This document shows, one piece after another, positions 1 through 64,000 of a stretch of DNA of 64,000 bases. A program made the position numbers and the translations under genes. Each line of letters starts with the position of its first letter. The first letter of the stretch is position 1. The notes beneath the pieces were generated by a model that was not told the DNA's origin, did no database searches, and saw only the letters and a list, made by a program, of their open reading frames with translations. This DNA is from an uncultured candidate division Zixibacteria bacterium (lineage in GTDB: Bacteria > Zixibacteria > MSB-5A5 > UBA10806): contig CAWDFP010000006.1 of NCBI GenBank assembly GCA_963801605.1, forward strand, positions 1,664,879 through 1,728,878, in the 5' to 3' direction.

Positions 1-909
1 TCAGCATATTTTCTATGGCGCTATAGCTACTATGGCGATTTTCTTCCCAACACCTATTATGCCAAGGTCTCGGGGTCGCTGTCTGAGCGCGTTATTTTTG
101 CAATTAGAGCTTTGGGACGAGTCAATCTTAGAAACGGTCTTATTTTCTGGATATTCCTGCCGGCAGTTCTCATGATAAGATGGCTGGTGCGAGTGGTGCA
201 GGGCAAAGAACGTTTTATTACAAATCTCAATTCCGAATTCGTTTTAATATCAGGCATGCTGGTATATTGGATTTATGTCGGCGGAGATATTTACGATGAT
301 AGATTTCTCATTATTTTAGTCCCGCTTGGAATTTCGTTATTTCTGAAGTTTATCTGGCCATATTTAAATTACAAACGAATAACGCCCGCTGTTTTATCAT
401 TATTGATTCTGATTCAACTTACTCCGCTAAAGGCTGATCAACGGTTTCGATACTCATATCCCAAATATGACTGCCTGGTTACTCTGGGAAGATATTTTAA
501 GGAGAATTACCCTGATAAAACGCTGGCTACAATGGCAGCCGGTAAGGTTCCGTTTTATTCGGGAATGAAGACAATCGACATGCTGGGTTTAACCGATCGG
601 CATATAGCCCATACAAAGGCAGCCGGCGCATTTCTCCCGGGGCATAATAAATATGATCACAATTATATTTTATCGAGGAAACCGGATTTAATATTTTGCG
701 CCATCGATACCAATTTCGCGCTCTACGGCGGATTCAGCGCCCAGTTATACAACCGGGCCGGATATCAACTCAAATTTCTTCTGAATATGAATAAGAAATC
801 GCAGAAGAACAATATCCTGGATATTAAGGGATTCAGCCCGGATACCCTGCGAGGTCTAATATATGATGGGTATGAATTTGCAGTGCTCGAAAAAGTAAAT
901 GGCAGCTGA
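1..909 (+). CDS. membrane protein, 3' portion (5' end outside the window); possibly GT-C-like glycosyltransferase
   Basis: Frame 1 is open from base 1 (SAYFLWRYSYYGDFLPNTYYAKVSG...) and runs into listed ORF 112..909, whose first codon is an internal TTG. Several hydrophobic helices precede a soluble tail. The functional guess is weak. Confidence 0.6.
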   Translation, partial: SAYFLWRYSYYGDFLPNTYYAKVSGSLSERVIFAIRALGRVNLRNGLIFWIFLPAVLMIRWLVRVVQGKERFITNLNSEFVLISGMLVYWIYVGGDIYDDRFLIILVPLGISLFLKFIWPYLNYKRITPAVLSLLILIQLTPLKADQRFRYSYPKYDCLVTLGRYFKENYPDKTLATMAAGKVPFYSGMKTIDMLGLTDRHIAHTKAAGAFLPGHNKYDHNYILSRKPDLIFCAIDTNFALYGGFSAQLYNRAGYQLKFLLNMNKKSQKNNILDIKGFSPDTLRGLIYDGYEFAVLEKVNGS

Positions 910-949
910 GTCTCTTAGCTTTGATACTGCAAAAGCGGGCCTTTTTCTC

Positions 950-978
950 TTGACTCTTTTGGGCTTAGAATCTATTTT
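950..978 (+). promoter_or_regulatory. sigma-70-type promoter candidate for the tRNA pair
   Basis: TTGACT (950-955), 17-nt spacer, TATTTT (973-978), about 10 nt before the tRNA-Cys 5' end. Confidence 0.4.
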
Positions 979-988
979 CGGAATGCAT

Positions 989-1063
<75 letters not shown>

Positions 1064-1067
1064 ATTT

Positions 1068-1153
1068 GCCGGAATGGCGGAACAGGTAGACGCACGGGAC
1101 TTAAAATCCCGCGGGCTTTGCGGTCCGTGCCGGTTCAATTCCGGCTTCCGGCA
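1068..1153 (+). tRNA. tRNA-Leu (anticodon TAA)
   Basis: Acceptor GCCGGAA/TTCCGGC, anticodon stem CGGGA/TCCCG with loop CTTAAAA, long variable arm typical of Leu, T-arm GCCGG-TTCAATT-CCGGC. Confidence 0.9.
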
Positions 1154-1186
1154 GAAAATTTGCCCTCAGTATAGTTATCCATCGAT

Positions 1187-1624
1187 ATGACTGACAAAAG
1201 GGATTCCCAGCGGACCATAAAAATTAAACAGCCTCATAAACATGTCTATGCCCGCTTGGGGCCATCCGGAATCGACGGTGTTGGAGTGTTTGCTATTGGC
1301 GCTATTCCCAAAGGAACTAACATTTTCCCGGATGTAAATGACAGGATTATCTGGATCGACAAGGCTAAAATCAAGCGCCTCAAAGGTGAGATTCGTCGGC
1401 TCTATGAGGATTACTGCGTTAAAACAGGCAACAAATATGGCGCGCCGGTCAGCTTTAATAAAATAAACGCCTCCTGGTATCTGAATCACTCCTCTAAACC
1501 CAATGCGGTTGTTGATCGGGATTATCATGTCCTTGCCAAGCGCAATATCAAAAAGGGAGAGGAAATTACGCTCGATTATACGACCTATATGGATGGGAAA
1601 ATTCCAAAGAGCTGGAAATCCTGA
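1187..1624 (+). CDS. SET domain-containing protein (putative protein-lysine methyltransferase)
   Basis: 145-aa ORF with the SET signatures WYLNHSSKPN and KGEEITLDYT. Confidence 0.8.
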   Translation: MTDKRDSQRTIKIKQPHKHVYARLGPSGIDGVGVFAIGAIPKGTNIFPDVNDRIIWIDKAKIKRLKGEIRRLYEDYCVKTGNKYGAPVSFNKINASWYLNHSSKPNAVVDRDYHVLAKRNIKKGEEITLDYTTYMDGKIPKSWKS

Positions 1625-1732
1625 ACCCTGGTGCCGCGTCCGTTATTAAAATAAATCAAAAAAAATGAAAATAATGGGCTCATTTTGAACGTAGATATTG
1701 TTATAAATGTAAAAGACGGCAACTTTCGATAG

Positions 1733-2767
1733 ATGGAGATTCAAATGCGAAATAGAACTGAATGGCCCAAGCTTCTTTTCCTGTTTTTCGGTATTTTAAC
1801 AATTATTTTAATCTTAAATTGTACTAATAATGCGCCCACCAAATTGATTCCCGCCAATCCCGAATGGATTCGATATCAAACATCCAACTCCGGTATTTCG
1901 AGCGATAACGTTTTTGCGATAGCCATCGATAGTCGCGATATAAAATGGGTGGCAACGGATTACGGCTTATCGAAATTCGACGGTAGCACCTGGACACGCT
2001 ACAATACCTCGAATTCGGGTTTGCTTGCTAATAAATTGACTTCCATAGTGGTCGATCCGACCGGTGTGGTTTGGATGGGAACCAAGGGCGCCGGACTGGC
2101 CAAATTTGACGGTACCAACTGGACTCATTTCAGAACGTCAAATTCGCATATCCAAAGCGATACGGTTACCTCGGTTGTTATCGACGGCAACAATGTTAAG
2201 TGGATCGGCACTGTCAATGGCCTTTCGAGCATGGCCGATTCCGCGATAACGACCTATATCTCGAACGCTCAAACTTATTATCCAATCGTCACATCGTTGG
2301 CAGCCTCTCTAAGTAACGTAATCTGGATCGGCACGGCCGCGGGGGTCAGCCAATTCGATGGCGCCAACTGGACAATGTATCGCACCGATAATACCGCTAT
2401 GCGAAGCGACAGCATTCTGGCGATTATCACCGATTTTAGCGGTAATGTATGGGCAGGCAGTGACTCAGGCGGATTGAACATGTTTGACGGTTCTACCTGG
2501 AGTTTTTTCGATATTTCAAATTCCGGAATTTCCGGCAATCATGTGCAGGCGGTAACTATCGATGCTCTTCGCAATATCTGGGCAGGCACTACAGGTGTGC
2601 TTGGCGGTATTAGCAGTTACAATGGCAACACCTGGACCCGATATAACACCTCGAATTCCGGTATACCTGTAGATGATGCCAGAGCAATTAAGGTTGATGC
2701 CCGCGGGAACAAGTGGATTGGCACCTCCGATGGTCTCGCGGTCTTCAATAAGGGCGGCGTGAGGTAA
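1733..2767 (+). CDS. secreted/anchored beta-propeller repeat protein (two-component-regulator propeller type)
   Basis: N-terminal hydrophobic segment, then about seven repeats of the pattern W(I/V/M)GTxxGLxxFDGxxWxxY(R)TSNSG. Confidence 0.75.
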   Translation: MEIQMRNRTEWPKLLFLFFGILTIILILNCTNNAPTKLIPANPEWIRYQTSNSGISSDNVFAIAIDSRDIKWVATDYGLSKFDGSTWTRYNTSNSGLLANKLTSIVVDPTGVVWMGTKGAGLAKFDGTNWTHFRTSNSHIQSDTVTSVVIDGNNVKWIGTVNGLSSMADSAITTYISNAQTYYPIVTSLAASLSNVIWIGTAAGVSQFDGANWTMYRTDNTAMRSDSILAIITDFSGNVWAGSDSGGLNMFDGSTWSFFDISNSGISGNHVQAVTIDALRNIWAGTTGVLGGISSYNGNTWTRYNTSNSGIPVDDARAIKVDARGNKWIGTSDGLAVFNKGGVR

Positions 2768-2788
2768 CAGAGGTTTATTGATTTTATA

Positions 2789-2820
2789 GCCGGGGATCTT
2801 CGCGATCCCCGGTTTTTTTA
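2789..2820. terminator. bidirectional rho-independent terminator between convergent genes
   Basis: Stem CCGGGGATC / GATCCCCGG with loop TTCGC, followed by a T7 run; sits between the stops of 1733..2767 (+) and 2818..3195 (-). Confidence 0.7.
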
Positions 2821-3195
2821 TTTCGATCCCTTTTGCGACCAAATTCCGATAGTAACGCCGCCGGGAGCGGATAACACAATAAAATACCCCATTCCATTAG
2901 GAATTTCCATTTCAGGCACGAGCACAGTGGCCCCCAGCGATTTCGCTTTTTCGAGCGCCGCTGCCAGGTTCTCGACATCGACAAAGATATTTATGTGCGG
3001 TACCTTATCGCGATGCTCGCTCGATACGTTGGCGATTCCGCCGCCCCCCATCTTCTCGCCGGCGTAATTCCATATATAGTATTCCATATTACCGGCGTCC
3101 ATACGATCAACTTTCCATCCGAACATCTTGCCAACGAAGTCAGCGGTTGCGCTGGCGTTATTACTGATGAGCTCAGTGTGAACAATTTTCGGCAT
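2818..3195 (-). CDS. VOC (glyoxalase/bleomycin-resistance fold) family protein, paralog 1
   Basis: 125-aa ORF MPKIVHTELISNNASATADFVGKMFGWKV...GGGI...VDVENLAAALEKAKSLGATVLVPEMEIPNGMGYF, a VOC-like pattern; close paralog of 3385..3798. Confidence 0.75.
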   Translation of the reverse strand: MPKIVHTELISNNASATADFVGKMFGWKVDRMDAGNMEYYIWNYAGEKMGGGGIANVSSEHRDKVPHINIFVDVENLAAALEKAKSLGATVLVPEMEIPNGMGYFIVLSAPGGVTIGIWSQKGSK

Positions 3196-3332
3196 CGATT
3201 CCTCCCGTTAATATTTTGGATTTTTGTTTATAAACATCAAAACCGGTTGGTCGGTTCAAAATATTGCGATCGATATTCAAAATAGCTTAATCCAATTTCC
3301 TGATAAGCACTTGTTTTGGGTGAAATTAGCCA

Positions 3333-3366
3333 ATAAAAAAACCGTCAGATGAAAGCATCTGACGGT
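3333..3366 (-). terminator. rho-independent terminator of the upstream VOC paralog
   Basis: Hairpin ACCGTCAGATG-AAA-GCATCTGACGGT (3341-3366), followed on the minus strand by a T8 run (A8 at 3333-3340 on plus). Confidence 0.65.
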
Positions 3367-3384
3367 TTATAAATGGCCTTAGTA

Positions 3385-3798
3385 TTACTTTCTTTGCGAC
3401 ATCGATGGCTCGGCTTTGGCTTTCATTGATGGTTGCTTGGACCATAACCCCAAGTTGCAGCCGCCGGGTATTTGGATAATGGCGAAATATCCCATTCCAC
3501 CGCTAATCTCTGTTTCGGGGATTATTTGCGTGGCGCCAAGGGATTTAGCCTTGTCAATCGAGGCCGCTATATTTTCGACATCAACATAAATATCGACGTG
3601 CGGTCCCAGCTTTGATCCCATTCCCCCGGTTTTTCCGATACCACCGCCGCCTTCTTTCTCGCCGGGGTAGCTCCACATATAGTATTCATTTTTGGGATCA
3701 TTCCACTTTTCAACTTTCCAATTGAACAACTTGCCGACGAAATCGGCGGTTGCCTTTGGATTGTCGGTTATAAGCTCGGTGTGAATTATCTTAGCCAT
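3385..3798 (-). CDS. VOC family protein, paralog 2
   Basis: 137-aa ORF colinear with 2818..3195 (MAKIIHTELITDNPKATADFVGKLFNWKV...VDVENIAASIDKAKSLGATQIIPETEISGGMGYF). Confidence 0.75.
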   Translation of the reverse strand: MAKIIHTELITDNPKATADFVGKLFNWKVEKWNDPKNEYYMWSYPGEKEGGGGIGKTGGMGSKLGPHVDIYVDVENIAASIDKAKSLGATQIIPETEISGGMGYFAIIQIPGGCNLGLWSKQPSMKAKAEPSMSQRK

Positions 3799-4029
3799 TG
3801 AACCCTCCTTTTTAATTTGGTTTTGTTCTTATAACTTCAAAACTAGTTGAGAGGTTCAATAATTTTTGGTATGCAGATTAAAATTAATACGATCCCGGCG
3901 TATTTTTCAGACAATATGTTATAATAGCTCCTGTTTATTCCAGAACGAGACGAAGCAATATAAATTCTTTCCCAATATTAATTTCTTTTATATGGATTAA
4001 ATGGTTACGGCAGGCCGTATATCTTTGAT

Positions 4030-4419
4030 TCAACCTTCGTTCTCTTTGATTCTGGCTTTCACGATCTTCCTGACAAGGGTCGCGGGAAGCGGTTTTTCGA
4101 CCGTAAAATGAATCGTGCCCGCTGACACCTTAAAGCCCTGCAGCTCTTTGGCGAACGTCTTTATAATCGATTTACTTCCAGGAAAGAGACTGCAATGATC
4201 CTTGAACGCCGCGAAATAAAGCAGAGTCCCGAGATATTTGTAGGCCGGCATCCGATAGCTGATTACCTCCTCAGCCCTGGGCGCGGCAGCTTTGATCGTC
4301 TGGCGCAGCTTTTCGAGAACAGCCCGCGCGTCCGGCGGTACCGATGCCAGGTAGGTATCAACGTCTTTGGGAGGAAGGCCCTTTTTCATATCGAGTTTTG
4401 AATTGGTTTTCTTCATCAC
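4030..4419 (-). CDS. DUF1801 (YdhG-like) domain protein
   Basis: Pattern DVDTYLASVPPDARAVLEKLRQTIKAAAPRAEEVISYRMPAYKY...YFAAFKDHCSLFPG matches my memory of DUF1801 proteins. Confidence 0.7.
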   Translation of the reverse strand: MMKKTNSKLDMKKGLPPKDVDTYLASVPPDARAVLEKLRQTIKAAAPRAEEVISYRMPAYKYLGTLLYFAAFKDHCSLFPGSKSIIKTFAKELQGFKVSAGTIHFTVEKPLPATLVRKIVKARIKENEG

Positions 4420-4452
4420 CGACCCTTTAGAGAATTATCAAGGCTGCCCTAT

Positions 4453-4707
4453 CTAAAAAAGGGTGATTCCCAGCCAGATCATGACCAGTACTCCGACAAT
4501 CAGGAGCATGATCGACCAGATACGACCGCCGGCTTTTTTGTTAAGCGTCATACCGATAGTCAGCGTATTGGAAATGATATTGAGCATGAGCGCCATCCAG
4601 GCAATGGACGCTTTGCTTTGAAGGTATTTCGGAAAATGTTTTAGATAATTGGCGAGGTTTTCCGCGTAGGGGAGACCTCCCTTAAACGATTGCATCCAGG
4701 TGATCAT
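4453..4707 (-). CDS. small integral membrane protein (possibly 4453..4780 with an indel)
   Basis: ORF with hydrophobic helices. An upstream ATG at 4780 (MSKKSRRFGWM...) would join this frame if one base near 4747 were removed. Confidence 0.45.
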   Translation of the reverse strand: MITWMQSFKGGLPYAENLANYLKHFPKYLQSKASIAWMALMLNIISNTLTIGMTLNKKAGGRIWSIMLLIVGVLVMIWLGITLF

Positions 4708-4910
4708 CGCATAGACTGGAAAGGCGAGAAGTATCGCCGCCAGAAATCATCCATCCGAATCGTCTGCTTTTTTTGCTCATAATATTGCCAATCGTCGGAT
4801 GACAAATATGGTATGCCTCATAAATGATGTCAAGTCAATTGACGGCTTGCCCCGCGAAACAGCAGCAGGACAAAACCCCTGCGGCCTTGACAACGGTTGG
4901 CCGTTTTAGC

Positions 4911-4939
4911 TTGACAGAAATATCCATATAGCTTATATA
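4911..4939 (+). promoter_or_regulatory. sigma-70-type promoter candidate
   Basis: TTGACA (4911-4916), 17-nt spacer, TATATA (4934-4939), upstream of the lipoprotein gene at 5049. A near copy of the whole element lies at 5853-5895. Confidence 0.4.
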
Positions 4940-5048
4940 GGAGCGCATTGCTTTTTGTCAGCGATGTCGAATTTTGGCCCGCGTGGGGCCTGTGTTTTTA
5001 AGGATACCGGAATTGGGAAGTACTTTCCAGAAGATCAAGGATAACATA

Positions 5049-5807
5049 ATGAAATCCGTAATTGCTATATGCCTGTTGCTGATTGTCATGGCGGGCTGCT
5101 CCGATAAAAAAACAGTCGCCCCGGATATCAACACCTTTAATCTGTCGGGACGGGTGATCAATCAATATGGCAACGCCGCCCCCGGCCTTCGAGTAGTGGT
5201 CAGCGGTTCGAACAATTACTCGGCGTCAACAACTACCGATACATCCGGTACCTTTACTGTGAAGGCGCCTGAGGGTGCTTCCGCTGTTACTTTCAGCTCC
5301 GCTCAAACGATTGTCTTTAGCCTGCCTCGTTTCATCACCAGGGACACGGTTATAAATGTGACCGCAGATACCTCCCTGAATCTGACCGTCAGGGAGTTTA
5401 CCACCATATTTCACGACTCGGCCAACAGGCCGTCCGCCTGGAATATGTATGGCGGAGTCAGTTACGACAGCACCAAATATGTTTTTCAGGACCTCGACAT
5501 GGTTAACGATCACATGATGCAAAACCAGATTTGTTCGATGCCGGATTCTTTCCAGTATGCCGGGTTCATTTTATATGGGCAGGCGGCCCCGTCTAATTCG
5601 TCGGAGATCATCGTCAATGCCTGGATTAACGGCCATGTTTTCAACGGCCATTGGAGCGCCGCCTTTACGGTCACGCCGTCATATTATCACGGCGCATTGG
5701 AGACGCTTCCCGCCTTGCCGGGCGGCGGCCTGCAGCTTGATCTGATCTATAATAAAATCAGCGCTACCTATATTTATATCCGAGACATCTGGATTTATTG
5801 CTATTAG
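5049..5807 (+). CDS. lipoprotein with carboxypeptidase-regulatory-like beta-sandwich region
   Basis: Internal ATG at 5049 gives MKSVIAICLLLIVMAGCSDKK (lipobox); the listed ORF start at 4974 lacks a signal peptide. LSGRVINQYGNAAPGLRVVVSG resembles CarboxypepD_reg-like domains. Confidence 0.65.
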   Translation: MKSVIAICLLLIVMAGCSDKKTVAPDINTFNLSGRVINQYGNAAPGLRVVVSGSNNYSASTTTDTSGTFTVKAPEGASAVTFSSAQTIVFSLPRFITRDTVINVTADTSLNLTVREFTTIFHDSANRPSAWNMYGGVSYDSTKYVFQDLDMVNDHMMQNQICSMPDSFQYAGFILYGQAAPSNSSEIIVNAWINGHVFNGHWSAAFTVTPSYYHGALETLPALPGGGLQLDLIYNKISATYIYIRDIWIYCY

Positions 5808-5854
5808 TATTGCCATGGGTGGCATGCGCGTGGATATTTACGGCGTTTTTTGGC

Positions 5855-5883
5855 TTGACAGGGAAATCCATGTACTCTATTAT
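5855..5883 (+). promoter_or_regulatory. sigma-70-type promoter candidate (duplicate of the 4911 element)
   Basis: TTGACA (5855-5860), 17-nt spacer, TATTAT (5878-5883), about 70 nt before the ATG at 5955. Confidence 0.35.
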
Positions 5884-5954
5884 ATAGGCGCATTCTTTGA
5901 TTTTGCAGCTTTGAGTAATTTAGGATAGAGGGTAGGGATTTTTTTATTTTAATT

Positions 5955-6357
5955 ATGGATAATAAACTAAAACACCTCGAATTTATTCAAGGCGCAATCA
6001 ATAGGATGGCGGGGGATCTGTTTTTTCTAAGAGGATGGGCTATTACATTAATTAGCGCACTTCTGGCACTCTGATATTAAAAGCAATAATCCATCATACC
6101 TAGCCGTTATTTATTTTCTTATTGCCATATTTTGGGTATTAGATGGTTATTTTCTTTCACAGGAAAGGTTATTTAGAGCTTTATATGACAGAGTTAGGAC
6201 TATAGAAGATGATTCGATAGATTATTCAATGAATACCAAAGAATTTAAAAGCATTAATAAAAACAAATGGATATTTTCAATGCTTTCGCCTACTTTCCTA
6301 TATTTTTATTTAGCGTTGCTTATTTCTACATCCTTAATTTCATATTTTACAAAATAG
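5955..6357 (+). pseudogene. small membrane protein gene interrupted by one frame break
   Basis: ATG at 5955 reads MDNKLKHLEFIQGAINRMAGDLFFLRGWAITLISALLAL then TGA at 6072. The +1 frame is open from 6052 to TAG 6355-6357 (...YLAVIYFLIAIFWVLDGYFLSQERLFRALYDRVRTIEDDSIDYSMNTKEF...). It is missing from the ORF track because it is split. Confidence 0.55.
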
Positions 6358-6367
6358 GGATTTTACT

Positions 6368-7048
6368 TTGGGAAGAAAAATATTTATAAGTTACAAACAT
6401 GAGGATTCGAGCGTAATGCCTTTATCGTTTCTTAATAGGAAATGTACCGCGCGGGATTATGTCGATTACCTGGAAGTTTTATTAGAAGAAGAACATATAT
6501 ATAAGGGAGAGAAGAATAATGAAGATTTGGGAAATTTTAAAGATGAGACAATTGCCTCTCATTTGCGTGATAATATTTATGACAGTAGCGTAACAATTGT
6601 ATTGATATCTAAGGGTATGAGGGAGGCCGGTGTATCTGAGGATGACCAATGGATACCGTGGGAAATATTGATATTCTCTGAAGGAGATAACAAGGGAAGG
6701 GAAGACAAGCGCTACTAATGCAATGTTCGCGGTGATTCTACCAGACGAGAATAGTAGTTATCAATACTTTCTTGAGAATAGTGCCTGCAATAATTGCCAT
6801 AGCATACATTTTAAAACAGATATATTGTTTAAAATTCTCGGATTAAATATGTTTAATAGAAATGAAAAAAGCAAATAAAATGCGATAATCCTTTCTGTGG
6901 CAAATCAAACCATACTGGAAATGATCATTCATATATTTATCCAGTAAGATGGGACCATTTTATGGAAAGTATAAATTATTATATAGGATTGGCTATTACT
7001 ATTAATGATAATATTGATGATTATGATATTACAAAAGAAGTATGCTAA
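6368..7048 (+). pseudogene. TIR-like (DUF1863 / ThsB-like) protein gene with two frame breaks
   Basis: Frame 1: [14 protein letters not shown]...DDQWIPWEI. Frame 2 from about 6672: [66 protein letters not shown]. Frame 3 after the A6 run at 6865-6870: KCDNPFCGKSNHTGNDHSYIYPVRWDHFMESINYYIGLAITINDNIDDYDITKEVC. Joined, this matches the TIR-like family pattern as I remember it. Confidence 0.6.
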
Positions 7049-7136
7049 GAAAATTATTAGATCTGGTTCTCCGAAATCTATTAATAAGGCGATCCCATAA
7101 TTATCAAGGATTAGGTGACCATCTAGGGAGATTAAA

Positions 7137-7583
7137 ATGAAAATAAAGGCCATAATATTCTTTGGAATTATTATCTGCTGTTTTAATTGCAGTGATCATA
7201 AGTCATTAAAGCTTACGAATAAAAAGCATGATGAATATTTAGGTAGATTTGCTACATTAATTGCTAGTATTCAATATACTAATGATATTGTAGCTTCACA
7301 GGTAGATACCGTAGGTGATGAGGATTTCCGCCAATATTTATTAGAACCGCTATTCGGGCGTTTAGATTCCGTAAGAATATCCTTATATGGGTATCACAAA
7401 GGTCGTAATGCCCATGAATTGGTGGATACTCTATTATATACTCCAACAGTTATGATTCTTCCAGCAAATTATTCAGATGCTGATTTTTATTTAGCTTATT
7501 CGGTAAATAGCATGAAATTAAAATATTTAGAATTCCAAATTAACTTTAAGGCTCAAAATGGGGGATATGAAAAAGTATTATAA
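7137..7583 (+). CDS. hypothetical lipoprotein (probably continues to 7759 across an A-run indel)
   Basis: MKIKAIIFFGIIICCFNCSD signal/lipobox. A second frame is open from 7571 to TAG 7757-7759 and would be joined by adding one A to the A5 run at 7570-7574. Confidence 0.5.
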   Translation: MKIKAIIFFGIIICCFNCSDHKSLKLTNKKHDEYLGRFATLIASIQYTNDIVASQVDTVGDEDFRQYLLEPLFGRLDSVRISLYGYHKGRNAHELVDTLLYTPTVMILPANYSDADFYLAYSVNSMKLKYLEFQINFKAQNGGYEKVL

Positions 7584-7980
7584 CTGGTCCAATTGAGGCT
7601 ACCACTTGCGGCATTCAAGGAAATTATAAATTTTTTAGCAATTCAGGAAATAAAATGCCTCTTGGGGTTAGAGTAATGGATGTTATGACAATTTATTCAA
7701 TATATGGAAGCTATCGTGTAGATACAACATATGCATTTGTTGACCTTGTTAGGAAATAGCATTAATCTGCGGTAGTCTAAAACAATATGCCTCAAGGCGT
7801 CGTTCTATAGATAGTTTATATATTCAGTTAGCCGTTAGTGATCGGGTATGAAAACCCTACCGCACGGGTATTTTGAGCTCCCCAAAAGCCAAGTGCCGCC
7901 ATTCCCTTGAACCTGACGGCACGATTATTATAAAGATTTAGTGCGAATTCGCATACGGCGCCCACCTGTCGCCCAGCGCG

Positions 7981-8388
7981 CTAACCTCTTTGCGGCAGGC
8001 CGTTAGCTTCATCATCCAAATTGTATTCGTTTATTTTAGTGGGTTCCTCATCTACTAATCCCGCTTGTTGTCTGGCCTCTTCTATTATTGCGGCTACCTT
8101 GATGTTGGCTTCCCGTGCCCGCTGCCTTTCCCGCTGACGGTAACGAGCATAAAGCCACACGCAGACGGCAATGGCCGCTAAAGGTAATAAGATCAGATCA
8201 ATATTGAAACTTCGCAAAACACTACCGAAGAAAAACCAGCGCACGATAAACATCAGAAGAAATACGACAAATATCATCGCCACGCTTAAGGGGTGCAACT
8301 TGGTATCGGTTTTAAAAGTGGTCATTGCTATCGTCTCCGGAAAGGAACCGGTGGGTAGGGACAACAATACCGTTTTAAATTCAGTCAT
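7981..8388 (-). CDS. hypothetical membrane protein
   Basis: 135-aa ORF with two hydrophobic helices and a charged C-terminal tail (RYRQRERQRAREANIK...). Confidence 0.5.
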   Translation of the reverse strand: MTEFKTVLLSLPTGSFPETIAMTTFKTDTKLHPLSVAMIFVVFLLMFIVRWFFFGSVLRSFNIDLILLPLAAIAVCVWLYARYRQRERQRAREANIKVAAIIEEARQQAGLVDEEPTKINEYNLDDEANGLPQRG

Positions 8389-8398
8389 CGCAGTTTAG

Positions 8399-8432
8399 GC
8401 CTCAGGATGTCGGAAGCCTTCCATCCTGAGGC
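8399..8432. repeat. REP-like palindromic hairpin, copy 1
   Basis: GCCTCAGGATG-TCGGAAGCCTTC-CATCCTGAGGC. Near-identical copy at 9267-9300; looser copy at 26335-26379. Confidence 0.7.
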
Positions 8433-8467
8433 ATAAAAATAATATGCGTTAGCCAATTAGAAATGCG

Positions 8468-9220
8468 CTATGCCCCTTTCTTGAACACATAAATCGCCCA
8501 CCCCAGCGTTTCTCGTCCCCACCTCAGATATGCTGTCTTACTCTCACGCACTCGCTTCAGCACGGTCTCCACATCCGGATCATCCCGATGATCACTCGCC
8601 CAGGTTTCCGCAGCAAACCACTGTAACCCTTCATATCTATCCCAGTCATCCTGGTTGCTTACGAGTGTGTAGACAGCCTCCAGTCCGTGTTCTCGCCCGG
8701 CCTCCGCATTCTGACAATGTGTTCCGAAGTCGTTCCGTTTCACTCCGATCGCTTCTAAATATTCTTTTTCCGGCTCATGCCGCCAGTACGGTTCTCCCAC
8801 AACGATCCAACTTTCCGGGGCTGCCATCTTCTGCAGCGCGTTCAACGTTCCTCGATACCCGCCATAAATCCAACTCGCACCGATGCAGGCTACCAGATCA
8901 AAGCTCTCTAAGGTCTCCGGGACATACTTGGCCCCGTCCATTTCCAAGAAATGGAGTTGGGCATCCGGAACACGTTCTTGATGCTTCTTGCGGACATCAG
9001 CAATGCAGTAGGGAGAGAAATCAATTCCTGTCCCTATAATTTGTCGGTGCCGTTCTGCAAGCCTGATCAGAAACTCGCCCTTTCCAGTGGCGATATCAAG
9101 CACGCGCGCTTTAGGTTTCAGAGGCAGAAGTGTGATAAGCTGTTCAAGTTTCTCAAGACTCAACGGATCGCAGATAATGTGCTCCCGATGCGTGATGTCA
9201 AAGAACTTCCACATGTCCAT
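8468..9220 (-). CDS. class I SAM-dependent methyltransferase
   Basis: 250-aa ORF with motif I VLDIATGKGEF and post-I/II spacing (IGTGIDFS, LEMDG...FDLVACIGA). Confidence 0.8.
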   Translation of the reverse strand: MDMWKFFDITHREHIICDPLSLEKLEQLITLLPLKPKARVLDIATGKGEFLIRLAERHRQIIGTGIDFSPYCIADVRKKHQERVPDAQLHFLEMDGAKYVPETLESFDLVACIGASWIYGGYRGTLNALQKMAAPESWIVVGEPYWRHEPEKEYLEAIGVKRNDFGTHCQNAEAGREHGLEAVYTLVSNQDDWDRYEGLQWFAAETWASDHRDDPDVETVLKRVRESKTAYLRWGRETLGWAIYVFKKGA

Positions 9221-9266
9221 GCGTATAACTCCTTCATCAATACCAGCCGAACCACGAGATTATATG

Positions 9267-9300
9267 GCTCAGGATGTCGGAAGCCTTTCATCCTGAGGCA
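9267..9300. repeat. REP-like palindromic hairpin, copy 2
   Basis: GGCTCAGGATG-TCGGAAGCCTTT-CATCCTGAGGC, same orientation as copy 1, on the other side of the methyltransferase gene. Confidence 0.7.
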
Positions 9301-9426
9301 TACAAAGCGAAAATTGCGTCAACTACGGGGAGTTGACGCCACGTGTTGATGTACCGTCAGGTTCGGGGACCTGACGCTTTTAAAAGACCGGGATCCACAG
9401 GGGACCCCGGCTACAAAAAGCTAAGC

Positions 9427-10674
9427 TTATCTCAGGCTTGGATACAGCGGAAACTTGTCGCACAGCGCGGAGACCTCTTTGCGAATGGCGGCGAGGTCGT
9501 CGTCGCTTTTCATACAGGCGATAGCGCTGGTGATCATTTTGGCGATCTGCTTCATCTCGTTCGGCCCCATGCCGCGCGTGGTCACCGCCGGCGTGCCGAT
9601 ACGAATACCCGATGTCACAAACGGCTTCTCGGGATCGAACGGCACCGTGTTCTTGTTGACCGTGATGCCGGCCTTCTCCAACGCCTTTTCGACATCCTTA
9701 CCGGTAATCCCTTTGCCGATGAAGGAGAGCAGCATCAGGTGAGTGTCGGTCCCGCCGGAAACTACATGGAAGCCGCCGTTGACGAACTCCTGCGCCATCG
9801 TCTTGGCGTTTTCCAGAATCCGCTGTTGATATTCCTTGAACTCGGGCTTTAGCGCTTCTTTGAACGCCACCGCTTTGGCGGCGATAACATGCATCAGCGG
9901 CCCGCCCTGAATGCCGGGCATGACTTCGCGATCGAGGTCCTTGGCGTACTTTTCTTTGCACAGCACCATGCCGCCACGCGGCCCGCGCAGGGTCTTGTGG
10001 GTGGTGGTGGTCACGAAATCGGCCATCGGAACAGGGGAGGGGTGCAGGCCGGTCGCCACCAGGCCGGCGATATGCGCGATATCAACCATCATATAAGCGC
10101 CGACGGCGTCGCAAATCTTGCGGAAGGCGTCGAAATCTAGCGTGCGCGGATAGGCCGAGGCGCCCGCGATGATCATCTTTGGTTTGACTTCCATAGCCTG
10201 CTTCATGAGCTCATCGTAATCGATCGTCTCGGTTCCCTCGGCGACCGAGTAGGGGACGATATTATAAAGCTTGCCGGAGAAGTTGATCGGGTGGCCGTGA
10301 GTCAGATGGCCGCCATGCGAGAGATTGAGCCCCATGACCGTATCGCCCGGTTTCAGGACTGTAAAATAGACAGCCATGTTGGCCTGCGAGCCGCTATGCG
10401 GTTGGACATTGGCATGTTCGCATCCGAACAGCTGCTTGGCGCGGTCGCGGGCGATATTCTCGGCCTGATCGACAAAGGTACAGCCGCCGTAGTAACGTTT
10501 GCCGGGATAACCCTCGGCATACTTGTTGGTCATCACCGATCCCAGCGCTTCGAGCACGGCCAGCGAGACGAAATTCTCGGAGGCAATCAATTCCAGCCCG
10601 TCATGCTGACGGCGCGCCTCGTTTATGATCGTTTGATAAATTTCGGGATCGCTTTTTTTGAGTTCGTCCATCAT
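9427..10674 (-). CDS. glyA: serine hydroxymethyltransferase
   Basis: 415-aa ORF with canonical GlyA sequence ([37 protein letters not shown]). Confidence 0.97.
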
Positions 10675-11118
10675 TATCTTTCATCCTCATACTTTTTGAT
10701 TTTATCCAGACGTCTCTGGTGACGTCCCCCGTCGAACGGCGTCGCCAGGAAGGTATCGACTATCTCTCCCAGGCATTCGAACGGCGTATATTTCGCGGCC
10801 AATACCAGGATATTGGCGTCATTATGCGATCTCATCAGCTCAGCCATCTCCGGACTGAACGCCAATCCCGGCTCTGATTCCCTTGAACTTGTTGGCGGCA
10901 ATCGCCATGCCGTTGCCCGTCCAGCAGATCAGTATGCCGAAATCGGCGATTTTGGCATTCACCTCTTCGGCTACGGCCTGGGCGTATTCAGGGTAATCGG
11001 TGCTGACTTCCGAAAAGGAGCCGTGATCGTTGATCTCAAAGCCCCGATGGAAAAGCATCGCCTTCACAAGTTCTTTGTAGGCGTACCCCTTATGATCTGC
11101 GCCTAATGCGATTTTCAT
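10674..11118 (-). CDS. rpiB: ribose-5-phosphate isomerase B, reading frame broken once (possible assembly indel)
   Basis: Listed ORFs 10840..11118 ([18 protein letters not shown]...[20 protein letters not shown]) and 10674..10901 (...[23 protein letters not shown]...[13 protein letters not shown]) together form a complete RpiB. The frames rejoin if one G/C of the CCCGG at 10876-10880 is removed. Confidence 0.85.
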
Positions 11119-12044
11119 AACTTCTCATTCACGTAGGTTAGCCAGCCATACTTATTGGTTGGATCATCAAATATCGCAAAGAACGCTTTTTGCAGCTTCT
11201 TGGTGACCGGTCCGCATTTGCCCGCTCCAATCTGGATACCATCGATCTTGGCAATCGGCGTGATTTCCGCGGCCGAACCTGTGAAGAAAACTTCGTTGGC
11301 GATATATAGCGCCTCACGCGGAATCTGCTCCTCGATAACCTTTAGCCCCATCTCCTCGGATAGCTTGAGTATAGTATTGCGAGTGATGCCGGGCAGAATC
11401 GACGAGCCAAACGGCGGGGTGATGATAGCGCCATCACGTACAATGAAGATATTTTCGCCGGAGCCTTCGGAGACATGACCATAGATATCGAGAGCGATAC
11501 CCTCGACATAGCCATGGGCCCGCGCCTCGAGCCTGATAAGCTGGCTGTTCATGTAGTTGGCCGAAGCCTTTGCCATAGCCGGCATTGTATTGGGGGCAAT
11601 CCTCCGCCACGATGAGACGCCAACCTCGACACCCTTTTCGAGCGCTTCCGGTCCGAGATATTTGCCCCACGGCCAAACCGCAATTGCAACGTCGACCGGC
11701 ACCCCGGTGGGATCGACTCCAAGCTGCTCATACCCGCGATAAACCAGGGGACGGATATAGCAGGAATCCATTTTGTTAACTCTGATAAGATCTATAATAG
11801 CATTATTAATTTGATCTTTAGTAAAGGGCACTTCCATTCGATAAATCTTGCAGGAGTTGAACAGACGGTCGGTATGTTCCTGGAGACGGAATACCGCCGG
11901 ACCCTTGGGTGTAGCATAGCACCTGGCGCCCTCGAATAAACCTGATCCATAATGAATAACATGAGAAAGGATATGAATTTTAGCGTCATCCCAATTGATA
12001 AGCTTGCCGTTCATCCATATCTTGTCTGTCTTGGTAAAAGCCAT
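11115..12044 (-). CDS. ilvE: branched-chain amino acid aminotransferase
   Basis: 309-aa ORF with a class IV aminotransferase pattern (GSGLFEGARCY, YIRPLVYRG, EGSGENIF, GITRNTI). The stop overlaps the rpiB start. Confidence 0.93.
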   Translation of the reverse strand: MAFTKTDKIWMNGKLINWDDAKIHILSHVIHYGSGLFEGARCYATPKGPAVFRLQEHTDRLFNSCKIYRMEVPFTKDQINNAIIDLIRVNKMDSCYIRPLVYRGYEQLGVDPTGVPVDVAIAVWPWGKYLGPEALEKGVEVGVSSWRRIAPNTMPAMAKASANYMNSQLIRLEARAHGYVEGIALDIYGHVSEGSGENIFIVRDGAIITPPFGSSILPGITRNTILKLSEEMGLKVIEEQIPREALYIANEVFFTGSAAEITPIAKIDGIQIGAGKCGPVTKKLQKAFFAIFDDPTNKYGWLTYVNEKL

Positions 12045-12339
12045 ATTTCCTCCGATTATCGCCCCAAACCAAATTCAATTGACAAAGAGTGTGTAACAGA
12101 GCCTATTATATTAGTTAAGCATATAAAACACAACAGCATTTTGGGAATCGCGAGGTGGCGAAAAATTAGAGATTAAAACTTTTTAAATGAGAATTACGAA
12201 GATCTTAAAAAACGGTCTTTTATCGATGGAATTAGAAAAATTGAGGCTAATATTCAGGATTAGGCATTGATTGTAACACATAGGGGCGCATTATAATACG
12301 CCCCTTCAAATTGAATGGCAATCAGGTTGGCACAATTAA

Positions 12340-12681
12340 TCAGACAGTCGGTTTGCCGTAAGTGGCTTTTTTGTTTAGGTCAATTTGGACAATAAACCAA
12401 ACCGCGGGGGAGAAGACTATCCAGAGCAGGAAGAGAATCCACATATTGAGCGAATCCGAGCTTACTTTCTGGTAAATTTCGGAATATTTGTAGATTGAAT
12501 AGAAGTTTGCGAGAGGAATGAATAGCAGCACCGTCCAAAGCGCCGGGCTGGCTGATTGATCTTTGGCGAGATATTTCATTTCAGTCGATGTGACATAAAA
12601 CCAATAGATACCGTAAATGCCCAGCGTGATGATGAACAACCCTATCTGTCCCATCATATTTCGATATTTAACGCCTTCCAT
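12340..12681 (-). CDS. DUF4234-like small membrane protein
   Basis: 113-aa ORF with three hydrophobic helices and a GIYGIYWFY motif. Confidence 0.65.
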   Translation of the reverse strand: MEGVKYRNMMGQIGLFIITLGIYGIYWFYVTSTEMKYLAKDQSASPALWTVLLFIPLANFYSIYKYSEIYQKVSSDSLNMWILFLLWIVFSPAVWFIVQIDLNKKATYGKPTV

Positions 12682-12827
12682 CAGTTCCTCCTTAGCTCGG
12701 ATTAATCATTTTCATCAAAATCGATTCTATGAGCCACAGTATTGGTTTGCAAGCAGAAAATCAAAGGCTCGATTAGATATACCCGAATTGATAAGTATTA
12801 TTCAAACGAGGATTTTCTTGAAGTTCT

Positions 12828-12945
12828 GTCATCGCGAGTCCATATGGACGTGGCGATCTGAATCTATGCATGAAATTAATCTTGTTAGAAGCATTCAGAT
12901 TGCTTCGGTCTATTTCAATTGTGAAATAGCCCTCGCAATGACGAG
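12828..12945. repeat. inverted pair of a short structured intergenic element
   Basis: Copy 1 (12828-12864): GTCATCGCGAG-[GTCCATATGGAC]-GTGGCGATCTGAATC. Copy 2, inverted (12891-12945), reads GTCATTGCGAG-[hairpin CTATTTCA/TGAAATAG]-GAAGCAATCTGAATG. The flanking ATCGC/GCGAT versus ATTGC/GCAAT pairs covary. Confidence 0.6.
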
Positions 12946-13007
12946 GTAAGAGCGTTAATCAATACCCGTTTTGAAAAGTAATATTCAAATTAAGATTTCG
13001 GATTGTG

Positions 13008-14360
13008 TTAAGGCAAATAGCCAAAGACCAACAGCCGCGCTTCGTGCGCCAGGGGGGCATCTATGGCATAGATATAATTATTGGCAGCAACAATTTTTAT
13101 AATAGCCGCCGTCGTATTAAGCTCTGCGACAAGAGTGGGATTGGAAATATCCTCAATATTAAATATCTTGAGGCCGTAAACTCTGTTTGTCATGCTGGAG
13201 GTGTAAAGCAAATCGCCGTTGACGAATGGCGCGTAATAATTGCTGGCTGAATCCAGCGGGAAAGAATAAACCAGTTGAGGGTTAGAGGGAGACACCAGAG
13301 AGTAGACCTCTAGAGGCGAATAAATATATGAGACAAATAAAAATCGATAATCTGAATCGAATCCTTCGACATAAAACTCCTCCAGATTAATCGAATTTAT
13401 GAATTCAAAGGAAATATTGTCACGAATTTCAAACCAGCTGAGGCATTCCTGTTCAAAACCACATCCACCGATTGAATAAGCGTAATTGCCGCTGATTTCC
13501 AAAACTCCTGCGGAGTAATTGCTGGTATCAAGTGGAACTGGATTGGCCGGGTTGGAGATGTCGAGAGTGGTAATTCCCGCAGAACTTCCGAGGTATGCAT
13601 AGTTATCTCTCAGTATAATCGAATTAACCAATCCTGGGGCGTGGTAACCCGCTATACGAAATGGGCTCGACGGATTTGAAATATCAACGATTTCGAGGCC
13701 GTAAAGAGCCTCGGCCAGATATGCCACATTATTTCTTATCACAATTTGGCTGATGAGGGAATCACCATTGCCATATTGCGAAAGCAGGAATGGCCGCGCA
13801 GGGTCGGCTAAGTCATAAACGAAAAGAGGCGAGCCTGGCATGGCAGCAAAGACATAATTACCTGTGACAGCCAGCGAGAACCAATTATTCGGATTGGAGG
13901 GAATATCAACCGTGCCTAACAATTGAATTCCATTTACGCCTTTAGTCTTGAAACTCCATAGGGGGCTACTGGCGGTGTCGCCATGCACGTCACGAGCCCG
14001 CACCATCCAAAAATACGTGGTCTGATATTCCAGCCAGCCAGGACTGAATGACAGCTGCATTAAGCCGGAGTCAGCCAACGAGAGATCAGCAGGATGATCT
14101 CCGAAGAAGATATTAAACGTTAGACTGTCGCCGTCGGGATCAATGCATTGCCAGGACAGGATAACATTCGTCGCGATGTTTTGTGAATCATCGATGGGTG
14201 CCATGATCTGCGGTGTTTGAGGAGGATGATTAATGCTAACGGGAGACTTAGTGGGTTTCTCGGAACAGCCGAGGAAAGTTAAACCGACGCATATCATTAA
14301 TTGAGCGATCATTAATGGTAATTTGCCGTTGGAATGGCGGATGGTCGATTTGATTTTCAT
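13008..14360 (-). CDS. LVIVD-repeat lipoprotein with N-terminal Ig/FN3-like domain
   Basis: Signal with lipobox (LTFLGCSE), then repeats of the form GNYVFAAM...LFVYDLADPARP and NNVAYLAEALYGLEIVDISNPSSP. Confidence 0.8.
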   Translation of the reverse strand: MKIKSTIRHSNGKLPLMIAQLMICVGLTFLGCSEKPTKSPVSINHPPQTPQIMAPIDDSQNIATNVILSWQCIDPDGDSLTFNIFFGDHPADLSLADSGLMQLSFSPGWLEYQTTYFWMVRARDVHGDTASSPLWSFKTKGVNGIQLLGTVDIPSNPNNWFSLAVTGNYVFAAMPGSPLFVYDLADPARPFLLSQYGNGDSLISQIVIRNNVAYLAEALYGLEIVDISNPSSPFRIAGYHAPGLVNSIILRDNYAYLGSSAGITTLDISNPANPVPLDTSNYSAGVLEISGNYAYSIGGCGFEQECLSWFEIRDNISFEFINSINLEEFYVEGFDSDYRFLFVSYIYSPLEVYSLVSPSNPQLVYSFPLDSASNYYAPFVNGDLLYTSSMTNRVYGLKIFNIEDISNPTLVAELNTTAAIIKIVAANNYIYAIDAPLAHEARLLVFGYLP

Positions 14361-14565
14361 AAACCTCTTCCGAAAAAGTAATATTTGAATATTAAAGCTC
14401 TCTTCTAACTAATTGGAGCAGGGACGAATTATTAAATATACATAATTAGTGGGATAATATTCCCAGTATTTTTCAAATCATGCGGAAAACGATGACATAA
14501 AAAAACGCGAGTTAGTCGAAATTCGGATAAATAATAAGAATTATTTAAGGCGGGGTTTAAATAAA

Positions 14566-14589
14566 GTCAAGACCCTGAGGGGTCTTGAC
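14566..14589 (-). terminator. terminator hairpin downstream of the aspA-like gene
   Basis: GTCAAGACCC-TGAG-GGGTCTTGAC, a perfect 10-bp stem 45 nt after the stop at 14635. The trailing minus-strand sequence is only moderately T-rich. Confidence 0.5.
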
Positions 14590-14634
14590 CTACAATAGAC
14601 TAATATGTCTGTGTTTTAAATTAAGAGGGTAAAA

Positions 14635-16029
14635 TTATTTGTGAATCCCAGGTTCGGTCATGGCGGCCAGATTGAGCACCTCATCGAGCTTGTGCGGCTC
14701 GATTAGTTTTTCCTCAAGGAGAATTTCGCGTATGGTTTTGTTTTCGGCGTAAGAGCGCTTGACCACCTCGGCGGCTTTCATATATCCGATAATCGGATTC
14801 AGCGCCGTTACCACCACCGCTGACGATTCCGCATAATACCTGCACTTTTGTGGATCAGCGCTAAGGTCTTCGATGCAAAATCGTGAGAAGGAGTCTATGG
14901 AGTTGGTTAGTATTGTCAAGGAATCGGGAAGCTTGTATGCAATAAGCGGCATCATGACATTGAGCTCCAACTGCCCGGCCTGTGATGCCCAGAGAATCGC
15001 CTCATCATTTCCGAATACCGCAAAGCAAACCATGTTGAGCATCTCCGCCATAACCGGATTAACCTTACCAGGCATAATTGACGATCCTGGCTGCCGAGCG
15101 GGTAAGAGCAACTCAGCCAAACCGGTTTTTGGCCCGGATGCCATCAACCGAAAATCATTGGCAAGGCGCGACAGGTCCTGCGCCAGATTGCGCAATGCAG
15201 ACGACAGCTTCACAAACGGCGCCATCGATTGCATTGCCTCGAAATAGTTATGAGCCGGCTTAATATCGAATCCTGTTTGCCCGGCGAGAATTTTGGCGAC
15301 ATTAATACGATAATCAGGATGACAATTCAGTCCCGTTCCTACCGCCGAACCGCCAAGGCCTATTTCCATAAGCTCCAAACTGGCCCTCCGAAGCCATTCC
15401 AGATGCCGTAGAATGGTCTGAGCATATCCCGAAAACTCCTGCCCCAGACGAATCGGAACCGCGTCCTGTAAATGCGTTCGCCCTGATTTGATTATTGAAT
15501 CGAATTCCCCAGCTTTCGATGACAGCGCAATCCGAAGCACCTCAAGCTTAAATATAAGTTCTCTGTTTAACTTCAAGCTGGCTATACGGATAGCAGTTGG
15601 TATAAAATCGTTGGTCGATTGTGACATATTGACTGTATCGTTGGGATTAATCGGTTTGTATTCGCCGAGTTTGCCGCCCAGAATCTCGTTGGCACGGTTG
15701 GCGATTACCTCGTTGCAGTTCATATTATGCGATGTTCCGGCGCCTGCTTGAAAAATATCAACCACAAATTGGTCATGTAGTTTGCCTGCAATAATTTCGT
15801 CGCAGGCGGTGATGATTGCACCGGCCTGTTCGGACGGTATCAGCCCCAGATCGCGGTTGGTAATACAGGCGGCTTTCTTGATTTGTGCCGAGGCCCAGAT
15901 GAACGCCGGATGAGCCTTGATTCCCGATATTGGAAAGTTTTCAATCGCCCGTTGTGTTTGAGCTCCCCAGTAAGCCTCGCGCGGTACCTGAACCTCACCC
16001 AGAGAGTCTTTTTCGATACGATATTCCAT
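14635..16029 (-). CDS. aspA: aspartate ammonia-lyase (class II fumarase/aspartase family)
   Basis: Start at MEYRIEKDSLGEVQVP (16029). GSSIMPGKVNPVMAEM signature, RAIENFPISG, LQDAVPIRLGQEF and AGQLELNVMMP are closer to AspA than FumC by eye. Confidence 0.8.
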   Translation of the reverse strand: MEYRIEKDSLGEVQVPREAYWGAQTQRAIENFPISGIKAHPAFIWASAQIKKAACITNRDLGLIPSEQAGAIITACDEIIAGKLHDQFVVDIFQAGAGTSHNMNCNEVIANRANEILGGKLGEYKPINPNDTVNMSQSTNDFIPTAIRIASLKLNRELIFKLEVLRIALSSKAGEFDSIIKSGRTHLQDAVPIRLGQEFSGYAQTILRHLEWLRRASLELMEIGLGGSAVGTGLNCHPDYRINVAKILAGQTGFDIKPAHNYFEAMQSMAPFVKLSSALRNLAQDLSRLANDFRLMASGPKTGLAELLLPARQPGSSIMPGKVNPVMAEMLNMVCFAVFGNDEAILWASQAGQLELNVMMPLIAYKLPDSLTILTNSIDSFSRFCIEDLSADPQKCRYYAESSAVVVTALNPIIGYMKAAEVVKRSYAENKTIREILLEEKLIEPHKLDEVLNLAAMTEPGIHK

Positions 16030-16325
16030 AACGCCTCCGATAAATACCAACCTAAAATCACACTACCAACCCTCGAACTATAATATCGGCCCCAAACGTT
16101 CCGGTATTATTATAGGGGTAGCGTTTCGATGGAGTCGATTCTTTTTCCGCGTCGTGTCCGCCACCGTACTACAGACTTCCCATCTTTTCCAATGATTTCC
16201 TAATCAGTTTAGCATATAATATCGTCATATCGTAGGTCAGGTCGCTTGCGTCCTGACTCTTTTAGCCAGTGATTTAGTAACCAAAGGAGGTTACTCTGCT
16301 CTCGCGTGACGATGCCCTGACCTGG

Positions 16326-16844
16326 GTGAAAAGCGAAATCCATGCGCCCAACCTTATCAAGCACATTCTGGCCGTGGAGGCCTCCTGCCGACGGTTAGCC
16401 GAGCATTTCGGCGAGGACCCCGAATTCTGGGGTATGGCCGGATTGCTTCATGATCTCGATTACGAACTGACAGTCAACGATCCCGCCAGGCATACCCGCC
16501 TGACCGCCGAATGGCTTCGCGAGAAACAGTTCGATGAGGGAATCATTCACGCGGTCATGGCCCATGCGGAAGCTGTCACGCCGGAATCGAAACTCGATTG
16601 GGCGATTTATTCTATCGATCCCACCACCGGGCTGATAGTGGCTGCCGCCCTGATGCATCCATCCAAAAAGCTTGCCAACCTCGATGTGCCTTTTATCATG
16701 AAACGATACAAGGAAAAACGTTTCGCCGCGGGCGCCCGTCGGGAGGCGATAGCCGCCTGCTCCAATCTCGGTCTTACGCTCGAGGAGTTCATGGGGCTGG
16801 TGCTTGAAGGTATGCAAAGGATCTCAAGTGAGCTTGGCCTCTAA
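16326..16844 (+). CDS. HD/HDIG domain phosphohydrolase
   Basis: LLHDLDYE metal-binding motif and a later HAVMAHAE. The frame is open upstream to 16281, and a CTG at 16296 sits 6 nt after AAGGAGG, so the true start may be non-canonical. Confidence 0.75.
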   Translation: MKSEIHAPNLIKHILAVEASCRRLAEHFGEDPEFWGMAGLLHDLDYELTVNDPARHTRLTAEWLREKQFDEGIIHAVMAHAEAVTPESKLDWAIYSIDPTTGLIVAAALMHPSKKLANLDVPFIMKRYKEKRFAAGARREAIAACSNLGLTLEEFMGLVLEGMQRISSELGL

Positions 16845-17169
16845 ATTAATCGCAATTGTAATAATTATTCTAATACTCGCGCCAATTTCGTTTGCCGGGG
16901 AGAAAGACCTCTGGTTTGCCCGCGATAAATACGAACATTTCGCCATATCGATGATTTACTCATCGGGAACAACTTTTATTGCGCATCGTCATTTTGAAAT
17001 GAGCAAATCCAAAGCGCCTGTAGTCGGATTTGGATTTACTATCGCGCTTGGCGCCGCCAAAGAAGTTGGCGATTATACATCGCGCAAAGGTACCCCCAGC
17101 GGTAAAGATTTCATCTGGGATATCGCAGGCGCTCTGGCTGGAGCGTTGGCGGTTGGCCTAAGTCAATGA
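16828..17169 (+). CDS. small membrane/periplasmic protein (DUF2279/YfiM-like?)
   Basis: GTG at 16828 gives VSLASKLIAIVIIILILAPISFAGEKD...DKYEHFAISM...GKDFIWDIAGALAGALAV. Family assignment is tentative. Confidence 0.45.
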   Translation: MSLASKLIAIVIIILILAPISFAGEKDLWFARDKYEHFAISMIYSSGTTFIAHRHFEMSKSKAPVVGFGFTIALGAAKEVGDYTSRKGTPSGKDFIWDIAGALAGALAVGLSQ

Positions 17170-18401
17170 CATATTCCAAAAGCAAAATATTTACCTGGTC
17201 GTTATACGATTTCGCCAACACCATCTTTTCAATGATGGTGGTGACTCTGAATTTCGGCCTGATGGTAAAAAACGTTTATCACGGCACCGAGCTGTCGCTG
17301 TCTCTTACAAGGTCAGCCTCGATGATCCTGGTCGCGTTGTCTATGCCGATTGCCGGAGTGATCGCCGATAAATTCATGCGGCGGATGCCGCTCACGATCT
17401 TTTTTACAATCCTCTGCTGTGCAACCACCATGATGATCGGCAAAAGCGATTCTCTGATGCTGCAGCTTGTTCTGTTCGGGATTGCCATGTACTGCTACCA
17501 GGCGGCTCTGGTTTTCTATGATGCTGTTCTACCGCAGATCAGCAGTCCGGAGAAAATGGGCCGGGTTTCCGGATACGGAGTGGCGCTGGGATATGTCGGA
17601 ACGATTTTCGCGCTTCTGGTGGTGGGATCGTTAGCCGGCCCGAGAGCTTATTCGAAAACATTCACCTTAACCGGAATTCTATTCTTCCTTTTCGCGATTC
17701 CGTTTTTCCTGACAGTCAAAGACGAGGCCGCCAAACCAATTAAGGGCCTCTGGAAAATGACGCTGGATTCAATCCGGAATATCAAGAATGTTTATATTGA
17801 CGCTAAGGATCGTCCGGGAATTTTGCGTTTTTTTATCGGACGATTTTTTGTGGTCGATGCGCTGGAAACGATCATCTTTTTTATGGCGATATTTCTTAAC
17901 GAAGCGGTCGGATTTACCGACAACAAAGCCGTATTCGGAAACTTAAGCGAGATATATTTATATTTATTCGTGGTTACGATTTTTACCGTTATCGGATCGC
18001 TAGTGTGGGGATTTATCACCGAAAAATTCGGACCGCGCAATTCTCTTCTTGGCACCGTTATTCTTTGGGTGATGACTCTGACATTGATGCTCTTTATTTC
18101 GAACAAGTCGATCTTTTATATCCTCGGTTCGCTGGCGGGTATCTCCCTTGGAGGAGTTTGGACCACGGAACGTCCCTTGCTGATAAATCTCGTAGGAGAT
18201 CATGAAAAGCTGGCCGGTTATTTTGGACTTTTCGCCTTGACTGGCAGAATGGCCGCGGTTATCGGACCAAATATCTGGAGCCTGACGTTGGTGATTTTCG
18301 GATCGCTGGGAATGATAAAATATCGCTTTGCGATAGGCTCGGTGCTTGTTATGATGGTCGTAGGTTTGTGGATATTACGAAAGGTACCCGATGCCCGATG
18401 A
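17166..18401 (+). CDS. MFS transporter (UMF1/Atg22-like family)
   Basis: 411-aa polytopic ORF beginning ...WSLYDFANTIFSMMVVTLNF, typical of UMF1-type MFS proteins. ATGA overlap with the upstream gene. Confidence 0.8.
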   Translation: MTYSKSKIFTWSLYDFANTIFSMMVVTLNFGLMVKNVYHGTELSLSLTRSASMILVALSMPIAGVIADKFMRRMPLTIFFTILCCATTMMIGKSDSLMLQLVLFGIAMYCYQAALVFYDAVLPQISSPEKMGRVSGYGVALGYVGTIFALLVVGSLAGPRAYSKTFTLTGILFFLFAIPFFLTVKDEAAKPIKGLWKMTLDSIRNIKNVYIDAKDRPGILRFFIGRFFVVDALETIIFFMAIFLNEAVGFTDNKAVFGNLSEIYLYLFVVTIFTVIGSLVWGFITEKFGPRNSLLGTVILWVMTLTLMLFISNKSIFYILGSLAGISLGGVWTTERPLLINLVGDHEKLAGYFGLFALTGRMAAVIGPNIWSLTLVIFGSLGMIKYRFAIGSVLVMMVVGLWILRKVPDAR

Positions 18402-19440
18402 TTTAATATATGAGATCGAAGGAGTGATCCATATTCATTCCAACTACTCCGATGGCTCCAAAGATATCGGGGAGATCGCCAAAATCGGGGAATTGGCAGG
18501 ACTGGATTTCCTGATGTTTTCCGATCACATGACCCTCAAACCATTGCGCGATGGCCTGGAACGGTTCCACGACAAGATTGCCGTTATAATCGGATATGAA
18601 ATTGAAGACGCCAAAAACCAAAACCATTATCTGGCGTTCGGATTAGAAAATGAACTTTCGCCTGAGCTTTCCGCCAGAGATTACGTAGCCGCAGTTAAGG
18701 CCGCCGGGGGACTTGGTATTATTGCTCACCCCGATGAAGTCAGAAATGCCATTCCCGAATACCCCAGCTATCCCTGGACAGATTGGGAGACCGAGGAGTT
18801 TGACGGAATCGAGATTTGGAACCACATGTCAGCCTGGATGGAACTGCTCAGACGACGGAATATGCTGAAATTAATCTTTACACCCAGGCGCGGCCTGATT
18901 GGACCAACGTCGCGAGTCCTTAAAAAATGGGATGAACTTTCTGCCGGGCGTCCCGTAGCCGGAATCGGCTCGGCGGACGTTCATGCTCATGCTTATCGCA
19001 AAGGCCCAATAAGATTAATCATATTTCCCTATAAGGTTCAGCTTCGATCTATCCGAACCCATCTCTTACTTTCATCGCCGCTTTCAGGCGATATAGCGAT
19101 AGCCAAAACTCAGATTCTCGATGCTATCAGAAATTGCCGGGCATTCGTTTCGAATTTTCGCTGGGGTGATGCCCGAGGATTCAGATTCTTCGCCCGCGAC
19201 AAGCAGCGAAGTTATCAGATGGGGGAGAGGATACCGTTTGGCTCCGATCTTAAAATGATAATGAAGGCGCCAATGGAGGCCCAGATACGGATTATCAGAG
19301 ACGGGCAGCTATATAATAGCTATTTCCGTAATTCATTGGAGCTAAATATCGAATCTCCGGGACTCTACCGATTGGAACTGTATAAAGACAATCGTGGTTG
19401 GATATATTCGAATCATTTGAGAGTTTACCCAAAAGGATAA
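18391..19440 (+). CDS. PHP-domain (CehA/McbA-like) metallohydrolase
   Basis: N-terminal HIHSNYSDGS motif, later HPDE and SADVHAH histidine clusters. Confidence 0.7.
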   Translation: MPDDLIYEIEGVIHIHSNYSDGSKDIGEIAKIGELAGLDFLMFSDHMTLKPLRDGLERFHDKIAVIIGYEIEDAKNQNHYLAFGLENELSPELSARDYVAAVKAAGGLGIIAHPDEVRNAIPEYPSYPWTDWETEEFDGIEIWNHMSAWMELLRRRNMLKLIFTPRRGLIGPTSRVLKKWDELSAGRPVAGIGSADVHAHAYRKGPIRLIIFPYKVQLRSIRTHLLLSSPLSGDIAIAKTQILDAIRNCRAFVSNFRWGDARGFRFFARDKQRSYQMGERIPFGSDLKMIMKAPMEAQIRIIRDGQLYNSYFRNSLELNIESPGLYRLELYKDNRGWIYSNHLRVYPKG

Positions 19441-19683
19441 GGGTGAAACAATTACTCAGGTAGAGGGGGGCTAGAACTACCCAAGTTACGAGGTTTCACC
19501 CTTAAGCCTATCGATAGATATTATTTATTCCCAAAATTGTCAAGCTTTTATTCGGCAAAAAAATCGTATTTTTCGACAAATATCGGAAAATAAAAAAAAT
19601 AATATATGAATTTAAATTGATATAATCAGTGTAAACGATAAACGTGTTATGTATCACGCTATCAGGCGAATCAGAATCAAACG

Positions 19684-19884
19684 CTATAATAGAAAGTCGA
19701 TTATATGACGCCGACAATCCCTGTTATGGCTGGCATCGGAAAGATTAGGAGTCAGCGTACTTTGGGACTTTATCAAAGCTTCCGCGATAATGGTCATCTG
19801 CGCGGACTGGCTTCGTTTTTGTTCTTTGGCCGCCCGATCGAGTTGTCTGAAACTTGTAAGGTCTCTGGTGCTTGGTATTTTCAT
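19684..19884 (-). CDS. ribbon-helix-helix (CopG/Arc-like) small regulator
   Basis: GGAGGG lies 4 nt upstream of the ATG on the minus strand. MKIPSTRDLTSFRQLDRAAKEQKRSQSAQMTIIAEALIK fits a strand-helix-(RSxS)-helix pattern. Divergent from the sensor kinase gene. Confidence 0.45.
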   Translation of the reverse strand: MKIPSTRDLTSFRQLDRAAKEQKRSQSAQMTIIAEALIKSQSTLTPNLSDASHNRDCRRHIIDFLL

Positions 19885-19978
19885 TTATCCCTCCATAAAG
19901 TATATCGGCAGCATAAATCATCTACCTTAAGGGCTTTCTCAGGTTGACATAATCGTTGGATTGTTCGATATTTATTAT

Positions 19979-21979
19979 ATGGAAATTGATCAAAGGCCAT
20001 CATTTAAGTCGGGATTCCGGTTGCGGCATGCCGTGGCACTATTGATTTGTCTGGGAATTATCCTGATGCTGGCCGGCTATTTTTCGGTATCTGCGGGTCA
20101 ACGCGCCTCATTAGAGGCTATTAAATCGCAGGGACGGGCGCTGACGGAAACGTTGATCTCCTCCGCGCAAATGGTAATCGAATCCGACGACGCTATCACC
20201 AGGCTGGCGATCAACAGGTTGATCGATATTGAAGATAGATTTGATATTGCCAAAGGATTTAAAATCGATTCAACACTGGAGGAGTGGGCGCGTAATTTCG
20301 ATGCCGACAAGGTGAGCTTGATAGTTAATCGCAAGGTCAGGTCATCGTCGGTAACGCGCGTAAATTTCCTCGAAAATGATACAATCGAGGCCTGGCTTGA
20401 TTCGCTGCAAATCGATCCCGATGATGAAATAATTTACGATTTTCACACGTTTGGGACTGACCGTTACTTATGGGGATATTTTCCCGCCAGCGATACCAGC
20501 GGCGTCTTTGCCGCTATCAATTGGAAATACGGCCAATACGGAAATCAAAATCTGAGCCTCTACTATCTCTTAAATCAGGTCGGCCAGGAATCTGGTATCG
20601 AATATATAATGCTGCAAAATCAGGACGGTATCGTTTTTGCATCCAAGAAGGTTGCCACAATGACCAAGCTATCCGATGATCCTTTCCTGGTGGCCTCGAT
20701 GCAAAGTGATACCACCCGAAGCCGTCTGCTGACATTTCAGGACAGGGAGGTTCTGGAAACTGTTAAGACTTTCAAATCGACCGAATTCGAGGGGCTTTTC
20801 CGGGTTGGTTTATCTCTTTATGGTTACAGGCAAATTGCCCACGGCGTTAAACGTCAGGTCTGGTTAGCAGTACTGGCGCTCATCATTATAGGGATGCTGG
20901 CATTTGGCATAATCACCGGTTTCCAGAATGTCGAAATGCTGAAATCCGGGCTTGAAAAAGCGCGAGTCATTTCACAAAGTTTGCTTGATTCAATTCCCGG
21001 TCCGGTCATAGCTGTTGACGCTCGAATGCAAATCACGGATATAAATTCTTTGGCTAAAAATCATTTGGGCTTGTCATCCGCGGCGGTCGGCAATATGGAT
21101 TATATCAAAGCATTTCCCGACGATCCCTTTCAATTCGAGCAAGTGATGAAAACTCAGCGAAGCGCTTCGTTCGAAAAAGCAATGGGGGAGGAGCGCCGCA
21201 AGTATTTTATTACAACCACTCCGCTGATCGGTTTCGACGGTATTTCAATCGGGGCAATCTCAATCGCCCAGGATATAACCGAATCGCGCAAGCTGGAAGC
21301 TGAAGCGGAGTCTCGACGCCGACTCTCAGAACTTGGCGCCCTGGCAGCCTCGATGGCCCATGAAATCAGGAATCCGCTCAATGCGATCGGACTGACCATT
21401 CAGAGAATGAAAAATGAGATCAAACCGGCCGGATCGGAAGCTGAGTATCTCAAATTTATCGATGGCCTGAGGTCCGAAATAAAACGATTGAATGAAATCA
21501 TCGAAAAATTCTTAGCCGTAGCAAGATCGGTTCGTCCCGCCTTGGCGCCGGTAAAAATTGCAGAGCTGATTCAAAATGTGGCTGAGTTATTCGCCAGCCA
21601 GGCGCAGGCGCAAAAAATCAAACTGACCCATGAAGCGCCAAACGATCTAGTTGTCGATGGTGATAAGGCAGCTTTGACTCAGGCGCTGGTAAACGTGGTT
21701 AAAAATAGTTTGGAGGCTGTGAGCGTTGGCGGCGAGATCAGTATCAAAGGAACAGAATCGAATGGCAAGATACATATTTCCGTAACAGATAATGGCCCGG
21801 GCATCACCGACCCCAGCCTGGCTCAAAAGCCATTTTACACGACCAAAAAGGATGGCACCGGGCTCGGGTTGTCAACGACGTCGAAGATCATGGCGGATCA
21901 TGGGGGAGAGTTGCTGATTGATTCGCCTCCCGGTAAAGGCGCGCGAATAGATCTCATATTGCCCAAAAGAAAACCATGA
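19979..21979 (+). CDS. sensor histidine kinase (two TM helices, periplasmic domain, PAS, HisKA, HATPase)
   Basis: H-box SMAHEIRNPLNAI, N-box VVKNSLEA, G-boxes DNGPGI and GTGLGLS. ATG at 19979; the listed ORF begins at TTG 19961. Confidence 0.9.
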   Translation: MEIDQRPSFKSGFRLRHAVALLICLGIILMLAGYFSVSAGQRASLEAIKSQGRALTETLISSAQMVIESDDAITRLAINRLIDIEDRFDIAKGFKIDSTLEEWARNFDADKVSLIVNRKVRSSSVTRVNFLENDTIEAWLDSLQIDPDDEIIYDFHTFGTDRYLWGYFPASDTSGVFAAINWKYGQYGNQNLSLYYLLNQVGQESGIEYIMLQNQDGIVFASKKVATMTKLSDDPFLVASMQSDTTRSRLLTFQDREVLETVKTFKSTEFEGLFRVGLSLYGYRQIAHGVKRQVWLAVLALIIIGMLAFGIITGFQNVEMLKSGLEKARVISQSLLDSIPGPVIAVDARMQITDINSLAKNHLGLSSAAVGNMDYIKAFPDDPFQFEQVMKTQRSASFEKAMGEERRKYFITTTPLIGFDGISIGAISIAQDITESRKLEAEAESRRRLSELGALAASMAHEIRNPLNAIGLTIQRMKNEIKPAGSEAEYLKFIDGLRSEIKRLNEIIEKFLAVARSVRPALAPVKIAELIQNVAELFASQAQAQKIKLTHEAPNDLVVDGDKAALTQALVNVVKNSLEAVSVGGEISIKGTESNGKIHISVTDNGPGITDPSLAQKPFYTTKKDGTGLGLSTTSKIMADHGGELLIDSPPGKGARIDLILPKRKP

Positions 21980-23314
21980 GAATACTTGTAATAGATGATG
22001 AAGCCTCCCAGCGCGAGCTTCTGGCCGGCCATCTGGAACGTCAAGGCCACGTGGTGCAGACCGCCGGTGATGGCGAGGCCGGATTAACTCTCCTGCACGA
22101 CTCCGGAGCTGAGGCGGCGTTGGTCGATATGCGCATGCCGCGTATGGACGGTTTGACTTTCATCAAACGCAGTCTCGAAACCAATCCCGACCTGGCCGTT
22201 GTAGTCATGACCGCCTACGGTACTGTGGAATCTGCTGTGGAGGCCATGAAAGCCGGCGCGTTCGATTATCTCTTAAAGCCTATCGATCTTGAGCATGTTG
22301 GGGTTATCCTGGCAAAAATCGAAACCAATCAAAAACTTATTTCCGAAAATCGCTATCTTAAACGCAAACTCGAGCAAATGTGATGATTTCAAAGATATCA
22401 TCGGGCGTTCCAATGGTATAAAAAAAGTCCTATCGGATGTCTCCCGCATCGCGCGTTCGGATGCCACGGTATTAATTAGAGGCGAATCCGGTACCGGCAA
22501 GGAGCTTGTTGCCAGAGCTATTCATCAAGCTTCGCCGCGCGCGACCGGACCTTTTTTGGCGGTCAACTGCACATCACTGCCTGAGACCCTTTTAGAATCG
22601 GAGTTATTCGGGCATGAGCGCGGGGCATTTACAGGGGCGTCGGCGCGGCATTTGGGACGATTCGAATTGGCCGATCACGGTACTATCTTTCTCGATGAAA
22701 TCGGCGATATTTCTCTTTCAATACAGGCCAAGCTTCTGCGCGTTCTAGAAACCAAGACGTTTCAGCGTCTCGGAGGCGAGAAGGATATCAAGGTTGATAT
22801 CCGCGTACTCACCGCCACCAACCGCAATCTCGAGGCCAAAGTTAAGGATGGCAGTTTTCGCGAGGATCTGTTTTACCGTCTCAATGTCATTCCCGTTACA
22901 ATTCCGCCGCTTCGCGAGAGAGTTGATGATATCCTTCCTCTGATCGAATTCTTTATCGAAAAGTACAATCGCAAAAATAACAAGGCGGTACGTGGCGTAA
23001 CGCCTCAGGCTAAAGACCTGCTCCTTCGTCACTCCTGGCCGGGCAATGTGCGCGAATTGGAGAATCTGATCGAGCGGGCCATTGTCCTTTCAGGCGGCGA
23101 TGTTATCGATGTCGCCGATATCGATCCTTTTATTCAGGATCGCGATAGTGAGTCCGCCAATTTCGGAAATCTTACTCTTGACGAGATCGAAAAACGCGCT
23201 ATTATCGAAGCCCTCAAGCGCACCGGCGGGAGTTTGATTGAAGCTTCCGAGTTATTAGGCATCCACCGCAATACGCTGAGGATGAAGATACAAAAATACG
23301 CGATAACTCTTTAG
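21976..23314 (+). CDS. sigma-54-dependent response regulator (NtrC family), frame broken once (possible assembly indel)
   Basis: Receiver ([11 protein letters not shown]), AAA+ domain ([28 protein letters not shown]) and Fis-type HTH ([16 protein letters not shown]). Split between listed ORFs 21976..22383 and 22289..23314. The frames rejoin as ...[17 protein letters not shown]... if one A of the run at 22376-22378 is removed. Confidence 0.9.
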
Positions 23315-23474
23315 CGGTTTAGATCCCACCAACAAATCCATTAATAATTTCTTTCATTTATTTTATAAACCATATTATATTAGCCCAGTAGCTTTTGGTT
23401 TTATTAGTAACTGGGATAATAGGGAAGACTTGTAATTAATTGTTCGTTAGTTTGTCTTTTACCTGGAGGAAAGG

Positions 23475-24851
23475 ATGAAGCGAATAATTTTTGTATATGG
23501 TTTGATATCTATTTCTTTTTGTAACGCATTTGCCCAAAATCCACTTTTTGAAAATGCCGTCAATTATGATTGCGGTATCCAGCCCGTATCGGTCTGCGCT
23601 TCGGATCTTGATAACGATGGCGACCTGGATCTTGCGGTGGCAAACTGGGCCGATAGTGGCACTGTCTCAATTTTAATGAATAATGGTAATGCCACCTTTC
23701 AGGCCTCGGTCAGCTACTCCGCAGGCTTTCTTCCCGTTGCTGTAGTCAGCGCCGATTTTAATGGGGATAATTATAATGATCTGGCGGTATCTAATAACGC
23801 GGGTATAGCAATTCTCACAAATAATGGTGATGGCACATTTCCAGATACTGCCAGATATTTTATAAATAGCCCGTCATCTTGCCTCACCGCCAAGGATCTT
23901 GATGGTGATGGGGATATCGATCTGGCAGTGGGATTGAGCTCCACCAGTATGCTTACCATTCTAATCAACGATGGCACCGGCAATTTTCAAATGGGAGAAA
24001 GCTATTATATGGATTATTCTCCCGTTCGCATTACTGCGGTAGATCTTAATGCTGATAACGATAATGATTTGGCCGTTGTTACCTATGGTTGGGTGGCCAT
24101 TTTTCTTAATAATGGTGATGGCACATTTCAACCGGACACGAATCATATAAGTTCGGACCCGGTATCAGTCGCGGCGGCGGATCTTGATGGTGATAGTGAT
24201 CAGGATCTCGCCATCGCCAGTTATGGAGGCCCGATAAGGGTTTATTGGAATGCAGGTAATGGAACGTTCGATGACCCCAGTTATTTCGATGTATATAGCA
24301 CATTATACTCAATTATCGCGATCCCATTGGATGATGATGATGACTATGATATAATAACCACTTGTCCTGACTCCAGAAAGGTATCATTGCTGAGAAATAA
24401 CGAAGATAGGACTTTTCAATTTCATGTCGATTACCCCGTGGAGGGCACTCCCTGTTCGGTTTTTGCGGCCGATTTTGACGGAGATGGAGATAACGATCTG
24501 GCGGTTGCGGCATTGTATCATGTTTCAATATTATTAAATAGAACTATAATTTATGATGCCGTAGAGGACGACAGTGAACAAATGCCAGGAGAAGTTGGAC
24601 TTTCCCAAAACTATCCCAACCCCTTTAACGCTCAGACAACAATCCGCTATTATTTACCTGATCCATCAGCGGTCTTAATCGAAATTTTCAACCTTGCAGG
24701 TCAAAAGATCGAAACGCCTGTCGCGGGCACAAAACCCGCCGGCGACAACCAGGTGGTTTGGGATGCCAGCGCACAATCTTCGGGGATTTATTTCTACAGA
24801 ATCAAGGCCGGTGATAAGGTTGAAATCAAGAAGATGGAGTTGGTAAAGTAA
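23475..24851 (+). CDS. FG-GAP/VCBS-repeat protein with T9SS-type C-terminal sorting domain
   Basis: Signal peptide, then about seven repeats of DLDxDGDxDLAV...NNG(D/N)GTFQ. C-terminus LSQNYPNPFNAQTTIRYYLP...SGIYFYRIKAGDKVEIKKMELVK. Confidence 0.85.
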   Translation: MKRIIFVYGLISISFCNAFAQNPLFENAVNYDCGIQPVSVCASDLDNDGDLDLAVANWADSGTVSILMNNGNATFQASVSYSAGFLPVAVVSADFNGDNYNDLAVSNNAGIAILTNNGDGTFPDTARYFINSPSSCLTAKDLDGDGDIDLAVGLSSTSMLTILINDGTGNFQMGESYYMDYSPVRITAVDLNADNDNDLAVVTYGWVAIFLNNGDGTFQPDTNHISSDPVSVAAADLDGDSDQDLAIASYGGPIRVYWNAGNGTFDDPSYFDVYSTLYSIIAIPLDDDDDYDIITTCPDSRKVSLLRNNEDRTFQFHVDYPVEGTPCSVFAADFDGDGDNDLAVAALYHVSILLNRTIIYDAVEDDSEQMPGEVGLSQNYPNPFNAQTTIRYYLPDPSAVLIEIFNLAGQKIETPVAGTKPAGDNQVVWDASAQSSGIYFYRIKAGDKVEIKKMELVK

Positions 24852-24894
24852 TAATTCCAGCACTCAGGTCGCAGGCGACCTGAGCTACGAATAT

Positions 24895-24948
24895 GGCATC
24901 CACCGCAATACGCTTCGGATGAAAATACAAAAATATCAAATTACATGA
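24895..24948 (+). pseudogene. relic 3' end of a sigma-54 activator gene (HTH tail fragment)
   Basis: GGCATCCACCGCAATACGCTTCGGATGAAAATACAAAAATATCAAATTACATGA encodes [17 protein letters not shown]-stop. It aligns almost base for base with 23258-23314, the 3' end of the intact regulator. Confidence 0.6.
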
Positions 24949-25081
24949 TGATGTTACGTCGGATACTCTAACCCGTTACCTGCAAGTTTTAAATATATCA
25001 AAAGATTTCATAGTAAATTCCGATAGATAGTCATAGATACGTCATTAAAGCGTAGACGATTAATATAGCATCGGAGGATAT

Positions 25082-26332
25082 ATGCGTAATTCTTCAAAGC
25101 AATTAAAGATATTCCTTCCCTTAGCGCTCATGATTATTTGTTTTAGCGTGACCGCTGTCGCACAGGATATCGAATTAGCAGGCAGCTATGCTACGCCGCA
25201 TTATGCGCGTAACGTAGCTGTTTCCGACAATCTCTGCTATGTAGCCAACGATTCTGCCGGCCTTCTTATCTTGAATGTATCCAATCCGGCCAGCCCGACG
25301 CTTCAAGGAAGTTACGATACTCCCGGATCTACACAAGGGCTTTTCGTTTGCGGCAGCTATGCCTATCTGGCCGATTACTCAACCGGACTTCAGATAATCA
25401 ATATATCCAATCCCTCAAGTCCGACATTTACTGGAAGCTATGATACACCGGGGTATGCGAATAAAGTTTTCGTATCCGGCCCTTATGCTTATGTGGCCGA
25501 TTTTAATACGGGGCTTCAGATTATCAATATCACCAATCCGGCCAGTCCCACCCGAATTGGAAGATATGATACGCCCGGGTATGCGATGGGTGTCTATGTA
25601 TCCGGCGCATACGCCTATGTCGCGGATGCAACAGCAGGGTTGCAGATAATCAATGTTTCCAATCCGGCAGTTCCGACAATTGCGGGTGCGTATACAACAC
25701 CTGATATCGCATACGATGTTTTCATCCAAGGCGATTATGCTTATGTGGCAGATAATTATGCCGGCGTTCAGATAATTAATGTATCCAATCCGACCAATCC
25801 CACGTTTACAGCAAGCTACGCAATCCCCGCCAACGCCTATGATGTCTTCATATCAAATAATTATGCCTATATTTCAACGTCTGACCACGGTCTTCAAATA
25901 GCAAACATTTCTGTGCCAGCTAATCCGGTGTTTGCAGCCGGCTATATTACGAATGGGATTTCATGGAATGTATTCGTTGCGGGCAATTACTGTTATGTGG
26001 CTGATCATTCTTCAATTGTTATTCTTTATTTCTATGCCACCGGCATCGATGATGATAATTCCATGCCAAACCAGTTTGCCCTCTCCCAAAACTACCCCAA
26101 CCCATTCAATGCCCAGACTACGATTAGCTACTCTCTGCCAAAGCAATCAACAGTCTCAATCGACATCTTTGATATCCTTGGCCGCAAGATAGAAACTATC
26201 GCCGAGGGGATTGAGCCGGCAGGAGATCATCAGACGATATGGGATGCCAGCGGTCAGTCATCGGGCATATATTTCTACAAAATAAAGGCTGATGATAAAG
26301 TTGAGACGAACAAGATGGTGTTGATGAAGTAA
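25082..26332 (+). CDS. LVIVD-repeat protein with T9SS-type C-terminal sorting domain
   Basis: Eight or so repeats (G(S/P)YAYVAD...GLQIINISNP(A/S)SPT). C-terminus LSQNYPNPFNAQTTISYSLP...SGIYFYKIKADDKVETNKMVLMK. Confidence 0.85.
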   Translation: MRNSSKQLKIFLPLALMIICFSVTAVAQDIELAGSYATPHYARNVAVSDNLCYVANDSAGLLILNVSNPASPTLQGSYDTPGSTQGLFVCGSYAYLADYSTGLQIINISNPSSPTFTGSYDTPGYANKVFVSGPYAYVADFNTGLQIINITNPASPTRIGRYDTPGYAMGVYVSGAYAYVADATAGLQIINVSNPAVPTIAGAYTTPDIAYDVFIQGDYAYVADNYAGVQIINVSNPTNPTFTASYAIPANAYDVFISNNYAYISTSDHGLQIANISVPANPVFAAGYITNGISWNVFVAGNYCYVADHSSIVILYFYATGIDDDNSMPNQFALSQNYPNPFNAQTTISYSLPKQSTVSIDIFDILGRKIETIAEGIEPAGDHQTIWDASGQSSGIYFYKIKADDKVETNKMVLMK

Positions 26333-26334
26333 TT

Positions 26335-26379
26335 TATGCCTCAGGATATCGCGACAAGACGCTTCCATTCTGAGGCATA
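26335..26379. repeat. REP-like palindromic hairpin, copy 3 (longer loop)
   Basis: TATGCCTCAG...CTGAGGCATA with loop sharing TCG...GCTTCCA with copies 1 and 2; directly after the stop at 26332. Confidence 0.55.
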
Positions 26380-26461
26380 TAAATAACCTGCGGAATGATT
26401 ATCCCAAATAGGTTCTTATGGGATATCAATTACGATCTTTATCAATAAGGGAGGTTAAATT

Positions 26462-26695
26462 ATGTGTTTTCTATTCTCACTTTTTCCGGCGACTATTTGG
26501 TACACAGTCGGTTATTTTGTACTATACTCTGCCTACAGGACTGACGATCGCCTAAAGCGATGTGGTCAAATCCTCGCCATTTGGATTTTCATACTTGCCA
26601 CCCTAATACCAATTTGCGGATTATATTTAACATTTTCAGGAAATTGCCCCCTGGGCCATATATTTAGCTTAATTGGGGGATTGATTAATAAATAA
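26462..26695 (+). CDS. small two-helix membrane protein
   Basis: Strong RBS (AAGGGAGG, 7 nt before the ATG); 77 aa with two hydrophobic helices. Confidence 0.55.
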   Translation: MCFLFSLFPATIWYTVGYFVLYSAYRTDDRLKRCGQILAIWIFILATLIPICGLYLTFSGNCPLGHIFSLIGGLINK

Positions 26696-26841
26696 TCTAA
26701 CCAGTTATTATTAATTAGGTATTTTGACAGGACCCCTCAGGCTTTTGACTAATAACAAAATGTAACCGGATACCCCCATAGTCCCATGTTTTGGCCCCCG
26801 CTCCCATCATTTAAGACGGCGCACCAATCCCTTTCCTCTAC

Positions 26842-26856
26842 GCACAATAATTGTGC
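26842..26856. promoter_or_regulatory. 15-bp perfect palindrome, candidate enhancer-binding-protein site
   Basis: GCACAAT-A-ATTGTGC, about 75 nt upstream of the -24 element at 26930. Confidence 0.3.
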
Positions 26857-26929
26857 ATTGGGGCGAAACAATATCCTAGTTCTAAAGTATAAGTTGTTAT
26901 AAAACAATATCTTGCATGTTCAGATTGTT

Positions 26930-26945
26930 TGGCATGATCTTTGTA
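26930..26945 (+). promoter_or_regulatory. sigma-54 (-24/-12) promoter candidate
   Basis: TGGCAT-GATCT-TTGTA versus consensus TGGCAC-N5-TTGCW. Spacing is correct but the -12 element is GT instead of GC. About 30 nt before the ATG at 26974. Confidence 0.4.
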
Positions 26946-26973
26946 TAGTTATTGGACGGAGATTATAGGAGGA

Positions 26974-27867
26974 ATGATGAACTTAGGTAGAAATTCAAAA
27001 AGCAAATGGATGGCGATGGGGGTATTTTTTGCCGCTATCGTGGCCTTAACGTTTACCGGATGTGATGTACACGAACATGGCGATCACTTTTATCCAAACG
27101 ATCAACAGCCGCCTCCGGTGCCAACCGGATTAACATCCACAACCATGGATCAAGCGGTTCTACTTACGTGGAATCCGGTCCGGATGGACCCCAATTTTGA
27201 CGATCTGGCTGGCTACAGGCTTTATAGAAGCAATGATAATTATACCTTCAGGCATATTGCCACGCTGAACCCTTCGGATTTGGAATATACCGACACCGGG
27301 CTGATAAACGGGCAAACTTATTATTATGCTATTTCATCATTTGATGATCATGGCAACGAATCGGAGCTTTCGAGCGAGAACGTATTTGATACTCCTCGTC
27401 CCGAGGGATTCGATGTTCGTATCTATAGTTATTTAGATCCTGTAAACTCGCACCTTTCCGGATTCGATTTTCCTGATCAGAGCCGTTTGCCCTGGAGCAG
27501 TCCGGCCTGCGATTTCTTCATGGAATATGACACCAGCCGCACGGTCCAGGCCTTTTTCATCTGGCTGGGTCATAACGGTTACCGCATTCAGGATATGGGC
27601 TATACCAGCAGTTTCGATGAAATCACTTTCGCGCCCGAAACCGGCTGGTCACAATTCGATTATGTGGAGGCGATTGCAGGACACACTTACGTAATCCTGA
27701 CGACCGATAACCATTACGCCAAAGTGCGGGTAACATCTTTATCGTATGATCCCACATTCAGCATGGTATTCGATTGGGGCTACCAGGTGGCAGTTGGTAA
27801 CCGCGAGCTTAAGATCACTCCAAGCGGCGGTGTTGCCGGCACTCCGAAAGGTATAGAGGTGCAGTGA
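26974..27867 (+). CDS. FN3-domain lipoprotein
   Basis: AGGAGG RBS then MMNLGRNSKSKWMAMGVFFAAIVALTFTGC (lipobox). FN3 pattern PVPTGLTSTT...LLTWNPV...YRLYRS...YTDTGLINGQTYYYAISSFDDHGNES. Confidence 0.8.
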   Translation: MMNLGRNSKSKWMAMGVFFAAIVALTFTGCDVHEHGDHFYPNDQQPPPVPTGLTSTTMDQAVLLTWNPVRMDPNFDDLAGYRLYRSNDNYTFRHIATLNPSDLEYTDTGLINGQTYYYAISSFDDHGNESELSSENVFDTPRPEGFDVRIYSYLDPVNSHLSGFDFPDQSRLPWSSPACDFFMEYDTSRTVQAFFIWLGHNGYRIQDMGYTSSFDEITFAPETGWSQFDYVEAIAGHTYVILTTDNHYAKVRVTSLSYDPTFSMVFDWGYQVAVGNRELKITPSGGVAGTPKGIEVQ

Positions 27868-28202
27868 TGAAACGGGCGCTAATTGGAGCCATCCTGCTGG
27901 CAGGATCGACAATATTTGCCGGATGCGGTTTCGTATTCGTGGCACGCAGCCAACCGTCCGCCTACCGTTCTGCCCCGGCCTACTGCTCCGATTGCCATTA
28001 CATCGGCGCCGGCTATACCGCTCATCGTCAATGCGGCCATTATGAAATCAAAGTAGCCCATGGCGGTTATTATTATCGTCCCTATGGACACGCTAAACAT
28101 AATGAGTTTAGATTTGTTAAATTTAACGGATCGGATCACAGAACCGAAAACCGATCCGATAGAAATTATGAGCCTGAGAAAGGCACAAGAGCAAGACGCT
28201 AA
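27864..28202 (+). CDS. small lipoprotein with a single CXXCH motif
   Basis: MMKRALIGAILLAGSTIFAGCGF lipobox, CSDCH at 27984-27998, His/Tyr/Arg-rich remainder. ATGA overlap with the upstream gene. Confidence 0.6.
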   Translation: MMKRALIGAILLAGSTIFAGCGFVFVARSQPSAYRSAPAYCSDCHYIGAGYTAHRQCGHYEIKVAHGGYYYRPYGHAKHNEFRFVKFNGSDHRTENRSDRNYEPEKGTRARR

Positions 28203-28248
28203 CGAGGCTGGGCCTCAGGCGTTCTACTGCGAAAGGCGGTGGATTAAA

Positions 28249-29853
28249 ATGAAGAAACTAAGAATCTTGGCGGCGGTGATATTCCTGGCCGCAATGACAA
28301 CGGGGGCTAAGGCGGATAACGACCAGGAGGATTATAACTCCTATGGTAACGGCGATGCTCCCCATGTCGATGTTTGGACCAATAAGGGATATGACGCCAC
28401 CTACAATTTCGGCGAGGACGTGGCGGTTTATTTCCGGGCCGATCAACAATGCTATGTCACGGTTTATGACATCGACCCATCCGGCGAAGTGAACGTCCTC
28501 TATCCCAATACCATGTCGGGCAGCACTTATGTTGAAGCCGACAGGGTTTACCGAGTCCCTGATACCAATGAAGATTTCAGGATGGAGGTTTCCGGTTCAT
28601 CCGGCACAGAGCAAATTTATGCGGTCGCCAGCTACGACTACATGAATCCGCCGGATTTCATGAAATACATTGGATATGATTACGGCAACGATCAATACTA
28701 CGACCCCAACTATTTCGTTACGCGTGTCAGAGGCAATCTGGATGATTTCACCAACAACATCGATAATCGCATTGCATCGGGACCATATTCAGTGGCACAC
28801 ACCAGATTTCTGGTAGACACCAATTATCGTCATCATCAGCATTACAGATATTGGGATTATGGCGCTTATGATGTCGGCTCGGTTTGGGTCGGCGCTGAAT
28901 GGCCGGGTTGCGAGGTTTGGATCGATGGCGTATTTTTCGGTATCGCTCCAATATTAGTACCTCAAGTACTCGTTGGATATCATTGGGTCTGGGTTTATTA
29001 TGGCGGTTATCCCTGCTATCAGCGTTACTTTTATGTGCCGGCGCACCGCAGATTCGATATCGATGCCCGTTTCGACGAGCATTTCAGAGATTACCGTTAT
29101 CGTCGCGATCATTTCCGCGGCTGGGTATTCGAGGAGAAACGGTATCGCAATGAGCCCGGATTTGCCGAGCGCGCCAGACAGGATCAGGAAAAGAATATCA
29201 GAGTCAGGTCGCTTCCGCCGACAGTTATTCGCGACTACGTCGACCGCGGCGTGATTACCAAGGATTCTCCGCTTGCCAAGAGGGTCAGATCCAATGAGGG
29301 GAACCAGCAGGTAAGGGGCCGAGTAGGACAGCCCGATCAGCCGAGGTTTGATCAGCCTCGAAATGGTCAGACTGGAAATCAGCAGCCAGGACGAGTTAAT
29401 CCAGGCAACGGAGATAAGAATGTCAGAGGACGGGGCCAAACCGGCATCGAAAAGCCCAATCGTCCGAACGAGGAAAATCCGAGAGTAATAATCCCGGAAA
29501 ATCCGAGAACTCCGGAAAAAGTGGCTCCAAATAATTCTGGACGGCGTACCCGTGAGGCCAAATTAATTGAAAAGCATGATACTACCTATAGACCATCCCA
29601 GGAGAACTCCAAGCCGTCGCAGCCAGCCAATGGCCAGTCCGATAATAACTACAAATCGTCAGAGCGATCGAGACCGACCGAGCGCTTTACCCAACCGCAA
29701 GAAAAACGCGATAATCAGCCATCTGATTCCGGAAAAGGCAGCGGAAACGTTGAACGTCAAAGGCCGTCGAACAATAGCGGCGATAAAGGCAATACTGAAA
29801 AGGAAACTAAGTCATCCGGAAGAGGTAACGGCAAGTCCGGCAGGGGAAGGTGA
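28249..29853 (+). CDS. secreted DUF4384-like/PEGA-like protein with long basic disordered tail
   Basis: ATG at 28249 gives signal MKKLRILAAVIFLAAMTTGAKA. VAVYFRADQQCYVTVYDIDPSGEVNVLYPN (DUF4384-like), CEVWIDGVFFGIAP (PEGA-like), then about 230 aa rich in R/Q/N/P/G/K. Confidence 0.7.
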   Translation: MKKLRILAAVIFLAAMTTGAKADNDQEDYNSYGNGDAPHVDVWTNKGYDATYNFGEDVAVYFRADQQCYVTVYDIDPSGEVNVLYPNTMSGSTYVEADRVYRVPDTNEDFRMEVSGSSGTEQIYAVASYDYMNPPDFMKYIGYDYGNDQYYDPNYFVTRVRGNLDDFTNNIDNRIASGPYSVAHTRFLVDTNYRHHQHYRYWDYGAYDVGSVWVGAEWPGCEVWIDGVFFGIAPILVPQVLVGYHWVWVYYGGYPCYQRYFYVPAHRRFDIDARFDEHFRDYRYRRDHFRGWVFEEKRYRNEPGFAERARQDQEKNIRVRSLPPTVIRDYVDRGVITKDSPLAKRVRSNEGNQQVRGRVGQPDQPRFDQPRNGQTGNQQPGRVNPGNGDKNVRGRGQTGIEKPNRPNEENPRVIIPENPRTPEKVAPNNSGRRTREAKLIEKHDTTYRPSQENSKPSQPANGQSDNNYKSSERSRPTERFTQPQEKRDNQPSDSGKGSGNVERQRPSNNSGDKGNTEKETKSSGRGNGKSGRGR

Positions 29854-29858
29854 TCTCC

Positions 29859-30398
29859 ATGAAAAAGAGACTGCTAATCGCAATTATACTGCTATCTTTT
29901 GTTCTCATGGGGCCGGCCCTGGCGGTCAAGAGAGTCTCCAAAAGCGGTGACCAGGCCACAGAACAAAAACAGGGCGCAACTACTGACAACCAGGCGCCCG
30001 ATAAAACTACTCCTCCTCCGGAGCGTCGTCAGGAAGGCAACAAGGACAATCAACAGCCGTCACAGCCCCAGCAGCCGCCGGGAAATGGGGGCAAAGATAG
30101 CTTTATTGATAGAGACGGCGATGGCATTAATGACAATCTGAAAAAGCCGCCTGAGACCGTTAAAAGAAAGCATGAAAGCCATCATGAAAAAGCCAGCGCG
30201 GCGGCGGCACGGTGCAGCCGGAAAAAGATCGAAGGTCGCGTTAAGGCGCGGCTAACAGGTGTATCTGCCTCCAAAGGCCCCGTCTATCATGTACGGGGCC
30301 TTAAACTTTTGGGGAATAGAGTTGACAAGACGGCTTCAAATGAGGATAATTATATTAACATAAGATACCGGGTCGTAGCGATATTTAAGGATATTTAG
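29859..30398 (+). CDS. secreted P/Q-rich protein (3' end uncertain)
   Basis: MKKRLLIAIILLSFVLMGPALA signal, P/Q-rich region, DRDGDGINDN calcium-binding-like motif. The listed frame reads through a terminator hairpin. The +1 frame stops at 30253-30255 just before it, so an indel (perhaps the A5 run at 30187-30191) is suspected. Confidence 0.5.
   Translation: MKKRLLIAIILLSFVLMGPALAVKRVSKSGDQATEQKQGATTDNQAPDKTTPPPERRQEGNKDNQQPSQPQQPPGNGGKDSFIDRDGDGINDNLKKPPETVKRKHESHHEKASAAAARCSRKKIEGRVKARLTGVSASKGPVYHVRGLKLLGNRVDKTASNEDNYINIRYRVVAIFKDI
30274..30310 (+). terminator. rho-independent terminator
   Basis: GGCCCCGT-CTATCATGT-ACGGGGCC followed by TTAAACTTTT. Confidence 0.6.
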
Positions 30399-30601
30399 CG
30401 TATCGGGAAATTGCGGGGCTTGATATACTCAAATCATACGTTCTGACCGGTTGTGTGGAACAGCTAACGTATTTATATCGTTAGATTAATTAGAACAATT
30501 AAATAGGCAGTTTTACTGAAGAGTTATTTCAAATTCGGGTGTTTTCGAAAAAGCTCAGTTGATAAAAAGCAACCACTAACAGATATGAAAGATGCGATAA
30601 T

Positions 30602-32281
30602 ATGCGAATGGCAAAATATATAGTAATAGTTTTATTTGGACTGTTATTGGCGTGCGGCGGAGTGGCCAAACGAAATATACAACCGGCAACTCCCAAAACA
30701 GCCGACAGTTTTGCATCCTACAACGCTTACGAACATTTCATTCAGGGCGATCTTTACGAACAGGCCGGCGATCTGGACAATGCCGTTATTGAGTACCGCA
30801 AAGCGTTGATACTCGATCCGGGTTCGGTTACAATTCGGCGAACGCTCTCCGAAATTTATTTCGATCAGAAAAAATATGACGATGCCGCTATTCTGCGTTC
30901 CGAGATAACTGAAAAGAATGTCGATGATTATAATTTTATAGGCGATTGCCTGCGCTATAACAAAGATCTCGAGAGTTCAGCCAAATTTTATATGCGTTCC
31001 CTCGATCTGGATTCAACCCAGTATATGACTCGGTCGTATGTAGCCAGAATAATGCAATATCTGGGAAAAGAAAAAGAAGCCGAGAAGGAATATAAAATTC
31101 TGGTTAACTACGCCCCCAGCAAAATCGAGGGTCTTCTTGATTTGGCGGGGTTTTATATCAAGGTCAACAAATTGGATAAAGCTCTGGGGACCTACTCCGA
31201 AGCTGCCGCTCTTGACTCGACCGATATAAGAGCGGTCGTTGGCATAGCCTCGGTATATATAGCCAAGGCCGATACAGCAAAATCGGACAGCATTTATTTT
31301 TCCATTGCTCAGAAAAATTGGGATGATACCGCCATGCTCGGCTCTCTCACCTCTTTGTTTTTCAGTCTGCATAATTATGAATATGCTGAAAAACTCGCTG
31401 CCCGGGTAGCTGAACTACTGCCAGACGATCTCGATTCCCAAAGGCGATATGCGATGATCGTTTTCGGCAACGGAAAATTCGCCCAGGCGGAAACTCTTAT
31501 GACCGCTCTGGAGCAAAAGGGCGGAGCCAACGCAGCAATCTATTATTACCTGGCCCGTATTAAACAGGAAAGCAAAGATTATCCGACTGCGGAAAACTAT
31601 TTCCGGAAATCACTTTCGCTGGCGGATACCGTTACCGATACCTGGATTAACCTGGCCCTGGTAGTTAATCAGCAAAAGCGCTACCCGGAATCACTTGAGA
31701 TAATGGGGGAGGCCATGCGGGCCGTGCCCCAGGATTCCGATGGAATTATTTTCTATACTGCTATTATTCATTCCCAAAACGAACACTACGATTTGGCCAA
31801 AGAAGGCTATCTGAGGCTGCTAAAATCAAAACCTGATGATATCGGCTTAAGATTCAGCCTGGCGTCGATGGATGAGCGATTGGGCAATATTGACGAGGCC
31901 GAACGGGGATTTAGATGGGTAATCCAAAAGGAGCCTAAAAATGCCATGGCTCTTAATTATTTGGGCTATATGTATGCCGATCAGGGTGTCAAACTCAAAG
32001 AAGCCAAGGGACTGCTCGAGAGGGCGTTGGCAATCGATCCCGAAAACGGCGCATACCTTGACAGCTATGCCTGGGTATTGTATAAATTGGGAAAATATGA
32101 TGAAGCGTTAGTCGAGATGAAAAAAGCCGTTAAAACCGAACTGGAAGATCCGGTAATTTACGATCACCAGGGTGATATCTATTCCGCCCTGAAACAGGAT
32201 GATTTGGCCCGGGAAAGCTGGGAAAAAGCGTTGCAACTTAGTCCAGATGATCAAGCTATTCGCGCCAAACTAAACAAGTGA
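30602..32281 (+). CDS. TPR-repeat lipoprotein
   Basis: MAKYIVIVLFGLLLACGG lipobox, then TPR-like repeats throughout (e.g. AVIEYRKALILDPGS, LERALAIDPENGAYLDSYAWVLYKLGKYDEAL). Confidence 0.85.
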   Translation: MRMAKYIVIVLFGLLLACGGVAKRNIQPATPKTADSFASYNAYEHFIQGDLYEQAGDLDNAVIEYRKALILDPGSVTIRRTLSEIYFDQKKYDDAAILRSEITEKNVDDYNFIGDCLRYNKDLESSAKFYMRSLDLDSTQYMTRSYVARIMQYLGKEKEAEKEYKILVNYAPSKIEGLLDLAGFYIKVNKLDKALGTYSEAAALDSTDIRAVVGIASVYIAKADTAKSDSIYFSIAQKNWDDTAMLGSLTSLFFSLHNYEYAEKLAARVAELLPDDLDSQRRYAMIVFGNGKFAQAETLMTALEQKGGANAAIYYYLARIKQESKDYPTAENYFRKSLSLADTVTDTWINLALVVNQQKRYPESLEIMGEAMRAVPQDSDGIIFYTAIIHSQNEHYDLAKEGYLRLLKSKPDDIGLRFSLASMDERLGNIDEAERGFRWVIQKEPKNAMALNYLGYMYADQGVKLKEAKGLLERALAIDPENGAYLDSYAWVLYKLGKYDEALVEMKKAVKTELEDPVIYDHQGDIYSALKQDDLARESWEKALQLSPDDQAIRAKLNK

Positions 32282-33957
32282 AACTATCCAATCTATTTTT
32301 CGGGCTGTTTGCCTCAAGTCTAATACTTACCTCTTGCGCCGTTAGGGAAGCCCCTCAGGGTGGCCCCGAGGATAAGACGCCTCCGAGCATCATGGATATT
32401 GAACCTGCCGATGGCAGCACCATGTTGCCGCTCGATGCATCATTTAAGGTTACTTTTTCCAAAGGAATGCAACAGGAAAATACGCAAAGCGCTATTTTTC
32501 TCTCTCCGGTATTCTGGGGTTATCCCGGATTTAAGTGGTCCGGCCGGACACTGAGTGTTATCCCTCCGGAAAATCTAAAAGCAAATACGACATATATTCT
32601 GACCATTGGAGCCGGAGCGATTGATATTCATGGGAATAAAATTGGCCAATCCCGAAGCTATGCATTTTCAACCGGGCCGGCGATCGATAGCGGCTCAATC
32701 TCCGGAGCAATTTTTTCTACGGATGGCCAGCGTATCGTTTACGATATTTGGGCCTACAGCCTGGGTGATACAGCGGTATCGAATTTTTGGAAGAGGATTC
32801 CCGATTATGCAACTCAGGTTGATTCCACGGGAGGATTTAAGATCGAGCATCTGGGAAACAATCGCTATCTAATTCTCGCTATCAACGATAAAAACGATGA
32901 TCTTTTCTGGGACCCATCATCCGAGGAGCTTGGCCTACCACCGGGAATCCTGAAATTGACAGGGGCAGAAATACCTAAGGGGATTATCTTCAGACCTGCT
33001 CGACGGGACACCTCAACATCCTATATTACCAGAGCAGTTCCTCTTAGTAATCAGCGATTGGCGGTAGAGTTTTCTCAGCAACCCGTTAAGGAATTGATGT
33101 TGAATTCCAAATCTTATCTTATCAGATATAGCGATTCCCTGCTAAATTTCGGGACTCCCTATGTTGGTGAAGGCGGAGCTCTGATTCTCGAAACAGACAA
33201 GCAAATTCCCGGACAGAGCTACCAGCTCATTCCAGTTGCCCTGATTAATACCTGGGGCATGCCGTTCGATACCACTGGCATAAGATTTACAGGAATCGCA
33301 CAGGCAGATACGTCGGCTCCCAGGCTATCATTAATATTTCCACCTGACGGCTCAACCGGAGTGTATGAGGATAGTGTTGTAGAATTGACCTTTACTAAAA
33401 GAATCCAGGTATTGACATTTCCGACGGCTGTTTCGGCCGTGGCTGATTCAACTGATACGCTCCGATTCGTTTCGACTTGGGTCACACCGAATCAAGTCCG
33501 ATTGCGCTTTCCAACGCGAATTCCCCGGGAACGAAAGATTCATCTTGTTTTATCGCCCAAGAAAATTATCGATATTTTTCAAAATCCGATGGCTGATAGC
33601 GCCCTGGCTTATAGCTTCAGGCTTCCGCCTGCCGATACCGCCGGCAGCGTTGTTGCATCCCTCGAAACCGGGCAAATCGGGAATATAAACGGTCTTTTAT
33701 CCCAATATGGGCGTGAAGAGGAGCCCTATCAGGGGCGTTTTGATCCCTCCGGACAGCTAAACCTCGATTTTATAATGCCGGGTATTTACAGATTTGAATT
33801 TTTCGATGATAGCGACAGCAACGGACAATGGTCGCCCGGTGATATTTCACCATTCAGGCCGGCCGAAAGATTTTCATTCCTGGCCGATACAATCAAAGTC
33901 CGCTCCCGTTGGAGTACGGATATTGGAGCAGTGTCGCTTCCCGAAATCAACCGCTAA
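32278..33957 (+). CDS. Ig-like (SbsA/Big_5-type) domain lipoprotein
   Basis: GTG start overlapping the upstream stop. LILTSCAV lipobox. DKTPPSIMDIEPADGSTMLPLDASFKVTFSKGM and a second DTSAPRLSLIFPPDGSTGVYEDSVVELTFTKRI module. Confidence 0.75.
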   Translation: MKLSNLFFGLFASSLILTSCAVREAPQGGPEDKTPPSIMDIEPADGSTMLPLDASFKVTFSKGMQQENTQSAIFLSPVFWGYPGFKWSGRTLSVIPPENLKANTTYILTIGAGAIDIHGNKIGQSRSYAFSTGPAIDSGSISGAIFSTDGQRIVYDIWAYSLGDTAVSNFWKRIPDYATQVDSTGGFKIEHLGNNRYLILAINDKNDDLFWDPSSEELGLPPGILKLTGAEIPKGIIFRPARRDTSTSYITRAVPLSNQRLAVEFSQQPVKELMLNSKSYLIRYSDSLLNFGTPYVGEGGALILETDKQIPGQSYQLIPVALINTWGMPFDTTGIRFTGIAQADTSAPRLSLIFPPDGSTGVYEDSVVELTFTKRIQVLTFPTAVSAVADSTDTLRFVSTWVTPNQVRLRFPTRIPRERKIHLVLSPKKIIDIFQNPMADSALAYSFRLPPADTAGSVVASLETGQIGNINGLLSQYGREEEPYQGRFDPSGQLNLDFIMPGIYRFEFFDDSDSNGQWSPGDISPFRPAERFSFLADTIKVRSRWSTDIGAVSLPEINR

Positions 33958-34009
33958 TAAATATTGACATATTTTGACAATTGCATATCTTCTGCCTGAG
34001 GCTACGAAA

Positions 34010-35590
34010 ATGGCAGCGAGAACCAAATTGGTAGCGGCCTCCCTATCTGCAATAGTACTCTTCTACGCTTTTGGGGCGCTTGCCGCAAATCCGGATGTTG
34101 TCTACCAGACGACCTTCAGTCCCAGAGTTCCGATTCTGGGAAGTGTTAAAATACGTCTGCAAAACGACAGCATCAGCCCTATCCTGATTTATGGGCAGGA
34201 TTTGAACGGCAAACGCTGGCCACTTGCATTTAGCACTTCTCGACGAGATATAATCATCAATGCCAATCCCGTTCCATTTGAAATGGCGGATCTATTTCTG
34301 GTTTATAGTACCAAGTTACACCAAAATAGGATCGATAGGGCTGCGGTATTTGTCAACAATATTGAGGCCCCAGGAGAGTGGGACAATCCGGAACCCTTGA
34401 TTAACGGCGTTCTCACCGATGTTGTCGATTCACTTTCATTCGGGTTGGTCGGAGTCGCTGATACTCATTCCGTATCTTTTACCGTTAATAATAACCCCAT
34501 TAGTGATTCCGGAGCCGTCTGGATCATTTTCCCGTCAGGATTCGATATTTCAAACGTCGATGGCGTTCTTTATTCCGATAATGACACCACAAATGACGGG
34601 GAAGAATATTACCCGATAATTGAATCTGTCTCAGCCAACGAACATTCGCTTTTATTTCAATTTGCCCCATCGCGTCAGCAAGCATCTCCACTATCCCGAA
34701 TTAACTTAAAATTCTGGCCCGTTATTAACGATACGGTAGCTCAAAGCTACACAGTCATAGTGATGACCACTAATCGAGCCGGAGAAATCGATAATGATCC
34801 GGCGGAGTCGCAATCATTTAACCTTGTCCCTGAATCGCTTGATCGTATTAGCATCAATCCCGATACTGCCATGACACTTCGGGCGGGAGCCATAATCAAT
34901 TTCACGGCATCCGGTACTGATATATATAATAATCCGCTCCCAAACCTGCTTTTCGATTTTAATATCACAACGGATTCCTGCGGGAATATTGCCGCTGGGG
35001 CATTTCAAGCCTTGAAATTGGGAAGCACCTACGTCACTGTGTCGGCTTTGGGCCTTACGGATTCATCTGGTTTGATTACCGTTATACCCGGACCGTTGGA
35101 TCATTTTAATTTTACGGGATACCCGTCGCAGGACACCGCCGGCCGAACCTTCCGTCAAAATATTGTAGTTGAGGCCAGTGATGCCGAAAACAATCGCAAA
35201 TATGACTACTACGGTTTGCTGTGGTTTAATACTGGAGACAATATCGACGATCTCCCGTTCAGAATCGCCAACCCCGATTCCTTTACAGTCCTCGATTCAG
35301 GTAGAGTAGAATATCCCGGAGCAGGTTTCTCACTTAAAAGAGCTGGTATCAGGTATATCCACGCCACCAATGGCAGCATCGAGGCGGTTTCGCCTCCGAT
35401 AAGAGTCTTTCCCGCGGCCATAAACAGCTTCAGAATATCGACCGGAACTTCCCATACGGCAGGTGAGAGTTTCCCTGTTTTGGTTGATAGCGCTCTTGAT
35501 GCTTATGGGAATTTGACATCGGGAGAAGTTGTGGTTTCCGATTCGACCGGCGGCGGAAGTTCACCCGGACAGCATTCCTCCGACCTTTAA
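34010..35590 (+). CDS. giant surface protein, segment 1 of 4 (signal peptide, Big_2-like and Big_1-like Ig repeats)
   Basis: ATG at 34010 gives MAARTKLVAASLSAIVLFYAFGALAANP. Ig-like modules follow (ISINPDTAMTLRAGAIINFTASGTDIYNNPL...). Ends ...VVVSDSTGGGSSP, then a frame break at CCCGG 35564-35568. Confidence 0.75.
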   Translation: MAARTKLVAASLSAIVLFYAFGALAANPDVVYQTTFSPRVPILGSVKIRLQNDSISPILIYGQDLNGKRWPLAFSTSRRDIIINANPVPFEMADLFLVYSTKLHQNRIDRAAVFVNNIEAPGEWDNPEPLINGVLTDVVDSLSFGLVGVADTHSVSFTVNNNPISDSGAVWIIFPSGFDISNVDGVLYSDNDTTNDGEEYYPIIESVSANEHSLLFQFAPSRQQASPLSRINLKFWPVINDTVAQSYTVIVMTTNRAGEIDNDPAESQSFNLVPESLDRISINPDTAMTLRAGAIINFTASGTDIYNNPLPNLLFDFNITTDSCGNIAAGAFQALKLGSTYVTVSALGLTDSSGLITVIPGPLDHFNFTGYPSQDTAGRTFRQNIVVEASDAENNRKYDYYGLLWFNTGDNIDDLPFRIANPDSFTVLDSGRVEYPGAGFSLKRAGIRYIHATNGSIEAVSPPIRVFPAAINSFRISTGTSHTAGESFPVLVDSALDAYGNLTSGEVVVSDSTGGGSSPGQHSSDL

Positions 35591-36902
35591 TAGCATTATC
35601 GTTTCCTCATCGGGAAATGGCAGCGCCCTGCAAACCCTTACCAATGCCGTTCCAACTTCCCTTAAGGGGGTGTCGGTTGGAGCTGGTATTCGAGCGGCTA
35701 CTGCAGAATTTCAAGTGGTGCCCGGTGCTGTGGGGCGATTCGAACTGGCCGGATATCCTGACTTGGTTGTTGCCGGCGATCCCTTTCCTCCAACCAGAGT
35801 CAATATTTTTGATATTTTGGGAAATATTAAGACCAATTTTGATGGTTGGATTTATTTTGAATGCGACGATCCACAGGCAATACTCCCTTGTGTTATATCA
35901 TCGCCCTGTCATCTACAGGGTGGAGTCTACAATGTCCCCGCAGGCGCCATATCGCTTCGAACCGCAGGCGTACAATCTATTGTGGCCACGGATGGAAGTC
36001 ATTCCACTCCGTCAAATGCTATTCATGTCGCTCCTTCAACTATCAGCCAATTTACTCTTACAGCCACAACATCTATAGCGGCAGGGACTCCCTTCGGCGC
36101 ATCCGTAAGCGAAGCCCGAGACATTTGGGGAAATTTATCAAATGGTACGATAGCCATTTCTGCGGCTTCGGGCGGCGGACCGTCGCCAAATGGCACTTTA
36201 CCGAATTTTGCTCCTGTTACCGTCGTATCCGGATTAGGAATTGCCTATCAAACCTTATACAATGTTAATATCACGGTTCTCAGGGGAACACTCGATAGCA
36301 TATCCGCGCTAACCGATCCGATTTCAGTCGGCCCGGGCGCCTTAGGCGGTTTTGATTTGACGGTTTCATCGCCTCAAGTGACCGAAATACCTTTTAGAAA
36401 TGCGGCCGGGCTAACCGCGCGCGATCGTTATGGCAATTTGAAAACCAATTTTGATGCCTCTCTTGATTCCGTGGTAATATCATCCACGGGGGGAGGCCTG
36501 ATGAGCAATAATATTTTGCGATCTCCGGGCGATTTTATAGGCGGTATCGCTAATCTGGTAAATACGGGCACTACCTATCATGGTCCCGGCGGTTTAATGT
36601 CGTTCCGGGCAACATCCCGTTCAGGTAATTCCGGCTTATCCAACCAGGTTGATATGAACGCCATCCAGTGTTCAAATTTCATTATCGATCAACTTTCGGT
36701 AGCTCAGGGCGATACCGTAACCGGTACTATCTCGGTAGATAATGTAGCCGGTAGAAATGTCAGCATCACAAATCTATATGTGTTCGATGGCACTGGATGG
36801 TCACCGCAGCTCGAACCTGATTCTCTGTTACCCGCATTATTGGCCCGGACGAAACTAAAATATTTGGATTCCGACTTCCAATTCCGGATATCCTGCCGAT
36901 AG
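35529..36902 (+). CDS. giant surface protein, segment 2 of 4 (Big_1-like repeats)
   Basis: Continues the repeat (...DSIPPTFNSIIVSSSGNGSA parallels the later ...SGGGPSPNGTLPNFAPVTVVSGLGIA). Modules of the form PGxxxxFxL...AGxPF...DxxGN. Confidence 0.75.
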   Translation: MWFPIRPAAEVHPDSIPPTFNSIIVSSSGNGSALQTLTNAVPTSLKGVSVGAGIRAATAEFQVVPGAVGRFELAGYPDLVVAGDPFPPTRVNIFDILGNIKTNFDGWIYFECDDPQAILPCVISSPCHLQGGVYNVPAGAISLRTAGVQSIVATDGSHSTPSNAIHVAPSTISQFTLTATTSIAAGTPFGASVSEARDIWGNLSNGTIAISAASGGGPSPNGTLPNFAPVTVVSGLGIAYQTLYNVNITVLRGTLDSISALTDPISVGPGALGGFDLTVSSPQVTEIPFRNAAGLTARDRYGNLKTNFDASLDSVVISSTGGGLMSNNILRSPGDFIGGIANLVNTGTTYHGPGGLMSFRATSRSGNSGLSNQVDMNAIQCSNFIIDQLSVAQGDTVTGTISVDNVAGRNVSITNLYVFDGTGWSPQLEPDSLLPALLARTKLKYLDSDFQFRISCR

Positions 36903-36949
36903 GAACGCACTATCTGATTGCAGCCGCGCACGGCGCTTATGACCAGGAC

Positions 36950-37642
36950 GTGGTTTCCGATACTCTGTCTGCTTTCCCGGATTCGGTTCAGGTAAGAGCC
37001 CGATCGATCATCTCATATGTTTCCGGTTCTCTGCATCCTGATACGCTCTCTTCCGGTTCCACTTATTCTTTGAATCTGCAACTTATAAATGTTGGAGCCG
37101 CGTCGCTGGCCCTTTATGATTCCTCATATATTTATTTTTCCGACGGTTCGAATAATTATAAAGCCGATATATCGGCCCCGGCTTATTTGACTCCAAATAA
37201 TCCAGTTCTCATAACATTTGATGCGGCGCTCGTCCCGCCAGGATTTACTCCCGGAACTTACACTCCTGTTTTCCAATATTTTGCCAATGAAAATGATCAT
37301 TTCCGTTCGGGACAGGTTATTTTATCTGATCAGATACTAATTCAAAGCGCTCCTGAGATTTCATTTCACGGCCAGCTCAATATCCACAGCCTGGTCGCAG
37401 GACAAATTGTTTCGTTTGCTTTGGATGTTCTTAACAGCGGCCAGGCGGATTTCATCATTAACCATCAAGCCACCAGAATATCCCTCAGCGATTCCCAGCG
37501 TGAGTTTGTCGCTTATTCCGACACAACCAATGGAGTAAGAACGGATACGCTTCATAATGGGGTAACGACATTCCATTTCGCGCCAACGGAATTTCCATCT
37601 AATTTCACATACCGGTATGTATCTTCCTTTAGTTACCTTTGA
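36950..37642 (+). CDS. giant surface protein, segment 3 of 4 (CARDB-like repeats)
   Basis: This frame is already open from 36821 (...GPDETKIFGFRLPIPDILPIGTHYLIAAAHGAYDQDVVSDTL...), overlapping the end of segment 2. CARDB-like pattern YSLNLQLINVGAASLAL. Confidence 0.7.
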   Translation: MVSDTLSAFPDSVQVRARSIISYVSGSLHPDTLSSGSTYSLNLQLINVGAASLALYDSSYIYFSDGSNNYKADISAPAYLTPNNPVLITFDAALVPPGFTPGTYTPVFQYFANENDHFRSGQVILSDQILIQSAPEISFHGQLNIHSLVAGQIVSFALDVLNSGQADFIINHQATRISLSDSQREFVAYSDTTNGVRTDTLHNGVTTFHFAPTEFPSNFTYRYVSSFSYL

Positions 37643-39923
37643 CGGACGGCAAAATGGTTACGACACGAGCTTCACTTTCTATCTCGGGATCGATTCTGTA
37701 TGGGTAATGTCTCCGGCTCTGATACGCATCGATTCAACTAATACCATTTCTCGTAACGCACCTTTTGTAAACATTGCTCAGCCCTGCTCGATCAAAGTTA
37801 CCATTGAAAATTTGGGATGGGAAAGGGCTGACTCCTTTTATATTCACCTGGCCACCGATGGCGCGTCTCAATTTCCAGATTCCATGCTTGTATCTTCGCT
37901 CGATGGCCGCCATAATCAAAATATCGTATTCCACTTAGCCGCTGGAGCATCATCGAATCCCAACGAGATCTTTAATAGCTCCGTTTCCGGAGGAAAAGGA
38001 AACTTAAGCGGGAATCCCCTCCAAATCGGGCCCCCGCTCGATAATAATGCTCTCCTGATTACTGAAATTCCAGCCGACTTAGCTCTTTCTTCAATTAATA
38101 TCATTGGTCCGCCCGGTGCTCTCGATAGCACTATCTCCATCGAACAGCCGCTTACTGTTTCGGTTACGGTGCGAAATTTGGGTGAGGCCGATATTTCCCA
38201 ACCAAGAATTCTGACTCTATATCCGGGGGATGCCAATTGGGGAGTTGATTCTCTGCAGCGCGATTACATTCTTGGCCAGCCGGTGATCTGGCATCTGACT
38301 GCGCCCCCAATCGCTGTGGATTCCGCAGGGTTTTCGATCGGAATCTCCGGCAGCCCAATAGACTTGAACGACGGCTCGCCGGCCATCGGACCGAACGGTG
38401 TCTCGCTGATATGGTTTGCTATAGAAAACAGAGCATCGATAGACCACTCTGCTTCAATTACGGAGCCTGCCGGAGCCGCTGACGGTATATTGTCAACGGA
38501 TCAAACTATCATCGTTCGCGACATTTTGAGTCCGCACGGACTTTACCGAAGCAAGGCTGTTCAGTTAATCCTTCCCGACGGTTTCACAACTCAGGATTCG
38601 CTTGTTAAATATCCATCATCAGATACAGCATTCTGGCATCTGCGGGCGCCTTCCGCGGCCACTGTCGATACCGCTAATATCGCATGTTGGATTTTTGACC
38701 TCAACAGGGGAGACTCATCAGAAGCGCCGTCTATTTCAATTCCACTTACAGTAGTCGATGCCGCTGAGCTTCAAATTTCGACAAGTATCATCGGCCCGCC
38801 GAGCGCTCAGGATGGTATCATCGAACCTGGCGGGCATTTTCAGTTTGAGGCCATGGTTAGGAATCTCGGTCAATCCGGAGTCAGCGCCGGCAGGATGACT
38901 ATTCAAACCGGACGCTCCGATATTACCACTGATATTTACAGCAAAAACTTCGTAGTTGGAGAACCAATCGATTGGACTATTAATTTGCCCAACGAGGAAA
39001 TTCCGTTGCCAGTCCCGATTTGGGTTACTATTGATTCCATCCCAATCGAAGAAAATACAAATTTACCGGCTCACGTTTTAATTGATTCCGCCGGCGTTTC
39101 GATAGTAGTCAGAGAGCTTTTCCCCAGACTGGTGCTGGCGGGTATTACTTCGAATCATTCAGGTTCAGCTTTCAAAGGTCAGCAGTTGGGTTTTGCAACT
39201 ATCGATCTACAAAACCGTGATTTCGGCGGCAATTTTGATATTGGAATAATGAGCCTTTCGGTAATAGTCAACAATAATCCGGATTTGCCTGCCGGACAGC
39301 TTCTTTCCAGTGCGACTTTAGGATTCGGTTCTGAAAGCACTATCTCCGGGATATTCCAGGGCGATACGATCCTATTTAGTCAATTTGATACCTTGATGTT
39401 AGGTCCATCGCAGACAATATCCTTTAATCTTAATTTTGAAATTAATCCCGCCACTTCAGTTCGAGATTTTACCGTCCAATTTGCCTGGAATTTTGTGCAG
39501 GCCGGGGTGTTTGAAAACGGCACATTTGTGGAAAATATAACGCCAGTTATGCCCCGGGGCGAATCGGTAAGTTGGCAGAGTGAACCATCAGCGATACTTG
39601 AGCCGAACTTTACGGCATCGCTTTCCAGCTATCCTAATCCTTTCAGTCCTCAGGATGGCGGTACGACAATTGGATATTTTCTACCAGCAGCTTCAAATCT
39701 TGAAATTAGGATATTTACCCTCTTAGGCGAACTGGTTTGGACTAAAACTATATCAGCAGCCGATCCGTTAGGCGCTGCCGGTCTCCATAGCGGTTCAAAT
39801 GCGCTTCTATGGAATGCTACCAACGATGTCGGCAACGAAATCCGCTCGGGTGTTTATATCTGTATGGTTAGAAATTTAACTTCAGGGGAGGAGGCAAAAT
39901 TCAAAATCGCAGTTGTAAAATAG
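37617..39923 (+). CDS. giant surface protein, segment 4 of 4 (CARDB-like repeats and FlgD-Ig/T9SS-type C-terminal domain)
   Basis: Repeats such as IKVTIENLGWERADSFYIHL, LTVSVTVRNLGEADIS, FEAMVRNLGQSGVSAG. C-terminus SSYPNPFSPQDGGTTIGYFLPAASNLEIRIFTLLGELVWTK...SGVYICMVRNLTSGEEAKFKIAVVK. Confidence 0.8.
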   Translation: MYLPLVTFDGRQNGYDTSFTFYLGIDSVWVMSPALIRIDSTNTISRNAPFVNIAQPCSIKVTIENLGWERADSFYIHLATDGASQFPDSMLVSSLDGRHNQNIVFHLAAGASSNPNEIFNSSVSGGKGNLSGNPLQIGPPLDNNALLITEIPADLALSSINIIGPPGALDSTISIEQPLTVSVTVRNLGEADISQPRILTLYPGDANWGVDSLQRDYILGQPVIWHLTAPPIAVDSAGFSIGISGSPIDLNDGSPAIGPNGVSLIWFAIENRASIDHSASITEPAGAADGILSTDQTIIVRDILSPHGLYRSKAVQLILPDGFTTQDSLVKYPSSDTAFWHLRAPSAATVDTANIACWIFDLNRGDSSEAPSISIPLTVVDAAELQISTSIIGPPSAQDGIIEPGGHFQFEAMVRNLGQSGVSAGRMTIQTGRSDITTDIYSKNFVVGEPIDWTINLPNEEIPLPVPIWVTIDSIPIEENTNLPAHVLIDSAGVSIVVRELFPRLVLAGITSNHSGSAFKGQQLGFATIDLQNRDFGGNFDIGIMSLSVIVNNNPDLPAGQLLSSATLGFGSESTISGIFQGDTILFSQFDTLMLGPSQTISFNLNFEINPATSVRDFTVQFAWNFVQAGVFENGTFVENITPVMPRGESVSWQSEPSAILEPNFTASLSSYPNPFSPQDGGTTIGYFLPAASNLEIRIFTLLGELVWTKTISAADPLGAAGLHSGSNALLWNATNDVGNEIRSGVYICMVRNLTSGEEAKFKIAVVK

Positions 39924-39928
39924 CGCTT

Positions 39929-41749
39929 TTGGCTGTGGGATTTATCCTTTCCCTGACCTCTCTTGCTTTTTGCCAGGGTGACGCCGGACGCGAGTCGCCG
40001 TTTTCGCTGGGTGCCGGCGCTCGCGGTATGGGTATGGGACGGTCGTTTGTCTCGTTAGGCGGGGATGCGTCCTCCGCATTTTCTAATCCGGCTGCAACCG
40101 CGACGATTGACCGTAGCGAGTTCATGGCTTTTCACACCTCGCTATTTATGAGCACCAATTATGATTGCCTGGCGCTGGCTCATCCGATAGGTGTTCTGGG
40201 AGTCTTTACCGTTTCGGCTGGACGGTTAGGGACTGGTAGTTTTACCGGACGCGATGCATATAACCGTCCCAACCAGGAAATTTCCGCATCCAATACGCAT
40301 CTGGGTTTATCATACGGCCGTGACGTAGGACGCGGTTTTGCCGCTGGCCTAACGCTAAAGGGAGTGGGGCAAGAGATTGGAAACAACTCCGGATACGGGT
40401 TTGGCCTGGACCTGGGCTTTCAGTATCGTCCAACAATGGCTAAGGGGCTGATTTTAGGGGTAGCATTTAACGATCTAATTCGTCCAAGTATAAAACTAAT
40501 TAATATTAAAGATAAATATCAAACCGAATCACGATACGGCATTTCATATAACAGGAAATTTTCAACCAGTGTTGCCGCCACCGGGGTATTCGAGGTTGAT
40601 AAAATCTCGGGAAGAAAAACGCACATTCACCCTGGCCTGGAATTTGCCTTCTATAACGATTACGCCCTTCGTATAGGTTATGATAAAGATCGCCCCACAT
40701 TCGGGGCCGGTATCGCCTACAGCGTTTTCCGTCTTGATTATGCTTACGAGGATATTCAGTATCTGGGCGGAAGTCATCGAGTTTCTTTGAGTATCTCTTT
40801 CGGCAAATCGGTTCGACGCAGTCAGACTGAGTTAATTGCCGAAGCAGTCCAGAGCGAAAAAGCAAACTGGCAAAAATCGCTCGATGAGAAAAAGATGTAC
40901 GATTTCGCCGCTTACATATATACCGCGGACAGCCTTCGAGGCCTTAATCAGTATCAGGATGCCATGTTTTTCTATGAACGCGCCCTGGCGTCTAATGAAA
41001 CATCGACCCGCGCCCGTACAATGTCTGACAGCATGATGACGCTGATTGTTGCTAATGCAGCATCTACCGCCCGCGATCAAAAGCGAGAGGACCTCATATC
41101 CAAAAGGGTTACGGCCGCGCTTGATGATTTCAAAGCGGGACGATTCAACGAAGCTATCGACCAATATGAATTGGCGCTTGAAATCGACCCAATGAATAAA
41201 AATGTTTCGGATCTGTTAAGTTCGGCCCGCGCCACTCGCCAGACGGAAATTGATAAAACCAGAGCCAACGCTCATTCCTTGCAGGCTAAAGGAGACTTCC
41301 CCGGCGCTCTGATCGCCTGGAATAGGGTTTTGGTGCTGGAGCCGACTGATCCCGATGCTCTGAGTAATATCGAAATTGCAAAAAAGGCGATTAATGTCAA
41401 CTCCCTGATGGCATCGGCGATAACCGCTATGAGCGAACAAAGATATTCCGATGCCGCCACTTTATTACAGCAGGCTCAAACAATCCGGCCTAACGACTCT
41501 ACCATTAAATCGCTTTTAGCCGAATCGAAAGCCAAGGCCGCACCAGTTACCAGCCTGGCCGATATCAAAGCTAACTCCGAGAACTGGGCTACCTACTTAA
41601 GTGGGCTTGAAAGCTACCAGGCAAGCAACTATAAAAAGGCGCTCGAAAGCTGGGAAAGCCTTCAGCAGTATTATCCGAATAACCCCGATCTTGAAAAGAA
41701 TATAAATCAGGCCAAACAGAGACTTTCTACCGAGGGCGGGAAAGATTAG
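39929..41749 (+). CDS. PorV/PorQ-like outer-membrane beta-barrel fused to a C-terminal TPR domain
   Basis: Signal-like N-terminus. GARGMGMGRSFVSLGGDASSAFSNPAA motif and alternating beta-strand segments up to ...HRVSLSISFGK. The last ~300 aa are TPR-like (ALEIDPMNKNV, VLVLEPTDPDAL, LQQYYPNNPDLE). Start codon uncertain (TTG 39929). Confidence 0.65.
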   Translation: MAVGFILSLTSLAFCQGDAGRESPFSLGAGARGMGMGRSFVSLGGDASSAFSNPAATATIDRSEFMAFHTSLFMSTNYDCLALAHPIGVLGVFTVSAGRLGTGSFTGRDAYNRPNQEISASNTHLGLSYGRDVGRGFAAGLTLKGVGQEIGNNSGYGFGLDLGFQYRPTMAKGLILGVAFNDLIRPSIKLINIKDKYQTESRYGISYNRKFSTSVAATGVFEVDKISGRKTHIHPGLEFAFYNDYALRIGYDKDRPTFGAGIAYSVFRLDYAYEDIQYLGGSHRVSLSISFGKSVRRSQTELIAEAVQSEKANWQKSLDEKKMYDFAAYIYTADSLRGLNQYQDAMFFYERALASNETSTRARTMSDSMMTLIVANAASTARDQKREDLISKRVTAALDDFKAGRFNEAIDQYELALEIDPMNKNVSDLLSSARATRQTEIDKTRANAHSLQAKGDFPGALIAWNRVLVLEPTDPDALSNIEIAKKAINVNSLMASAITAMSEQRYSDAATLLQQAQTIRPNDSTIKSLLAESKAKAAPVTSLADIKANSENWATYLSGLESYQASNYKKALESWESLQQYYPNNPDLEKNINQAKQRLSTEGGKD

Positions 41750-41808
41750 TCTTTACAGGGCTGTCCTGTGCCCTTAAATTTGTATAATAGAGGGGGCGGT
41801 ATAAAGTT

Positions 41809-44733
41809 ATGGCTCGAAAATTAGTAAAAGAAGTATTCATGACGTTCCCCGCAGCGGAGGATCAGCTTGAGGATATCCGCAGCAGTGTGCGAAATGTGCT
41901 TTCCGAGGGTGACCTTTCTGATAAGGCTGCCAACGGCGTACTTTTGGCTATCGAGGAAGCCTGTACTAACGTTATCCGACACGCTTACCTGTATGGACCG
42001 GGTGTTATCAGGATTAAGGTTAAGCTTTATCAAGATAGAGTAATTTTTTCCATATTTGATCGCGGGCGCAAATTCGATTTCGATCATTCCGAGGTGCCCG
42101 ATCTGGATCGTTATATTCGCACCGGCCGCAAGGGTGGCCTGGGCCTTTACCTCATCCGCAAGATGATGGATTCGGTGGAGTACTATTCCCGCGATGGCGA
42201 AAACGAGCTTCGCATGGAAAAACGCTCCGACCGGGCAACTGCCCGCGCCATTCGGCCTCGAGGTATTTCAATTCGTGTTAAATTTGCATTATGGGCATCG
42301 TTAGTTGTTTTCGCCATAGTAGCAGGAGTATATCTCTATTTCCAAAATCAGGTGCGATTAAATGCCGAGCAACGCTTTTTCTCGGGCGCCGATAATAGTA
42401 TCAATTCCTTTGTCTCCGATATTGGCGATAAAACCGTCTTGAGAGACCCCGATCTCATGCGATCCGCCGATACCTGGCTGCGCTCCAACACCGATTTTTC
42501 CTATGTCATCGTAACTGATACCGCCAATATTATTATCGCTAATCCTCTTGCTTCCAGGGATTTTCTGACGGAATATTTCCCTAAACCGGAGGGAGAATAT
42601 AATATCAAATTCGCCCAGGGCGATTCCGCCGGGCAAAAGGAATTTAATTTCAAATTGCCGGTTAAACTTCGCGATCAAGTGGTGGGATATGCATATTTCG
42701 GCCTGATGGAACGGCCTTTGCTTTCGGATATTAGCCAGGCGCGCCGGAATCTTTTTATAATCAGCTTTCTCGGTTTGGTGATCGGTTTTGTAGCGGTATT
42801 TGCGCTTTCGAATTATTTCGTAAAGCCGATTCAAAAGCTCACCGAAGGAGTTAAGCGGATTGGTGAGGGCAATCTCGATCAAACCCTGCCTATCGAAGGC
42901 GCTGACGAGTTTTCCGATATTGCCAGAGCTTTCAACGAGATGACCACCAAGTTTAAAAAGGCCCAGGAAAATGTCGTTGAACAGGAACGCATGCAAAAAG
43001 AAATGCAGGTCGCCCAGGAGATTCAGCACGCTCTCCTTCCGCGCCGTTTCCCCGATATTGAGGGGTACGATATCTCTACGGTCTACCGCGCCGCTAAGGA
43101 TGTGGGCGGTGACTATTTCGATTTTGTACAGATCGATGAGGATATCTTAGGTATCATCGTGGCCGATGTTTCCGGAAAGGGCGTACCCGGCTCACTGGTC
43201 ATGACCATGATCCGCACCGCCCTGCGGCTCGAAGCCAGGGAAAATTATTCGCCAACCGATATCCTGGCGAAAGTCAACCGATTCGTCACCGATGACGTCA
43301 AACGCGGCATGTTTATTACTATCTTCTTTATCACTCTCGATTCCGCCAAACGAACTATCTCATTCGCCTCGGCCGGCCATAATCCGATGATCCTCTACCG
43401 TAAGGATTCCGATTCCTGTTACTTCCTCAATACTCGCGGTATGCCGCTGGGAATAGCGCTTCCCGAAGGAGTTAGTTTCGAGGATTCGCTGGAGTTCGAT
43501 CGCGTCAAACTTAAAAAAGACGATATGCTCGTTCTCTACACCGACGGTATCACTGAGGCTATGAACAAAGCCGGAGAGCTTTTCGGAAACGACAGGCTGA
43601 TCCAATTCATCAAATCTCATTCTGAATTAGCCCCCGAGGAATTTACAAAAAAGCTCGATGCCGAATTGCATAAATTCACCGGCGGCGCCCCTCAGGGTGA
43701 TGATATCACCCTGGTTGTGATTAAAGAGAAGATGATGCTTGATGAGTTAGTTTTCGAAAAACGAAAACGGCTTATCGAGATGGTTGAAAACGAGGGTGTG
43801 CCCCTGGAGCAGGCTTGCGAACAGATGGGAATTTCGCCGTCTACTTATTATAAATATCGCCGTCGCTGGCTGAAGCTTGGGGATGTCGGTCTTCTCAATA
43901 AAAAGTTGCGCGCCGATTCGATTATCAGGCAAATTCCTTATGAGGTTCGAAAAGAGATCTTAAAACTGGTGCGGGAAAATCCCGATCTCGGTACCAAGCG
44001 TATCCTGGATGAACTCAATAGCAGAGGGATTATCGATATTGATCAGCGCGGGATATATGAAGAGATGATTCGCCTCCGGCTTAACACCAGAAAAATGCGT
44101 TTGGAATATGTCGAGAGAGTCGGCGGCCTGACGCCCGAGATGAGCGCCGAACTTGAAAAAGAGCTTCTAAAGGACAACGGTAAAAAAGAAGAGGTCGACC
44201 GCGGCGAATATCTGGAGATCATCAAGAAAAGCCTTGAATCAAAAAAGGGGCAGTTAAGTCCTGCGGCCAGGGAATTGGTTGAGAAGCTTCAGAAAATGGA
44301 GCCGGTTTTAGGGGATACCATCCTTTACGGCGAAATTGCAGCCGAACTAACCAAGCTGCGGGACGGCGAAGATATTGCCAGGCTATTTGAAAGTATTATT
44401 CTCAAAATGGCCAATATGACCAAAGAAAAGGCAGAAAACGAAGCAGCGGCTGCGCAGATCGCGGAGCGTCAGGAACAAGCTCCGCATGCCCCCACTGTCA
44501 AAGCTAATGGTATAATTGCCGCGTTGAATTCCGAGGCAATCCCAACGGAAACTGAACCTGAACAAGGATCGTCTGAATCTACAGTAGATTTATCCGAATT
44601 AAGCAAGGAAATTTCGCCGATAAATATAGTAGACTCAGCCTTAAAGATTGAGAACGAAAACGAAGGGGAGGCGCCAGGGTTCGACTGGGAGGAATATTCG
44701 CGCAAGCTTTCTGAGAAACACAAATCGAAATGA
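41809..44733 (+). CDS. fusion protein: RsbW-like serine kinase, 2-TM sensor, HAMP, PP2C/SpoIIE phosphatase, transposase-type HTH module, acidic tail
   Basis: Approximate positions follow. N-terminal HATPase_c_2 motifs (EEACTNVIRHAY, DRGRKFD, GGLGLYLIRKMMD) at 41809-42230. TM helices at 42280-42345 and 42750-42815. HAMP at 42820-42970. PP2C motifs (DVGGDYFDF, VADVSGKGVPGS, SAGHNP, YTDGITEA, DDITLVV) at 43000-43735. HTH (QMGISPSTYYKYRRRWLKLGDVGLLNKK...LGTKRILDEL) at 43780-44110. Confidence 0.85.
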   Translation: MARKLVKEVFMTFPAAEDQLEDIRSSVRNVLSEGDLSDKAANGVLLAIEEACTNVIRHAYLYGPGVIRIKVKLYQDRVIFSIFDRGRKFDFDHSEVPDLDRYIRTGRKGGLGLYLIRKMMDSVEYYSRDGENELRMEKRSDRATARAIRPRGISIRVKFALWASLVVFAIVAGVYLYFQNQVRLNAEQRFFSGADNSINSFVSDIGDKTVLRDPDLMRSADTWLRSNTDFSYVIVTDTANIIIANPLASRDFLTEYFPKPEGEYNIKFAQGDSAGQKEFNFKLPVKLRDQVVGYAYFGLMERPLLSDISQARRNLFIISFLGLVIGFVAVFALSNYFVKPIQKLTEGVKRIGEGNLDQTLPIEGADEFSDIARAFNEMTTKFKKAQENVVEQERMQKEMQVAQEIQHALLPRRFPDIEGYDISTVYRAAKDVGGDYFDFVQIDEDILGIIVADVSGKGVPGSLVMTMIRTALRLEARENYSPTDILAKVNRFVTDDVKRGMFITIFFITLDSAKRTISFASAGHNPMILYRKDSDSCYFLNTRGMPLGIALPEGVSFEDSLEFDRVKLKKDDMLVLYTDGITEAMNKAGELFGNDRLIQFIKSHSELAPEEFTKKLDAELHKFTGGAPQGDDITLVVIKEKMMLDELVFEKRKRLIEMVENEGVPLEQACEQMGISPSTYYKYRRRWLKLGDVGLLNKKLRADSIIRQIPYEVRKEILKLVRENPDLGTKRILDELNSRGIIDIDQRGIYEEMIRLRLNTRKMRLEYVERVGGLTPEMSAELEKELLKDNGKKEEVDRGEYLEIIKKSLESKKGQLSPAARELVEKLQKMEPVLGDTILYGEIAAELTKLRDGEDIARLFESIILKMANMTKEKAENEAAAAQIAERQEQAPHAPTVKANGIIAALNSEAIPTETEPEQGSSESTVDLSELSKEISPINIVDSALKIENENEGEAPGFDWEEYSRKLSEKHKSK

Positions 44734-45473
44734 TCAAATTAGCCATCTTGACAGCCAAAGGCGGTACCGGGAAAACCACAACGGCCATCAATCTGGGCCA
44801 CGGTTTGGCGCTATCCGGAAGGCGTGTGCTGATTATTGATTGTGATCCTCAAGGCTCGGCCTCAGCCGCTTTTGGAATCAATGGCGAACACGGATTGGCA
44901 GATCTTCTCCTGGACGGAAAAGTCGATATATTCCAGGTTCGGCCCCATCTTTATTTGGTACCATCAGGACGAAAACGTTTGGCGGAACTCGAAATCAAAC
45001 TGGCGGCCCGTCCGGATCGCCTGGAACGTCTAAAAATTGCGCTTGCCAGGCTTTCCGGCTGCGATTGGGTTATTTTGGATTGCTCTCCATCAATAAATGT
45101 AGTAAATTTGAATGCCTTAGGTTTTGCCGATAAACTTTTAATACCCTCCTCACTTGATTACTTTTCTCTGGAGGGTGTAAAGTCGACCATGGAGTTGACC
45201 GTCGAATTGGCGGCAAATGGAGCAGGGAAGCTTGAAATATTGGGGGTTTTGCCGACATTTTACGATAAGAGGACAAGCGTTTCGCGTATGGCGCTTGAGA
45301 CCCTTAGAAACACTTATGGCAAAATGGTATTTGATACCGAAATCAGGCTTAATACCGAGATTAAAAAGTCGCAGTGGTATAAAAAAACGGTTTTTGAGTT
45401 CGCTCCCTATTCACATGGGGCTTACGATTACTATAAATTGGCAAAGGAAGTCCTGGAAAGGATACAGGTTTGA
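44730..45473 (+). CDS. ParA/MinD-family ATPase
   Basis: Deviant Walker A KGGTGKTT, IIDCDPQGS. ATGA overlap with the upstream fusion gene. Confidence 0.9.
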   Translation: MIKLAILTAKGGTGKTTTAINLGHGLALSGRRVLIIDCDPQGSASAAFGINGEHGLADLLLDGKVDIFQVRPHLYLVPSGRKRLAELEIKLAARPDRLERLKIALARLSGCDWVILDCSPSINVVNLNALGFADKLLIPSSLDYFSLEGVKSTMELTVELAANGAGKLEILGVLPTFYDKRTSVSRMALETLRNTYGKMVFDTEIRLNTEIKKSQWYKKTVFEFAPYSHGAYDYYKLAKEVLERIQV

Positions 45474-45479
45474 GGGGAT

Positions 45480-46193
45480 ATGAGCGATATTAAAATCTCT
45501 CTCGACAGTTCGGGGCCAAAAGGCGAAATCTCCATCGTCCGCGTCGACGGCGTCATCGATACCATGACCGCTACCGATTTGGAAAAGGTAATGAATTCCC
45601 TTCTAGAACGACGCCGTTATAACGTAATTATCGATCTTGGCGGAGTCGACTACATCTCATCCGCCGGATGGGGTATTTTTATTTCCAATATCAGGGAGAT
45701 TCGTCAGCATTCCGGCGATATCAAACTGGCCAGAATGATTCCCAATGTATATGAAATTTTCGAGTTATTGGAATTTGATAGTATTCTCAAAGCTTTCGAT
45801 AGCGTCGAAAAGGCCAAGACCGATTTCGATGGCATTAAAAAAGCGGTATCTGATGACGAAAGCAAAGAAGCCGTGCCTCAGGCCACAACCAAGATGGAGA
45901 CTAAGATTGTCAAACCGGATACCTCCGGCGTTCCTCAAACTACGAAGCCGATAGATCCCCAGCCCACAGCCAAAACCGAATTTCCTGTTAAGCTTGAGCC
46001 GCATGATGTGGTTATCGAGATGATTTCCAAGGATCCCTTTCTAACTATTTCCGAAATCAAAAGCGAAATTGCCAAAAAACATCCCGAATTGAGGGTTGGC
46101 TGGTGGAAAATCTGGGGGATATTGAAGCGCGAGAAACTTCTTGGCAGGAAAAATCGGTTTCGTAAAGCCCGGCTTAAATCCGGAGGCAATTGA
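45480..46193 (+). CDS. STAS-domain protein (anti-sigma-factor-antagonist type) with C-terminal extension
   Basis: STAS core with the conserved phospho-acceptor context IIDLGGVDYISSAGWGIFI. This is followed by a P/T/K-rich linker and a basic helical tail (VIEMISKDPFLTISEIKSEIAKKHPELRVGWWKIWGILKREKLLGRKNRFRK). Confidence 0.85.
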   Translation: MSDIKISLDSSGPKGEISIVRVDGVIDTMTATDLEKVMNSLLERRRYNVIIDLGGVDYISSAGWGIFISNIREIRQHSGDIKLARMIPNVYEIFELLEFDSILKAFDSVEKAKTDFDGIKKAVSDDESKEAVPQATTKMETKIVKPDTSGVPQTTKPIDPQPTAKTEFPVKLEPHDVVIEMISKDPFLTISEIKSEIAKKHPELRVGWWKIWGILKREKLLGRKNRFRKARLKSGGN

Positions 46194-46197
46194 AAAC

Positions 46198-48039
46198 ATG
46201 TCCAATTCCAGGCTCTGGCTTATAATTTTTTCCCTATTCTTCTTTTGCCTTTTGGCATTCGGGGTGGCGATTGTCTTAAAAACAGCCTGGATCACCGCTT
46301 TAGTAGTCGTACTCGTTTTAGCGATCTCGGCCGTTTTAATAATTTCCTTCAATAAAACTTCGCGGGATTTAGCAATTCTATCGAAAATTACCCAGCCTGT
46401 AAAATCTACAGAGAACATTTTAGCCTTTAGGCTTTTAGCCGAACTTGACCTCTCCGCTATCGAGAAAAAATCGCCGGCCTTGAAAGCCGCTGAATTAATA
46501 AGGGAGAAATTCCAGCTTGAAAGTTTCGCCATATTCTTCCGTGAGGAAGATAAATATATCCCCAAGATTTACTCCGGAATAAACAGGATCGGCCTCGCTG
46601 CGCCGCCAATCCAAAAGCTAAGCCCCGCAATGAAAAGCAATATCAATATTGGGGCTTTGTCCAGTGATGAGAGTGATATCCTGACAGCATTCAAACGCGA
46701 TGGAGTTAATATCGCTTCCTCGATGATAGCCTTCGCTTATTCCTGGAGCCGGATGCACTCGGTTTATCTGATTGCCGACGATTCTCTCGGACGATTTTCC
46801 GAATCGCTGCGAGACTCTGAATTCAACCGCATTTTCTGGCCCGGTCTGGATAATGAATTAAGGCAAAATCAAAAATTTCTGGAAAGAGGGCAGGAGGTTC
46901 GTGAACTTGGCCGCCAGTTGGATCAAGCCAAAAAGGACATTGGCGATTTAAACAGGGAGCTTAAAAATAAGCTTTTGGATCTCAGGGCTTTCGTAAATAT
47001 ATCCAGCGATCTCTATTCGCTTTTCAGTGAAGAAGAGCTGCTTTCCAGGCTCAAACAGATAGTATGTGAAAAGCTTGGCGCCGCTTCAGCCGAAATCCTG
47101 GTACCTTCCGGTGATAGCCGTTTCATTCCCCACGCTGCCGGTGATGCCGGTCAGGCTGCTATGGACCTGTCATTGGATTCCGAATCGGAATTGGCAGAAC
47201 TTATTTCAAAATCGCCTCGCCCCGTGTTACTGCCGTTGGCCGGGTCAGGTTTTAAGCGCAACGAACCTTTCCTTCGAGCAGCCCTGACTTTGAATTTTCA
47301 GATAGCCTCGGCGATCAGAACCTCCGGGCATACGGCTTGTGTACTGATGGTTTCTCAGAAAAAAGATAAGACTCAGTTTACCAATCTCGATCTCGATGTT
47401 TTATATATAATTACCAATATTGCATCACTGGCGCTCGACAATATCCATCAATATTCAACAATAGAAAAATTATCTTATACCGATAGCATGACGGGGATTT
47501 ATAACTACCGATACTTTTACAAACGTCTTAACGAAGAAATTTTGCGCGCCAAACGTTACGACCGTGAACTGGCGCTGGTCATTCTCGACATCGATAATTT
47601 TAAATCCTTTAATGATAATTTCGGTCACCAGGCCGGAGATCTGGTACTAAAGCAATTGTCTGATTTGATTACCAAAACTATTCGTTCAATCGATGTGGTC
47701 AGCCGATATGGAGGCGAAGAATTCTGTATTATCATGCCGGATACCGGTATCGGCCATTGCCAAATATTTATAGAAAGGCTTCGTTCTCAAATTGCGGATT
47801 TTAAGTTTGAATCGAATCTTTTCCAAAAAGGCGGCAGTATATCGGTGTCGGTGGGAGGGGCGGTCTACCCGCAGCACGCTCCCATGCCCGATCGGCTCAT
47901 TTACTGCTCCGATATGGCGCTTCTCAAGGCTAAGGCGTTGGGACGAAATCGGGCTGTGATGTATGAAGCGGATATTTCCTTTGAGTCAAAATCCACGGAA
48001 GGGGGATTTAATGGAAGCCGTCAAGAATCGATGCTATGA
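46198..48039 (+). CDS. membrane-anchored GAF-GGDEF diguanylate cyclase
   Basis: ATG at 46198 (MSNSRLWLIIFSLFFFCLLAF), two TM helices, a GAF-like middle, GGDEF domain with active site RYGGEEF and I-site RSID five residues upstream. Confidence 0.88.
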   Translation: MSNSRLWLIIFSLFFFCLLAFGVAIVLKTAWITALVVVLVLAISAVLIISFNKTSRDLAILSKITQPVKSTENILAFRLLAELDLSAIEKKSPALKAAELIREKFQLESFAIFFREEDKYIPKIYSGINRIGLAAPPIQKLSPAMKSNINIGALSSDESDILTAFKRDGVNIASSMIAFAYSWSRMHSVYLIADDSLGRFSESLRDSEFNRIFWPGLDNELRQNQKFLERGQEVRELGRQLDQAKKDIGDLNRELKNKLLDLRAFVNISSDLYSLFSEEELLSRLKQIVCEKLGAASAEILVPSGDSRFIPHAAGDAGQAAMDLSLDSESELAELISKSPRPVLLPLAGSGFKRNEPFLRAALTLNFQIASAIRTSGHTACVLMVSQKKDKTQFTNLDLDVLYIITNIASLALDNIHQYSTIEKLSYTDSMTGIYNYRYFYKRLNEEILRAKRYDRELALVILDIDNFKSFNDNFGHQAGDLVLKQLSDLITKTIRSIDVVSRYGGEEFCIIMPDTGIGHCQIFIERLRSQIADFKFESNLFQKGGSISVSVGGAVYPQHAPMPDRLIYCSDMALLKAKALGRNRAVMYEADISFESKSTEGGFNGSRQESML

Positions 48040-49093
48040 AGCGATCTTGATTAAAATTGCATTAGCGCTATTTGGGCTGATTTTTATAGGGCAGTTTTGT
48101 GCTTTAGCGAGCGCCTCTGCTCAGGATACCGCCGGCAAACAAGCCCAGGCTAATGATCAAACCGTAAATCAGCCTCAAACCGGTCAGGAATCTTATGTTA
48201 TCGGTAACCTCGATATGCTGTCGGTAGCATTCTGGCAGCAACCGGATCTCAACCGCGATGTTCGAGTTGATGAGAACGGGATGATAAGTTTGCCGGTTAT
48301 CGGCGATATCAAAGCTGCCGGTTTGACGCCTAACGAGCTTTCCAAAAAAATCGTGCAGCAAATGAGTATCTACAACACTCCAGTCTCACAGGCAACGGTT
48401 AATGTCACCGAGTTTAACTCCCGAAGCGTGGTGGTCGCCGGTCGGGTTCTCACTCCGGGCAGCCGCCGATATGAAAAGATACCCGACGTTTGGCAGGTCA
48501 TTCTTGACGCCGGCGGACCTATGTCCGATGCCGACCTTTCACGCGTGACTATTGTCAGGAAAGAGGGCGAGAAATCTAACGTTATCAATGTAGATATATA
48601 TAAGATCATTCAGTCGGGCGACCTTGCTAAAGCTCCTCAGCTTCAGCCGGGAGACCTGGTCAACGTTCCCATATCCAGTTATGGCACGAATATAAGCATG
48701 TCCCTACCCACTCAACCCAGATTTGAAGGCAGAAATATATTTTTCGTCTTTGGACAGGTTGTCGAACAGGGTCCGCGGAACCTTGAAGAGGGAATGGATG
48801 TTTTGGACGGGATTGCGCTTGCCAGAGGGTATACTCCTGATGCCGATCTCAAGCACGTTAAAGTTATAATGAAGGACGCTAAATATTCTAATGTCATAAA
48901 GCTGAATTTGGAAAAGTATATGTCAAGCGGTCAGCCTCCCAGAATAATGCTTCATCCGGAGGATACCATAATTGTGCCCACCCGAAGCAGTTTCTTCACA
49001 ACCGCCATGTCGCATCTGAATACTATTCTGCCTGCACTGGGCACTACGGCGACCCTGGTACTTGTGATAAGAGAAATTCAAAGGAATCCCTGA
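48011..49093 (+). CDS. polysaccharide export protein (Wza family: Poly_export and SLBB domains)
   Basis: ATG at 48011 after GGAAGGGGG. YVIGNLDMLSVAFWQQPDLNRDVRVDENGMISLPVIGDIKAAGLTPNELSKKI is the Poly_export pattern. Confidence 0.85.
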   Translation: MEAVKNRCYEAILIKIALALFGLIFIGQFCALASASAQDTAGKQAQANDQTVNQPQTGQESYVIGNLDMLSVAFWQQPDLNRDVRVDENGMISLPVIGDIKAAGLTPNELSKKIVQQMSIYNTPVSQATVNVTEFNSRSVVVAGRVLTPGSRRYEKIPDVWQVILDAGGPMSDADLSRVTIVRKEGEKSNVINVDIYKIIQSGDLAKAPQLQPGDLVNVPISSYGTNISMSLPTQPRFEGRNIFFVFGQVVEQGPRNLEEGMDVLDGIALARGYTPDADLKHVKVIMKDAKYSNVIKLNLEKYMSSGQPPRIMLHPEDTIIVPTRSSFFTTAMSHLNTILPALGTTATLVLVIREIQRNP

Positions 49094-49253
49094 TGAACCT
49101 GGCTTATGGTTTTGAACGGTTGGGCATTGAATTTTCCAGCGAACAAAAACCATAATTACCGTCTAAAATGAAATAGCGGGCTTGCGAAAGTTAGAATATT
49201 AATATATACATTTTGATGTATCAGGATAATTATTAAATCTCGAAGGTAGTGCT

Positions 49254-50840
49254 TTGGAAAACGAAAAATCGCAAATAGATTTAAGAAGTTACTGGGCTAT
49301 TCTGGGAAGGCGCAAAGCGCTTCTGATCTTGCCGCTTATGATTGTGCCCCTGGTCGCATTCATCATAACTTATTTTATGAAACCGACCTATGTTTCAACC
49401 GTGTCCATTCTGATTGGCGATACTATGGTTTTACCTACTCCAGTTCAACAGGATGTACAGGGTCGAAACGGCGGATACGATTATCGAAGCGCCCAGGAAT
49501 TGCAGAGTTCTTATCTAAATCAGATCACATCGACGAAATACCTGAAACGCCTTATTGCCGTTCTTAATATCCCGATCTCGGAAGAAGTTAAGCGCATGGT
49601 CGCTTTAACCAAGGCCAATTACCCCGATGTTACTGAAAGCGATCTGGCTGAAAATATCCTTTCCGACCAGCTTCGCAAAAGGGTCATGGTCTCGATGAGA
49701 TCCAACAACCTTATCGATCTCTCGGTTGTATCCATAGATCCGATCAGCGCACGGAAAATGGCGGCGGCCCTGGCAGATATCTTCATTGAAGAGAACCTGG
49801 CATCCGAACTGGCCGGGATTCGCTCCAGTATTTCCTTCTCAGAAGATCAACTGGCATTTTATAAAGATAAACTTAAAGAAGCCGAGGATAAGCTTCGCGA
49901 CTTCAGGCAGGGCATCTTATCATCATCGTTCGGCCAGGATACCAGCTCGATCAATCTCAGGGAGATTGCCTCTGCGGTTCAGACGCTGGATATAGAAATA
50001 TCCAATGAACAGGAACAGCAGGCCGGCCTGCGTTCAGCGCTGGATCAGGAAAGCGTCGATGTTTCCGCATTTACACTGCCTCCCGGAGTCAGCACTCTCA
50101 GGGATAGACTGCTTGGTAATGTCAACCAGCTTGCTAATCTTCTTACAAGTTATTCCTGGCGAGATGCCAAGGTTGTGAGTCTTAATGAGGAGTCCCGCGG
50201 CCTTATCACTGATATTACCACTCAGATTCGTACCTGGGCGGAGCAAAAATATGCCGCATCACCTGCTAATGTACGAGAGACTATCATCGAATATCTCGCC
50301 GGTAATATTGTCACCGATTTTAATCATGCCAAGCGCGCCAGCCTCGATTCATATATAGGGAAAACCAAAACGAAGCTTGGCGAGGACCCGGGAACCGAAA
50401 TTACCTTGCAAAGACTTCAAAGCGAGGTCGACAGTTATAAGAGATTCTATGACCTCTTCGTTTCTCATTCCCAGAATGCTGCTATCAACCAATCGGCCAT
50501 AAAAGTTGAGGCCGAGGCTAAATATACCATCATCAGGCCGGCTTCTCTGCCCCTGGCGCCTGATTCGCCAAATAGATTTCGGATTTTTGGCATGGGTATC
50601 GCCTTAGGCCTGGTATTGGGATTTGGCGCTATTCTGACTGTCGAGCTTCTTGATGATTCCTTTAAGAAAATTGAAGATGTGACCCACTACTTGAAACTGC
50701 CCGTCATCGGAACCATCCCAAGAATGGAGCTTCCCTTTGGCAACTCCTCGAAAAAAAGATTTCCGATAATAATTGGCTTGGGCATCAGCATGGTGCTCAT
50801 CATGATTATAGTATTCTTACATTTTAAGAAGAACGGATAA
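49254..50840 (+). CDS. polysaccharide chain-length determinant (Wzz/GumC-type PCP, no kinase domain)
   Basis: N-terminal IDLRSYWAILGRRKALLILPLMIV TM helix, long coiled periplasmic region, C-terminal TM helices. TTG start in the track. Confidence 0.8.
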   Translation: MENEKSQIDLRSYWAILGRRKALLILPLMIVPLVAFIITYFMKPTYVSTVSILIGDTMVLPTPVQQDVQGRNGGYDYRSAQELQSSYLNQITSTKYLKRLIAVLNIPISEEVKRMVALTKANYPDVTESDLAENILSDQLRKRVMVSMRSNNLIDLSVVSIDPISARKMAAALADIFIEENLASELAGIRSSISFSEDQLAFYKDKLKEAEDKLRDFRQGILSSSFGQDTSSINLREIASAVQTLDIEISNEQEQQAGLRSALDQESVDVSAFTLPPGVSTLRDRLLGNVNQLANLLTSYSWRDAKVVSLNEESRGLITDITTQIRTWAEQKYAASPANVRETIIEYLAGNIVTDFNHAKRASLDSYIGKTKTKLGEDPGTEITLQRLQSEVDSYKRFYDLFVSHSQNAAINQSAIKVEAEAKYTIIRPASLPLAPDSPNRFRIFGMGIALGLVLGFGAILTVELLDDSFKKIEDVTHYLKLPVIGTIPRMELPFGNSSKKRFPIIIGLGISMVLIMIIVFLHFKKNG

Positions 50841-50845
50841 TAATT

Positions 50846-51964
50846 ATGCCTCCGATTGGATTTACGGATAAGTTCAGACGTTTGGATCGCGAATACCTGA
50901 TGCAAACATCGGTAAGTGAAGCTCGCAAGGCGATCGTTTGTTCGCTTTTTCACTCGGGTTTGCTGATTAACTCCCGGACTTTTCCATTGCCGCCCAATCT
51001 CGAAGGCGACGCTTTATTGGAAAAAGTGGCCAAACATCATGAGCATTGCCTTTCGGATATCAACTCCCTGTTGGGTCTTGTGGAGCGCATGAAAGAACTC
51101 GATAAGCCGGAGATCATTGAAAAACTGGGACGAACTCTCTGTTCGCATGAACTATACGATGAGGGATGCAGCCTGTTGGATTACGCTGTTCAAAAGTACC
51201 CCGAATCTCCCGGACTACGGTTTGCGTTGGGACGGATTTGTCTGGCTAAGGGAAAATTCGAAGAGGCCTGTGAGCAGCTATCGCGGGCGGTGGAGTTGGC
51301 GCCAGTATATCCCGATTACCGTAATCTTCTCGGCGTTGCTTTTCTTAAGACCAATAAACCGGTAGCAGCCATAGACGAATTCCGTAAAGCTGTGGAAATC
51401 AATATTTATTATGATGAAGCATATTTCAACCTGGGCCTTGGATATATATTGAATGGGATTGTCAAAGAAGATTTCAATCTGGCAAAAAATCTTCTGCACA
51501 ACTGTCAGGAAACATTTCAAAAAGCTGCTCTATTTAATCCCGCCTTTGGCACTGAGGAATATGAAAAAGGCATGGCGCTTTTAAGTGAGGGTCAACTGGA
51601 ACCAGCTTATGAAATTCTTGGCAACGTTGGCAGGGACGCTGTCAATCATCGCGCCGACGAAAAGCTGCTTGAAATGTATATGCGCTATATTTACGGGCAA
51701 CCGGGGTTAACCGAAGCCGGGATAAAGCAATATCTCGAGGAAGTAAGCGAGCTTCTCAAATCCAATCCGGGGCATGCCGATCTGCACAACGAACTTGGTA
51801 TGGCTTATATGATAATGAGCAAATTCCTGAACAATAAAGCAATGGAGCACTTCCAGGAGGCATTGAGGATTAATCCCAATTTCCTCAAGGCCGCCAGGAA
51901 TCTCAAGCTTTCTCAGAATGATCTGAAAGGCTTTGAGGTCCTGCTGGACGCGATTATCAGATGA
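50846..51964 (+). CDS. TPR-repeat protein
   Basis: TPR-like repeats (AVELAPVYPDYRNLLGVAFLKTNKPVAAIDEFRKAVEINIYYDEAYFNLG, ALRINPNFLKAARNL). Confidence 0.7.
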   Translation: MPPIGFTDKFRRLDREYLMQTSVSEARKAIVCSLFHSGLLINSRTFPLPPNLEGDALLEKVAKHHEHCLSDINSLLGLVERMKELDKPEIIEKLGRTLCSHELYDEGCSLLDYAVQKYPESPGLRFALGRICLAKGKFEEACEQLSRAVELAPVYPDYRNLLGVAFLKTNKPVAAIDEFRKAVEINIYYDEAYFNLGLGYILNGIVKEDFNLAKNLLHNCQETFQKAALFNPAFGTEEYEKGMALLSEGQLEPAYEILGNVGRDAVNHRADEKLLEMYMRYIYGQPGLTEAGIKQYLEEVSELLKSNPGHADLHNELGMAYMIMSKFLNNKAMEHFQEALRINPNFLKAARNLKLSQNDLKGFEVLLDAIIR

Positions 51965-52674
51965 ACGATAGAAAGCAGATGTCATTATTATCGGTTTATC
52001 ATAAAGAATCGGCGATCGGCACCGAGTTTCGTCGCTTGTATTCCAATATCAGAAGTAAAAGTCAGGGTCGGAAAATTCAAAACCTGATGATTACATCCGC
52101 TACGGTGGGGGAGGGCAAATCGCTGACCAGCAGTTTGCTTGCCATAACCATAGCCGAGCTTACCAAGCTCAAAGTGGCGTTAGTTGATTTTGATTTGAGA
52201 CGCCCCAAGATTTCAAGTTATTTCGGTCTGGAGAACGACGGTGGAGTAGCTGACGTTTTAACCGGCAAAGCGTCGTTAAAAGCGGTCTCACAAAAGACTA
52301 CTGCCCCGAATTTGACTGTTATTCCCGCCGGGCATCTGGATAAGCTTCCCACCGACGTACTTGAACATGAGCATGTCGCCAATTTCTTTCAAGAATTGAA
52401 ATTCTATTTCGATCAGGTTATAGTTGATACCCCTCCTATTATTCCCGTTTCAGATCCCATGCTCCTGGCCGAGCATGTCGATAGCGTCATTCTCGTGATA
52501 AGGGGAGGCTCCACCCAAAGAGATGTCGTCAGCAGGGCGTCCAATCTTCTGATCAACGCCAATATTGATATCCTTGGAGTGGTTCTTAATGATTTCGAGG
52601 AAGTCCTACCGTATTATTACAAGGAAAAATATTACGGGTATCATTATTATCACAAAGATTTAAAGATTGAATGA
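51961..52674 (+). CDS. BY-kinase (CpsD/CapB-type tyrosine autokinase)
   Basis: Walker A TVGEGKS, Walker A' VDFDLRRP, Walker B VIVDTPP, C-terminal tyrosine cluster YYYKEKYYGYHYYH. ATGA overlap with the TPR gene. Confidence 0.85.
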   Translation: MNDRKQMSLLSVYHKESAIGTEFRRLYSNIRSKSQGRKIQNLMITSATVGEGKSLTSSLLAITIAELTKLKVALVDFDLRRPKISSYFGLENDGGVADVLTGKASLKAVSQKTTAPNLTVIPAGHLDKLPTDVLEHEHVANFFQELKFYFDQVIVDTPPIIPVSDPMLLAEHVDSVILVIRGGSTQRDVVSRASNLLINANIDILGVVLNDFEEVLPYYYKEKYYGYHYYHKDLKIE

Positions 52675-52901
52675 CACATCTCAATAAATGCTGCAATGCA
52701 TTATTTCTGCATTTATTTGCATAATCGACTGATTTTGTTTATTCCAATTTAGGGATAATTCCTATTAATTTTCCGCGAGCACGAAACCCGGCCTTATTTC
52801 TGGTTTTGTAAGTTATTATATTTTATGAACTTACAATACCTATGATGCGCTTGTCTCTTAAATAATTTTTTAACGCAAACTTAATCCTCGTGGCTTGTTC
52901 G

Positions 52902-52917
52902 TGGCAGCAAATTTGCA
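52902..52917 (+). promoter_or_regulatory. sigma-54 (-24/-12) promoter candidate
   Basis: TGGCAG-CAAAT-TTGCA versus consensus TGGCAC-N5-TTGCW; about 60 nt before the ATG at 52976. Confidence 0.55.
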
Positions 52918-52975
52918 TTAAGAGGGAGCAAAAGGGGAAATCTTAAATTAGATAATTTTTATCGGAGATAGATTA

Positions 52976-53875
52976 ATGAGATACCAATATCCTGTGCCAA
53001 ATCCTCTCGGACATTACTGGGATGAAGAATCCGTCAGAGTATGGGGCATTAAACTCGGGATTTCTAAAAAAGCCGGATATTACCTGAGCTACTTTCTGGG
53101 CGAAATAGTTTTAGCCAATTTCTTTATGTTATATGCGCTTATCCTAAATCAGGCCTTGCTTCTTGGTTCAAAGAGGGCAGTAGCCAGAGTTTCTCACCGC
53201 ATTGATATTGGCTCGATTGCTAAAAGATCGATTGATATCGTTGGAGCCATAGTTGGTTTGATTTTAACCTTGCCACTTTGGTGCTTAATCGCCGTCGCGA
53301 TAAAGCTTGAATCCAAGGGGCCAATCTTCTACAAACAAGAACGGGTTGGCCAGAATAGACGCCGTGGTGATCGGCGTGCTGTAATATTGACAGGCCAGGA
53401 AAGACGTATTCAGGCGGATCGTCGTAAAACGCCCGGCCATGGAATGACTTTCATGATTGTGAAGTTCCGCAGTATGCGGCAAGATGCTGAATCCTATAGC
53501 GGCCCTGTTTGGGCGCAGAAGAAGGATCCTCGTATAACCCGCGTTGGACATTTCCTGAGAATCACCAGGTTGGATGAACTTCCGCAGTTTATCAACGTTC
53601 TTATCGGAAATATGAGCCTGGTTGGCCCTCGCCCTGAAAGACCGTTTTTCGTCAACGATCTTCAAACTAAAATTAAAGATTACACTGCTCGTTTTGATGT
53701 TAAGCCCGGCATTACTGGTCTGGCTCAAGTCGAACACAAGTATGACGAAAGTATTGAAGATGTTTCCAAGAAGATTTCTTATGATCTTCGATATATCCAC
53801 AACTGGACCGTTTTTCAGGACGTTAAGATCATCATGAGAACCGTGATCGTGGTTTTAACAGCTCGCGGTATGTAG
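52976..53875 (+). CDS. priming sugar transferase (bacterial sugar transferase family, polyprenyl-phosphate glycosyl-1-phosphate transferase)
   Basis: [20 protein letters not shown]...[11 protein letters not shown]...[10 protein letters not shown]...[38 protein letters not shown]. Contains an Arg-rich insertion (53351-53443). Confidence 0.9.
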
Positions 53876-53896
53876 GATTCTAAAATTTCTTTAAGA

Positions 53897-53922
53897 AAGG
53901 GGGATTGTATCCCCCTTTTTTA
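53897..53922 (+). terminator. rho-independent terminator
   Basis: AGGGGGAT-TGT-ATCCCCCT followed by a T6 run. Confidence 0.75.
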
Positions 53923-54182
53923 TTGGCATAAATAGCTTGCAAAATGTCTCTGTTTAATTTATGTTCATGACCGAGGGATATGGATGCAGGTGCAAGACTA
54001 TCTTGTAACCAGACTTAGAGCGGGAAACCGGAATTTTCTAAGCGAAAAGATCCCTTATTAATTGTTTTTTATCAGCCATTGGAGAGCAGTAATCGTTGAT
54101 GCTTTAGAAAGGGCGATTCGATCCGATTATAATAGAAGCTCTATAAATCTGCAGTTATTGAAATATAGGGAGGGGAACTTAG

Positions 54183-54902
54183 ATGAATAGAACGACCTTT
54201 TATGCAATACTAATCTGTGTTGCATTGACGTCAGCAGTTTTGGCACAGCAAACCGCTGCTCCGAAATCCGATAATGTTGTTTTGACAACCAATCCTCCCG
54301 GAGCCACGGCTTATTTTAGCGGCTCATACAACCTGGTGGTAAATACTCCGGCCATTCTACCCTCCAATCTTTCAGGTACCTATAAGATCAGAATCACTCG
54401 TCCCGGATATGAATCCTGGAAAGGTGAACTCGCTCTTCTACCCGGCAGCGCCAACAATATCAATGTTGATCTCATTCAGAAAACGCGGATAAAGGCCGGC
54501 TTACGTTCGCTCTTTATCCCTGGTTGGGGGCAATACTATGGGGGCAGCTCAATTAGAGGCGCTGTATTCACTCTTAGCGTAATTGGCGCCGGCGCAGTTC
54601 TATATGATTCTGATAAGAAATACAGGGATAAGCGCAATGCCTATGATATTGCCCATCAGAATTACGATAACGCAACTTCCATCACTCAAATGGAACTGCT
54701 AAGGCCCATACTTGAATCCGCCCGACAAACCGCCAGCAAATCCGAAACTGATCGGCGCCGCATATTTTATCTGGGTGTCGGAATATGGGTTTATAATATT
54801 CTGGATTCAATGGTATTCTTCCCTGAAGGATCAGCCTATTACCCCGCAATTTCCACGACCGATAATGGGGGCACTCAGGTATCAATGGTAGTCAAATTTT
54901 AG
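54183..54902 (+). CDS. PEGA-domain protein with membrane segment
   Basis: Signal peptide, PEGA-like module (PPGATAYFSG...YKIRITRPGYESWKGEL), then LFIPGWGQYYGG... hydrophobic helices. Confidence 0.65.
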   Translation: MNRTTFYAILICVALTSAVLAQQTAAPKSDNVVLTTNPPGATAYFSGSYNLVVNTPAILPSNLSGTYKIRITRPGYESWKGELALLPGSANNINVDLIQKTRIKAGLRSLFIPGWGQYYGGSSIRGAVFTLSVIGAGAVLYDSDKKYRDKRNAYDIAHQNYDNATSITQMELLRPILESARQTASKSETDRRRIFYLGVGIWVYNILDSMVFFPEGSAYYPAISTTDNGGTQVSMVVKF

Positions 54903-54912
54903 GAGGGGATAA

Positions 54913-57066
54913 ATGAACGCTATCGTTAGATTAACCGCGATACTGGGGGCGATCTTAATCGTTGCTTTTTCATGTTCGCGGCAAATACCGAACACGATAT
55001 CACCACCGATAAACGAACCGGTCCCGGCAACCCCCTCCAATCTTACGGTCACGGTAGGTGATCGTCTGGCCCTGCTGACCTGGTCTGTTGATGATACCAC
55101 CGGTATTAAATTTTACCGGGTATACAGGTCTGATTCCACCAACACTAATTTCCAGGCCCTGGCCGAAGTTACTCAGACATCTTATACGGCTGCAAATTTA
55201 AGTAATGGGCAATCTTATTATTTTAGGATTGCGGCGGTAAACTGGGCTGAATTTGAGGGCTATCCCAGCCCACAGGTATTGGCAATCCCCAATTTGTTCG
55301 GCCTTTTCGTAAATGATGGTCAACAATATACGAATCTCCGGGATGTGACTCTTTCCATGATGGCTCCGGTGGGAACCTCATATATGCAGGTTTCGAATGA
55401 TTCCAACTTTATAGGCAGTGCCTGGGAAAATTTTGTGGTCACCAGGCCCTGGATTTTGTCATCTGGAGATAATCTTAAAAACGTTTATGTCAAATATCGA
55501 CTTCAAAGCGATGATATAGGGACGGTACCTTATTCCGCTAATATCACTCTGGATACTCGTGCCGTGATCGACTCGGTTGTATTCTCTCCTATCGGCTCTC
55601 CGCTGGTCGCGGGGGATCATGTTCACTTCAAACTTTTCGCCGGTGAAGCTGACGGTAACGCTGGAGTCGCAGTCGGACAGAACTTCATTAATCAAGTATT
55701 ATATGATGACGGCAGCAGGGGAGATGCGGTTGCCGGAGACGGCATTTATGAGGCCGATTATACGGTCGCCAGCAATCTGGACTTTAATGATGCCAGCGTA
55801 ACGGGGAATTTTACCGATCGCGCCAATAACACTTCCGGGCAGGTTCAGGCCAGAGGATTTATTTCGGTTCAACGCGCTCCGGATCCCATTTCCATTATTA
55901 GCATTATCGCTCCGAACGGCTTTTTCGACCGCCTTGAAATTGAATGGAATAGATCTCAGATTTCAGATTTTGCGCAATATCGTATTTATAGGGGCCTGAC
56001 TGCTGGAGTGGATTCCAGTGATTATTTGGCCGGCGTAATTAGTTCCGCCCAAACTACGACCCTTATCGATACCGGCCTGACCGCAAATACCATTTATTAT
56101 TACAGGGTATTTGTGATTGATAATTCAAGTCTGTGGGCTCGCTCAAATGAGGTTCAGTCCCGAACTAATCAAAATTCCCCGCCTGTGCCTGTAGTGCTTT
56201 ATTCTCCGGTAACTCCTCCCGGATCGCATAATCGATTGAGTCTTTCCTGGTCTGCCAGCAACGATCAGGATTTCCTGCGCTATGAGCTTTATCGATCCTA
56301 TAATAATCAAGTCAATACCTCCGATGTCCTGATACTTGTATCATCAAGCCAAACCGCCGTAGAGGATACCGGCCTGGCCGCCGATTCCATTTATTATTAT
56401 GGTGTCCTTACCATCGATCAAACGGGCAATTCCGCCTGGTCTAATACTGTCAACGGACGGACTGGCATTGATACACCTCCTGAGGCTGCCACTCTTTATC
56501 CGGTCGAGGTGGCTCCCGATAATTATCAGGATATCAGATTGCATTGGTCGCAGCCTTATACGCCCGATTTCGAGGCTTATCGCCTTTATTCCTGGCGGCC
56601 CGATGCCGGCAGGGCCGACAGTACTCTCCTCGCCGTGATCACTAATCAGGATTCCACTGCGTTTTTGGATCATCCTGTTTTTAACGCCGGGTATGATACG
56701 CTCAATTATTTTTATATCATCTATACCGTCGATCAAGGCGGTAACAGAGCGCTATCCAATATTCTCAGAGTTCATCTCGTTGACACTATTCCCGGGCTGG
56801 TCACGGGTGTGGTTATTGCCCAAACAGCATCGATAGCGATCTCCTGGATAACCAGCGATATCCCCGATTTTTCCAATTACCTTTTAACAAGAGATACTCT
56901 ATCGATTCCGACTCAGGGAGCGCCGGTTTTCTCGTCGGTGGATCAAACCGCATCCAGTTTCGACGATTCCAATGTGGTCAGAGGGCATACCTACTATTAT
57001 TGGCTTACCATCAGCGACAGGCGCGGTCATAGCTCGAGATCGTTTATGGGCAGTGCCGTATGGTAA
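54913..57066 (+). CDS. multi-FN3-domain lipoprotein
   Basis: LIVAFSCS lipobox. Five or more FN3-like modules, each with ...W(S/N)xxxxxDFxxYR(I/L)YR... and ...DTGLxANxIYYYxV... Confidence 0.8.
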   Translation: MNAIVRLTAILGAILIVAFSCSRQIPNTISPPINEPVPATPSNLTVTVGDRLALLTWSVDDTTGIKFYRVYRSDSTNTNFQALAEVTQTSYTAANLSNGQSYYFRIAAVNWAEFEGYPSPQVLAIPNLFGLFVNDGQQYTNLRDVTLSMMAPVGTSYMQVSNDSNFIGSAWENFVVTRPWILSSGDNLKNVYVKYRLQSDDIGTVPYSANITLDTRAVIDSVVFSPIGSPLVAGDHVHFKLFAGEADGNAGVAVGQNFINQVLYDDGSRGDAVAGDGIYEADYTVASNLDFNDASVTGNFTDRANNTSGQVQARGFISVQRAPDPISIISIIAPNGFFDRLEIEWNRSQISDFAQYRIYRGLTAGVDSSDYLAGVISSAQTTTLIDTGLTANTIYYYRVFVIDNSSLWARSNEVQSRTNQNSPPVPVVLYSPVTPPGSHNRLSLSWSASNDQDFLRYELYRSYNNQVNTSDVLILVSSSQTAVEDTGLAADSIYYYGVLTIDQTGNSAWSNTVNGRTGIDTPPEAATLYPVEVAPDNYQDIRLHWSQPYTPDFEAYRLYSWRPDAGRADSTLLAVITNQDSTAFLDHPVFNAGYDTLNYFYIIYTVDQGGNRALSNILRVHLVDTIPGLVTGVVIAQTASIAISWITSDIPDFSNYLLTRDTLSIPTQGAPVFSSVDQTASSFDDSNVVRGHTYYYWLTISDRRGHSSRSFMGSAVW

Positions 57067-57915
57067 AACCTCGGTTATCGTTTCTCGATAAACTGAATTT
57101 ATTCGTTAATGCTTATGGGCAGTTATCTTTAGGTATTTTAAAATTTTCCTGGTGGTCGCCATTTTTCGTATACGCCATTTTTCAAACATTGGGATTCATG
57201 GCGCTGCTCTGGTACTATGCTCCGATGCTGTCGTCCCTGGTTTATCCGCTTATTTCGTTATTTCTACCTGCCAATGCTTTTCACTATCCTCAATATTACC
57301 TGGCCTTACCATCGCTTTACGCTACGTTTGAAAGTCTCATACTCGGTATCACCGCCTGGGTTATCCTGACTGCGGCGGCTGTTTATAGATTGAATGGTGT
57401 ATATGGCGGCAAGATTCCAAAATTTGGTGATGGCGTCAGACTGGCTTTGCGTTCGTACCTGCCGCTGATGCTGGTCTGGCTGTTGGAGACTGCTCTTGTC
57501 ATCATTATTCTTTATGTACCCAGTTCGCTTCTAAAAGATTTTACCGCCGGTTCACCCAACCGAACCGCGGCCGTCGACGTTTTTTTCGAAATGATCGGAT
57601 TGGTGGTAACATCGATGCTGATCTACTCCGTTCCTGGAATTATTCTCGATGGCAAAAAGGTTGGCCGCGCTATTCGGGATAGCATCGGGCTCTTCATAAA
57701 TAATATGTTTCTGACTTATTTTATCGTCGTTTATTCCGAGCATCATTCGCATTCTGTTGAATTTACTTCTCACCAGTTATGCTCCCAAAATTATTAGCCT
57801 TCTAAACCCGGATTTAATCCCCGCAACCATGTTTATCTATATTATTGTGGGAATTTTTATTAATCTCTTTGTTTATGGCGCCGCGGTATTTGTCTATAAG
57901 AGATTGGCGGGTTGA
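57060..57915 (+). CDS. polytopic membrane protein, frame broken near the 3' end (possible assembly indel)
   Basis: Listed ORF 57060..57797 ends in an implausible ...YSEHHSHSVEFTSHQLCSQNY. The +1 frame, open from 57715, reads ...FIPSIIRILLNLLLTSYAPKIISLLNPDLIPATMFIYIIVGIFINLFVYGAAVFVYKRLAG, stopping at 57913-57915. Confidence 0.55.
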
Positions 57916-57969
57916 TTTGCTTTACCCCCGGTGGCTTTATATTTCCAGCATGCTTCCGAAAAGAGTAAT

Positions 57970-59718
57970 ATGAAACGAATAATAGCCTCTTTAGCGCTTT
58001 TCGCTGCCGCCTTGATATTCTATTATCATCAGGCCTGCCCCACATTCTATTTCTGGGATTCAGCCGAACTTACCACGGCTGTCATAACCGGAGGCGTTCC
58101 TCATCCGCCCGGCTTCCCATTTTTCCTTATCTTATCAAGACTTTGGCTCAATATCGTGCCGCTCACGGCAGGATTCAGCCTTAATATCTTCGCTGCTTTC
58201 TTTGGGGCGTTGGGTTTGGTTCTATGGTTTAACGTTATCATCGGATTTGTCCGTCCTATGCACCTTTCCAGAAGCGATATCATAGTAACATTGGTAACGC
58301 TTTTGGCTGTGGCTATCATGGGAGTTTCGCTGACATACTCCATACAGGCTACTCGTTTCGAGGTTTACTCCTTGAATTTTGCCGGATTTGCCGCCCTGGT
58401 ATTGGTCTGTCAAAAAATTATTTCTCGGGAACGGCCTTCGATACTCTGGAGCTTCATCCTCTTTGTGTTGTTGGGTTTGTTTCTGGCAGTGCATAATCTG
58501 ACTATAGCTCTGGCAATTCCCGGAATTATTCTCTTCATGCTCTGGGGTAAAAAGATTACCCCTGGCAACGCTATCCTGGGCGTAATAGCCTCATTTATTT
58601 TCTCGGGGCTATTCTATGTCACTCTGGTATTTCGAGCTGAACATAATCCGCTAATCAATTGGGGCGATCCATCAAATCTCGGCAATCTCGTGGATTATAT
58701 TTTGATAAAAGGTTTTACTACAACCACATCGCGTTTGGCTCCTTCGCACTTCGCGGATCAACTCGGATTTGCGTATGATGTTCTCTACAAGCAATTAGGT
58801 CCGGCCGCCTTAGCGCTTTCAGCCTTTGGTCTCGGTTATGTTGTCGTTCGTAAAAGGGAAATAGGTATTCCTCTGGTTGTACTCTTCGGATTCAATATCC
58901 TTTCGGTTGCCTTTGCCGAAAATTACTTTTATGAGAATTATGATCTTCACGGCTATCTCATGATAGCGCTGGCCGTATTAACTGTGGGTTTGGCCGTAGC
59001 CCTGGCAATTATTTATGATCTTGTCATGTCTCGACTGCGTGGCAGGAGGGCGGGAATTGCCCGTTATCTGGCGGTGGGAGTATTTTTCATTTTCGCCATG
59101 CTTGTTACGGCGCCGCCGGTCAGAGATAATTATCGCGCCGCCGATCTTTCCCATGTTACGGGCGCCGCTGATTTCGCCGGCCGCTTTCTGGCCGATTCGC
59201 CCGACAGCGCCGTGGTTGTGACCTCATCATATAATACCTATTTTTGCGCTTTAGCTTATCAAGCTACGCATCCGGGTAAATCCGAGCAGATTGTAAATAT
59301 ATATAATTGGGATCATCAGTGGGGACGTGATGAAACCGATAAGCAGCTTGATTTATCTTCGCAATCGATTCTGACGCGCGAAAGCTATTACGCCAATCTC
59401 ATAACCCAGAATTTTAAAAAGCGTCCCGTTTATATCGAGTATGACCAGGCCAGCGCCCCGATCACCCGTTATTTGATTCCTCGCGGTATGGGATATCTGT
59501 TTGTAGTCCCTGACTCGTCGGTGAGCGTTCCTCAGGTGGTATCCGATAGTGCCTATTTATCGATGGCTTCAGCGTCAAACGATCTTGAAACGATCCGAAC
59601 CTGGGTTCTCTGGATTCAGAATAGGGGAGAATATTATAAGGCCCGGGGTAACCAGGAGGCCGCCGTGCGTTTTAGCAGCCTTATCGATACTCTGGCGTCA
59701 AAGGCCAATCTTCAATAA
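57970..59718 (+). CDS. DUF2723-family polytopic membrane protein (GT-C-like glycosyltransferase)
   Basis: ATG at 57970 (MKRIIASLALFAAALIFYY). FYFWDSAELTTAVITGGVPHPPGFPFFLIL is the DUF2723 hallmark as I recall it. About 11 TM helices plus a soluble C-terminal domain. Confidence 0.75.
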   Translation: MKRIIASLALFAAALIFYYHQACPTFYFWDSAELTTAVITGGVPHPPGFPFFLILSRLWLNIVPLTAGFSLNIFAAFFGALGLVLWFNVIIGFVRPMHLSRSDIIVTLVTLLAVAIMGVSLTYSIQATRFEVYSLNFAGFAALVLVCQKIISRERPSILWSFILFVLLGLFLAVHNLTIALAIPGIILFMLWGKKITPGNAILGVIASFIFSGLFYVTLVFRAEHNPLINWGDPSNLGNLVDYILIKGFTTTTSRLAPSHFADQLGFAYDVLYKQLGPAALALSAFGLGYVVVRKREIGIPLVVLFGFNILSVAFAENYFYENYDLHGYLMIALAVLTVGLAVALAIIYDLVMSRLRGRRAGIARYLAVGVFFIFAMLVTAPPVRDNYRAADLSHVTGAADFAGRFLADSPDSAVVVTSSYNTYFCALAYQATHPGKSEQIVNIYNWDHQWGRDETDKQLDLSSQSILTRESYYANLITQNFKKRPVYIEYDQASAPITRYLIPRGMGYLFVVPDSSVSVPQVVSDSAYLSMASASNDLETIRTWVLWIQNRGEYYKARGNQEAAVRFSSLIDTLASKANLQ

Positions 59719-59981
59719 TATGTAAGATTATTCCGTTATAAAGCTGAGATCATTTTTAGACCTCCAAAATCTGACGCGGCAACATCCCTATAGTTTCAAT
59801 TTGAACCAATTCTAAACCTGGCTCTTTTTGGCGTTTTGCAAAGCGCAATAGTCCAAATCGGTGATTAGCCTCATTATTTAGAATACGGATTTTTATTATT
59901 TTAGTTCGGCGACTTCCGTAACCCGATAATACATAAGACGATATAGAACAATAATAATCGTGACACCCAAAAAACAGAGAT

Positions 59982-59997
59982 GGGCACAATCTTTGCC
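59982..59997 (+). promoter_or_regulatory. sigma-54 (-24/-12) promoter candidate upstream of the pilin genes
   Basis: GGGCAC-AATCT-TTGCC versus TGGCAC-N5-TTGCW, with correct GG/GC spacing; about 140 nt before the ATG at 60137. Confidence 0.5.
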
Positions 59998-60136
59998 TGA
60001 TGTGATTGCGGCTGTTTGAAAACAAAAAAAGGGATCGAGCCTGAATTAAGGCGACTGGCTCACTAAAGTCATTTTGACAATGTTCGATAAAATATATGAC
60101 GAAACGTTAAACCCCAATTTCCAAGTGAGGTAAGAA

Positions 60137-60550
60137 ATGAGAACGGGAAACAAAAAAGGCTTCACACTGATTGAGCTTATGATCGTGGTGGTCATTATCG
60201 GCATCCTGGCCGCTCTGGCAATTCCGCGTTTCATGCGCTCAACCACTAAAGCCAAACAATCGGAAGCCAAGCAGCTTCTAAAGCAGATCTACACCATGCA
60301 GCACGCCTACAGGCAGGAATTCAACGCTTACTGCCTTAACGGTGTCACCGCTGCTGCCAGTAGCGCCAACTTTGCCAGAATCGGCGTTGATGTAGGCGCC
60401 TCCGCACGTTACAGCTATGCCATGGTCTCCGCCGCTAACACCTTCACCTGCACGGCTACGGCCAACCTTGACGATGATGCCACTGTTGATACCTGGACCA
60501 TCAACCAGGATGGCACATTAGCTTGCACAATCGACGATTCAGTAACTTGA
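60137..60550 (+). CDS. type IV pilin-like protein, copy 1
   Basis: Class III signal MRTGNKKG/FTLIELMIVVVIIGILAALAIPRF; C-terminal Cys pair (FTCTATANLDDDATVDTWTINQDGTLAC). Confidence 0.9.
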   Translation: MRTGNKKGFTLIELMIVVVIIGILAALAIPRFMRSTTKAKQSEAKQLLKQIYTMQHAYRQEFNAYCLNGVTAAASSANFARIGVDVGASARYSYAMVSAANTFTCTATANLDDDATVDTWTINQDGTLACTIDDSVT

Positions 60551-60558
60551 TGAAACGA

Positions 60559-60600
60559 TATGATAGGGGGGATGGGTTACCATCCCCCCTTATCATTTTG
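60559..60600 (+). terminator. rho-independent terminator between pilin copies 1 and 2
   Basis: AGGGGGGATGG-GTTA-CCATCCCCCCT, extended by ATGATA/TATCAT, followed by TTTTG. Confidence 0.7.
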
Positions 60601-60636
60601 AACTTGAAAACGATGATCTACTTTAGGGAGAACAAA

Positions 60637-61053
60637 GTGCAAAAGGATAGGAAAAATTCTGGTTTCACACTGATTGAGCTTATGATCGTGGTAGTCATTA
60701 TCGGCATCCTGGCCGCTCTGGCAATTCCGCGTTTCATGCGCTCAACCACTAAAGCCAAACAATCGGAAGCCAAGCAGCTTCTAAAGCAGATCTACACCAT
60801 GCAGCACGCCTACAGACAGGAATTCAACGCTTACTGCCTTAACGGTGTCACCGCTGCTGCCAGTAGCGCCAACTTTGCCAGAATCGGCGTTGATGTAGGC
60901 GCCTCCGCACGCTACAGCTATGCCATGGTCTCCGCCGCCAACACCTTCACCTGCACGGCTACGGCCAACCTTGACGATGATGCCACTGTTGATACCTGGA
61001 CCATCAACCAGGCGGGCACTCTGGCTTGTACTATCGATGATTCTGTCACTTAA
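60637..61053 (+). CDS. type IV pilin-like protein, copy 2 (mature part near-identical to copy 1)
   Basis: GTG at 60637, 6 nt after AGGGAG, gives VQKDRKNSG/FTLIELM...; an in-frame ATG at 60613 is an alternative start. From GFTLIELM onward only one residue differs from copy 1. Confidence 0.88.
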   Translation: MQKDRKNSGFTLIELMIVVVIIGILAALAIPRFMRSTTKAKQSEAKQLLKQIYTMQHAYRQEFNAYCLNGVTAAASSANFARIGVDVGASARYSYAMVSAANTFTCTATANLDDDATVDTWTINQAGTLACTIDDSVT

Positions 61054-61068
61054 AATTAAATAAAGTTT

Positions 61069-61096
61069 AGGGGGATGTTCATGCTCCCCCTTTTTA
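61069..61096 (+). terminator. rho-independent terminator after pilin copy 2
   Basis: AGGGGGA-TGTTCATGC-TCCCCCT followed by a T5 run. Confidence 0.8.
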
Positions 61097-61125
61097 TTTA
61101 CAATCGCACCGGGATCGAGGACACC

Positions 61126-61551
61126 ATGAATACGGATAAAAAAAAGAAATCTAAGGGCTTCACGCTTATAGAACTAATGATCGTCGTGGTCATCATCGGT
61201 ATTCTCGCCGCTATGGCGCTCCCTCGATTCATGAAAGTAGCCACTAAATCCAAGCAATCTGAGGCTAAGGGGCTTCTCAAGCAAATCTACACCATGCAGG
61301 CGGCCTATTATGCCGAGCATGAAACCTATTGTCTTAACGGCGGCCAGGCCTCTCCCACACTTCTGGATGGCTTTGCCTCCATAGGCGTCTCAATTACACC
61401 GCCTGCCAGATATACCTATGATATGGTATCCGATGCTAATACATTTACCTGCACCGCCACCGCCAATCTTGATCCCGATGCCACTGTTGATACCTGGACA
61501 ATTACCCAGGACGGAACCCTGGTAAATTCTATTGATGATTCCGACGATTAA
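61126..61551 (+). CDS. type IV pilin-like protein, copy 3 (diverged paralog)
   Basis: ATG at 61126 after GAGGA gives MNTDKKKKSKG/FTLIELMIVVVIIGILAAMALPRF. It has the same C-terminal FTCTATANLDPDATVDTWTITQDGTL motif. The listed ORF start at 61075 lies inside the upstream terminator. Confidence 0.9.
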   Translation: MNTDKKKKSKGFTLIELMIVVVIIGILAAMALPRFMKVATKSKQSEAKGLLKQIYTMQAAYYAEHETYCLNGGQASPTLLDGFASIGVSITPPARYTYDMVSDANTFTCTATANLDPDATVDTWTITQDGTLVNSIDDSDD

Positions 61552-61622
61552 ATTATATTTGCCTCTAACTCGCTATTCTTTTCTAATTTACATATTAACA
61601 ATCAAAAGCTATATTTAAGTCT

Positions 61623-62405
61623 ATGCATGATCCGTTCATTTTGGCATTTGTACTGCTTTTTGGCCTCGCATTTGGCAGCTTTTTCAATGTCCTGATTTAC
61701 CGCCTGCCTCATGGTAAATCGCTTCTTAAGCCGCCATCGCATTGCCCTAAATGCAATCACCTGATAAAATTCTATGATAATATCCCCATTCTATCGTTTC
61801 TCATTCTGCGGGGACGATGCCGCTATTGTAAAACCAAAATCTCCTGGCGCTACCCTCTGGTGGAGACGCTTACCGGTGTCCTGACAGTGATTGCAATCTA
61901 CCATTTCGGTTTCACTATCAGAGGTTTGGAGGCAACCCTCCTTTCGCTTCTTTTTGTCCCGGTGTTCTTCATCGATCTCGAACATTGGATAATCCCGGAT
62001 TCGCTCGATTTACCCTGGATTCCGGTTGGCCTGGCGCTGGGATTCGTCTCGGGCGCTTTCGTTGGATGGAAAGGCGCTCTGGTCGGCGCAATTGTGGGCG
62101 GCGGAGCTTTCTTTCTGATAATGTGGTTTGGCAAAATTGCATTTAAGAAAGAGGCTATGGGCTTTGGGGATGTTAAATTTGCGGCCATGCTGGGATCATT
62201 CCTCGGGGCGCTGAATCTGCTCCTGATAATGGTGATGGCCTCATTCCTGGGTTCGGTAATCGGGCTGGCAATTATGACCTCAACGCGGAAAGAGGGGAAG
62301 AGCTCCTACGTGCCGTTTGGACCTTTTCTCGTTTTGGCCGCTTTGATTACGATTTATTGCGGCGATTGGATCATTAACGCTTATCGAAATTTTGTCAATC
62401 TGTAA
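61623..62405 (+). CDS. pilD: prepilin peptidase / N-methyltransferase (A24 family)
   Basis: N-terminal CPKCNH...CRYC zinc-ribbon-like Cys pairs, catalytic Asp contexts (FFIDLEHWIIPD, GFGDVKFAAMLG), eight hydrophobic helices. Confidence 0.92.
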   Translation: MHDPFILAFVLLFGLAFGSFFNVLIYRLPHGKSLLKPPSHCPKCNHLIKFYDNIPILSFLILRGRCRYCKTKISWRYPLVETLTGVLTVIAIYHFGFTIRGLEATLLSLLFVPVFFIDLEHWIIPDSLDLPWIPVGLALGFVSGAFVGWKGALVGAIVGGGAFFLIMWFGKIAFKKEAMGFGDVKFAAMLGSFLGALNLLLIMVMASFLGSVIGLAIMTSTRKEGKSSYVPFGPFLVLAALITIYCGDWIINAYRNFVNL

Positions 62406-62443
62406 ACGCTTCAATCTACTCCCTTTTTGCCGATAATTATTAT

Positions 62444-64000
62444 GTGAAGAAAAGATATGACACTTATGAAGTCGAGATTATCCTTTCGCTCGGCTTTCTT
62501 ATCCTCTTTTTAATTTCGATAAATTTTATATCGGGCTATTCCTTCGAAAAAGCCCGGCAGGAGCAGAAAGCTCAATTTCAGACTCAGATGAATCTGTCTG
62601 CCGATTATGCCCGCGAACTTGTCCAGCGGGAAATTCCAAAGCTAAAATATAATTACAAAATAAAAGGGGACCGCCTGGGAGCAGTTGCTCTTCTTACGGG
62701 TGTCACCAATATCGCCTTATTCGATACCCTCAATAAAAACATCGTATCCATTGGCAATAGCACCGAACCCGGCGTCGACGCCGTTCAAAGGCCCCTGTTT
62801 TACTCAAACAACGAAAAGCTGGGCTATTTGATCGTGTCCTCGCCCAATACATTGGGGGAGGAGCTTGCGAGACTTGCTCGCTGGGATATCCTGTTCCGAG
62901 TGGCCGGGCTGTTCTCCGCCCTGATCATGGCGGCTTATTTCCTGCGCGCCATATTGCTTCCGTACCGACGAATCAAGCGCGAAGCCCTGGATTACAATTT
63001 CGATCTTCGCGAAGCTGGAGGCAAAACCGGAATTGAGTATATCGTCAGTACCTTCAAAGAGGTCATTACCGAGCTCGAGGAAAATAAAAGCGCGCTCGAA
63101 AATATGTATCAGAACTCCGAAAAACGCGCCGATTCGCTGGCGCGATATAATGAATATATCCTGGGCTCTATTACTTCGGGCGTGGTAATCTGCGATTCCG
63201 GCGGTATTGTAACCCGCTTTAATCCATCGGCGCAGACTATCCTGCAATACCTGGAACGAGATTGCCGCGGACGGCATTATCGTGAGGTTTTCGGCAATGA
63301 GCATAAGCTGGTCAGCCTGCTTGACGATGCGCTTTTGTATAAGAAAGTTCATTCACGATTGGAATTTGAAATCAGATGTCCCGATGGCAAAAAGCTGTGG
63401 TTGGGATGTTCATCATCGCTGATAAATGACGAGAAAGGGGAGGGCATGGGGGCAGCCCTCCTCCTGATCGATCTTACTGAAATTCGGCGATTACAGGATG
63501 TTTCATCATATACCGAAAAGATGGTAATCCTTGGTGAAACGGCAGCCGGGTTGGCGCACGAGGTGCGAAATTCGTTTGCGGCCATTATGGGGTTTGCCAA
63601 TTTACTGCGAAAATCGGTAAAAGTTGATGATAAGGCAGTGAAGTTGGCGGACGCTATCAAAGATGAATCGATGGCCGCTGAATCGTTGATGTCTCGTTTT
63701 TTGAGCTTCGCCCGACCCTTGAATCTCAATCCTGAGACGCTCGATATTCATTATTTAGTCGAGACAATCCTCGAAAACTTTTCTCATTCCAATCTTGGCA
63801 AAGTTAAAATTTCAAATATTATTGAAAGCGGCCTGCCTTCTATTCAGGGCGATAGGATGCTGTTACGGCAAGCTCTGCTTAATCTCATTATTAACGCTTG
63901 TGATGCCATGCCCGATGGGGGAGAGGTTTTACTTCGGGCCGGTCTTGAAAGACAAGATACGATTTCGACTATTTACATTTCAGTAACGGATAATGGTGAG
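62444..64000 (+). CDS. sensor histidine kinase, 5' portion (3' end outside the window)
   Basis: Not in the ORF track because it has no stop in the window. GTG at 62444 opens a 519-codon frame to base 64000. It has TM helices, a PAS-like region (ILGSITSGVVICDSGGIVTRFNPSAQ), H-box LAHEVRNSFAAIMGF and N-box LLNLIINACDAM. Confidence 0.85.
   Translation, partial: MKKRYDTYEVEIILSLGFLILFLISINFISGYSFEKARQEQKAQFQTQMNLSADYARELVQREIPKLKYNYKIKGDRLGAVALLTGVTNIALFDTLNKNIVSIGNSTEPGVDAVQRPLFYSNNEKLGYLIVSSPNTLGEELARLARWDILFRVAGLFSALIMAAYFLRAILLPYRRIKREALDYNFDLREAGGKTGIEYIVSTFKEVITELEENKSALENMYQNSEKRADSLARYNEYILGSITSGVVICDSGGIVTRFNPSAQTILQYLERDCRGRHYREVFGNEHKLVSLLDDALLYKKVHSRLEFEIRCPDGKKLWLGCSSSLINDEKGEGMGAALLLIDLTEIRRLQDVSSYTEKMVILGETAAGLAHEVRNSFAAIMGFANLLRKSVKVDDKAVKLADAIKDESMAAESLMSRFLSFARPLNLNPETLDIHYLVETILENFSHSNLGKVKISNIIESGLPSIQGDRMLLRQALLNLIINACDAMPDGGEVLLRAGLERQDTISTIYISVTDNGE

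Follow-up and report, generated by a model that had tools for sequence, protein, structure and literature searches.

The window analysed here is a stretch of 64,000 nt from the genome of an uncultured Zixibacteria bacterium (GCA_963801605.1, contig CAWDFP010000006.1, positions 1,664,879–1,728,878), and all coordinates given below are window positions. The initial annotation had described eight genes for exported proteins on the + strand between 26974 and 41749. The ORFs are consecutive and carry the features ascribed to them, and neighbouring genes overlap, as proposed, or are separated by gaps of 5–16 nt, but the largest gene is not one ORF. The locus and the region that follows it comprise:

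26941..27867, +, fn3-like lipoprotein (weak fn3 match, lipobox LTFTGC)
27864..28202, +, 112-aa lipoprotein with one CXXCH motif (CSDCH; lipobox IFAGC)
28249..29853, +, secreted protein with DUF4384 and PEGA domains and a basic disordered tail (Pfam)
29850..30398, +, P/Q-rich secreted protein (signal peptide)
30602..32281, +, TPR lipoprotein of 559 aa (TPR families, lipobox LLLAC)
32278..33957, +, Big_5 (Ig-like) lipoprotein of 559 aa (Big_5 at 1.9e-26, lipobox ILTSC)
34010..39923, +, gene of a giant secreted protein, conceptually ~1969 aa, with three frameshifts (colinear in tblastn with single-ORF orthologues)
39606..39923, +, C-terminal sorting domain of the giant, T9SS type A-like (TIGR04183, alignment)
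39929..41749, +, PorV/PorQ-family barrel with a ~300-aa C-terminal TPR domain (NF033709, AF2, Foldseek)
41809..46193, +, kinase/HAMP/PP2C/HTH protein (974 aa), then a ParA/BcsQ-like ATPase, then a STAS protein (Pfam, NCBIfam)
46141..53875, +, GGDEF diguanylate cyclase, Wza-type exporter, Wzz, TPR protein, BY-kinase and initiating sugar transferase (Pfam, NCBIfam)

Pfam and NCBIfam scans took in most, not all, window ORFs of at least 150 aa. Within this set there was no family match to GldK/L/M/N or SprA, in agreement with the earlier statement that core T9SS genes are absent from the locus, and none to an exosortase. Two canonical Por_Secre_tail cargo genes (FG-GAP and LVIVD) lie upstream in the window, where they form an insertion specific to this window in comparison with its relatives. 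The literature retrieved describes the T9SS as confined to Bacteroidota.

Among the smaller upstream genes, the fn3 match stays below its cut-off (E=0.0016, 19 bits, cut-off 25), the 112-aa lipoprotein matches NrfH weakly (E=0.0011), and the 28249–29853 product carries DUF4384 (5e-22) and PEGA (2.7e-5). The start of the Big_5 lipoprotein gene and the end of the TPR lipoprotein gene overlap. The TPR lipoprotein had been compared to PorW/SprE, which it resembles in being an outer-membrane TPR lipoprotein encoded near T9SS-type parts (PMC10994853). However, it has 559 aa whereas F. johnsoniae SprE reaches at least residue 870 (PMC10994853), and it is missing from deeper relatives that keep the giant and the barrel. 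No PorW/SprE model is found among the best 25 of 31 NCBIfam matches and no SprE chain among its best 60 PDB sequence matches, the best of which is the TPR lipoprotein PA4667, while a PrsT-like match (174.7 bits) lies under the cut-off of 312. These are generic TPR matches, with no specific similarity to PorW/SprE among them.

The barrel protein and the tail of the giant

The barrel matches NF033709, the model of the PorV/PorQ family, with 111.2 bits (cut-off 90) over residues 27–291, and stays below the cut-offs of the equivalog models (PorV NF033710, 26.6 vs 250; PorQ NF033711, 61.8 vs 220; PorV2, 58.2 vs 325). Its AF2 model (mean pLDDT 84.4) has about 14 strands at residues 63–291, with the barrel spanning residues ~60–291, followed by helical repeats up to residue 602. 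In a Foldseek search of the PDB the barrel retrieved 8gl6_F (E=9e-13, TMt 0.63) and 6h3i_F (E=5e-10, TMt 0.66) as top matches, with FadL/TodX next; judging from their length of ~345–367 aa and the entry titles, these two chains are probably PorV, as present in the T9SS translocon complexes of F. johnsoniae. Thus, HMM and fold agree with the PorV/FadL-type barrel that had been predicted at this position. The barrel domain itself comprises ~230 residues, with loops much shorter than those of PorV, and the TPR domain of ~300 aa is presumably periplasmic. Fusion to TPRs is widespread among the homologues: C-terminal TPRs were found in 10/10 sampled proteins, and the best 150 representative matches are mostly 550–700 aa long with the barrel at the N-terminus.

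The C-terminal domain of the giant, previously suspected to be a sorting signal, is, judging by its sequence, probably a T9SS-type sorting domain of type A-like character with a predicted role in export. TIGR04183 assigns it 19.1 bits within the 768-aa ORF and 25.6 bits when the last 105 residues are scored alone (cut-off 23), and Pfam Por_Secre_tail 17 bits (cut-off 27). Alignment with the Por_Secre_tail domains of the FG-GAP and LVIVD proteins revealed common PNPF, I.Y.L, IF..G and W...SG.Y motifs and a terminal K; the domain lies at the extreme C-terminus and has the conserved type A motifs, among them G..V and SG.Y. Relative to these canonical type A tails it contains two insertions, one of about 7 and one of about 5 residues. 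TIGR04183 matches were obtained in 12/12 tails of barrel partners at E≤0.1 (best 5e-7), all of which also match the C-terminal domains of PorZ and PorU, and the domain is kept in partner genes as distant as those of loci L015, L016 and L017. The type B model (TIGR04131) matched just 1/12 partner tails (E=0.072), and the Pfam CHU_C matches are weak (17.7 bits, cut-off 27).

Outside the tail, the giant has a weak CARDB match and otherwise no recognisable adhesin domain; its structural model is of low confidence (pLDDT 50.7) and unusable, with an all-beta secondary structure. PorU and PorZ were rejected as identities for the giant (NF033707/NF052228, 15–26 bits against cut-offs of 260–420), the alignments being limited to the tail (model positions ~660–757 of PorZ and ~1000–1076 of PorU).

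Conservation of the pair and its surroundings

A gene bearing such a C-terminal domain (CTD) ends just 5′ of the barrel gene in 19/19 assessable H-type loci, i.e., those with barrels of ~600 aa, and in 24/27 cases among barrels with any C-terminal extension. This adjacency persists down to 24–32% barrel identity, and the sorting domain is rare in the background, being present in 59 of 2639 six-frame ORFs of these loci. As in all close relatives, the barrel gene of the window starts 5 nt past the stop of the giant. Many uncultured bacteria share the pair; it is retained in L016, though its upstream genes are housekeeping genes, as well as in L017, though its downstream genes are ExbB-ExbD-TonB and no EPS genes occur within the sequence examined. 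Locus L094 harbors a canonical PorU-PorV pair in the same arrangement (its PorU scores 423.7), and in barrel-only relatives the partner is PorU or a protease with a CTD.

The other genes are conserved to different depths. The TPR lipoprotein is conserved in the Zixibacteria clade and L025, and the Big_5 lipoprotein in 9/9 Zixibacteria loci, L025 and L089, but not in L016, L023, L028 and L029; both are accessory partners, missing from deeper relatives that keep the pair. Orthologues of the fn3-like lipoprotein were detected only in L007–L010, those of the DUF4384/PEGA protein only in L006–L010, and weak ones of the P/Q-rich protein in L006, L007, L009 and L010, so that these three genes are specific to one Zixibacteria subclade and the fn3 gene lies outside the conserved core. 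In no relative was a CXXCH mini-lipoprotein detected, and L007–L010 have neither a homologue nor room for one, which makes the gene specific to this lineage. Co-conservation in other genomes thus applies to giant and barrel and not to the full set of eight, and the 15-kb block proposed as the module has to be redrawn: the conserved unit is smaller upstream and extends downstream into the partner-switch/GGDEF and Wza-Wzz-BY-kinase genes. Part of the synteny seen within a clade may reflect shared history and not function.

The first of these downstream genes encodes the 974-aa protein, in which an anti-sigma-type kinase, a stretch between two hydrophobic segments, a HAMP domain, a PP2C phosphatase and an HTH domain are fused; we read the stretch between the hydrophobic segments as a periplasmic Cache-like sensor. 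A gene for such a kinase-phosphatase lies directly 3′ of the barrel in all close loci and in 11/11 distant loci whose H-type match is full-length and whose sequence extends far enough downstream, while none of the barrel-only relatives has one after the barrel. The GGDEF/Wza/Wzz/BY-kinase block has the same gene order in Zixibacteria loci and also in L016, L021, L028 and L029. At the C-terminus of its Wza protein a hydrophobic segment is retained, which could itself span the outer membrane. With its HAMP-PP2C phosphatase, anti-sigma-type kinase, STAS-type partner and GGDEF cyclase the region resembles SiaABCD of Pseudomonas aeruginosa, and the STAS partner switch probably controls the GGDEF cyclase. 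In contrast to SiaABCD, kinase and phosphatase are here fused in one membrane protein with an HTH domain, and a ParA-like ATPase is inserted. We know of no link between SiaABCD and a surface adhesin/carrier pair. The SiaABCD equivalog scores were not reached (SiaA, 95.3 bits at 3e-27 vs 700; SiaD, 147.7 bits at 4e-43 vs 290), nor were those of XrtA/PEP-CTERM systems (PrsT, 174.7/312; export, 128.9/180; chain-length, 154.8/279; kinase, 134.6/231).

Frameshifts in the giant gene

The giant had been described as a single adhesin of ~2000 aa, but consists of four ORFs (33974–35590, 35529–36902, 36950–37642 and 37617–39923) that alternate between two frames. In tblastn searches the four pieces together are colinear with one 1876-aa gene (CP070813.1) and with one 1972-aa gene (L004), and the orthologues in relatives are single ORFs of 1876–2605 aa, indicating that the copy in the window carries three frameshifts. 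These map to ~35565 (+1), ~36840 (−1) and ~37605 (+1, or a GTAT duplication), and their repair yields a protein of 1969 aa. The source annotation also lists the last piece separately, as a 768-aa protein (P0049). Thus, the module in this genome is either inactivated or mis-assembled.

True frameshifts would make this copy a decaying remnant and the giant a pseudogene, which would concern the state of the copy and not the function of the family. We give this slightly less than even odds. Three frameshifts fall into the 5.9 kb of the giant whereas the 12 neighbouring conserved genes (~19.5 kb) have none relative to their orthologues, and uniformly distributed errors would place all three inside the giant with a probability of roughly (5.9/25.4)^3 = ~0.01; at one site a GTAT tandem duplication is an alternative reading, and a DUF362 gene, located 5′ of the TPR lipoprotein gene in relatives, has also been lost in this lineage. 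On the other hand, consensus errors cluster in repeat-rich or strain-variable genes, all three frameshifts are ±1 changes beside short homopolymer runs on a 1.9-Mb contig, and the apparently long-read assemblies of relatives (L003 and L008) are full of similar breaks. Moreover, all four pieces are still open and share 53–61% identity with the L004 orthologue, the same range as neighbouring genes.

Function of the giant-barrel pair

The co-conservation of giant and barrel (19/19, to about 25% identity) makes a dedicated module for one giant protein the best reading of the locus. The earlier proposal of a surface-attachment or display module is thereby supported for the pair and not for the whole eight-gene block. 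By analogy with known systems, we consider the core to be a two-gene unit of a giant surface protein and a dedicated PorV-family carrier or anchor within a biofilm-type locus, with a probability of about 0.6. The barrel-TPR protein is proposed as the candidate carrier/anchor, and its binding to the CTD is predicted from gene adjacency.

In such a scenario, the giant would cross the inner membrane by Sec, and the extracellular loops of the cognate barrel would capture its C-terminal domain, in the way type A cargo is caught by PorV at the SprA translocon. The barrel would then stay on the uncleaved tail and keep the giant at the cell surface, as in PorV-PorU, PorQ-PorZ and SprF/PorP-SprB/PG1035. 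The fused TPR domain may serve as a periplasmic handle of the carrier, which could dock the upstream TPR and Big_5 lipoproteins and/or the periplasmic sensor domain of the downstream kinase-phosphatase. The partner switch with STAS and GGDEF proteins and the subsequent Wza-Wzz-BY-kinase polysaccharide export are parts of the same conserved locus as the pair. Since the pair resides in a biofilm-type locus, the likeliest role of the giant is that of an adhesin in the matrix or in aggregation, produced along with exopolysaccharide. Lengths within the giant family range from 841 to 3131 aa through the copy number of repeat modules, a variation typical of surface adhesins.

Two other functions were weighed against a dedicated carrier. 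TPR domains and barrels are combined in the polysaccharide systems AlgK/AlgE, PgaA, BcsC and PelBC, and the barrel-TPR protein could likewise be the outer-membrane porin or scaffold of the adjacent exopolysaccharide system, with the giant merely as a neighbour. It does sit within the conserved GGDEF/Wza/Wzz/BY-kinase locus with a BcsQ-like ATPase nearby, joins TPR and barrel in one protein, and has PelBC among its weak Foldseek matches (rank 39, TM 0.23–0.33). However, both HMM and fold are PorV/FadL-type and not those of 16–18-strand polysaccharide porins, and the domain order is opposite to that of BcsC, PgaA and PelB. The tight linkage is with the CTD-bearing gene, also in L017 with its lack of EPS genes in the examined sequence, the barrel-only relatives have PorU or a CTD-carrying protease as partners, and the Wza segment could cross the outer membrane alone; we regard a porin as improbable.

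We think just as little of the giant being machinery itself, in which case the pair would be a divergent version of the PorU-PorV or PorZ-PorQ attachment complex and would process other proteins with a CTD, e.g., the upstream FG-GAP and LVIVD products. The gene order of the bona fide PorU-barrel pair in L094 and the scores of the giant's tail, highest against the C-terminal domains of PorZ and PorU, are in line with it. Yet the four giant pieces contain no match to the Peptidase_C25/PorU catalytic domain or to the PorZ propeller, only the tail aligns, the family varies in repeat-module number like surface adhesins, and the insertion with the FG-GAP and LVIVD genes is peculiar to this window.

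The dedicated carrier/anchor pair has precedents: a barrel beside a specific CTD protein, considered unrecognised in the initial annotation, is known from PorU-PorV, PorZ-PorQ, SprB-SprF and PG1035-PorP. In P. gingivalis, as far as we know, porQ and porZ do not lie side by side. PorV is the carrier of type A cargo, and the energy-requiring step is extraction of the carrier-substrate complex (PMC10994853). PorV (LptO) is of the same family by NF033709 and the best structural match, and porU-porV also encodes a 14-strand FadL-like barrel right after a large protein with an uncleaved T9SS C-terminal domain. In contrast, PorV lacks a TPR domain, acts as a general carrier where the barrel here appears dedicated, and belongs to Bacteroidota, outside of which the present organism falls; the barrel here is much smaller, with short loops and ~300 aa of presumably periplasmic TPR, and its partner is a repeat-rich giant without a sortase domain. 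In Porphyromonas gingivalis, the PorV-family barrel PorQ serves as anchor for a single surface protein, PorZ, which is held by its uncleaved, retained C-terminal domain (PMC10947112). In line with this, our barrel scores higher against PorQ than against PorV, and the giant's tail highest against the C-terminal domain of PorZ. PorQ, however, has no TPR fusion, and PorZ is a beta-propeller A-LPS carrier whose similarity to the giant is confined to the tail. In SprB-SprF and PG1035-PorP-PorE, anchorage of a giant adhesin needs a dedicated barrel from an adjacent gene, and the TPR-containing lipoprotein PorE joins the complex (PMC9143113), an arrangement echoed by the upstream TPR lipoprotein and the fused TPR domain. 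Unlike PorP/SprF, the barrel here is of the PorV/PorQ family, its partner has a type A-like and not a type B tail, and the TPR domain is fused to the barrel itself. Thus, the giant and its TPR-fused barrel would be a new variant of a described carrier/anchor-barrel principle.

A further, unlikely possibility is that the TPR-fused carrier forms the outer-membrane end of a surface-sensing relay, in which load on or binding by the giant would be passed via the TPR domain to the Cache-like domain of the kinase and on to STAS phosphorylation, GGDEF activity and polysaccharide export. The observation that ~600-aa TPR-bearing barrels precede the sensor gene in every checkable locus, and barrel-only ones never do, would fit such a relay. 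If true, a T9SS-type cargo/carrier pair would serve outside-in signalling in a phylum without a described T9SS.

Gene content and layered conservation of the locus

Between 26941 and 41749 of the window, every sizeable ORF lies on the + strand, and the products carry lipoboxes or signal peptides. Profile searches bore out most of the labels proposed in the initial annotation, with only a weak match for fn3. The genes are as follows.

Genes of the locus (window coordinates, strand, product)
26941-27867, +, fn3 lipoprotein (weak fn3 profile match)
27864-28202, +, 112-aa lipoprotein with CSDCH (CXXCH gene)
28249-29853, +, DUF4384 and PEGA protein with a basic tail (profile searches)
29850-30398, +, P/Q-rich secreted protein
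30602-32281, +, TPR lipoprotein
32278-33957, +, Big_5 lipoprotein
33974-39923, +, giant secreted protein, split over four ORFs (538, 457, 230 and 768 aa) that alternate in frame
39929-41749, +, barrel-TPR protein, N-terminal barrel and C-terminal TPRs

An exact-sequence look-up returned no match for the barrel protein, the TPR lipoprotein or the protein P0001. In a sequence-only search of the PDB, the Big_5 lipoprotein and the giant were without any match and the barrel protein gave TPR matches only.

Conservation analysis showed that co-conservation of the locus is layered. Nine Zixibacteria loci keep the order TPR lipoprotein, Big_5 lipoprotein, giant, barrel-TPR, kinase/HAMP/PP2C/HTH protein, ParA-like ATPase, STAS, GGDEF cyclase, Wza, Wzz, TPR protein and BY-kinase. 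The fn3, DUF4384/PEGA and P/Q genes are limited to loci L006-L010 and absent at that position from the complete Zixibacteria genomes CP070742.1 and CP070813.1 and from locus L012. In L007-L010, whose sequences reach far enough upstream, they are preceded by a histidine kinase and a sigma-54 activator. For the CXXCH gene we found no counterpart in any relative, nor space for one. In relatives, a DUF362 gene (298-313 aa) immediately precedes that of the TPR lipoprotein (e.g., L001 17-913, L007 7333-8274); the window has only a 200-nt gap at this place (30398-30602). The eight genes initially taken as one block are thus not a unit: the first four are limited to a subclade or lack a counterpart, and the conserved order continues 3′ of the barrel.

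Further upstream, the window carries a histidine kinase and a receiver-less sigma-54 activator (19961-23314), followed by two canonical T9SS cargo genes (23475-26332) whose products, an FG-GAP and an LVIVD protein, each score above cut-off for Por_Secre_tail. Their insertion between the genes of the activator and the fn3 lipoprotein is particular to the window; relatives lack them there. A low-GC islet at 6000-8400 (GC 0.34 vs ~0.46 elsewhere) contains small ORFs only, one of which (6368-6718) matches the Thoeris ThsB TIR-like domain (E=1e-5), and may be an acquired defence islet.

A frameshifted giant gene and its candidate sorting tail

The observations of the initial annotation were mostly right, except that its single ~2000-aa adhesin gene is broken in the window into four ORFs. 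Single genes of 1876 aa in CP070813.1 and 1972 aa in L004 are colinear with all four. The junctions could be resolved to within a few bases: one base is extra at ~35565, in TCACCCGGAC, one base is lost at ~36840, and at ~37605 there is either a single additional base or a duplicated GTAT. Conceptual repair yields a protein of 1969 aa. The source annotation splits the gene too, the 768-aa protein P0049 being its last piece. None of 12 neighbouring conserved genes is broken relative to its orthologues, so the shifts are concentrated in the giant and may reflect either a real pseudogene or a local consensus error. In the assemblies of L003 and L008 (contig_23817 and contig_295), many locus genes are frameshifted; such breaks are thus frequent in certain assemblies of the group, a point to weigh when reading the three shifts in the window.

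Self-BLAST of the repaired giant revealed no repeats; a repeated module was shown by cross-hits between the pieces and by additional copies in L002 (Zixibacteria RBG_16_53_22). The giant of this locus (2172-9989, 2605 aa) contains several extra tandem copies of a ~210-310-aa module that matches residues 13-320 of the second piece in the window. Module number differs among the giant orthologues, and across the proteins partnered with barrels, which range from 841 to 3131 aa, repeat-module copy number likewise varies. A word-indexed homologue search with the last ORF of the giant and then with a 14-sequence profile returned three proteins only, too few for a deep alignment, and a structure model from three sequences reached a pLDDT of 50.7.

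The last 105 residues are nearly invariant in orthologues (SSYPNPFNPR...IFTLLGELVW...W.GKND.G.EIRSGVYIC...KFKIAVVK) and align, with two insertions, to the bona fide Por_Secre_tail of the FG-GAP and LVIVD proteins. As for the T9SS-type C-terminal domain of the initial annotation, the tail by itself scores 25.6 bits on TIGR04183 (cut-off 23); inside the whole ORF it falls to 19.1 bits, so that its membership is borderline. The type B model matched in only one of 12 partner tails. The C-terminal domains of PorZ and PorU match the tail as well; a reading of the giant as a homologue of either protein is improbable, since only the tail aligns.

The barrel-TPR protein and its proposed cargo

On the NCBIfam PorV/PorQ family model (cut-off 90), the N-terminal 290 residues of the barrel protein reach 111.2 bits; they fall far below the specific PorV, PorQ and PorV2 models. 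An AlphaFold2 model built from 46 homologues (mean pLDDT 84.4) predicts ~14 strands at residues 63-291, a 44-residue helix and then helical hairpins to residue 602. In a Foldseek search of the PDB it comes closest to 8gl6_F (E=9e-13) and 6h3i_F (5e-10), with target TM of 0.63-0.66, which we take to be PorV chains of Flavobacterium translocon complexes; FadL and TodX come next. Family score and modelled fold thus agree with the proposed PorV-like barrel fused to TPRs, and a polysaccharide porin, which would be the other way to read a barrel at this locus, is a poor candidate given that both fold and HMM are of PorV/FadL type. Because an even number of strands puts both termini of the barrel on the periplasmic side, the TPR domain (residues 295-606) should be periplasmic.

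We found 48 homologue clusters with 45-85% identity to the barrel protein, and all homologues with an organism name come from Zixibacteria MAGs. With the barrel domain as query, an exhaustive phmmer search reached 7381 representative clusters at E<=0.001. Among the best 150 of these, most are 550-700 aa with the barrel N-terminal, and C-terminal TPRs were present in 10/10 sampled clusters. The search thus reveals an extensive, uncharacterised branch within the PorV/PorQ family, many of whose closest members join a barrel to TPR repeats predicted to be periplasmic.

Deeper relatives were reached by this phmmer search and by a metagenome scan with a 14-sequence barrel alignment, which yielded 80 loci; against these we ran an HMM built from 12 partner tails. 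A tail-bearing ORF stops just upstream of the barrel in all 19 assessable H-type genes (the ~600-aa form), in 24/27 barrels with any C-terminal extension and in 22 of the 49 barrel-only genes, and the tail domain is found in only 59 of 2639 six-frame ORFs of the same loci. Cargo and barrel genes are therefore co-conserved, and giant-barrel adjacency is invariant among assessable H-type loci. Moreover, L016 keeps the pair with RNase Y, YmdB and FolD upstream and neither the TPR nor the Big_5 lipoprotein. The partners in barrel-only pairs include a bona fide PorU (423.7 bits vs 420) and a tail-bearing subtilisin-like protease. These tail-bearing neighbours, in changed surroundings and in barrel-only pairs, indicate that the cargo-then-barrel order is a general habit of the PorV/PorQ family, of which the Zixibacteria pair represents one deep branch with a TPR fusion.

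Two further arrangements were observed. In the distant relative L017, a 3116-aa giant and a 1361-aa barrel with long TPRs are followed by ExbB, two ExbD and a TonB_C gene (14408-17091), which hints that some PorV/PorQ-family carriers are coupled to a Ton-like motor. The metagenome contig of L057 carries three consecutive PorV/PorQ-like barrel genes (2865-10831), two of them each preceded by its own ~850-900-aa sorting-tail protein, i.e., cargo/carrier cassettes in tandem.

Downstream signalling genes and a proposed carrier function

The kinase/HAMP/PP2C gene directly follows the H-type barrel in every locus with visible downstream sequence, including 11/11 distant loci in which the H-type match is full-length (the kinase/HAMP/PP2C proteins there being 35-44% identical), and was found in no barrel-only locus. 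In its translation, two hydrophobic segments flank a weak sCache_3_2 match (residues 222-312), from which we infer a putative periplasmic sensor domain in a segment at about residues 178-310. Together with STAS and the GGDEF cyclase it gives the same parts list as SiaABCD, although the scores lie far below equivalog level. The cyclase gene is followed by Wza, Wzz, BY-kinase and an initiating sugar transferase. Wza retains a hydrophobic C-terminal segment and so probably needs no other porin.

Scans for promoters, terminators and sigma-54 patterns stayed at chance level. A sigma-54-like -24/-12 element, TGGCAGCAAATTTGCA (52902-52917), lies ~60 nt 5′ of the sugar transferase gene (52976), its count not being above chance. 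Past the polysaccharide genes, 54183-62405 encodes a PEGA+DUF5683 protein, a 717-aa fn3 protein, a TMEM260-like glycosyltransferase, two type IV pilin-like proteins and a prepilin peptidase, so that the envelope theme goes on for at least 10 kb further.

In described systems, PorV loops bind type A tails at the SprA translocon and PorV leaves with the substrate (PMC10994853), PorZ is anchored by PorQ via an uncleaved tail (PMC10947112), and the type B proteins SprB and PG1035 are anchored likewise by SprF and PorP, with the TPR-containing PorE (PMC9143113). By analogy, the barrel would be dedicated to carrying the giant and anchoring it at the surface, and the TPR domain of the barrel protein could be the periplasmic site at which the lipoproteins encoded upstream and/or the sensor encoded downstream dock. 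The core of the initial interpretation, a display module for one giant protein, is retained; its unit boundaries and claimed lack of precedent are not. Given the variable repeat-module copy number and the locus context, the most likely role of the giant is that of an aggregation or matrix adhesin co-produced with polysaccharide.

T9SS is described, in at least part of the literature, as confined to Bacteroidota, and our literature search found no paper tying Zixibacteria or related phyla to it. In assessable loci, the H-type pair consists of a giant with a matching tail and the barrel, followed by a partner-switch/c-di-GMP module. Were the pair to function in the way proposed, the 'dedicated carrier' principle known for T9SS adhesins would reach the PorV family and other FCB phyla, the fused TPR would offer a defined handle on the periplasmic engagement of carriers, and the giants would be candidate biofilm adhesins of uncultured sediment bacteria.

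Follow-up and report, generated by a model that had tools for sequence, protein, structure and literature searches.

What would a single polypeptide do that carries both antagonistic enzymes of a partner switch, a serine kinase and a PP2C phosphatase, together with a membrane sensor and a helix-turn-helix (HTH) module of transposase type? Such a gene lies in the stretch of 64,000 nucleotides analysed here (the window). We consider it likely that its product is a bifunctional partner-switching enzyme acting on Ser61 of a STAS protein and that, in Zixibacteria, it feeds a GGDEF cyclase and an exopolysaccharide (EPS) cluster. The gene and the parts of its product are:

41809..44733, + strand: whole fusion gene, 974 aa, with kinase, transmembrane (TM) sensor, HAMP, PP2C, bipartite HTH and tail (Pfam, NCBIfam, homologues, AF2)
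41845..42222, + strand: RsbW/SpoIIAB-type GHKL serine kinase, aa 13-138 (Pfam, RsbW structure matches, alignments)
42280..42342, + strand: TM helix 1, aa ~158-178 (hydropathy, AF2, alignment)
42343..42747, + strand: extracytoplasmic loop, aa 179-313, a long helix and a PAS/Cache-like sheet (sub-threshold sCache_3_2, AF2)
42748..42816, + strand: TM helix 2, aa ~314-336 (hydropathy)
42805..42948, + strand: HAMP domain, aa 333-380, E 6e-14 (Pfam, AF2)
43144..43725, + strand: SpoIIE/PP2C (PPM) phosphatase, aa 446-639 (Pfam, fold matches, alignments)
43741..44133, + strand: bipartite HTH module, aa 645-775 (Pfam, NCBIfam, AF2, Foldseek, alignments)
44134..44679, + strand: variable tail, aa 776-957 (alignment, charge, AF2)
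44680..44730, + strand: conserved C-terminal peptide, ..FDWEEYSRKLSEKHKSK (homologue and co-occurrence counts)

The reading frame begins with ATG, a Shine-Dalgarno-like run (GAGGGGG) lies about 12 nt upstream of it, and the N-terminus is kept from Met1 onward in the aligned homologues. The domains that an earlier note had named (kinase, TM sensor, HAMP, PP2C and transposase-type HTH) were all recovered by Pfam, NCBIfam, hydropathy and AF2 (mean pLDDT of the model, 78), and the peptide strings quoted there are present in the translated frame. The same note had allowed for an assembly chimera. This is refuted by more than 110 independent assemblies with the same architecture and by a gene order kept in three relatives. 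The resemblance of the HTH to a transposase (NCBIfam) would also fit separate genes joined by read-through, or a phosphatase gene to which a decayed IS481 insertion has become attached; however, we regard any such artefact as practically out of the question. Every domain is kept in 113 further full-length homologues from independent assemblies (44-81% identity), the HTH shows purifying selection (13 of its residues are invariant among homologues), neither a remnant of an rve/DDE domain (Pfam, NCBIfam) nor a break in composition along the gene was seen, and several labelled phyla have the same architecture. Domain scans, homologues and invariant motifs ruled out the transposase-remnant, chimera and pseudo-enzyme readings. 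A scan for promoters and terminators at the locus gave no excess over the shuffled expectation; the sole suggestive promoter-like site is TTTACA-17-TAAATT at 41752-41780.

Residues 13-138 match HATPase_c_2 (Pfam, E 7e-27), and no HisKA domain was matched in the protein. The best matches of this domain are RsbW and SpoIIAB; its fold superimposes on RsbW 6m37 with a TM score of 0.90, and RsbW 6m36 is also matched in sequence. The N-box (E49/N54/H58), G1 (D84/G86) and G2 (G109-G112) are all present: N54, H58, D84, G86, G109, G110 and G112 are invariant in 114 homologues and in 16 of 16 proteins of a cross-phylum set, and E49 is replaced by Asp outside Zixibacteria. The phosphatase is matched over residues 446-639 (SpoIIE/PP2C, Pfam, E 2e-51). 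Its metal-binding aspartates D435, D438, D453, D579 and D631/D632 are invariant in the same 114 homologues and 16 cross-phylum proteins, and its fold matches are SiaA (6k4e, TM 0.78-0.80), RssB, SpoIIE and RsbX. The earlier note had left the catalytic residues to be checked; in the homologue alignment the motifs of both enzymes are intact. No Response_reg (REC) domain was matched by Pfam.

Between the two enzymes lies the sensor. A conserved basic juxtamembrane segment (R156, K158, F159) stands just before TM helix 1. The loop that follows varies more than any other part of the protein; its alpha/beta domain is modelled with pLDDT >90, and sCache_3_2 is matched over residues 222-312 at 22 bits, under the cut-off of 28.4, a match recorded in many homologues. 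After the HAMP domain a long helix, reaching to aa ~409 in the AF2 model, leads to the phosphatase. We assume that the protein is a dimeric inner-membrane enzyme. Hydropathy, the positive-inside rule and the AF2 model would place the kinase in the cytoplasm, followed by TM1, the Cache-like sensor outside and TM2, with HAMP, the coiled helix, PP2C, HTH and tail all cytoplasmic. Since the kinase is attached to TM1 and the phosphatase to TM2 and HAMP, one ligand-induced movement could conceivably drive both activities in opposite directions.

The presumed substrate and possible outputs are encoded next to the fusion gene:

39929..41749, + strand: PorV/PorQ-family beta-barrel N-terminus with TPR protein, a conserved upstream neighbour across phyla (Pfam)
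44730..45473, + strand: Soj/ParA-type ATPase with deviant Walker A, KGGTGKTT and DCDPQG (Pfam, NCBIfam, Soj alignment)
45480..46193, + strand: STAS protein, predicted substrate (Pfam, NCBIfam, alignments, hhalign)
45660..45662, + strand: phospho-acceptor Ser61 of the STAS domain, aa 15-112 (alignment with SpoIIAA)
46008..46190, + strand: basic C-terminal half-HTH domain of the STAS protein, aa ~177-237, after a variable linker (hhalign, HMM)
46141..48039, + strand: membrane diguanylate cyclase, GGDEF (Pfam, NCBIfam, hydropathy)
47963..53875, + strand: polysaccharide export and assembly genes, Wza-like, Wzz-like, TPR, BY-kinase and priming glycosyl-phosphotransferase (context)

The STAS protein, proposed as partner by the earlier note, is well supported in this role by an intact acceptor motif and a conserved adjacency. 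It matches STAS with E 3e-17 (Pfam) and the anti-sigma antagonist model TIGR00377 at 61.2 against a cut-off of 53.45. The motif VDYISSAGWG, which includes Ser61, is invariant in 18 sequences, and Ser61 aligns with the phosphorylated serine of SpoIIAA and with the motif DSAG of TM1442. Because the catalytic motifs and the acceptor motif are intact and the adjacency is conserved, we infer that the kinase would phosphorylate Ser61 of this protein, encoded two genes downstream, and that the PP2C domain would dephosphorylate it.

Kinase and phosphatase in one polypeptide, a point of the earlier note, are not new as such and are known from SypE, HsbR/CrsR and Rv1364c (PMC3610818, PMC6482189). SypE of Vibrio fischeri has the same catalytic order, an N-terminal RsbW-like kinase, a regulatory module and a C-terminal PP2C domain; its conserved kinase asparagine is N52, corresponding to N54 here, and it likewise serves a single STAS substrate, SypA, in an exopolysaccharide locus (syp) (PMC3610818). 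However, SypE is a cytoplasmic protein, and its central receiver domain takes its input from a phosphorelay, whereas the centre of the fusion protein consists of TM, Cache-like loop, TM and HAMP, so that the fusion protein, unlike SypE, would sense directly. SypE also lacks an HTH and a tail, and SypA lacks a C-terminal domain. In HsbR/HsbA/HsbD (P. aeruginosa) and CrsR/CrsA (Shewanella), HsbR and CrsR combine PP2C and RsbW-like kinase in one polypeptide acting on a STAS antagonist (PMC6482189), in the order REC, PP2C, kinase; the fusion protein has no REC and an N-terminal kinase, and HsbR/CrsR are cytoplasmic, driven by a phosphorelay and devoid of an HTH. Over residues 317-637, the best match in NCBIfam is SiaA of Pseudomonas aeruginosa, a TM-HAMP-PP2C phosphatase. 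In the Sia system a kinase, a STAS-like target and a GGDEF cyclase are encoded in one operon that controls aggregation (PMC7647112). The kinase SiaB is a separate protein, whereas here it is part of the same polypeptide, and the Sia system has neither HTH nor ParA and uses Thr68 of SiaC as acceptor. The fusion protein scores 95.3 bits with the SiaA equivalog NF038263 (cut-off 700), and SiaD (NF038266), among the best NCBIfam matches of the GGDEF protein, is matched at 147.7 bits (cut-off 290); scores so far under the equivalog cut-offs indicate analogues and distant homologues rather than orthologues. Rv1364c is a cytoplasmic protein with a different kind of sensor and is not known to have an HTH. 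This fusion of PP2C and RsbW-like kinase from Mycobacterium tuberculosis (PDB 3ke6) is the top match in both sequence and fold; its phosphatase precedes the kinase, the reverse of the order found here, and the title of 3ke6 names RsbU and RsbW domains only. What is new in the present family is the placing of the kinase ahead of TM1 and of the phosphatase behind TM2, the conserved HTH, the homologous half-HTH on the STAS protein and a C-terminal peptide that co-occurs with a Soj-like gene. No description of this architecture was found in the literature, the coverage of which was incomplete, so that this is absence of evidence only.

Where would the phosphorylation state of the STAS protein lead? 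Three Zixibacteria relatives (47-64% identity) have the same gene order: PorV/TPR, fusion, ParA, STAS, GGDEF, Wza, Wzz, TPR, BY-kinase. The cyclase, the true start of which is likely the ATG at 46198, has two N-terminal TM helices and a cytoplasmic region of ~370 aa; its GGDEF domain carries GGEEF and an RxxD I-site. Modules of PP2C sensor, kinase and STAS protein are known to drive diguanylate cyclases in SiaABCD, HsbRAD and BgrUWVR (PMC7647112, PMC9239204), and a diguanylate cyclase is also among the targets of HsbA (PMC6482189). By analogy to SiaC and SiaD and to HsbA and HsbD, and because of the conserved gene order, the STAS protein of Zixibacteria most likely controls the adjacent membrane cyclase through its phosphorylation state, and the c-di-GMP formed would control the Wza/Wzz/BY-kinase exopolysaccharide cluster. 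The cyclase is not a universal target, since no GGDEF gene follows the STAS gene in the loci examined outside Zixibacteria.

The similarity of the kinase domain to RsbW and SpoIIAB could also point to a classical anti-sigma factor that sequesters a sigma factor encoded elsewhere and is relieved by the STAS protein, as in RsbW/sigma-B and HsbR/RpoS; the kinase domain of HsbR indeed binds RpoS (PMC6482189). However, no sigma-factor gene was seen among the neighbours scanned in this window or among the genes listed or scanned in the loci of relatives, and the EPS-linked SiaB and SypE have no sigma target (PMC7647112, PMC3610818). We therefore consider an anti-sigma function quite improbable.

The HTH module is indeed of the IS481/IS3 transposase N-terminal type, as the earlier note had suggested. 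Its first half (aa ~650-699) is of HTH_23/HTH_28 type and its second half (aa ~705-775) of HTH_32 type. HTH_23 (residues 650-695, 35.3 bits) and HTH_28 (30.5 bits) exceed their Pfam gathering scores, and HTH_32 (residues 679-750, 28.3 bits) is under its gathering score of 33.7. Positions 1-112 of the 284 in the NCBIfam IS481 transposase model NF033577 align to residues 651-763 (59.9 bits; cut-off, 224), a match of the DNA-binding N-terminus only; unlike in transposases, a DDE/rve catalytic core was not found by Pfam or NCBIfam. The AF2 model shows helices 644-660/666-673/677-695 and 711-723/729-738/746-755/761-771, with pLDDT about 95; in the model of the whole protein the HTH region has about 90. 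According to AF2, Pfam and Foldseek, these are two consecutive three-helix HTH sub-domains in a paired-type bipartite arrangement, as also found in the N-termini of IS481/IS3/IS630 transposases, in TnsB and in the Pax paired domain. Foldseek with the full model matched PP2C and RsbW only; the HTH became visible just with a separate model of residues 640-890, for which TnsB and Pax6/Pax5 were matched at probability 0.95-0.98 with weak E-values of 0.08-0.2.

Part of this module recurs on the substrate. The STAS protein is not a single-domain protein: its C-terminal domain is homologous to the second half of the enzyme HTH (hhalign probability 97.4%, E 1.5e-11), with reciprocal HMM matches. A STAS protein with this half-HTH stands beside the fused enzyme in 14 of 14 loci and beside unfused PP2C and kinase genes in 0 of 16. 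In Latescibacterota-type relatives, the HTH is followed by STAS domains in the same polypeptide, which resembles the phosphatase-kinase-STAS arrangement of Rv1364c, and no half-HTH is encoded by the free STAS genes there. As our best guess, the HTH of the enzyme and the half-HTH of the STAS protein form a matched pair that would hold enzyme and substrate together, both binding to the same stretch of DNA or to each other. We found no such pairing of a transposase-derived HTH on an enzyme with a homologous half-module on its substrate in the literature, nor, within an incomplete coverage, any description of a STAS-HTH protein.

Two narrower versions have to be weighed. The domesticated HTH may have given up DNA binding and serve protein docking only, its second half pairing with the STAS protein and holding the substrate between kinase and phosphatase. 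The strict co-occurrence speaks for this, as do the Latescibacterota-type proteins, in which the covalent link looks as if it had replaced docking, and the second half (P725, G728, N759, R764), in which the module is best conserved. However, the full bipartite HTH is kept even where the STAS domain is covalently attached, and the strongly basic C-terminus of the STAS protein would equally fit nucleic-acid binding; docking alone is a possible but somewhat unlikely explanation. Alternatively, as the earlier note had surmised, the protein, by itself or with the STAS half-HTH protein, could be a membrane-tethered transcription regulator with a direct output to DNA and no sigma factor. All characterised relatives of the module bind DNA (IS481/IS3 transposase N-termini, TnsB, Pax paired domain), both the HTH region and the C-terminus of the STAS protein are basic, and Zixibacteria, Latescibacterota and Eisenbacteria share the recognition-helix pattern S676/T679/Y681/Y683/R686. 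Where the operon occurs outside Zixibacteria, STAS is its last gene, and no further output gene follows. On the other hand, the basic residues R652, R686 and R701 of the first half are lost in Calditrichota and KSB1, and this half is mostly absent in L017. A word-index search for homologues, with only the HTH region as query, returned nothing, and an exhaustive search of representatives gave 586 matches. Among the ten nearest relatives sampled from outside the family, the module resides on membrane GT2 polysaccharide synthases in six, which would also suit docking, and on short proteins otherwise; none of the ten has a DDE domain or a recognised regulator domain. Intergenic DNA of the window and of four Zixibacteria loci shares no 11-mers (with at most one mismatch), a weak test because the gaps are few and short. 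Given also the weak Foldseek E-values, we hold a direct transcriptional output to be rather improbable. A bolder form, for which we see a small chance, is that both HTH parts act as a phosphorylation-controlled DNA-binding pair that needs no sigma factor and has its output directly on DNA or, together with the Soj-like ATPase, in the positioning of the nucleoid, and that the same domesticated transposase HTH is reused on CPR polysaccharide synthases as a general matrix regulator.

The tail had been described in the earlier note as acidic and ~200 aa long. This is roughly right (net charge of residues 776-974, -16), but residues 776-887 are helical, 880-957 are disordered and a conserved helix forms the end (AF2). 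In other lineages this position is taken by three STAS domains, TPR repeats or nothing. The C-terminal peptide is found in 108 of 114 homologues compared with 12% of control windows; it occurs in both Latescibacterota-type proteins that have a ParA gene and is absent in 10 of 10 from loci without ParA. It is thus a candidate docking site and would probably recruit the Soj-like ATPase in lineages having it. The ATPase start codon and the stop codon of the fusion overlap as ATGA. Its product aligns over the full length with Soj of Thermus thermophilus (PDB 1wcv, E 6e-42), keeps the deviant Walker A with the signature lysine and the catalytic Asp motif DxDPQG, and aligns to positions 1-241 of 246 of the BcsQ model (NCBIfam). 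It stays under the NCBIfam cut-offs, with 85.5 bits compared with 180 for ParA_partition. No ParB-like gene is present in the locus. Nucleoid binding by the ATPase was considered and dropped, because the 'PRNVR' arginines of Soj are not conserved in the alignment. In contrast to Soj/ParA, the partner of the ATPase here would be the C-terminal peptide of a signalling enzyme.

Partner switching is a main scheme of bacterial Ser/Thr signalling, and its links to c-di-GMP and the biofilm matrix are an active topic (Sia, Hsb, Syp, Bgr). The fusion family leaves the general picture of partner switching unchanged. With sensor, kinase and phosphatase in one membrane protein and the enzymes on different TM helices, it offers a compact natural model for the setting of a kinase/phosphatase ratio. 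Its conservation across candidate phyla, beside a PorV-like protein and, in Zixibacteria, an EPS cluster, suggests that in these bacteria of sediment and soil it likely acts as a main regulator of aggregation. The earlier note had overlooked this spread, as well as the STAS half-HTH, the overlapping Soj-like gene and the GGDEF and export cluster.

Carriers of the fusion are all uncultured MAGs. Besides Zixibacteria they include MAGs labelled Latescibacterota, Eisenbacteria, Calditrichota and KSB1, and the cross-phylum set comprises 16 proteins from at least 6 labelled phyla, the labels being the depositors' own, with some bins possibly mislabelled. In a GTDB scan, matches running from kinase to PP2C (residues 1-639) seemed common in Planctomycetota, Sumerlaeota, Rhodothermales and other groups. 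A BLAST census at the level of ORFs showed that these were tblastn pieces joined over separate PP2C, STAS and kinase genes, and a wide spread of the fusion beyond FCB-type candidate phyla was therefore rejected. In these other phyla the genes for PP2C, STAS and kinase lie unfused, side by side.

The fused enzyme is encoded at 41809..44733 (+ strand, product of 974 aa), and every domain that the earlier note had named is backed by Pfam and NCBIfam. Its segments are:

aa 13-138: HATPase_c_2 (Pfam E 7e-27; the RsbW and SpoIIAB models match too)
about aa 158-178 and 314-336: two transmembrane (TM) helices (hydropathy)
aa 333-380: HAMP (Pfam/NCBIfam searches)
aa 446-639: SpoIIE/PP2C (E 2e-51)
aa 650-750: helix-turn-helix (HTH) block; HTH_23 and HTH_28 pass their gathering scores, which HTH_32 narrowly misses

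The assignment of the HTH to the N-terminus of an IS481-type transposase also holds, as only positions 1-112 of the 284-position NCBIfam model align, and they do so to the HTH block. No DDE/rve domain was detected in the fused enzyme by Pfam and NCBIfam searches; with the DDE core absent it is not an IS481 transposase. In the AF2 model (alignment input of 114 sequences, pLDDT 78) the 135-aa loop between the TM helices forms a confident alpha/beta domain, for which the Pfam family sCache_3_2 is sub-threshold here yet recorded for many homologues. HAMP and the phosphatase are joined by a long helix (aa 367-409). The HTH region has a well-defined fold, and the tail consists of a helix to about residue 887, an acidic and disordered stretch (aa 880-957) and a short terminal helix. 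An antisense ORF of 223 aa (42358..43029, - strand) is probably spurious because it lies entirely inside the conserved sensor/HAMP coding region.

The fused enzyme system is real and conserved. In a search space of 5.8 billion proteins, at least 113 further full-length proteins with the same Pfam domain set (44-81% identity) are present among the 120 matches listed, and the named homologues are all from candidate division Zixibacteria. Gene order is the same in three relatives over about 19 kb (47-64% identity), and neither GC content nor skew is discontinuous across the gene. Since the full-length homologues are independent and three relatives are syntenic, the assembly chimera considered as an alternative in the earlier note is ruled out, and a transposon remnant is refuted on the same grounds.

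The catalytic residues that had been singled out for checking, the kinase N and G boxes and the metal-binding aspartates of the PP2C domain, are intact. Invariant in the 114 full-length proteins are E49, N54 and H58 (N-box), D84 and G86 (G1) and G109-G112 (G2) of the kinase, and the PP2C motifs GGDYFD (D435/D438), ADVSGKG (D453), TDG (D579) and DDIT (D631/D632). The same residues do not vary among 16 proteins whose loci are labelled Zixibacteria, Latescibacterota, Eisenbacteria, Calditrichota, KSB1 and others, except that E49 is replaced by Asp outside Zixibacteria. Sequence and fold searches of the PDB returned Rv1364c (PP2C and RsbW domains), P. aeruginosa RssB, SpoIIE and RsbX; the fold matches reach TM 0.78-0.80 for SiaA-PP2C and 0.90 for RsbW against the kinase. 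A sigma factor as the target of the kinase domain is a possible but unsupported reading.

The adjoining genes in the window are:

39929..41749 (+): PorV/PorQ-family beta-barrel N-terminus with TPR repeats, upstream of the fused enzyme
44730..45473: Soj/ParA-type ATPase, its start overlapping the stop codon of the fused enzyme
45480..46193: STAS protein of 237 aa, starting six bases past the Soj-like ATPase
46141..48039 (+): membrane GGDEF protein with GGEEF, an RxxD I-site and two N-terminal TM helices
47963..53875 (+): polysaccharide genes after GGDEF, namely a Wza-like exporter, Wzz-like chain-length protein, TPR protein, BY-kinase and priming glycosyl-phosphotransferase

In the STAS protein, Ser61 of the acceptor motif VDYISSAGWG aligns with the phospho-serine of SpoIIAA. 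Judged by their sequences, kinase, phosphatase and acceptor serine are all intact, and the genes are linked across phyla. The whole Soj-like ATPase can be aligned with T. thermophilus Soj (E 6e-42), and its KGGTGKTT and DCDPQG motifs are preserved. SiaD is among the best models for the GGDEF protein; the locus proteins nevertheless score far below the cut-offs of the SiaA and SiaD equivalogs. The mechanical start of the GGDEF gene is TTG 46141, which gives an overlap of 53 nt with the STAS gene; ATG 46198, just past the STAS stop and reading MSNSRLWLII..., is more likely the true start.

In all STAS proteins adjoining fused enzymes, a variable linker is accompanied by a basic, conserved domain of about 60 aa at the C-terminus. 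By profile-profile comparison it is a homologue of the second half of the enzyme's HTH (about aa 715-775; hhalign probability 97.4%, E 1.5e-11), as confirmed by reciprocal HMM searches, and that half is the best conserved part of the enzyme HTH across phyla. Free-standing STAS genes have the half-HTH in 14 of 14 cases next to a fused enzyme, versus none of 16 next to unfused PP2C/kinase genes; at loci where STAS domains sit fused behind the HTH, the free STAS genes are without it. Most likely, the HTH pair keeps substrate and enzyme together, either on DNA or by direct contact. Pure docking and a true transcriptional output via the HTH are each less likely, and about equally so. The best fold matches of a separate AF2 model of aa 640-890 (pLDDT 84) are the DNA-bound Pax6/Pax5 paired domain and the TnsB DNA-binding domains from CAST transpososomes, with probabilities of 0.95-0.98 but E values of just 0.08-0.2.

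Searched exhaustively, the HTH region gave 586 representatives. Of ten matches outside the family that were scanned, six carry tandem (HTH_23-HTH_32)x2 modules joined to processive GT2 polysaccharide synthases, the other four are short proteins consisting of HTHs, and a DDE domain is absent from all ten. The module thus resembles a transposase DNA-binding domain that has been domesticated and turns up repeatedly on membrane proteins involved in matrix synthesis. The GT2-fused proteins (P0149, P0156, P0165, P0171, P0180, P0147), which are the module's nearest relatives outside the family, are cellulose/PNAG-synthase-like, 760-1320 aa long, with N-terminal HTH modules. Those with a label come from Woesebacteria and Aminicenantes, and the Microgenomates label belongs to a related HTH-only protein, P0140.

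The extreme C-terminus of the fused enzyme carries the motif [FI]DW[ED]xYx[KR]KL in 108 of 114 homologues, versus 12% of control windows. Both Latescibacterota-type proteins, whose loci have a downstream ParA gene, possess the motif too, and all ten proteins at loci without that gene lack it. From this co-occurrence the peptide is a candidate docking site for the Soj-like ATPase.

A first GTDB scan hinted at a very wide spread of the kinase-PP2C fusion. This was corrected by an ORF-level census: Planctomycetota, Sumerlaeota, Rhodothermales and others encode the kinase separately, next to a short STAS gene and a TM-HAMP-PP2C gene, a layout like that of SiaABC. MAGs with the true fusion (kinase, TM, Cache-like loop, TM, HAMP, PP2C, HTH) carry the labels Zixibacteria, Latescibacterota, Eisenbacteria, Calditrichota, KSB1, FCPU426 and Krumholzibacteriota, and a few bins that also have it may be mislabelled. 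The HTH lies at positions of about 650-800 in about 30 clusters (50% identity) of proteins of 770-1510 aa, followed by three STAS domains in the Latescibacterota type, TPR repeats in Calditrichota/KSB1 (loci L013, L015, L045), nothing in Eisenbacteria and a helical/acidic tail in Zixibacteria. The conserved core comprises three genes (PorV-like/TPR, fused enzyme, STAS protein); the ParA gene is restricted to Zixibacteria and the Latescibacterota type, and GGDEF and EPS genes follow downstream in Zixibacteria only.

At two loci (L004:7965-12371 and L007:7902-12233) Pfam places the three STAS domains behind the HTH, so that kinase, phosphatase, HTH and STAS share one chain. These variants of 1440-1510 aa exceed the window protein; P0131 and P0145, about as long, are named 'anti-anti-sigma factor' and 'anti-sigma factor antagonist' in their source records. 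L004 is labelled Latescibacterota and P0145 Krumholzibacteriota. The PorV/PorQ and TPR neighbour lies upstream of the PP2C sensor gene in loci L001-L005, L007, L008, L010, L012, L013, L015, L017, L021, L026, L027, L030, L032, L048 and L054, that is, across many labelled phyla and including loci with a separate kinase gene. Given this conservation, the periplasmic sensor may monitor a process of the outer membrane or of secretion.

Single polypeptides that unite kinase and phosphatase have precedents in SypE, which has a central receiver domain (PMC3610818), in HsbR and CrsR (PMC6482189) and in Rv1364c. The fused enzyme has the same domain order as SypE but no receiver domain, the contrast that the earlier note had drawn; lacking this domain, it belongs with neither SypE nor HsbR. 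Sensor PP2C, kinase and STAS modules controlling cyclases are likewise already known. The architecture as a whole, for which the earlier note could name no described example, has no description in the literature searched, unlike kinase-phosphatase fusions as such. New are four features: kinase and phosphatase placed on either side of a transmembrane sensor, a bipartite HTH that is conserved, the half-copy of it that the substrate bears, and the peptide linked to ParA; none of these is described in that literature.

The fused enzyme probably works as a dimer in the membrane and determines the phospho-state of Ser61 of the STAS protein, with the external Cache-like domain governing the balance of kinase and phosphatase. 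A juxtamembrane segment with conserved residues (R156, K158, F159) would couple the kinase to TM1, while HAMP and the helical linker would couple the phosphatase to TM2. By analogy with SiaABCD (PMC7647112), HsbR/HsbA/HsbD (PMC6482189) and BgrUWVR (PMC9239204), the STAS protein of Zixibacteria probably controls the adjoining cyclase and hence exopolysaccharide export.

For the polysaccharide genes, the best models belong to the XrtA/PEP-CTERM system (export protein, chain-length determinant, PrsT-like TPR, tyrosine autokinase, EpsB-like transferase), mostly below cut-off; the BY-kinase scores above the cut-off of the eps_fam model. The clusters of the relatives have an additional DUF3473 polysaccharide deacetylase. 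Four consecutive or overlapping ORFs at 33974..39923 (+ strand; 538, 457, 230 and 768 aa), with a faint CARDB hit as sole match, are replaced in three relatives by one giant gene (1410-1876 aa) between the Big_5 and PorV/TPR genes, and may reflect sequencing errors or a surface-protein gene that is split or frameshifted. Over about 34 kb (28060..62405) all genes lie on the + strand: DUF4384/PEGA, TPR, Big_5, the giant protein, the regulatory module, the EPS cluster, and then PEGA-DUF5683, a 717-aa fn3 protein, a TMEM260-like glycosyltransferase and a prepilin peptidase. This run looks like one large cell-surface 'island'.

Follow-up and report, generated by a model that had tools for sequence, protein, structure and literature searches.

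A partner switch, a diguanylate cyclase and polysaccharide export genes share a conserved locus in Zixibacteria

Results

We analysed a 64-kb stretch of DNA (the window) from an uncultured member of the candidate phylum Zixibacteria, a host unrelated to Vibrio, as an earlier reading of the sequence (hereafter the original prediction) had supposed. Pfam and NCBIfam profiles placed nine genes at 41809-53875, all on the plus strand, and bore out the domains and gene order that had been claimed for them. These genes, their upstream neighbours and the associated sequence elements were as follows:

33974..39923, +, gene of a giant surface protein (CARDB; T9SS type A sorting domain at the C-terminus, weak)
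39929..41749, +, outer-membrane beta-barrel of the PorV/PorQ family with TPR repeats in the same protein (NF033709, 111 bits; cutoff 90)
41752..41780, +, sigma-70-like promoter TTTACA-17-TAAATT, from a promoter scan
41809..44733, +, bifunctional membrane-anchored switch enzyme (the fusion), 974 aa (Pfam, NCBIfam, topology, fold search)
44730..45473, +, ParA/MinD/BcsQ-like P-loop ATPase, deviant Walker A (KGGTGKT)
45480..46193, +, STAS switch protein (profile, fold and structure-model evidence)
46198..48039 (alternative ORF start 46141), +, membrane diguanylate cyclase (Pfam, NCBIfam, topology)
47963..49093 (ORF), +, Wza-type outer-membrane polysaccharide export protein, Poly_export and SLBB (Pfam, NCBIfam)
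49254..50840, +, Wzz/PCP chain-length co-polymerase, GNVR motif, N- and C-terminal transmembrane (TM) helices
50846..51964, +, TPR protein, 372 aa (profile matches)
51961..52674, +, cytoplasmic BY-kinase, Walker A/A'/B motifs (TIGR01007, 141.6 bits; cutoff 108)
52697..52721, no strand assigned, triple TGCA element, spacings 11 and 10 nt
52902..52917, +, sigma-54 -24/-12 element TGGCAgcaaatTTGCA
52976..53875, +, polyprenyl-phosphate sugar-phosphate priming transferase (Bac_transf), conserved Arg-rich insertion
53899..53914, +, terminator-like GC hairpin and T-run, directly 3' of the transferase gene

The fusion combined an RsbW-type kinase domain (HATPase_c_2, residues 13-138), two predicted TM helices (159-177 and 315-333), a weak sCache_3_2 match, a HAMP domain (333-380) and a SpoIIE/PP2C domain (446-639), followed by a transposase-type HTH and an acidic tail; the Cache-like part is a periplasmic loop between the two TM helices. 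The best named matches were RsbW and SpoIIAB for the kinase domain, and SiaA (NCBIfam) and PDB 6k4e (deposited under the name 'putative serine phosphatase') for the PP2C part. Across 11 aligned sequences (45-78% identity to the window protein) there was no variation in the N and G boxes of the kinase, in the Asp residues that bind metal in PP2C or in the HTH residues. We read both enzymatic parts, the RsbW-type Ser kinase and the PP2C phosphatase, as intact, with both predicted to lie on the cytoplasmic side of the Cache-like loop and HAMP. Its transposase-type HTH, a conserved HTH_23/HTH_32 module (residues 650-775), had been overlooked earlier.

The start of the ParA-like gene overlaps the fusion stop by 4 nt, and the gene was kept in Zixibacteria and Krumholzibacteriota and missing in one locus (L075). 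In the STAS protein, the STAS domain (residues 1-126) gave SpoIIAA and RsbV as best fold matches (TM-score normalised to target, 0.86) and carried Ser60 and Ser61 within an invariant DYISSAGWG motif; with Ser60 at the canonical phospho-site, the protein is a likely substrate of the fusion. A disordered linker leads to a conserved, helical HTH-like C-domain (residues 174-234, about 60 aa), also overlooked earlier, which was modelled as a confident helical bundle (pLDDT 87) and has invariant DPF, GWW and basic residues. Fold searches with this domain returned mostly DNA-binding HTH proteins, all weakly (best E=0.47, none significant), and weak HTH_Tnp_Tc3_2 matches were found in 6 of 19 STAS homologues.

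Directly 3' of the STAS gene, as always in Zixibacteria, lies the cyclase gene, whose product has TM helices at its N-terminus, then a domain of unknown type, a coiled coil, a weakly matching GAF-like region and GGDEF, and matches SiaD (NCBIfam). It had been called a GAF-GGDEF cyclase with intact GGEEF and RxxD I-site; GGDEF and both motifs stand, the I-site lying five residues before GGEEF and the pair being kept in 34/34 orthologues checked, while the GAF match was full-length but weak and sub-threshold (GAF_2 E=0.0075).

The four genes from Wza to BY-kinase come after the cyclase gene with gaps of ≤6 nt or overlaps, except for a 160-nt Wza/Wzz gap. Because a signal-like hydrophobic stretch occupies residues 28-46 of the Wza ORF, its true start is probably near 48030; orthologues are 318-335 aa long. 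The BY-kinase ends in a tyrosine cluster (YYYKEKYYGYHYYH), and its orthologues (n = 27) have 3-8 Tyr within the last 22 residues, with 6-8 in all except L075. Genes for Wzx, Wzy, Wzb phosphatase or glycosyltransferases were absent from the 64-kb window, and the locus yielded neither a PilZ domain nor a riboswitch as c-di-GMP receptor.

Upstream, the giant surface protein gene was a conserved neighbour in both Zixibacteria and Krumholzibacteriota; the region is collinear with positions 2488-8118 of the related locus L001, where a single 1876-aa ORF corresponds to four ORFs in the window. The PorV/PorQ-TPR gene lay directly 5' of the fusion gene in 63/64 loci with sufficient sequence. Within the 59 nt between this gene and the fusion gene, CTTTACA and a TAnAAT-like -10 aligned across 9 loci, and the regulators and export genes sit together behind this conserved sigma-70-like promoter.

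We then compared 80 distinct related loci, with fusion proteins 42-73% identical to that of the window. The order fusion-ParA-STAS-cyclase was present in 31/31 Zixibacteria-type loci. It was followed by same-strand Wza-Wzz-TPR-BY-kinase in 24 of the 80 loci; in 2 further loci the export block was inverted yet adjacent to the regulators, 1 had an insertion between the two blocks, and the export block was missing in just 1 locus among those with sufficient sequence. The original prediction had named synteny of regulatory and EPS genes beforehand as a test, and since regulators and export genes were syntenic phylum-wide, it survived this one. By these comparisons the linkage is conserved throughout Zixibacteria, and the block may be a conserved cell-surface and matrix cluster of that phylum, a description to which we give about as much credence as doubt.

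The transferase gene appears to be a separate unit, with the TGCA element upstream, a sigma-54 promoter and the terminator-like hairpin. The element TGGCAgcaaatTTGCA, 59 nt 5' of the gene, is the sole exact TGGCA-N6-TTGCW in 64 kb, a single occurrence that is not significant by itself (0.22 expected; at least one in 21/100 shuffles). A sigma-54 element occurred at the homologous position in 15/15 distinct loci with the transferase (17 when duplicate fetches are counted), its GG/GC conserved and its spacer variable. The promoter predicted before this gene is therefore conserved as well as exact in the window; one Zixibacteria clade had neither the transferase nor an element at this position. 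Sigma-54 seems to drive the priming transferase only, and no other gene of the locus. In 83 loci, the 10 kb around the fusion gene contained no gene for a sigma-54 activator; one lies elsewhere in the window (22289-23314), implying that the organism uses sigma-54. The triple TGCA, ~180-205 nt 5' of the -24 element, was unique in the window (expected 0.05) and recurred at the same place in 15 fetched loci, with one other match among the 83. Most transferase-bearing loci share it, alignment A2 shows no change in any of its columns, and it may be an enhancer or the binding site of a regulator.

Zixibacteria and Krumholzibacteriota both have the fusion, ParA and STAS together with the TPR, PorV-like and giant proteins. 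In Krumholzibacteriota the switch adjoins those same genes for T9SS cargo and a PorV-like protein, the TPR protein gene is again conserved next to the ParA gene, the fusion polypeptide includes three STAS domains in cis, and no cyclase, Wza, Wzz or BY-kinase gene lies near the switch core. Because the core occurs there without cyclase or export genes nearby, the cyclase can be neither the sole nor the ancestral output of the switch. The switch appears from this distribution to predate its polysaccharide link, which contradicts the proposed ancient coupling to EPS.

Discussion

The cyclase had been regarded as an addition to the switch, but the principle is not new: in SiaABCD and in HsbR/HsbA/HsbD, too, a diguanylate cyclase is under the direct control of a partner switch (PMC7647112, PMC8457831, PMC5085249), and by analogy these systems appear closer working models than syp. 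In SiaABCD of P. aeruginosa, a kinase and a membrane phosphatase of HAMP-PP2C type determine whether a small switch protein is phosphorylated. This protein, folded like an anti-sigma antagonist, activates the diguanylate cyclase of the same operon by binding, with aggregation and biofilm as output (PMC7647112, PMC8457831). The window proteins scored far below the SiaABCD equivalog cutoffs (95 vs 700; 148 vs 290). They differ in joining kinase and phosphatase across a periplasmic loop within a single polypeptide that also has an HTH, in a true PF01740 STAS protein whose site is a Ser and which has an additional C-domain where the SiaABCD switch protein is DUF1987 with Thr68, in a membrane-bound and much larger cyclase, and in having ParA-like and export genes in the same unit. 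In the HptB-HsbR-HsbA-HsbD system, also of P. aeruginosa, HsbR unites PP2C and kinase and toggles the STAS protein HsbA at Ser56, and HsbA binds the cyclase HsbD, raising c-di-GMP and biofilm formation (PMC5085249). However, HsbR is a receiver-PP2C-kinase protein under a phosphorelay and not a transmembrane sensor, HsbA has FlgM, an anti-sigma factor, as a second target, and the Hsb locus is flagellar rather than one of polysaccharide export (PMC5085249). The active forms also differ, SiaC being active unphosphorylated and HsbA phosphorylated.

The syp polysaccharide locus of Vibrio fischeri likewise encodes a fusion in which a kinase precedes PP2C, as well as a STAS protein of one domain, and its structural genes are transcribed by sigma-54 (PMC3610818, PMC4517449), but SypE carries a receiver domain at its centre (PMC3610818) where the window fusion has TM-Cache-like-HAMP and an HTH. 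Syp encodes the sigma-54 activator SypG and SypF, and has no cyclase, ParA or HTH. The label 'syp-like' therefore holds for the ingredients, by analogy, and fails on the receiver domain, the in-locus sigma-54 activator and the single sigma-54-driven gene. Syp has several sigma-54 promoters across 18 genes. Rv1364c of Mycobacterium tuberculosis is a PAS-linked protein of the cytoplasm with a tie to sigma factor F, and is not known to have an HTH or a polysaccharide or T9SS context. It resembles the window's switch in carrying PP2C, RsbW-type kinase and STAS, there in one polypeptide (PDB 3ke6), and the Krumholzibacteriota fusion, with its STAS domains in cis, comes close to that arrangement.

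We favour a model, to which we give an even chance, in which a sigma-factor-independent partner switch sets local c-di-GMP synthesis and thereby polysaccharide production. A periplasmic signal would shift the fusion's kinase/phosphatase balance, and the STAS phospho-state would decide whether the protein binds and activates the adjacent cyclase (cf. SiaC/SiaD and HsbA-P/HsbD). The resulting c-di-GMP, its overshoot limited by the I-site, would raise polysaccharide production post-translationally at the Wzz/BY-kinase/Wza machinery. In a possible transcriptional branch, an unlinked c-di-GMP-responsive or two-component sigma-54 activator would act at the TGCA element and turn on the committed priming step, the transferase. 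We infer all of these interactions from gene adjacency and analogy; partner switch, c-di-GMP enzyme and polysaccharide export would together form a variation on the biofilm control circuits of Pseudomonas and Vibrio. In its favour are the catalytic motifs, the predicted topology, the STAS fold with its invariant Ser motif, the matches to SiaA and SiaD, the synteny, the conserved promoters and TGCA element, the precedents in Pseudomonas and the sigma-54 activator gene elsewhere in the window. Points against it are the switch core of Krumholzibacteriota with neither cyclase nor export genes near it, the failure to find a PilZ domain or riboswitch in the locus or a sigma-54 activator linked to it, the clade without a sigma-54-controlled transferase at this position, and the absence of Wzx, Wzy and glycosyltransferase genes from the window. 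The model also gives no role to the HTH-type modules of the fusion and STAS protein.

Alternatively, the switch might mainly govern the upstream T9SS-linked module (giant secreted protein and PorV/PorQ-TPR), with cyclase and export genes a later Zixibacteria insertion, co-regulated and not a direct target. This would fit the position of PorV/PorQ-TPR directly upstream of the fusion (63/64 loci) and the fact that both phyla share surface genes and switch but not cyclase, Wza, Wzz or BY-kinase. We consider it unlikely given that the conserved sigma-70-like promoter parts the fusion operon from the upstream genes in the window's clade, that loci L003 and L035 lack the upstream pair yet keep the full regulator-export block, and that the cyclase always comes immediately after STAS in Zixibacteria. 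It is distinctly unlikely, in our judgement, that promoter DNA, for example at the triple TGCA, is bound by the STAS C-domain, by the fusion HTH or by the two together, with access gated by phosphorylation or membrane-kinase capture and the cyclase as a parallel branch. Sigma-54 promoters require an AAA+ activator, for which neither protein qualifies, a membrane-anchored HTH would require DNA at the membrane, and the STAS C-domain is retained in the clade without TGCA element and transferase and has no significant fold match (best E=0.47). DNA binding is nevertheless suggested by the HTH_23/HTH_32 residues, invariant across two phyla, by the confidently modelled C-domain bundle (pLDDT 87) with its invariant DPF, GWW and basic residues, by weak matches mostly to HTH proteins, including HTH_Tnp_Tc3_2 in 6/19 homologues, and by the availability of an invariant TGCA element as candidate target.

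The best named matches of kinase (RsbW/SpoIIAB) and STAS protein (RsbV/SpoIIAA) recall a classical anti-sigma partner switch, in which the kinase would sequester a sigma factor whose gene lies elsewhere, to be freed by STAS in its unphosphorylated form. Yet no sigma factor gene lies in or beside the conserved block in the loci examined, the kinase is membrane-tethered inside a sensor-phosphatase protein, and known fused kinase/phosphatase switches (SypE, HsbR, Sia) have other types of target, leaving this reading very improbable. Shared descent with the Vibrio syp regulatory cassette would account for a kinase preceding PP2C in one polypeptide, a STAS substrate, and Wza-type, Wzz-type and priming-transferase genes with a sigma-54 promoter in one locus (PMC3610818, PMC4517449). 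We regard such homology as extremely improbable: the fusion has no receiver domain, the locus has no SypG or SypF equivalent, only one sigma-54 promoter, and additional HTH, ParA, cyclase and TPR components, the sister phylum ties the switch core to T9SS genes, and these promiscuous domains have fused repeatedly (Rv1364c, HsbR, SypE).

For the export genes, PEP-CTERM-associated models gave the best NCBIfam names for Wza, Wzz, BY-kinase, TPR protein and transferase, with all five proteins below curated cutoffs. XrtA/PEP-CTERM exopolysaccharide loci have the sigma-54 response regulator PrsR. We saw no exosortase or PEP-CTERM proteins in the 64-kb window, whose surface proteins bear T9SS sorting domains. 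The locus also resembles Wzx/Wzy-dependent export in its Wza translocon, PCP/Wzz, separate cytoplasmic BY-kinase with Tyr cluster and Bac_transf priming enzyme, but differs in the missing Wzx, Wzy, Wzb and glycosyltransferase genes within the window and in the TPR gene placed between Wzz and kinase.

Switch, cyclase and export genes are conserved neighbours

The ORF listing together with Pfam and NCBIfam matches resolved nine co-directional genes between 41809 and 53875:

41809-44733 (+), 974-aa kinase/PP2C/HTH fusion protein
44730-45473 (+), ParA
45480-46193 (+), STAS protein
46198-48039 (+), GGDEF cyclase
47963-49093 (+), Wza
49254-50840 (+), Wzz
50846-51964 (+), TPR protein
51961-52674 (+), BY-kinase
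52976-53875 (+), Bac_transf priming transferase

Pfam and NCBIfam confirmed the domains and gene order of the original prediction for all nine. Between the fusion and the BY-kinase, neighbouring genes either overlap or sit 5-6 nt apart, with the exception of a 160-nt Wza-Wzz gap, and 301 nt separate the BY-kinase gene from that of the priming transferase. The BY-kinase carries Walker A, A' and B motifs and the C-terminal tail YYYKEKYYGYHYYH, and it scored above cutoff for TIGR01007; 26 of 27 orthologues have a Tyr-rich tail of 6-8 Tyr (3 Tyr in the related locus L075). The Wza-Wzz gap (49094-49253; 160 nt) is AT-rich with two sigma-70-like matches. In the related loci L001, L002 and L003, the two genes either overlap or are separated by no more than ~10 nt.

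We then compared related loci by tblastn, using three contexts fetched by exact protein and 80 species-representative loci, which left 80 distinct loci after removal of three duplicates. A cyclase follows fusion-ParA-STAS in 31 of the 80 (Zixibacteria-type), in most of them directly after STAS; in L027 an insertion of ~5 kb separates the two. Wza-Wzz-TPR-BY-kinase continues on the same strand in 24/31 loci. The export block is inverted yet adjacent in two (L019 and L057; about 16050-22400), therefore linkage survives loss of co-transcription. In L027, Wza and Wzz come after the insertion and cyclase, and the fetched sequence stops within Wzz. Three further loci end at contig boundaries, and one (L025) has no export block. 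The export genes are conserved neighbours of the regulators and in most cases share their strand. The original prediction had linked regulation to export in an organism far from Vibrio, naming a lack of synteny in related genomes as grounds for abandoning the idea; the collinear Zixibacteria loci bear the linkage out. Separately, the inverted export block of L019 is followed by ORFs sized like deacetylase and DUF362 genes.

An XrtA/PEP-CTERM exopolysaccharide locus was considered and rejected, as TIGR03027, TIGR03007, TIGR03018, TIGR03013 and TIGR02917 all fell below cutoff. No exosortase was found among the window ORFs scanned, and the window as a whole showed neither Wzx nor Wzy nor an ordinary glycosyltransferase.

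The fusion, STAS and cyclase proteins retain their signature residues

The fusion (974 aa) begins with an HATPase_c_2 domain of the RsbW/SpoIIAB type (Pfam and NCBIfam). Hydrophobic helices at residues 159-177 and 315-333 enclose a loop of ~137 aa, a weak single-Cache match in Pfam, and C-terminal to the second helix lie a HAMP domain and then a SpoIIE/PP2C domain. The C-terminus consists of an HTH_23/HTH_28/HTH_32 module, which the original prediction had not included and which resembles the N-termini of IS481/IS630 transposases, followed by an acidic tail. Full-length homologues shared 44-100% identity, and those with a named source were annotated as candidate division Zixibacteria. In an alignment of 11 homologues, the kinase residues E49, N54, H58, D84, G86 and G109-G112 were invariant, with the N and G boxes kept, as were the PP2C metal ligands D435, D453, D579, D631 and D632 and many residues of the HTH module; therefore all parts of the fusion appear to be under selection. 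The kinase and phosphatase domains are intact, and both face the cytoplasm in a protein built as a transmembrane sensor. We also considered whether the HTH module is a transposon remnant, and rejected this because there is no DDE domain and the residues are invariant across two phyla.

Residues 1-126 of the STAS protein (237 aa) model as a SpoIIAA/RsbV-like fold (target-normalised TM-score 0.86), and the homologue alignment places Ser60 of the invariant motif DYISSAGWGIFISNIREI (DYISSAGWG) at the canonical phospho-site. The enzyme and substrate elements of an RsbW/RsbV-type switch were found: GHKL Ser kinase boxes, PP2C metal Asp residues and a STAS protein with a phosphorylatable Ser. A variable disordered linker leads to a conserved C-domain of ~60 aa in which DPF, GWW and several Arg are invariant; this domain was modelled confidently as four helices (pLDDT 87). 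In Foldseek searches the whole model returned STAS matches only. The C-domain alone matched mostly DNA-binding HTH proteins, none significantly; its best E was only 0.47, and therefore an HTH fold is suggestive only. Six of 19 STAS homologues weakly matched a transposase HTH family. We treat 'HTH-like' as a lead rather than a finding. Paralogy between the second HTH of the fusion and the STAS C-domain was dropped, BLASTP finding no similarity.

The cyclase (613-632 aa) carries RSID-VVSRY-GGEEF, present in the window as RSIDVVSRYGGEEF, and scored 162 bits for TIGR00254 against an NCBIfam cutoff of 37. As originally predicted, both the GG(D/E)EF active site and the RxxD I-site five residues before it are present, and both are kept in 34/34 cyclase orthologues checked. 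N-terminal to GGDEF, GAF_2, GAF_3 and GAF gave full-length, sub-threshold matches (E 0.0075-0.05, 15-17 bits), weak support for the GAF domain originally named. The protein is a membrane cyclase that looks active and bears an I-site.

A conserved sigma-54 element precedes the priming transferase gene

A perfect GG-N10-GC sigma-54 element, TGGCAgcaaatTTGCA, lies at 52902-52917, 59 nt before the transferase ATG. It is the lone exact match in 64 kb, where 0.22 are expected, so it is not significant by itself, and one-mismatch matches elsewhere in the window were at chance level (11 found vs 7.9 expected). The sigma-54-type promoter originally proposed at this place recurs in each of the 15 distinct loci (17 with duplicates) that have a transferase gene after the BY-kinase gene, 55-70 nt upstream of the start codon. 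It reads TGGCA-N6-TTGC in 16/17 loci, with a variable spacer and the GG and GC cores kept, and begins CGGCA in L020. Motif, start-codon distance and conservation among orthologues together mark it as a predicted sigma-54-dependent promoter. Approximately 180-205 nt upstream of the -24 element, at 52697-52721, is a triple TGCA element (spacings 11 and 10 nt) that is invariant in the alignment. It is unique in the window (0.05 expected) and occurs at the homologous place in 15 fetched loci, with one other match among all 83.

Nine loci share a sigma-70-like CTTTACA-N17-TAnAAT ahead of the fusion gene, and a terminator-like hairpin directly follows the transferase gene. In a second Zixibacteria clade, of the L002 type, genes for a polysaccharide deacetylase and a DUF362 protein take the place of the transferase, and both the sigma-54 and the triple TGCA elements are absent. 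The most economical reading is of two transcription units, with regulators and export genes expressed from a housekeeping-type promoter and the committed priming enzyme from a sigma-54 promoter that depends on an enhancer. Scanning 30000-60500 against Rfam returned nothing, c-di-GMP riboswitch included, and Pfam found no c-di-GMP receptor in the locus.

The sole NtrC-type activator gene in the window (22289-23314; AAA+/HTH_8) is found 19.5 kb before the fusion gene and is preceded by a gene for a PAS histidine kinase (19961-21979). The ORF for the receiver of the activator (21976-22383) uses a different frame, with the junction near 22375-22390, a split that reflects either an indel error or a pseudogene. 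None of the 83 loci has an activator homologue within 10 kb of the fusion gene, and the window itself showed no rpoN.

The switch core occurs without nearby cyclase and export genes in Krumholzibacteriota

Directly upstream of the fusion gene, a gene at 39929-41749 encodes a PorV/PorQ-family beta-barrel fused to TPR repeats (above the NCBIfam cutoff), and the gene before that encodes a giant CARDB protein whose T9SS sorting domain is a weak match. A PorV-like gene precedes the fusion gene in 63/64 related loci from two phyla. The second phylum is represented by a Krumholzibacteriota set in which a few records are labelled Latescibacterota, and for which ORF and Pfam details were taken from one locus, L071. 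These loci begin with the giant protein and PorV-TPR genes, and their fusions share ~42-46% identity with that of the window. The L071 fusion (9956-14131; 1391 aa) continues beyond the HTH into three STAS domains in cis, and it is followed by ParA, the same TPR protein (372 aa) and two free STAS genes. Of the 27 Krumholzibacteriota-type loci with enough sequence, 23 have ParA, the TPR protein and STAS.

In the flanking sequence retrieved, none of these 27 loci has a cyclase, Wza, Wzz or BY-kinase gene on the strand of the fusion gene. The switch core is present there without them, and therefore it is older than the link to c-di-GMP and polysaccharide. From this comparison, joining the switch to c-di-GMP and export looks like a Zixibacteria innovation rather than ancient coupling. 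Of the convergent or ancient coupling originally suggested, synteny upholds the linkage, and the absence of cyclase and export genes near the Krumholzibacteriota core speaks against 'ancient'. Comparing the two phyla should make it easier to see how a signalling module acquires another output.

Comparison with known partner switches and alternative outputs

The original prediction described the locus as syp-like. Both systems have a STAS substrate with a conserved Ser, although the window STAS has an extra C-terminal domain. In SypE, however, a central receiver sits between the kinase and PP2C domains (PMC3610818), whereas the window fusion has transmembrane helices, a weak single-Cache match and HAMP at that place and no Response_reg match in Pfam. 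The syp locus also contains the sigma-54 activator SypG and a sensor kinase, and the window locus has no linked activator. Common ingredients notwithstanding, 'syp-like' is too specific for a locus without a SypE-type receiver or an in-locus SypG. SiaABCD differs as well, since the fusion scored 95.3 bits against SiaA (equivalog cutoff 700) and the cyclase 147.7 against SiaD (cutoff 290), and its switch protein is a Thr-phosphorylated DUF1987/SiaC rather than a PF01740 STAS with a Ser-Ser site. As a multi-domain fusion, the window protein recalls Rv1364c (PDB match). The locus is a member of no named family, and our literature searches found no description of its arrangement. Several features are new: kinase, sensor, phosphatase and HTH reside in a single polypeptide, STAS carries an additional helical domain, ParA and the TPR protein are conserved partners, T9SS genes lie alongside, and the switch is physically merged with Wza/Wzz/BY-kinase genes.

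By analogy, the locus would work most like SiaABCD and HsbR/HsbA/HsbD. Unphosphorylated SiaC binds the SiaD cyclase and changes its activity (PMC8457831, PMC7647112), and phosphorylated HsbA does likewise with the HsbD cyclase (PMC5085249). For the window locus we infer, from these precedents, that the transmembrane sensor of the fusion would set the phospho-state of STAS, which in one phospho-form would bind the cyclase and alter its activity; c-di-GMP would then promote polysaccharide synthesis and export, and may additionally promote activator-dependent transcription of the priming enzyme.

Three other outputs were weighed, none of them mutually exclusive with this cyclase-directed model. 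Control of the T9SS surface module is unlikely; PorV-like genes accompany the core in both phyla, and in Zixibacteria a cyclase follows the core. Direct DNA binding by the HTH modules appears somewhat less probable again; the module in the fusion has invariant residues, and the HTH fold of the STAS C-domain is suggestive only. We regard a classical anti-sigma function as very improbable. The kinase is of the RsbW type, and no sigma factor gene was found within the conserved block in the window, the three fetched contexts or L071. A broader reading combines several of these elements. It is a partner switch without a sigma factor in which phosphorylation would gate release of a DNA-binding STAS from the membrane sensor, STAS and an unlinked sigma-54 activator would act on the triple TGCA site as an enhancer of the transferase gene, and T9SS adhesin display would be coordinated with polysaccharide export across two uncultured phyla. 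We consider it doubtful, a little more so than direct DNA binding by itself.

Only a few partner switches with targets other than sigma factors are known, all of them proteobacterial (Sia, Hsb and Syp), and the target of SypA is still unknown. Here the same partner-switch logic has become fixed throughout a whole uncultured phylum of the FCB group, and a single unit holds everything from sensor, kinase and phosphatase to STAS, cyclase and export machinery. Control appears cleanly split between a housekeeping-type promoter for regulators and export and a sigma-54 promoter with a conserved upstream element for the priming enzyme. STAS Ser60, the triple TGCA site and the two HTH modules offer testable parts.

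Genes flanking the block

The giant-protein gene (33974-39923) is represented by four consecutive ORFs (538, 457, 230 and 768 aa) collinear with one repetitive 1876-aa ORF in L001. Together, the split giant gene and split activator suggest frameshift errors in the assembly or real decay. Two T9SS cargo proteins (FG-GAP and LVIVD repeats, Por_Secre_tail) are encoded at 23475-26332, shortly downstream of the genes for the histidine kinase and the activator.

Within its Bac_transf domain, the priming transferase has an Arg-rich insertion of ~28 aa (53336-53431, residues ~121-152; NRRRxxRR ... DRR[KQ]) in 14/14 aligned orthologues, which might be a regulatory or nucleotide-binding loop. Beyond the transferase, 54183-59718 includes a PEGA/DUF5683 protein gene that is conserved after the transferase in related loci, along with genes for a 717-aa fn3 protein, a 245-aa protein without matches and a TMEM260-like GT-C protein. 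Further on, 60137-62405 holds three type IV pilin-like genes in tandem (N_methyl + ComP_DUS) and, after them, a prepilin peptidase gene.
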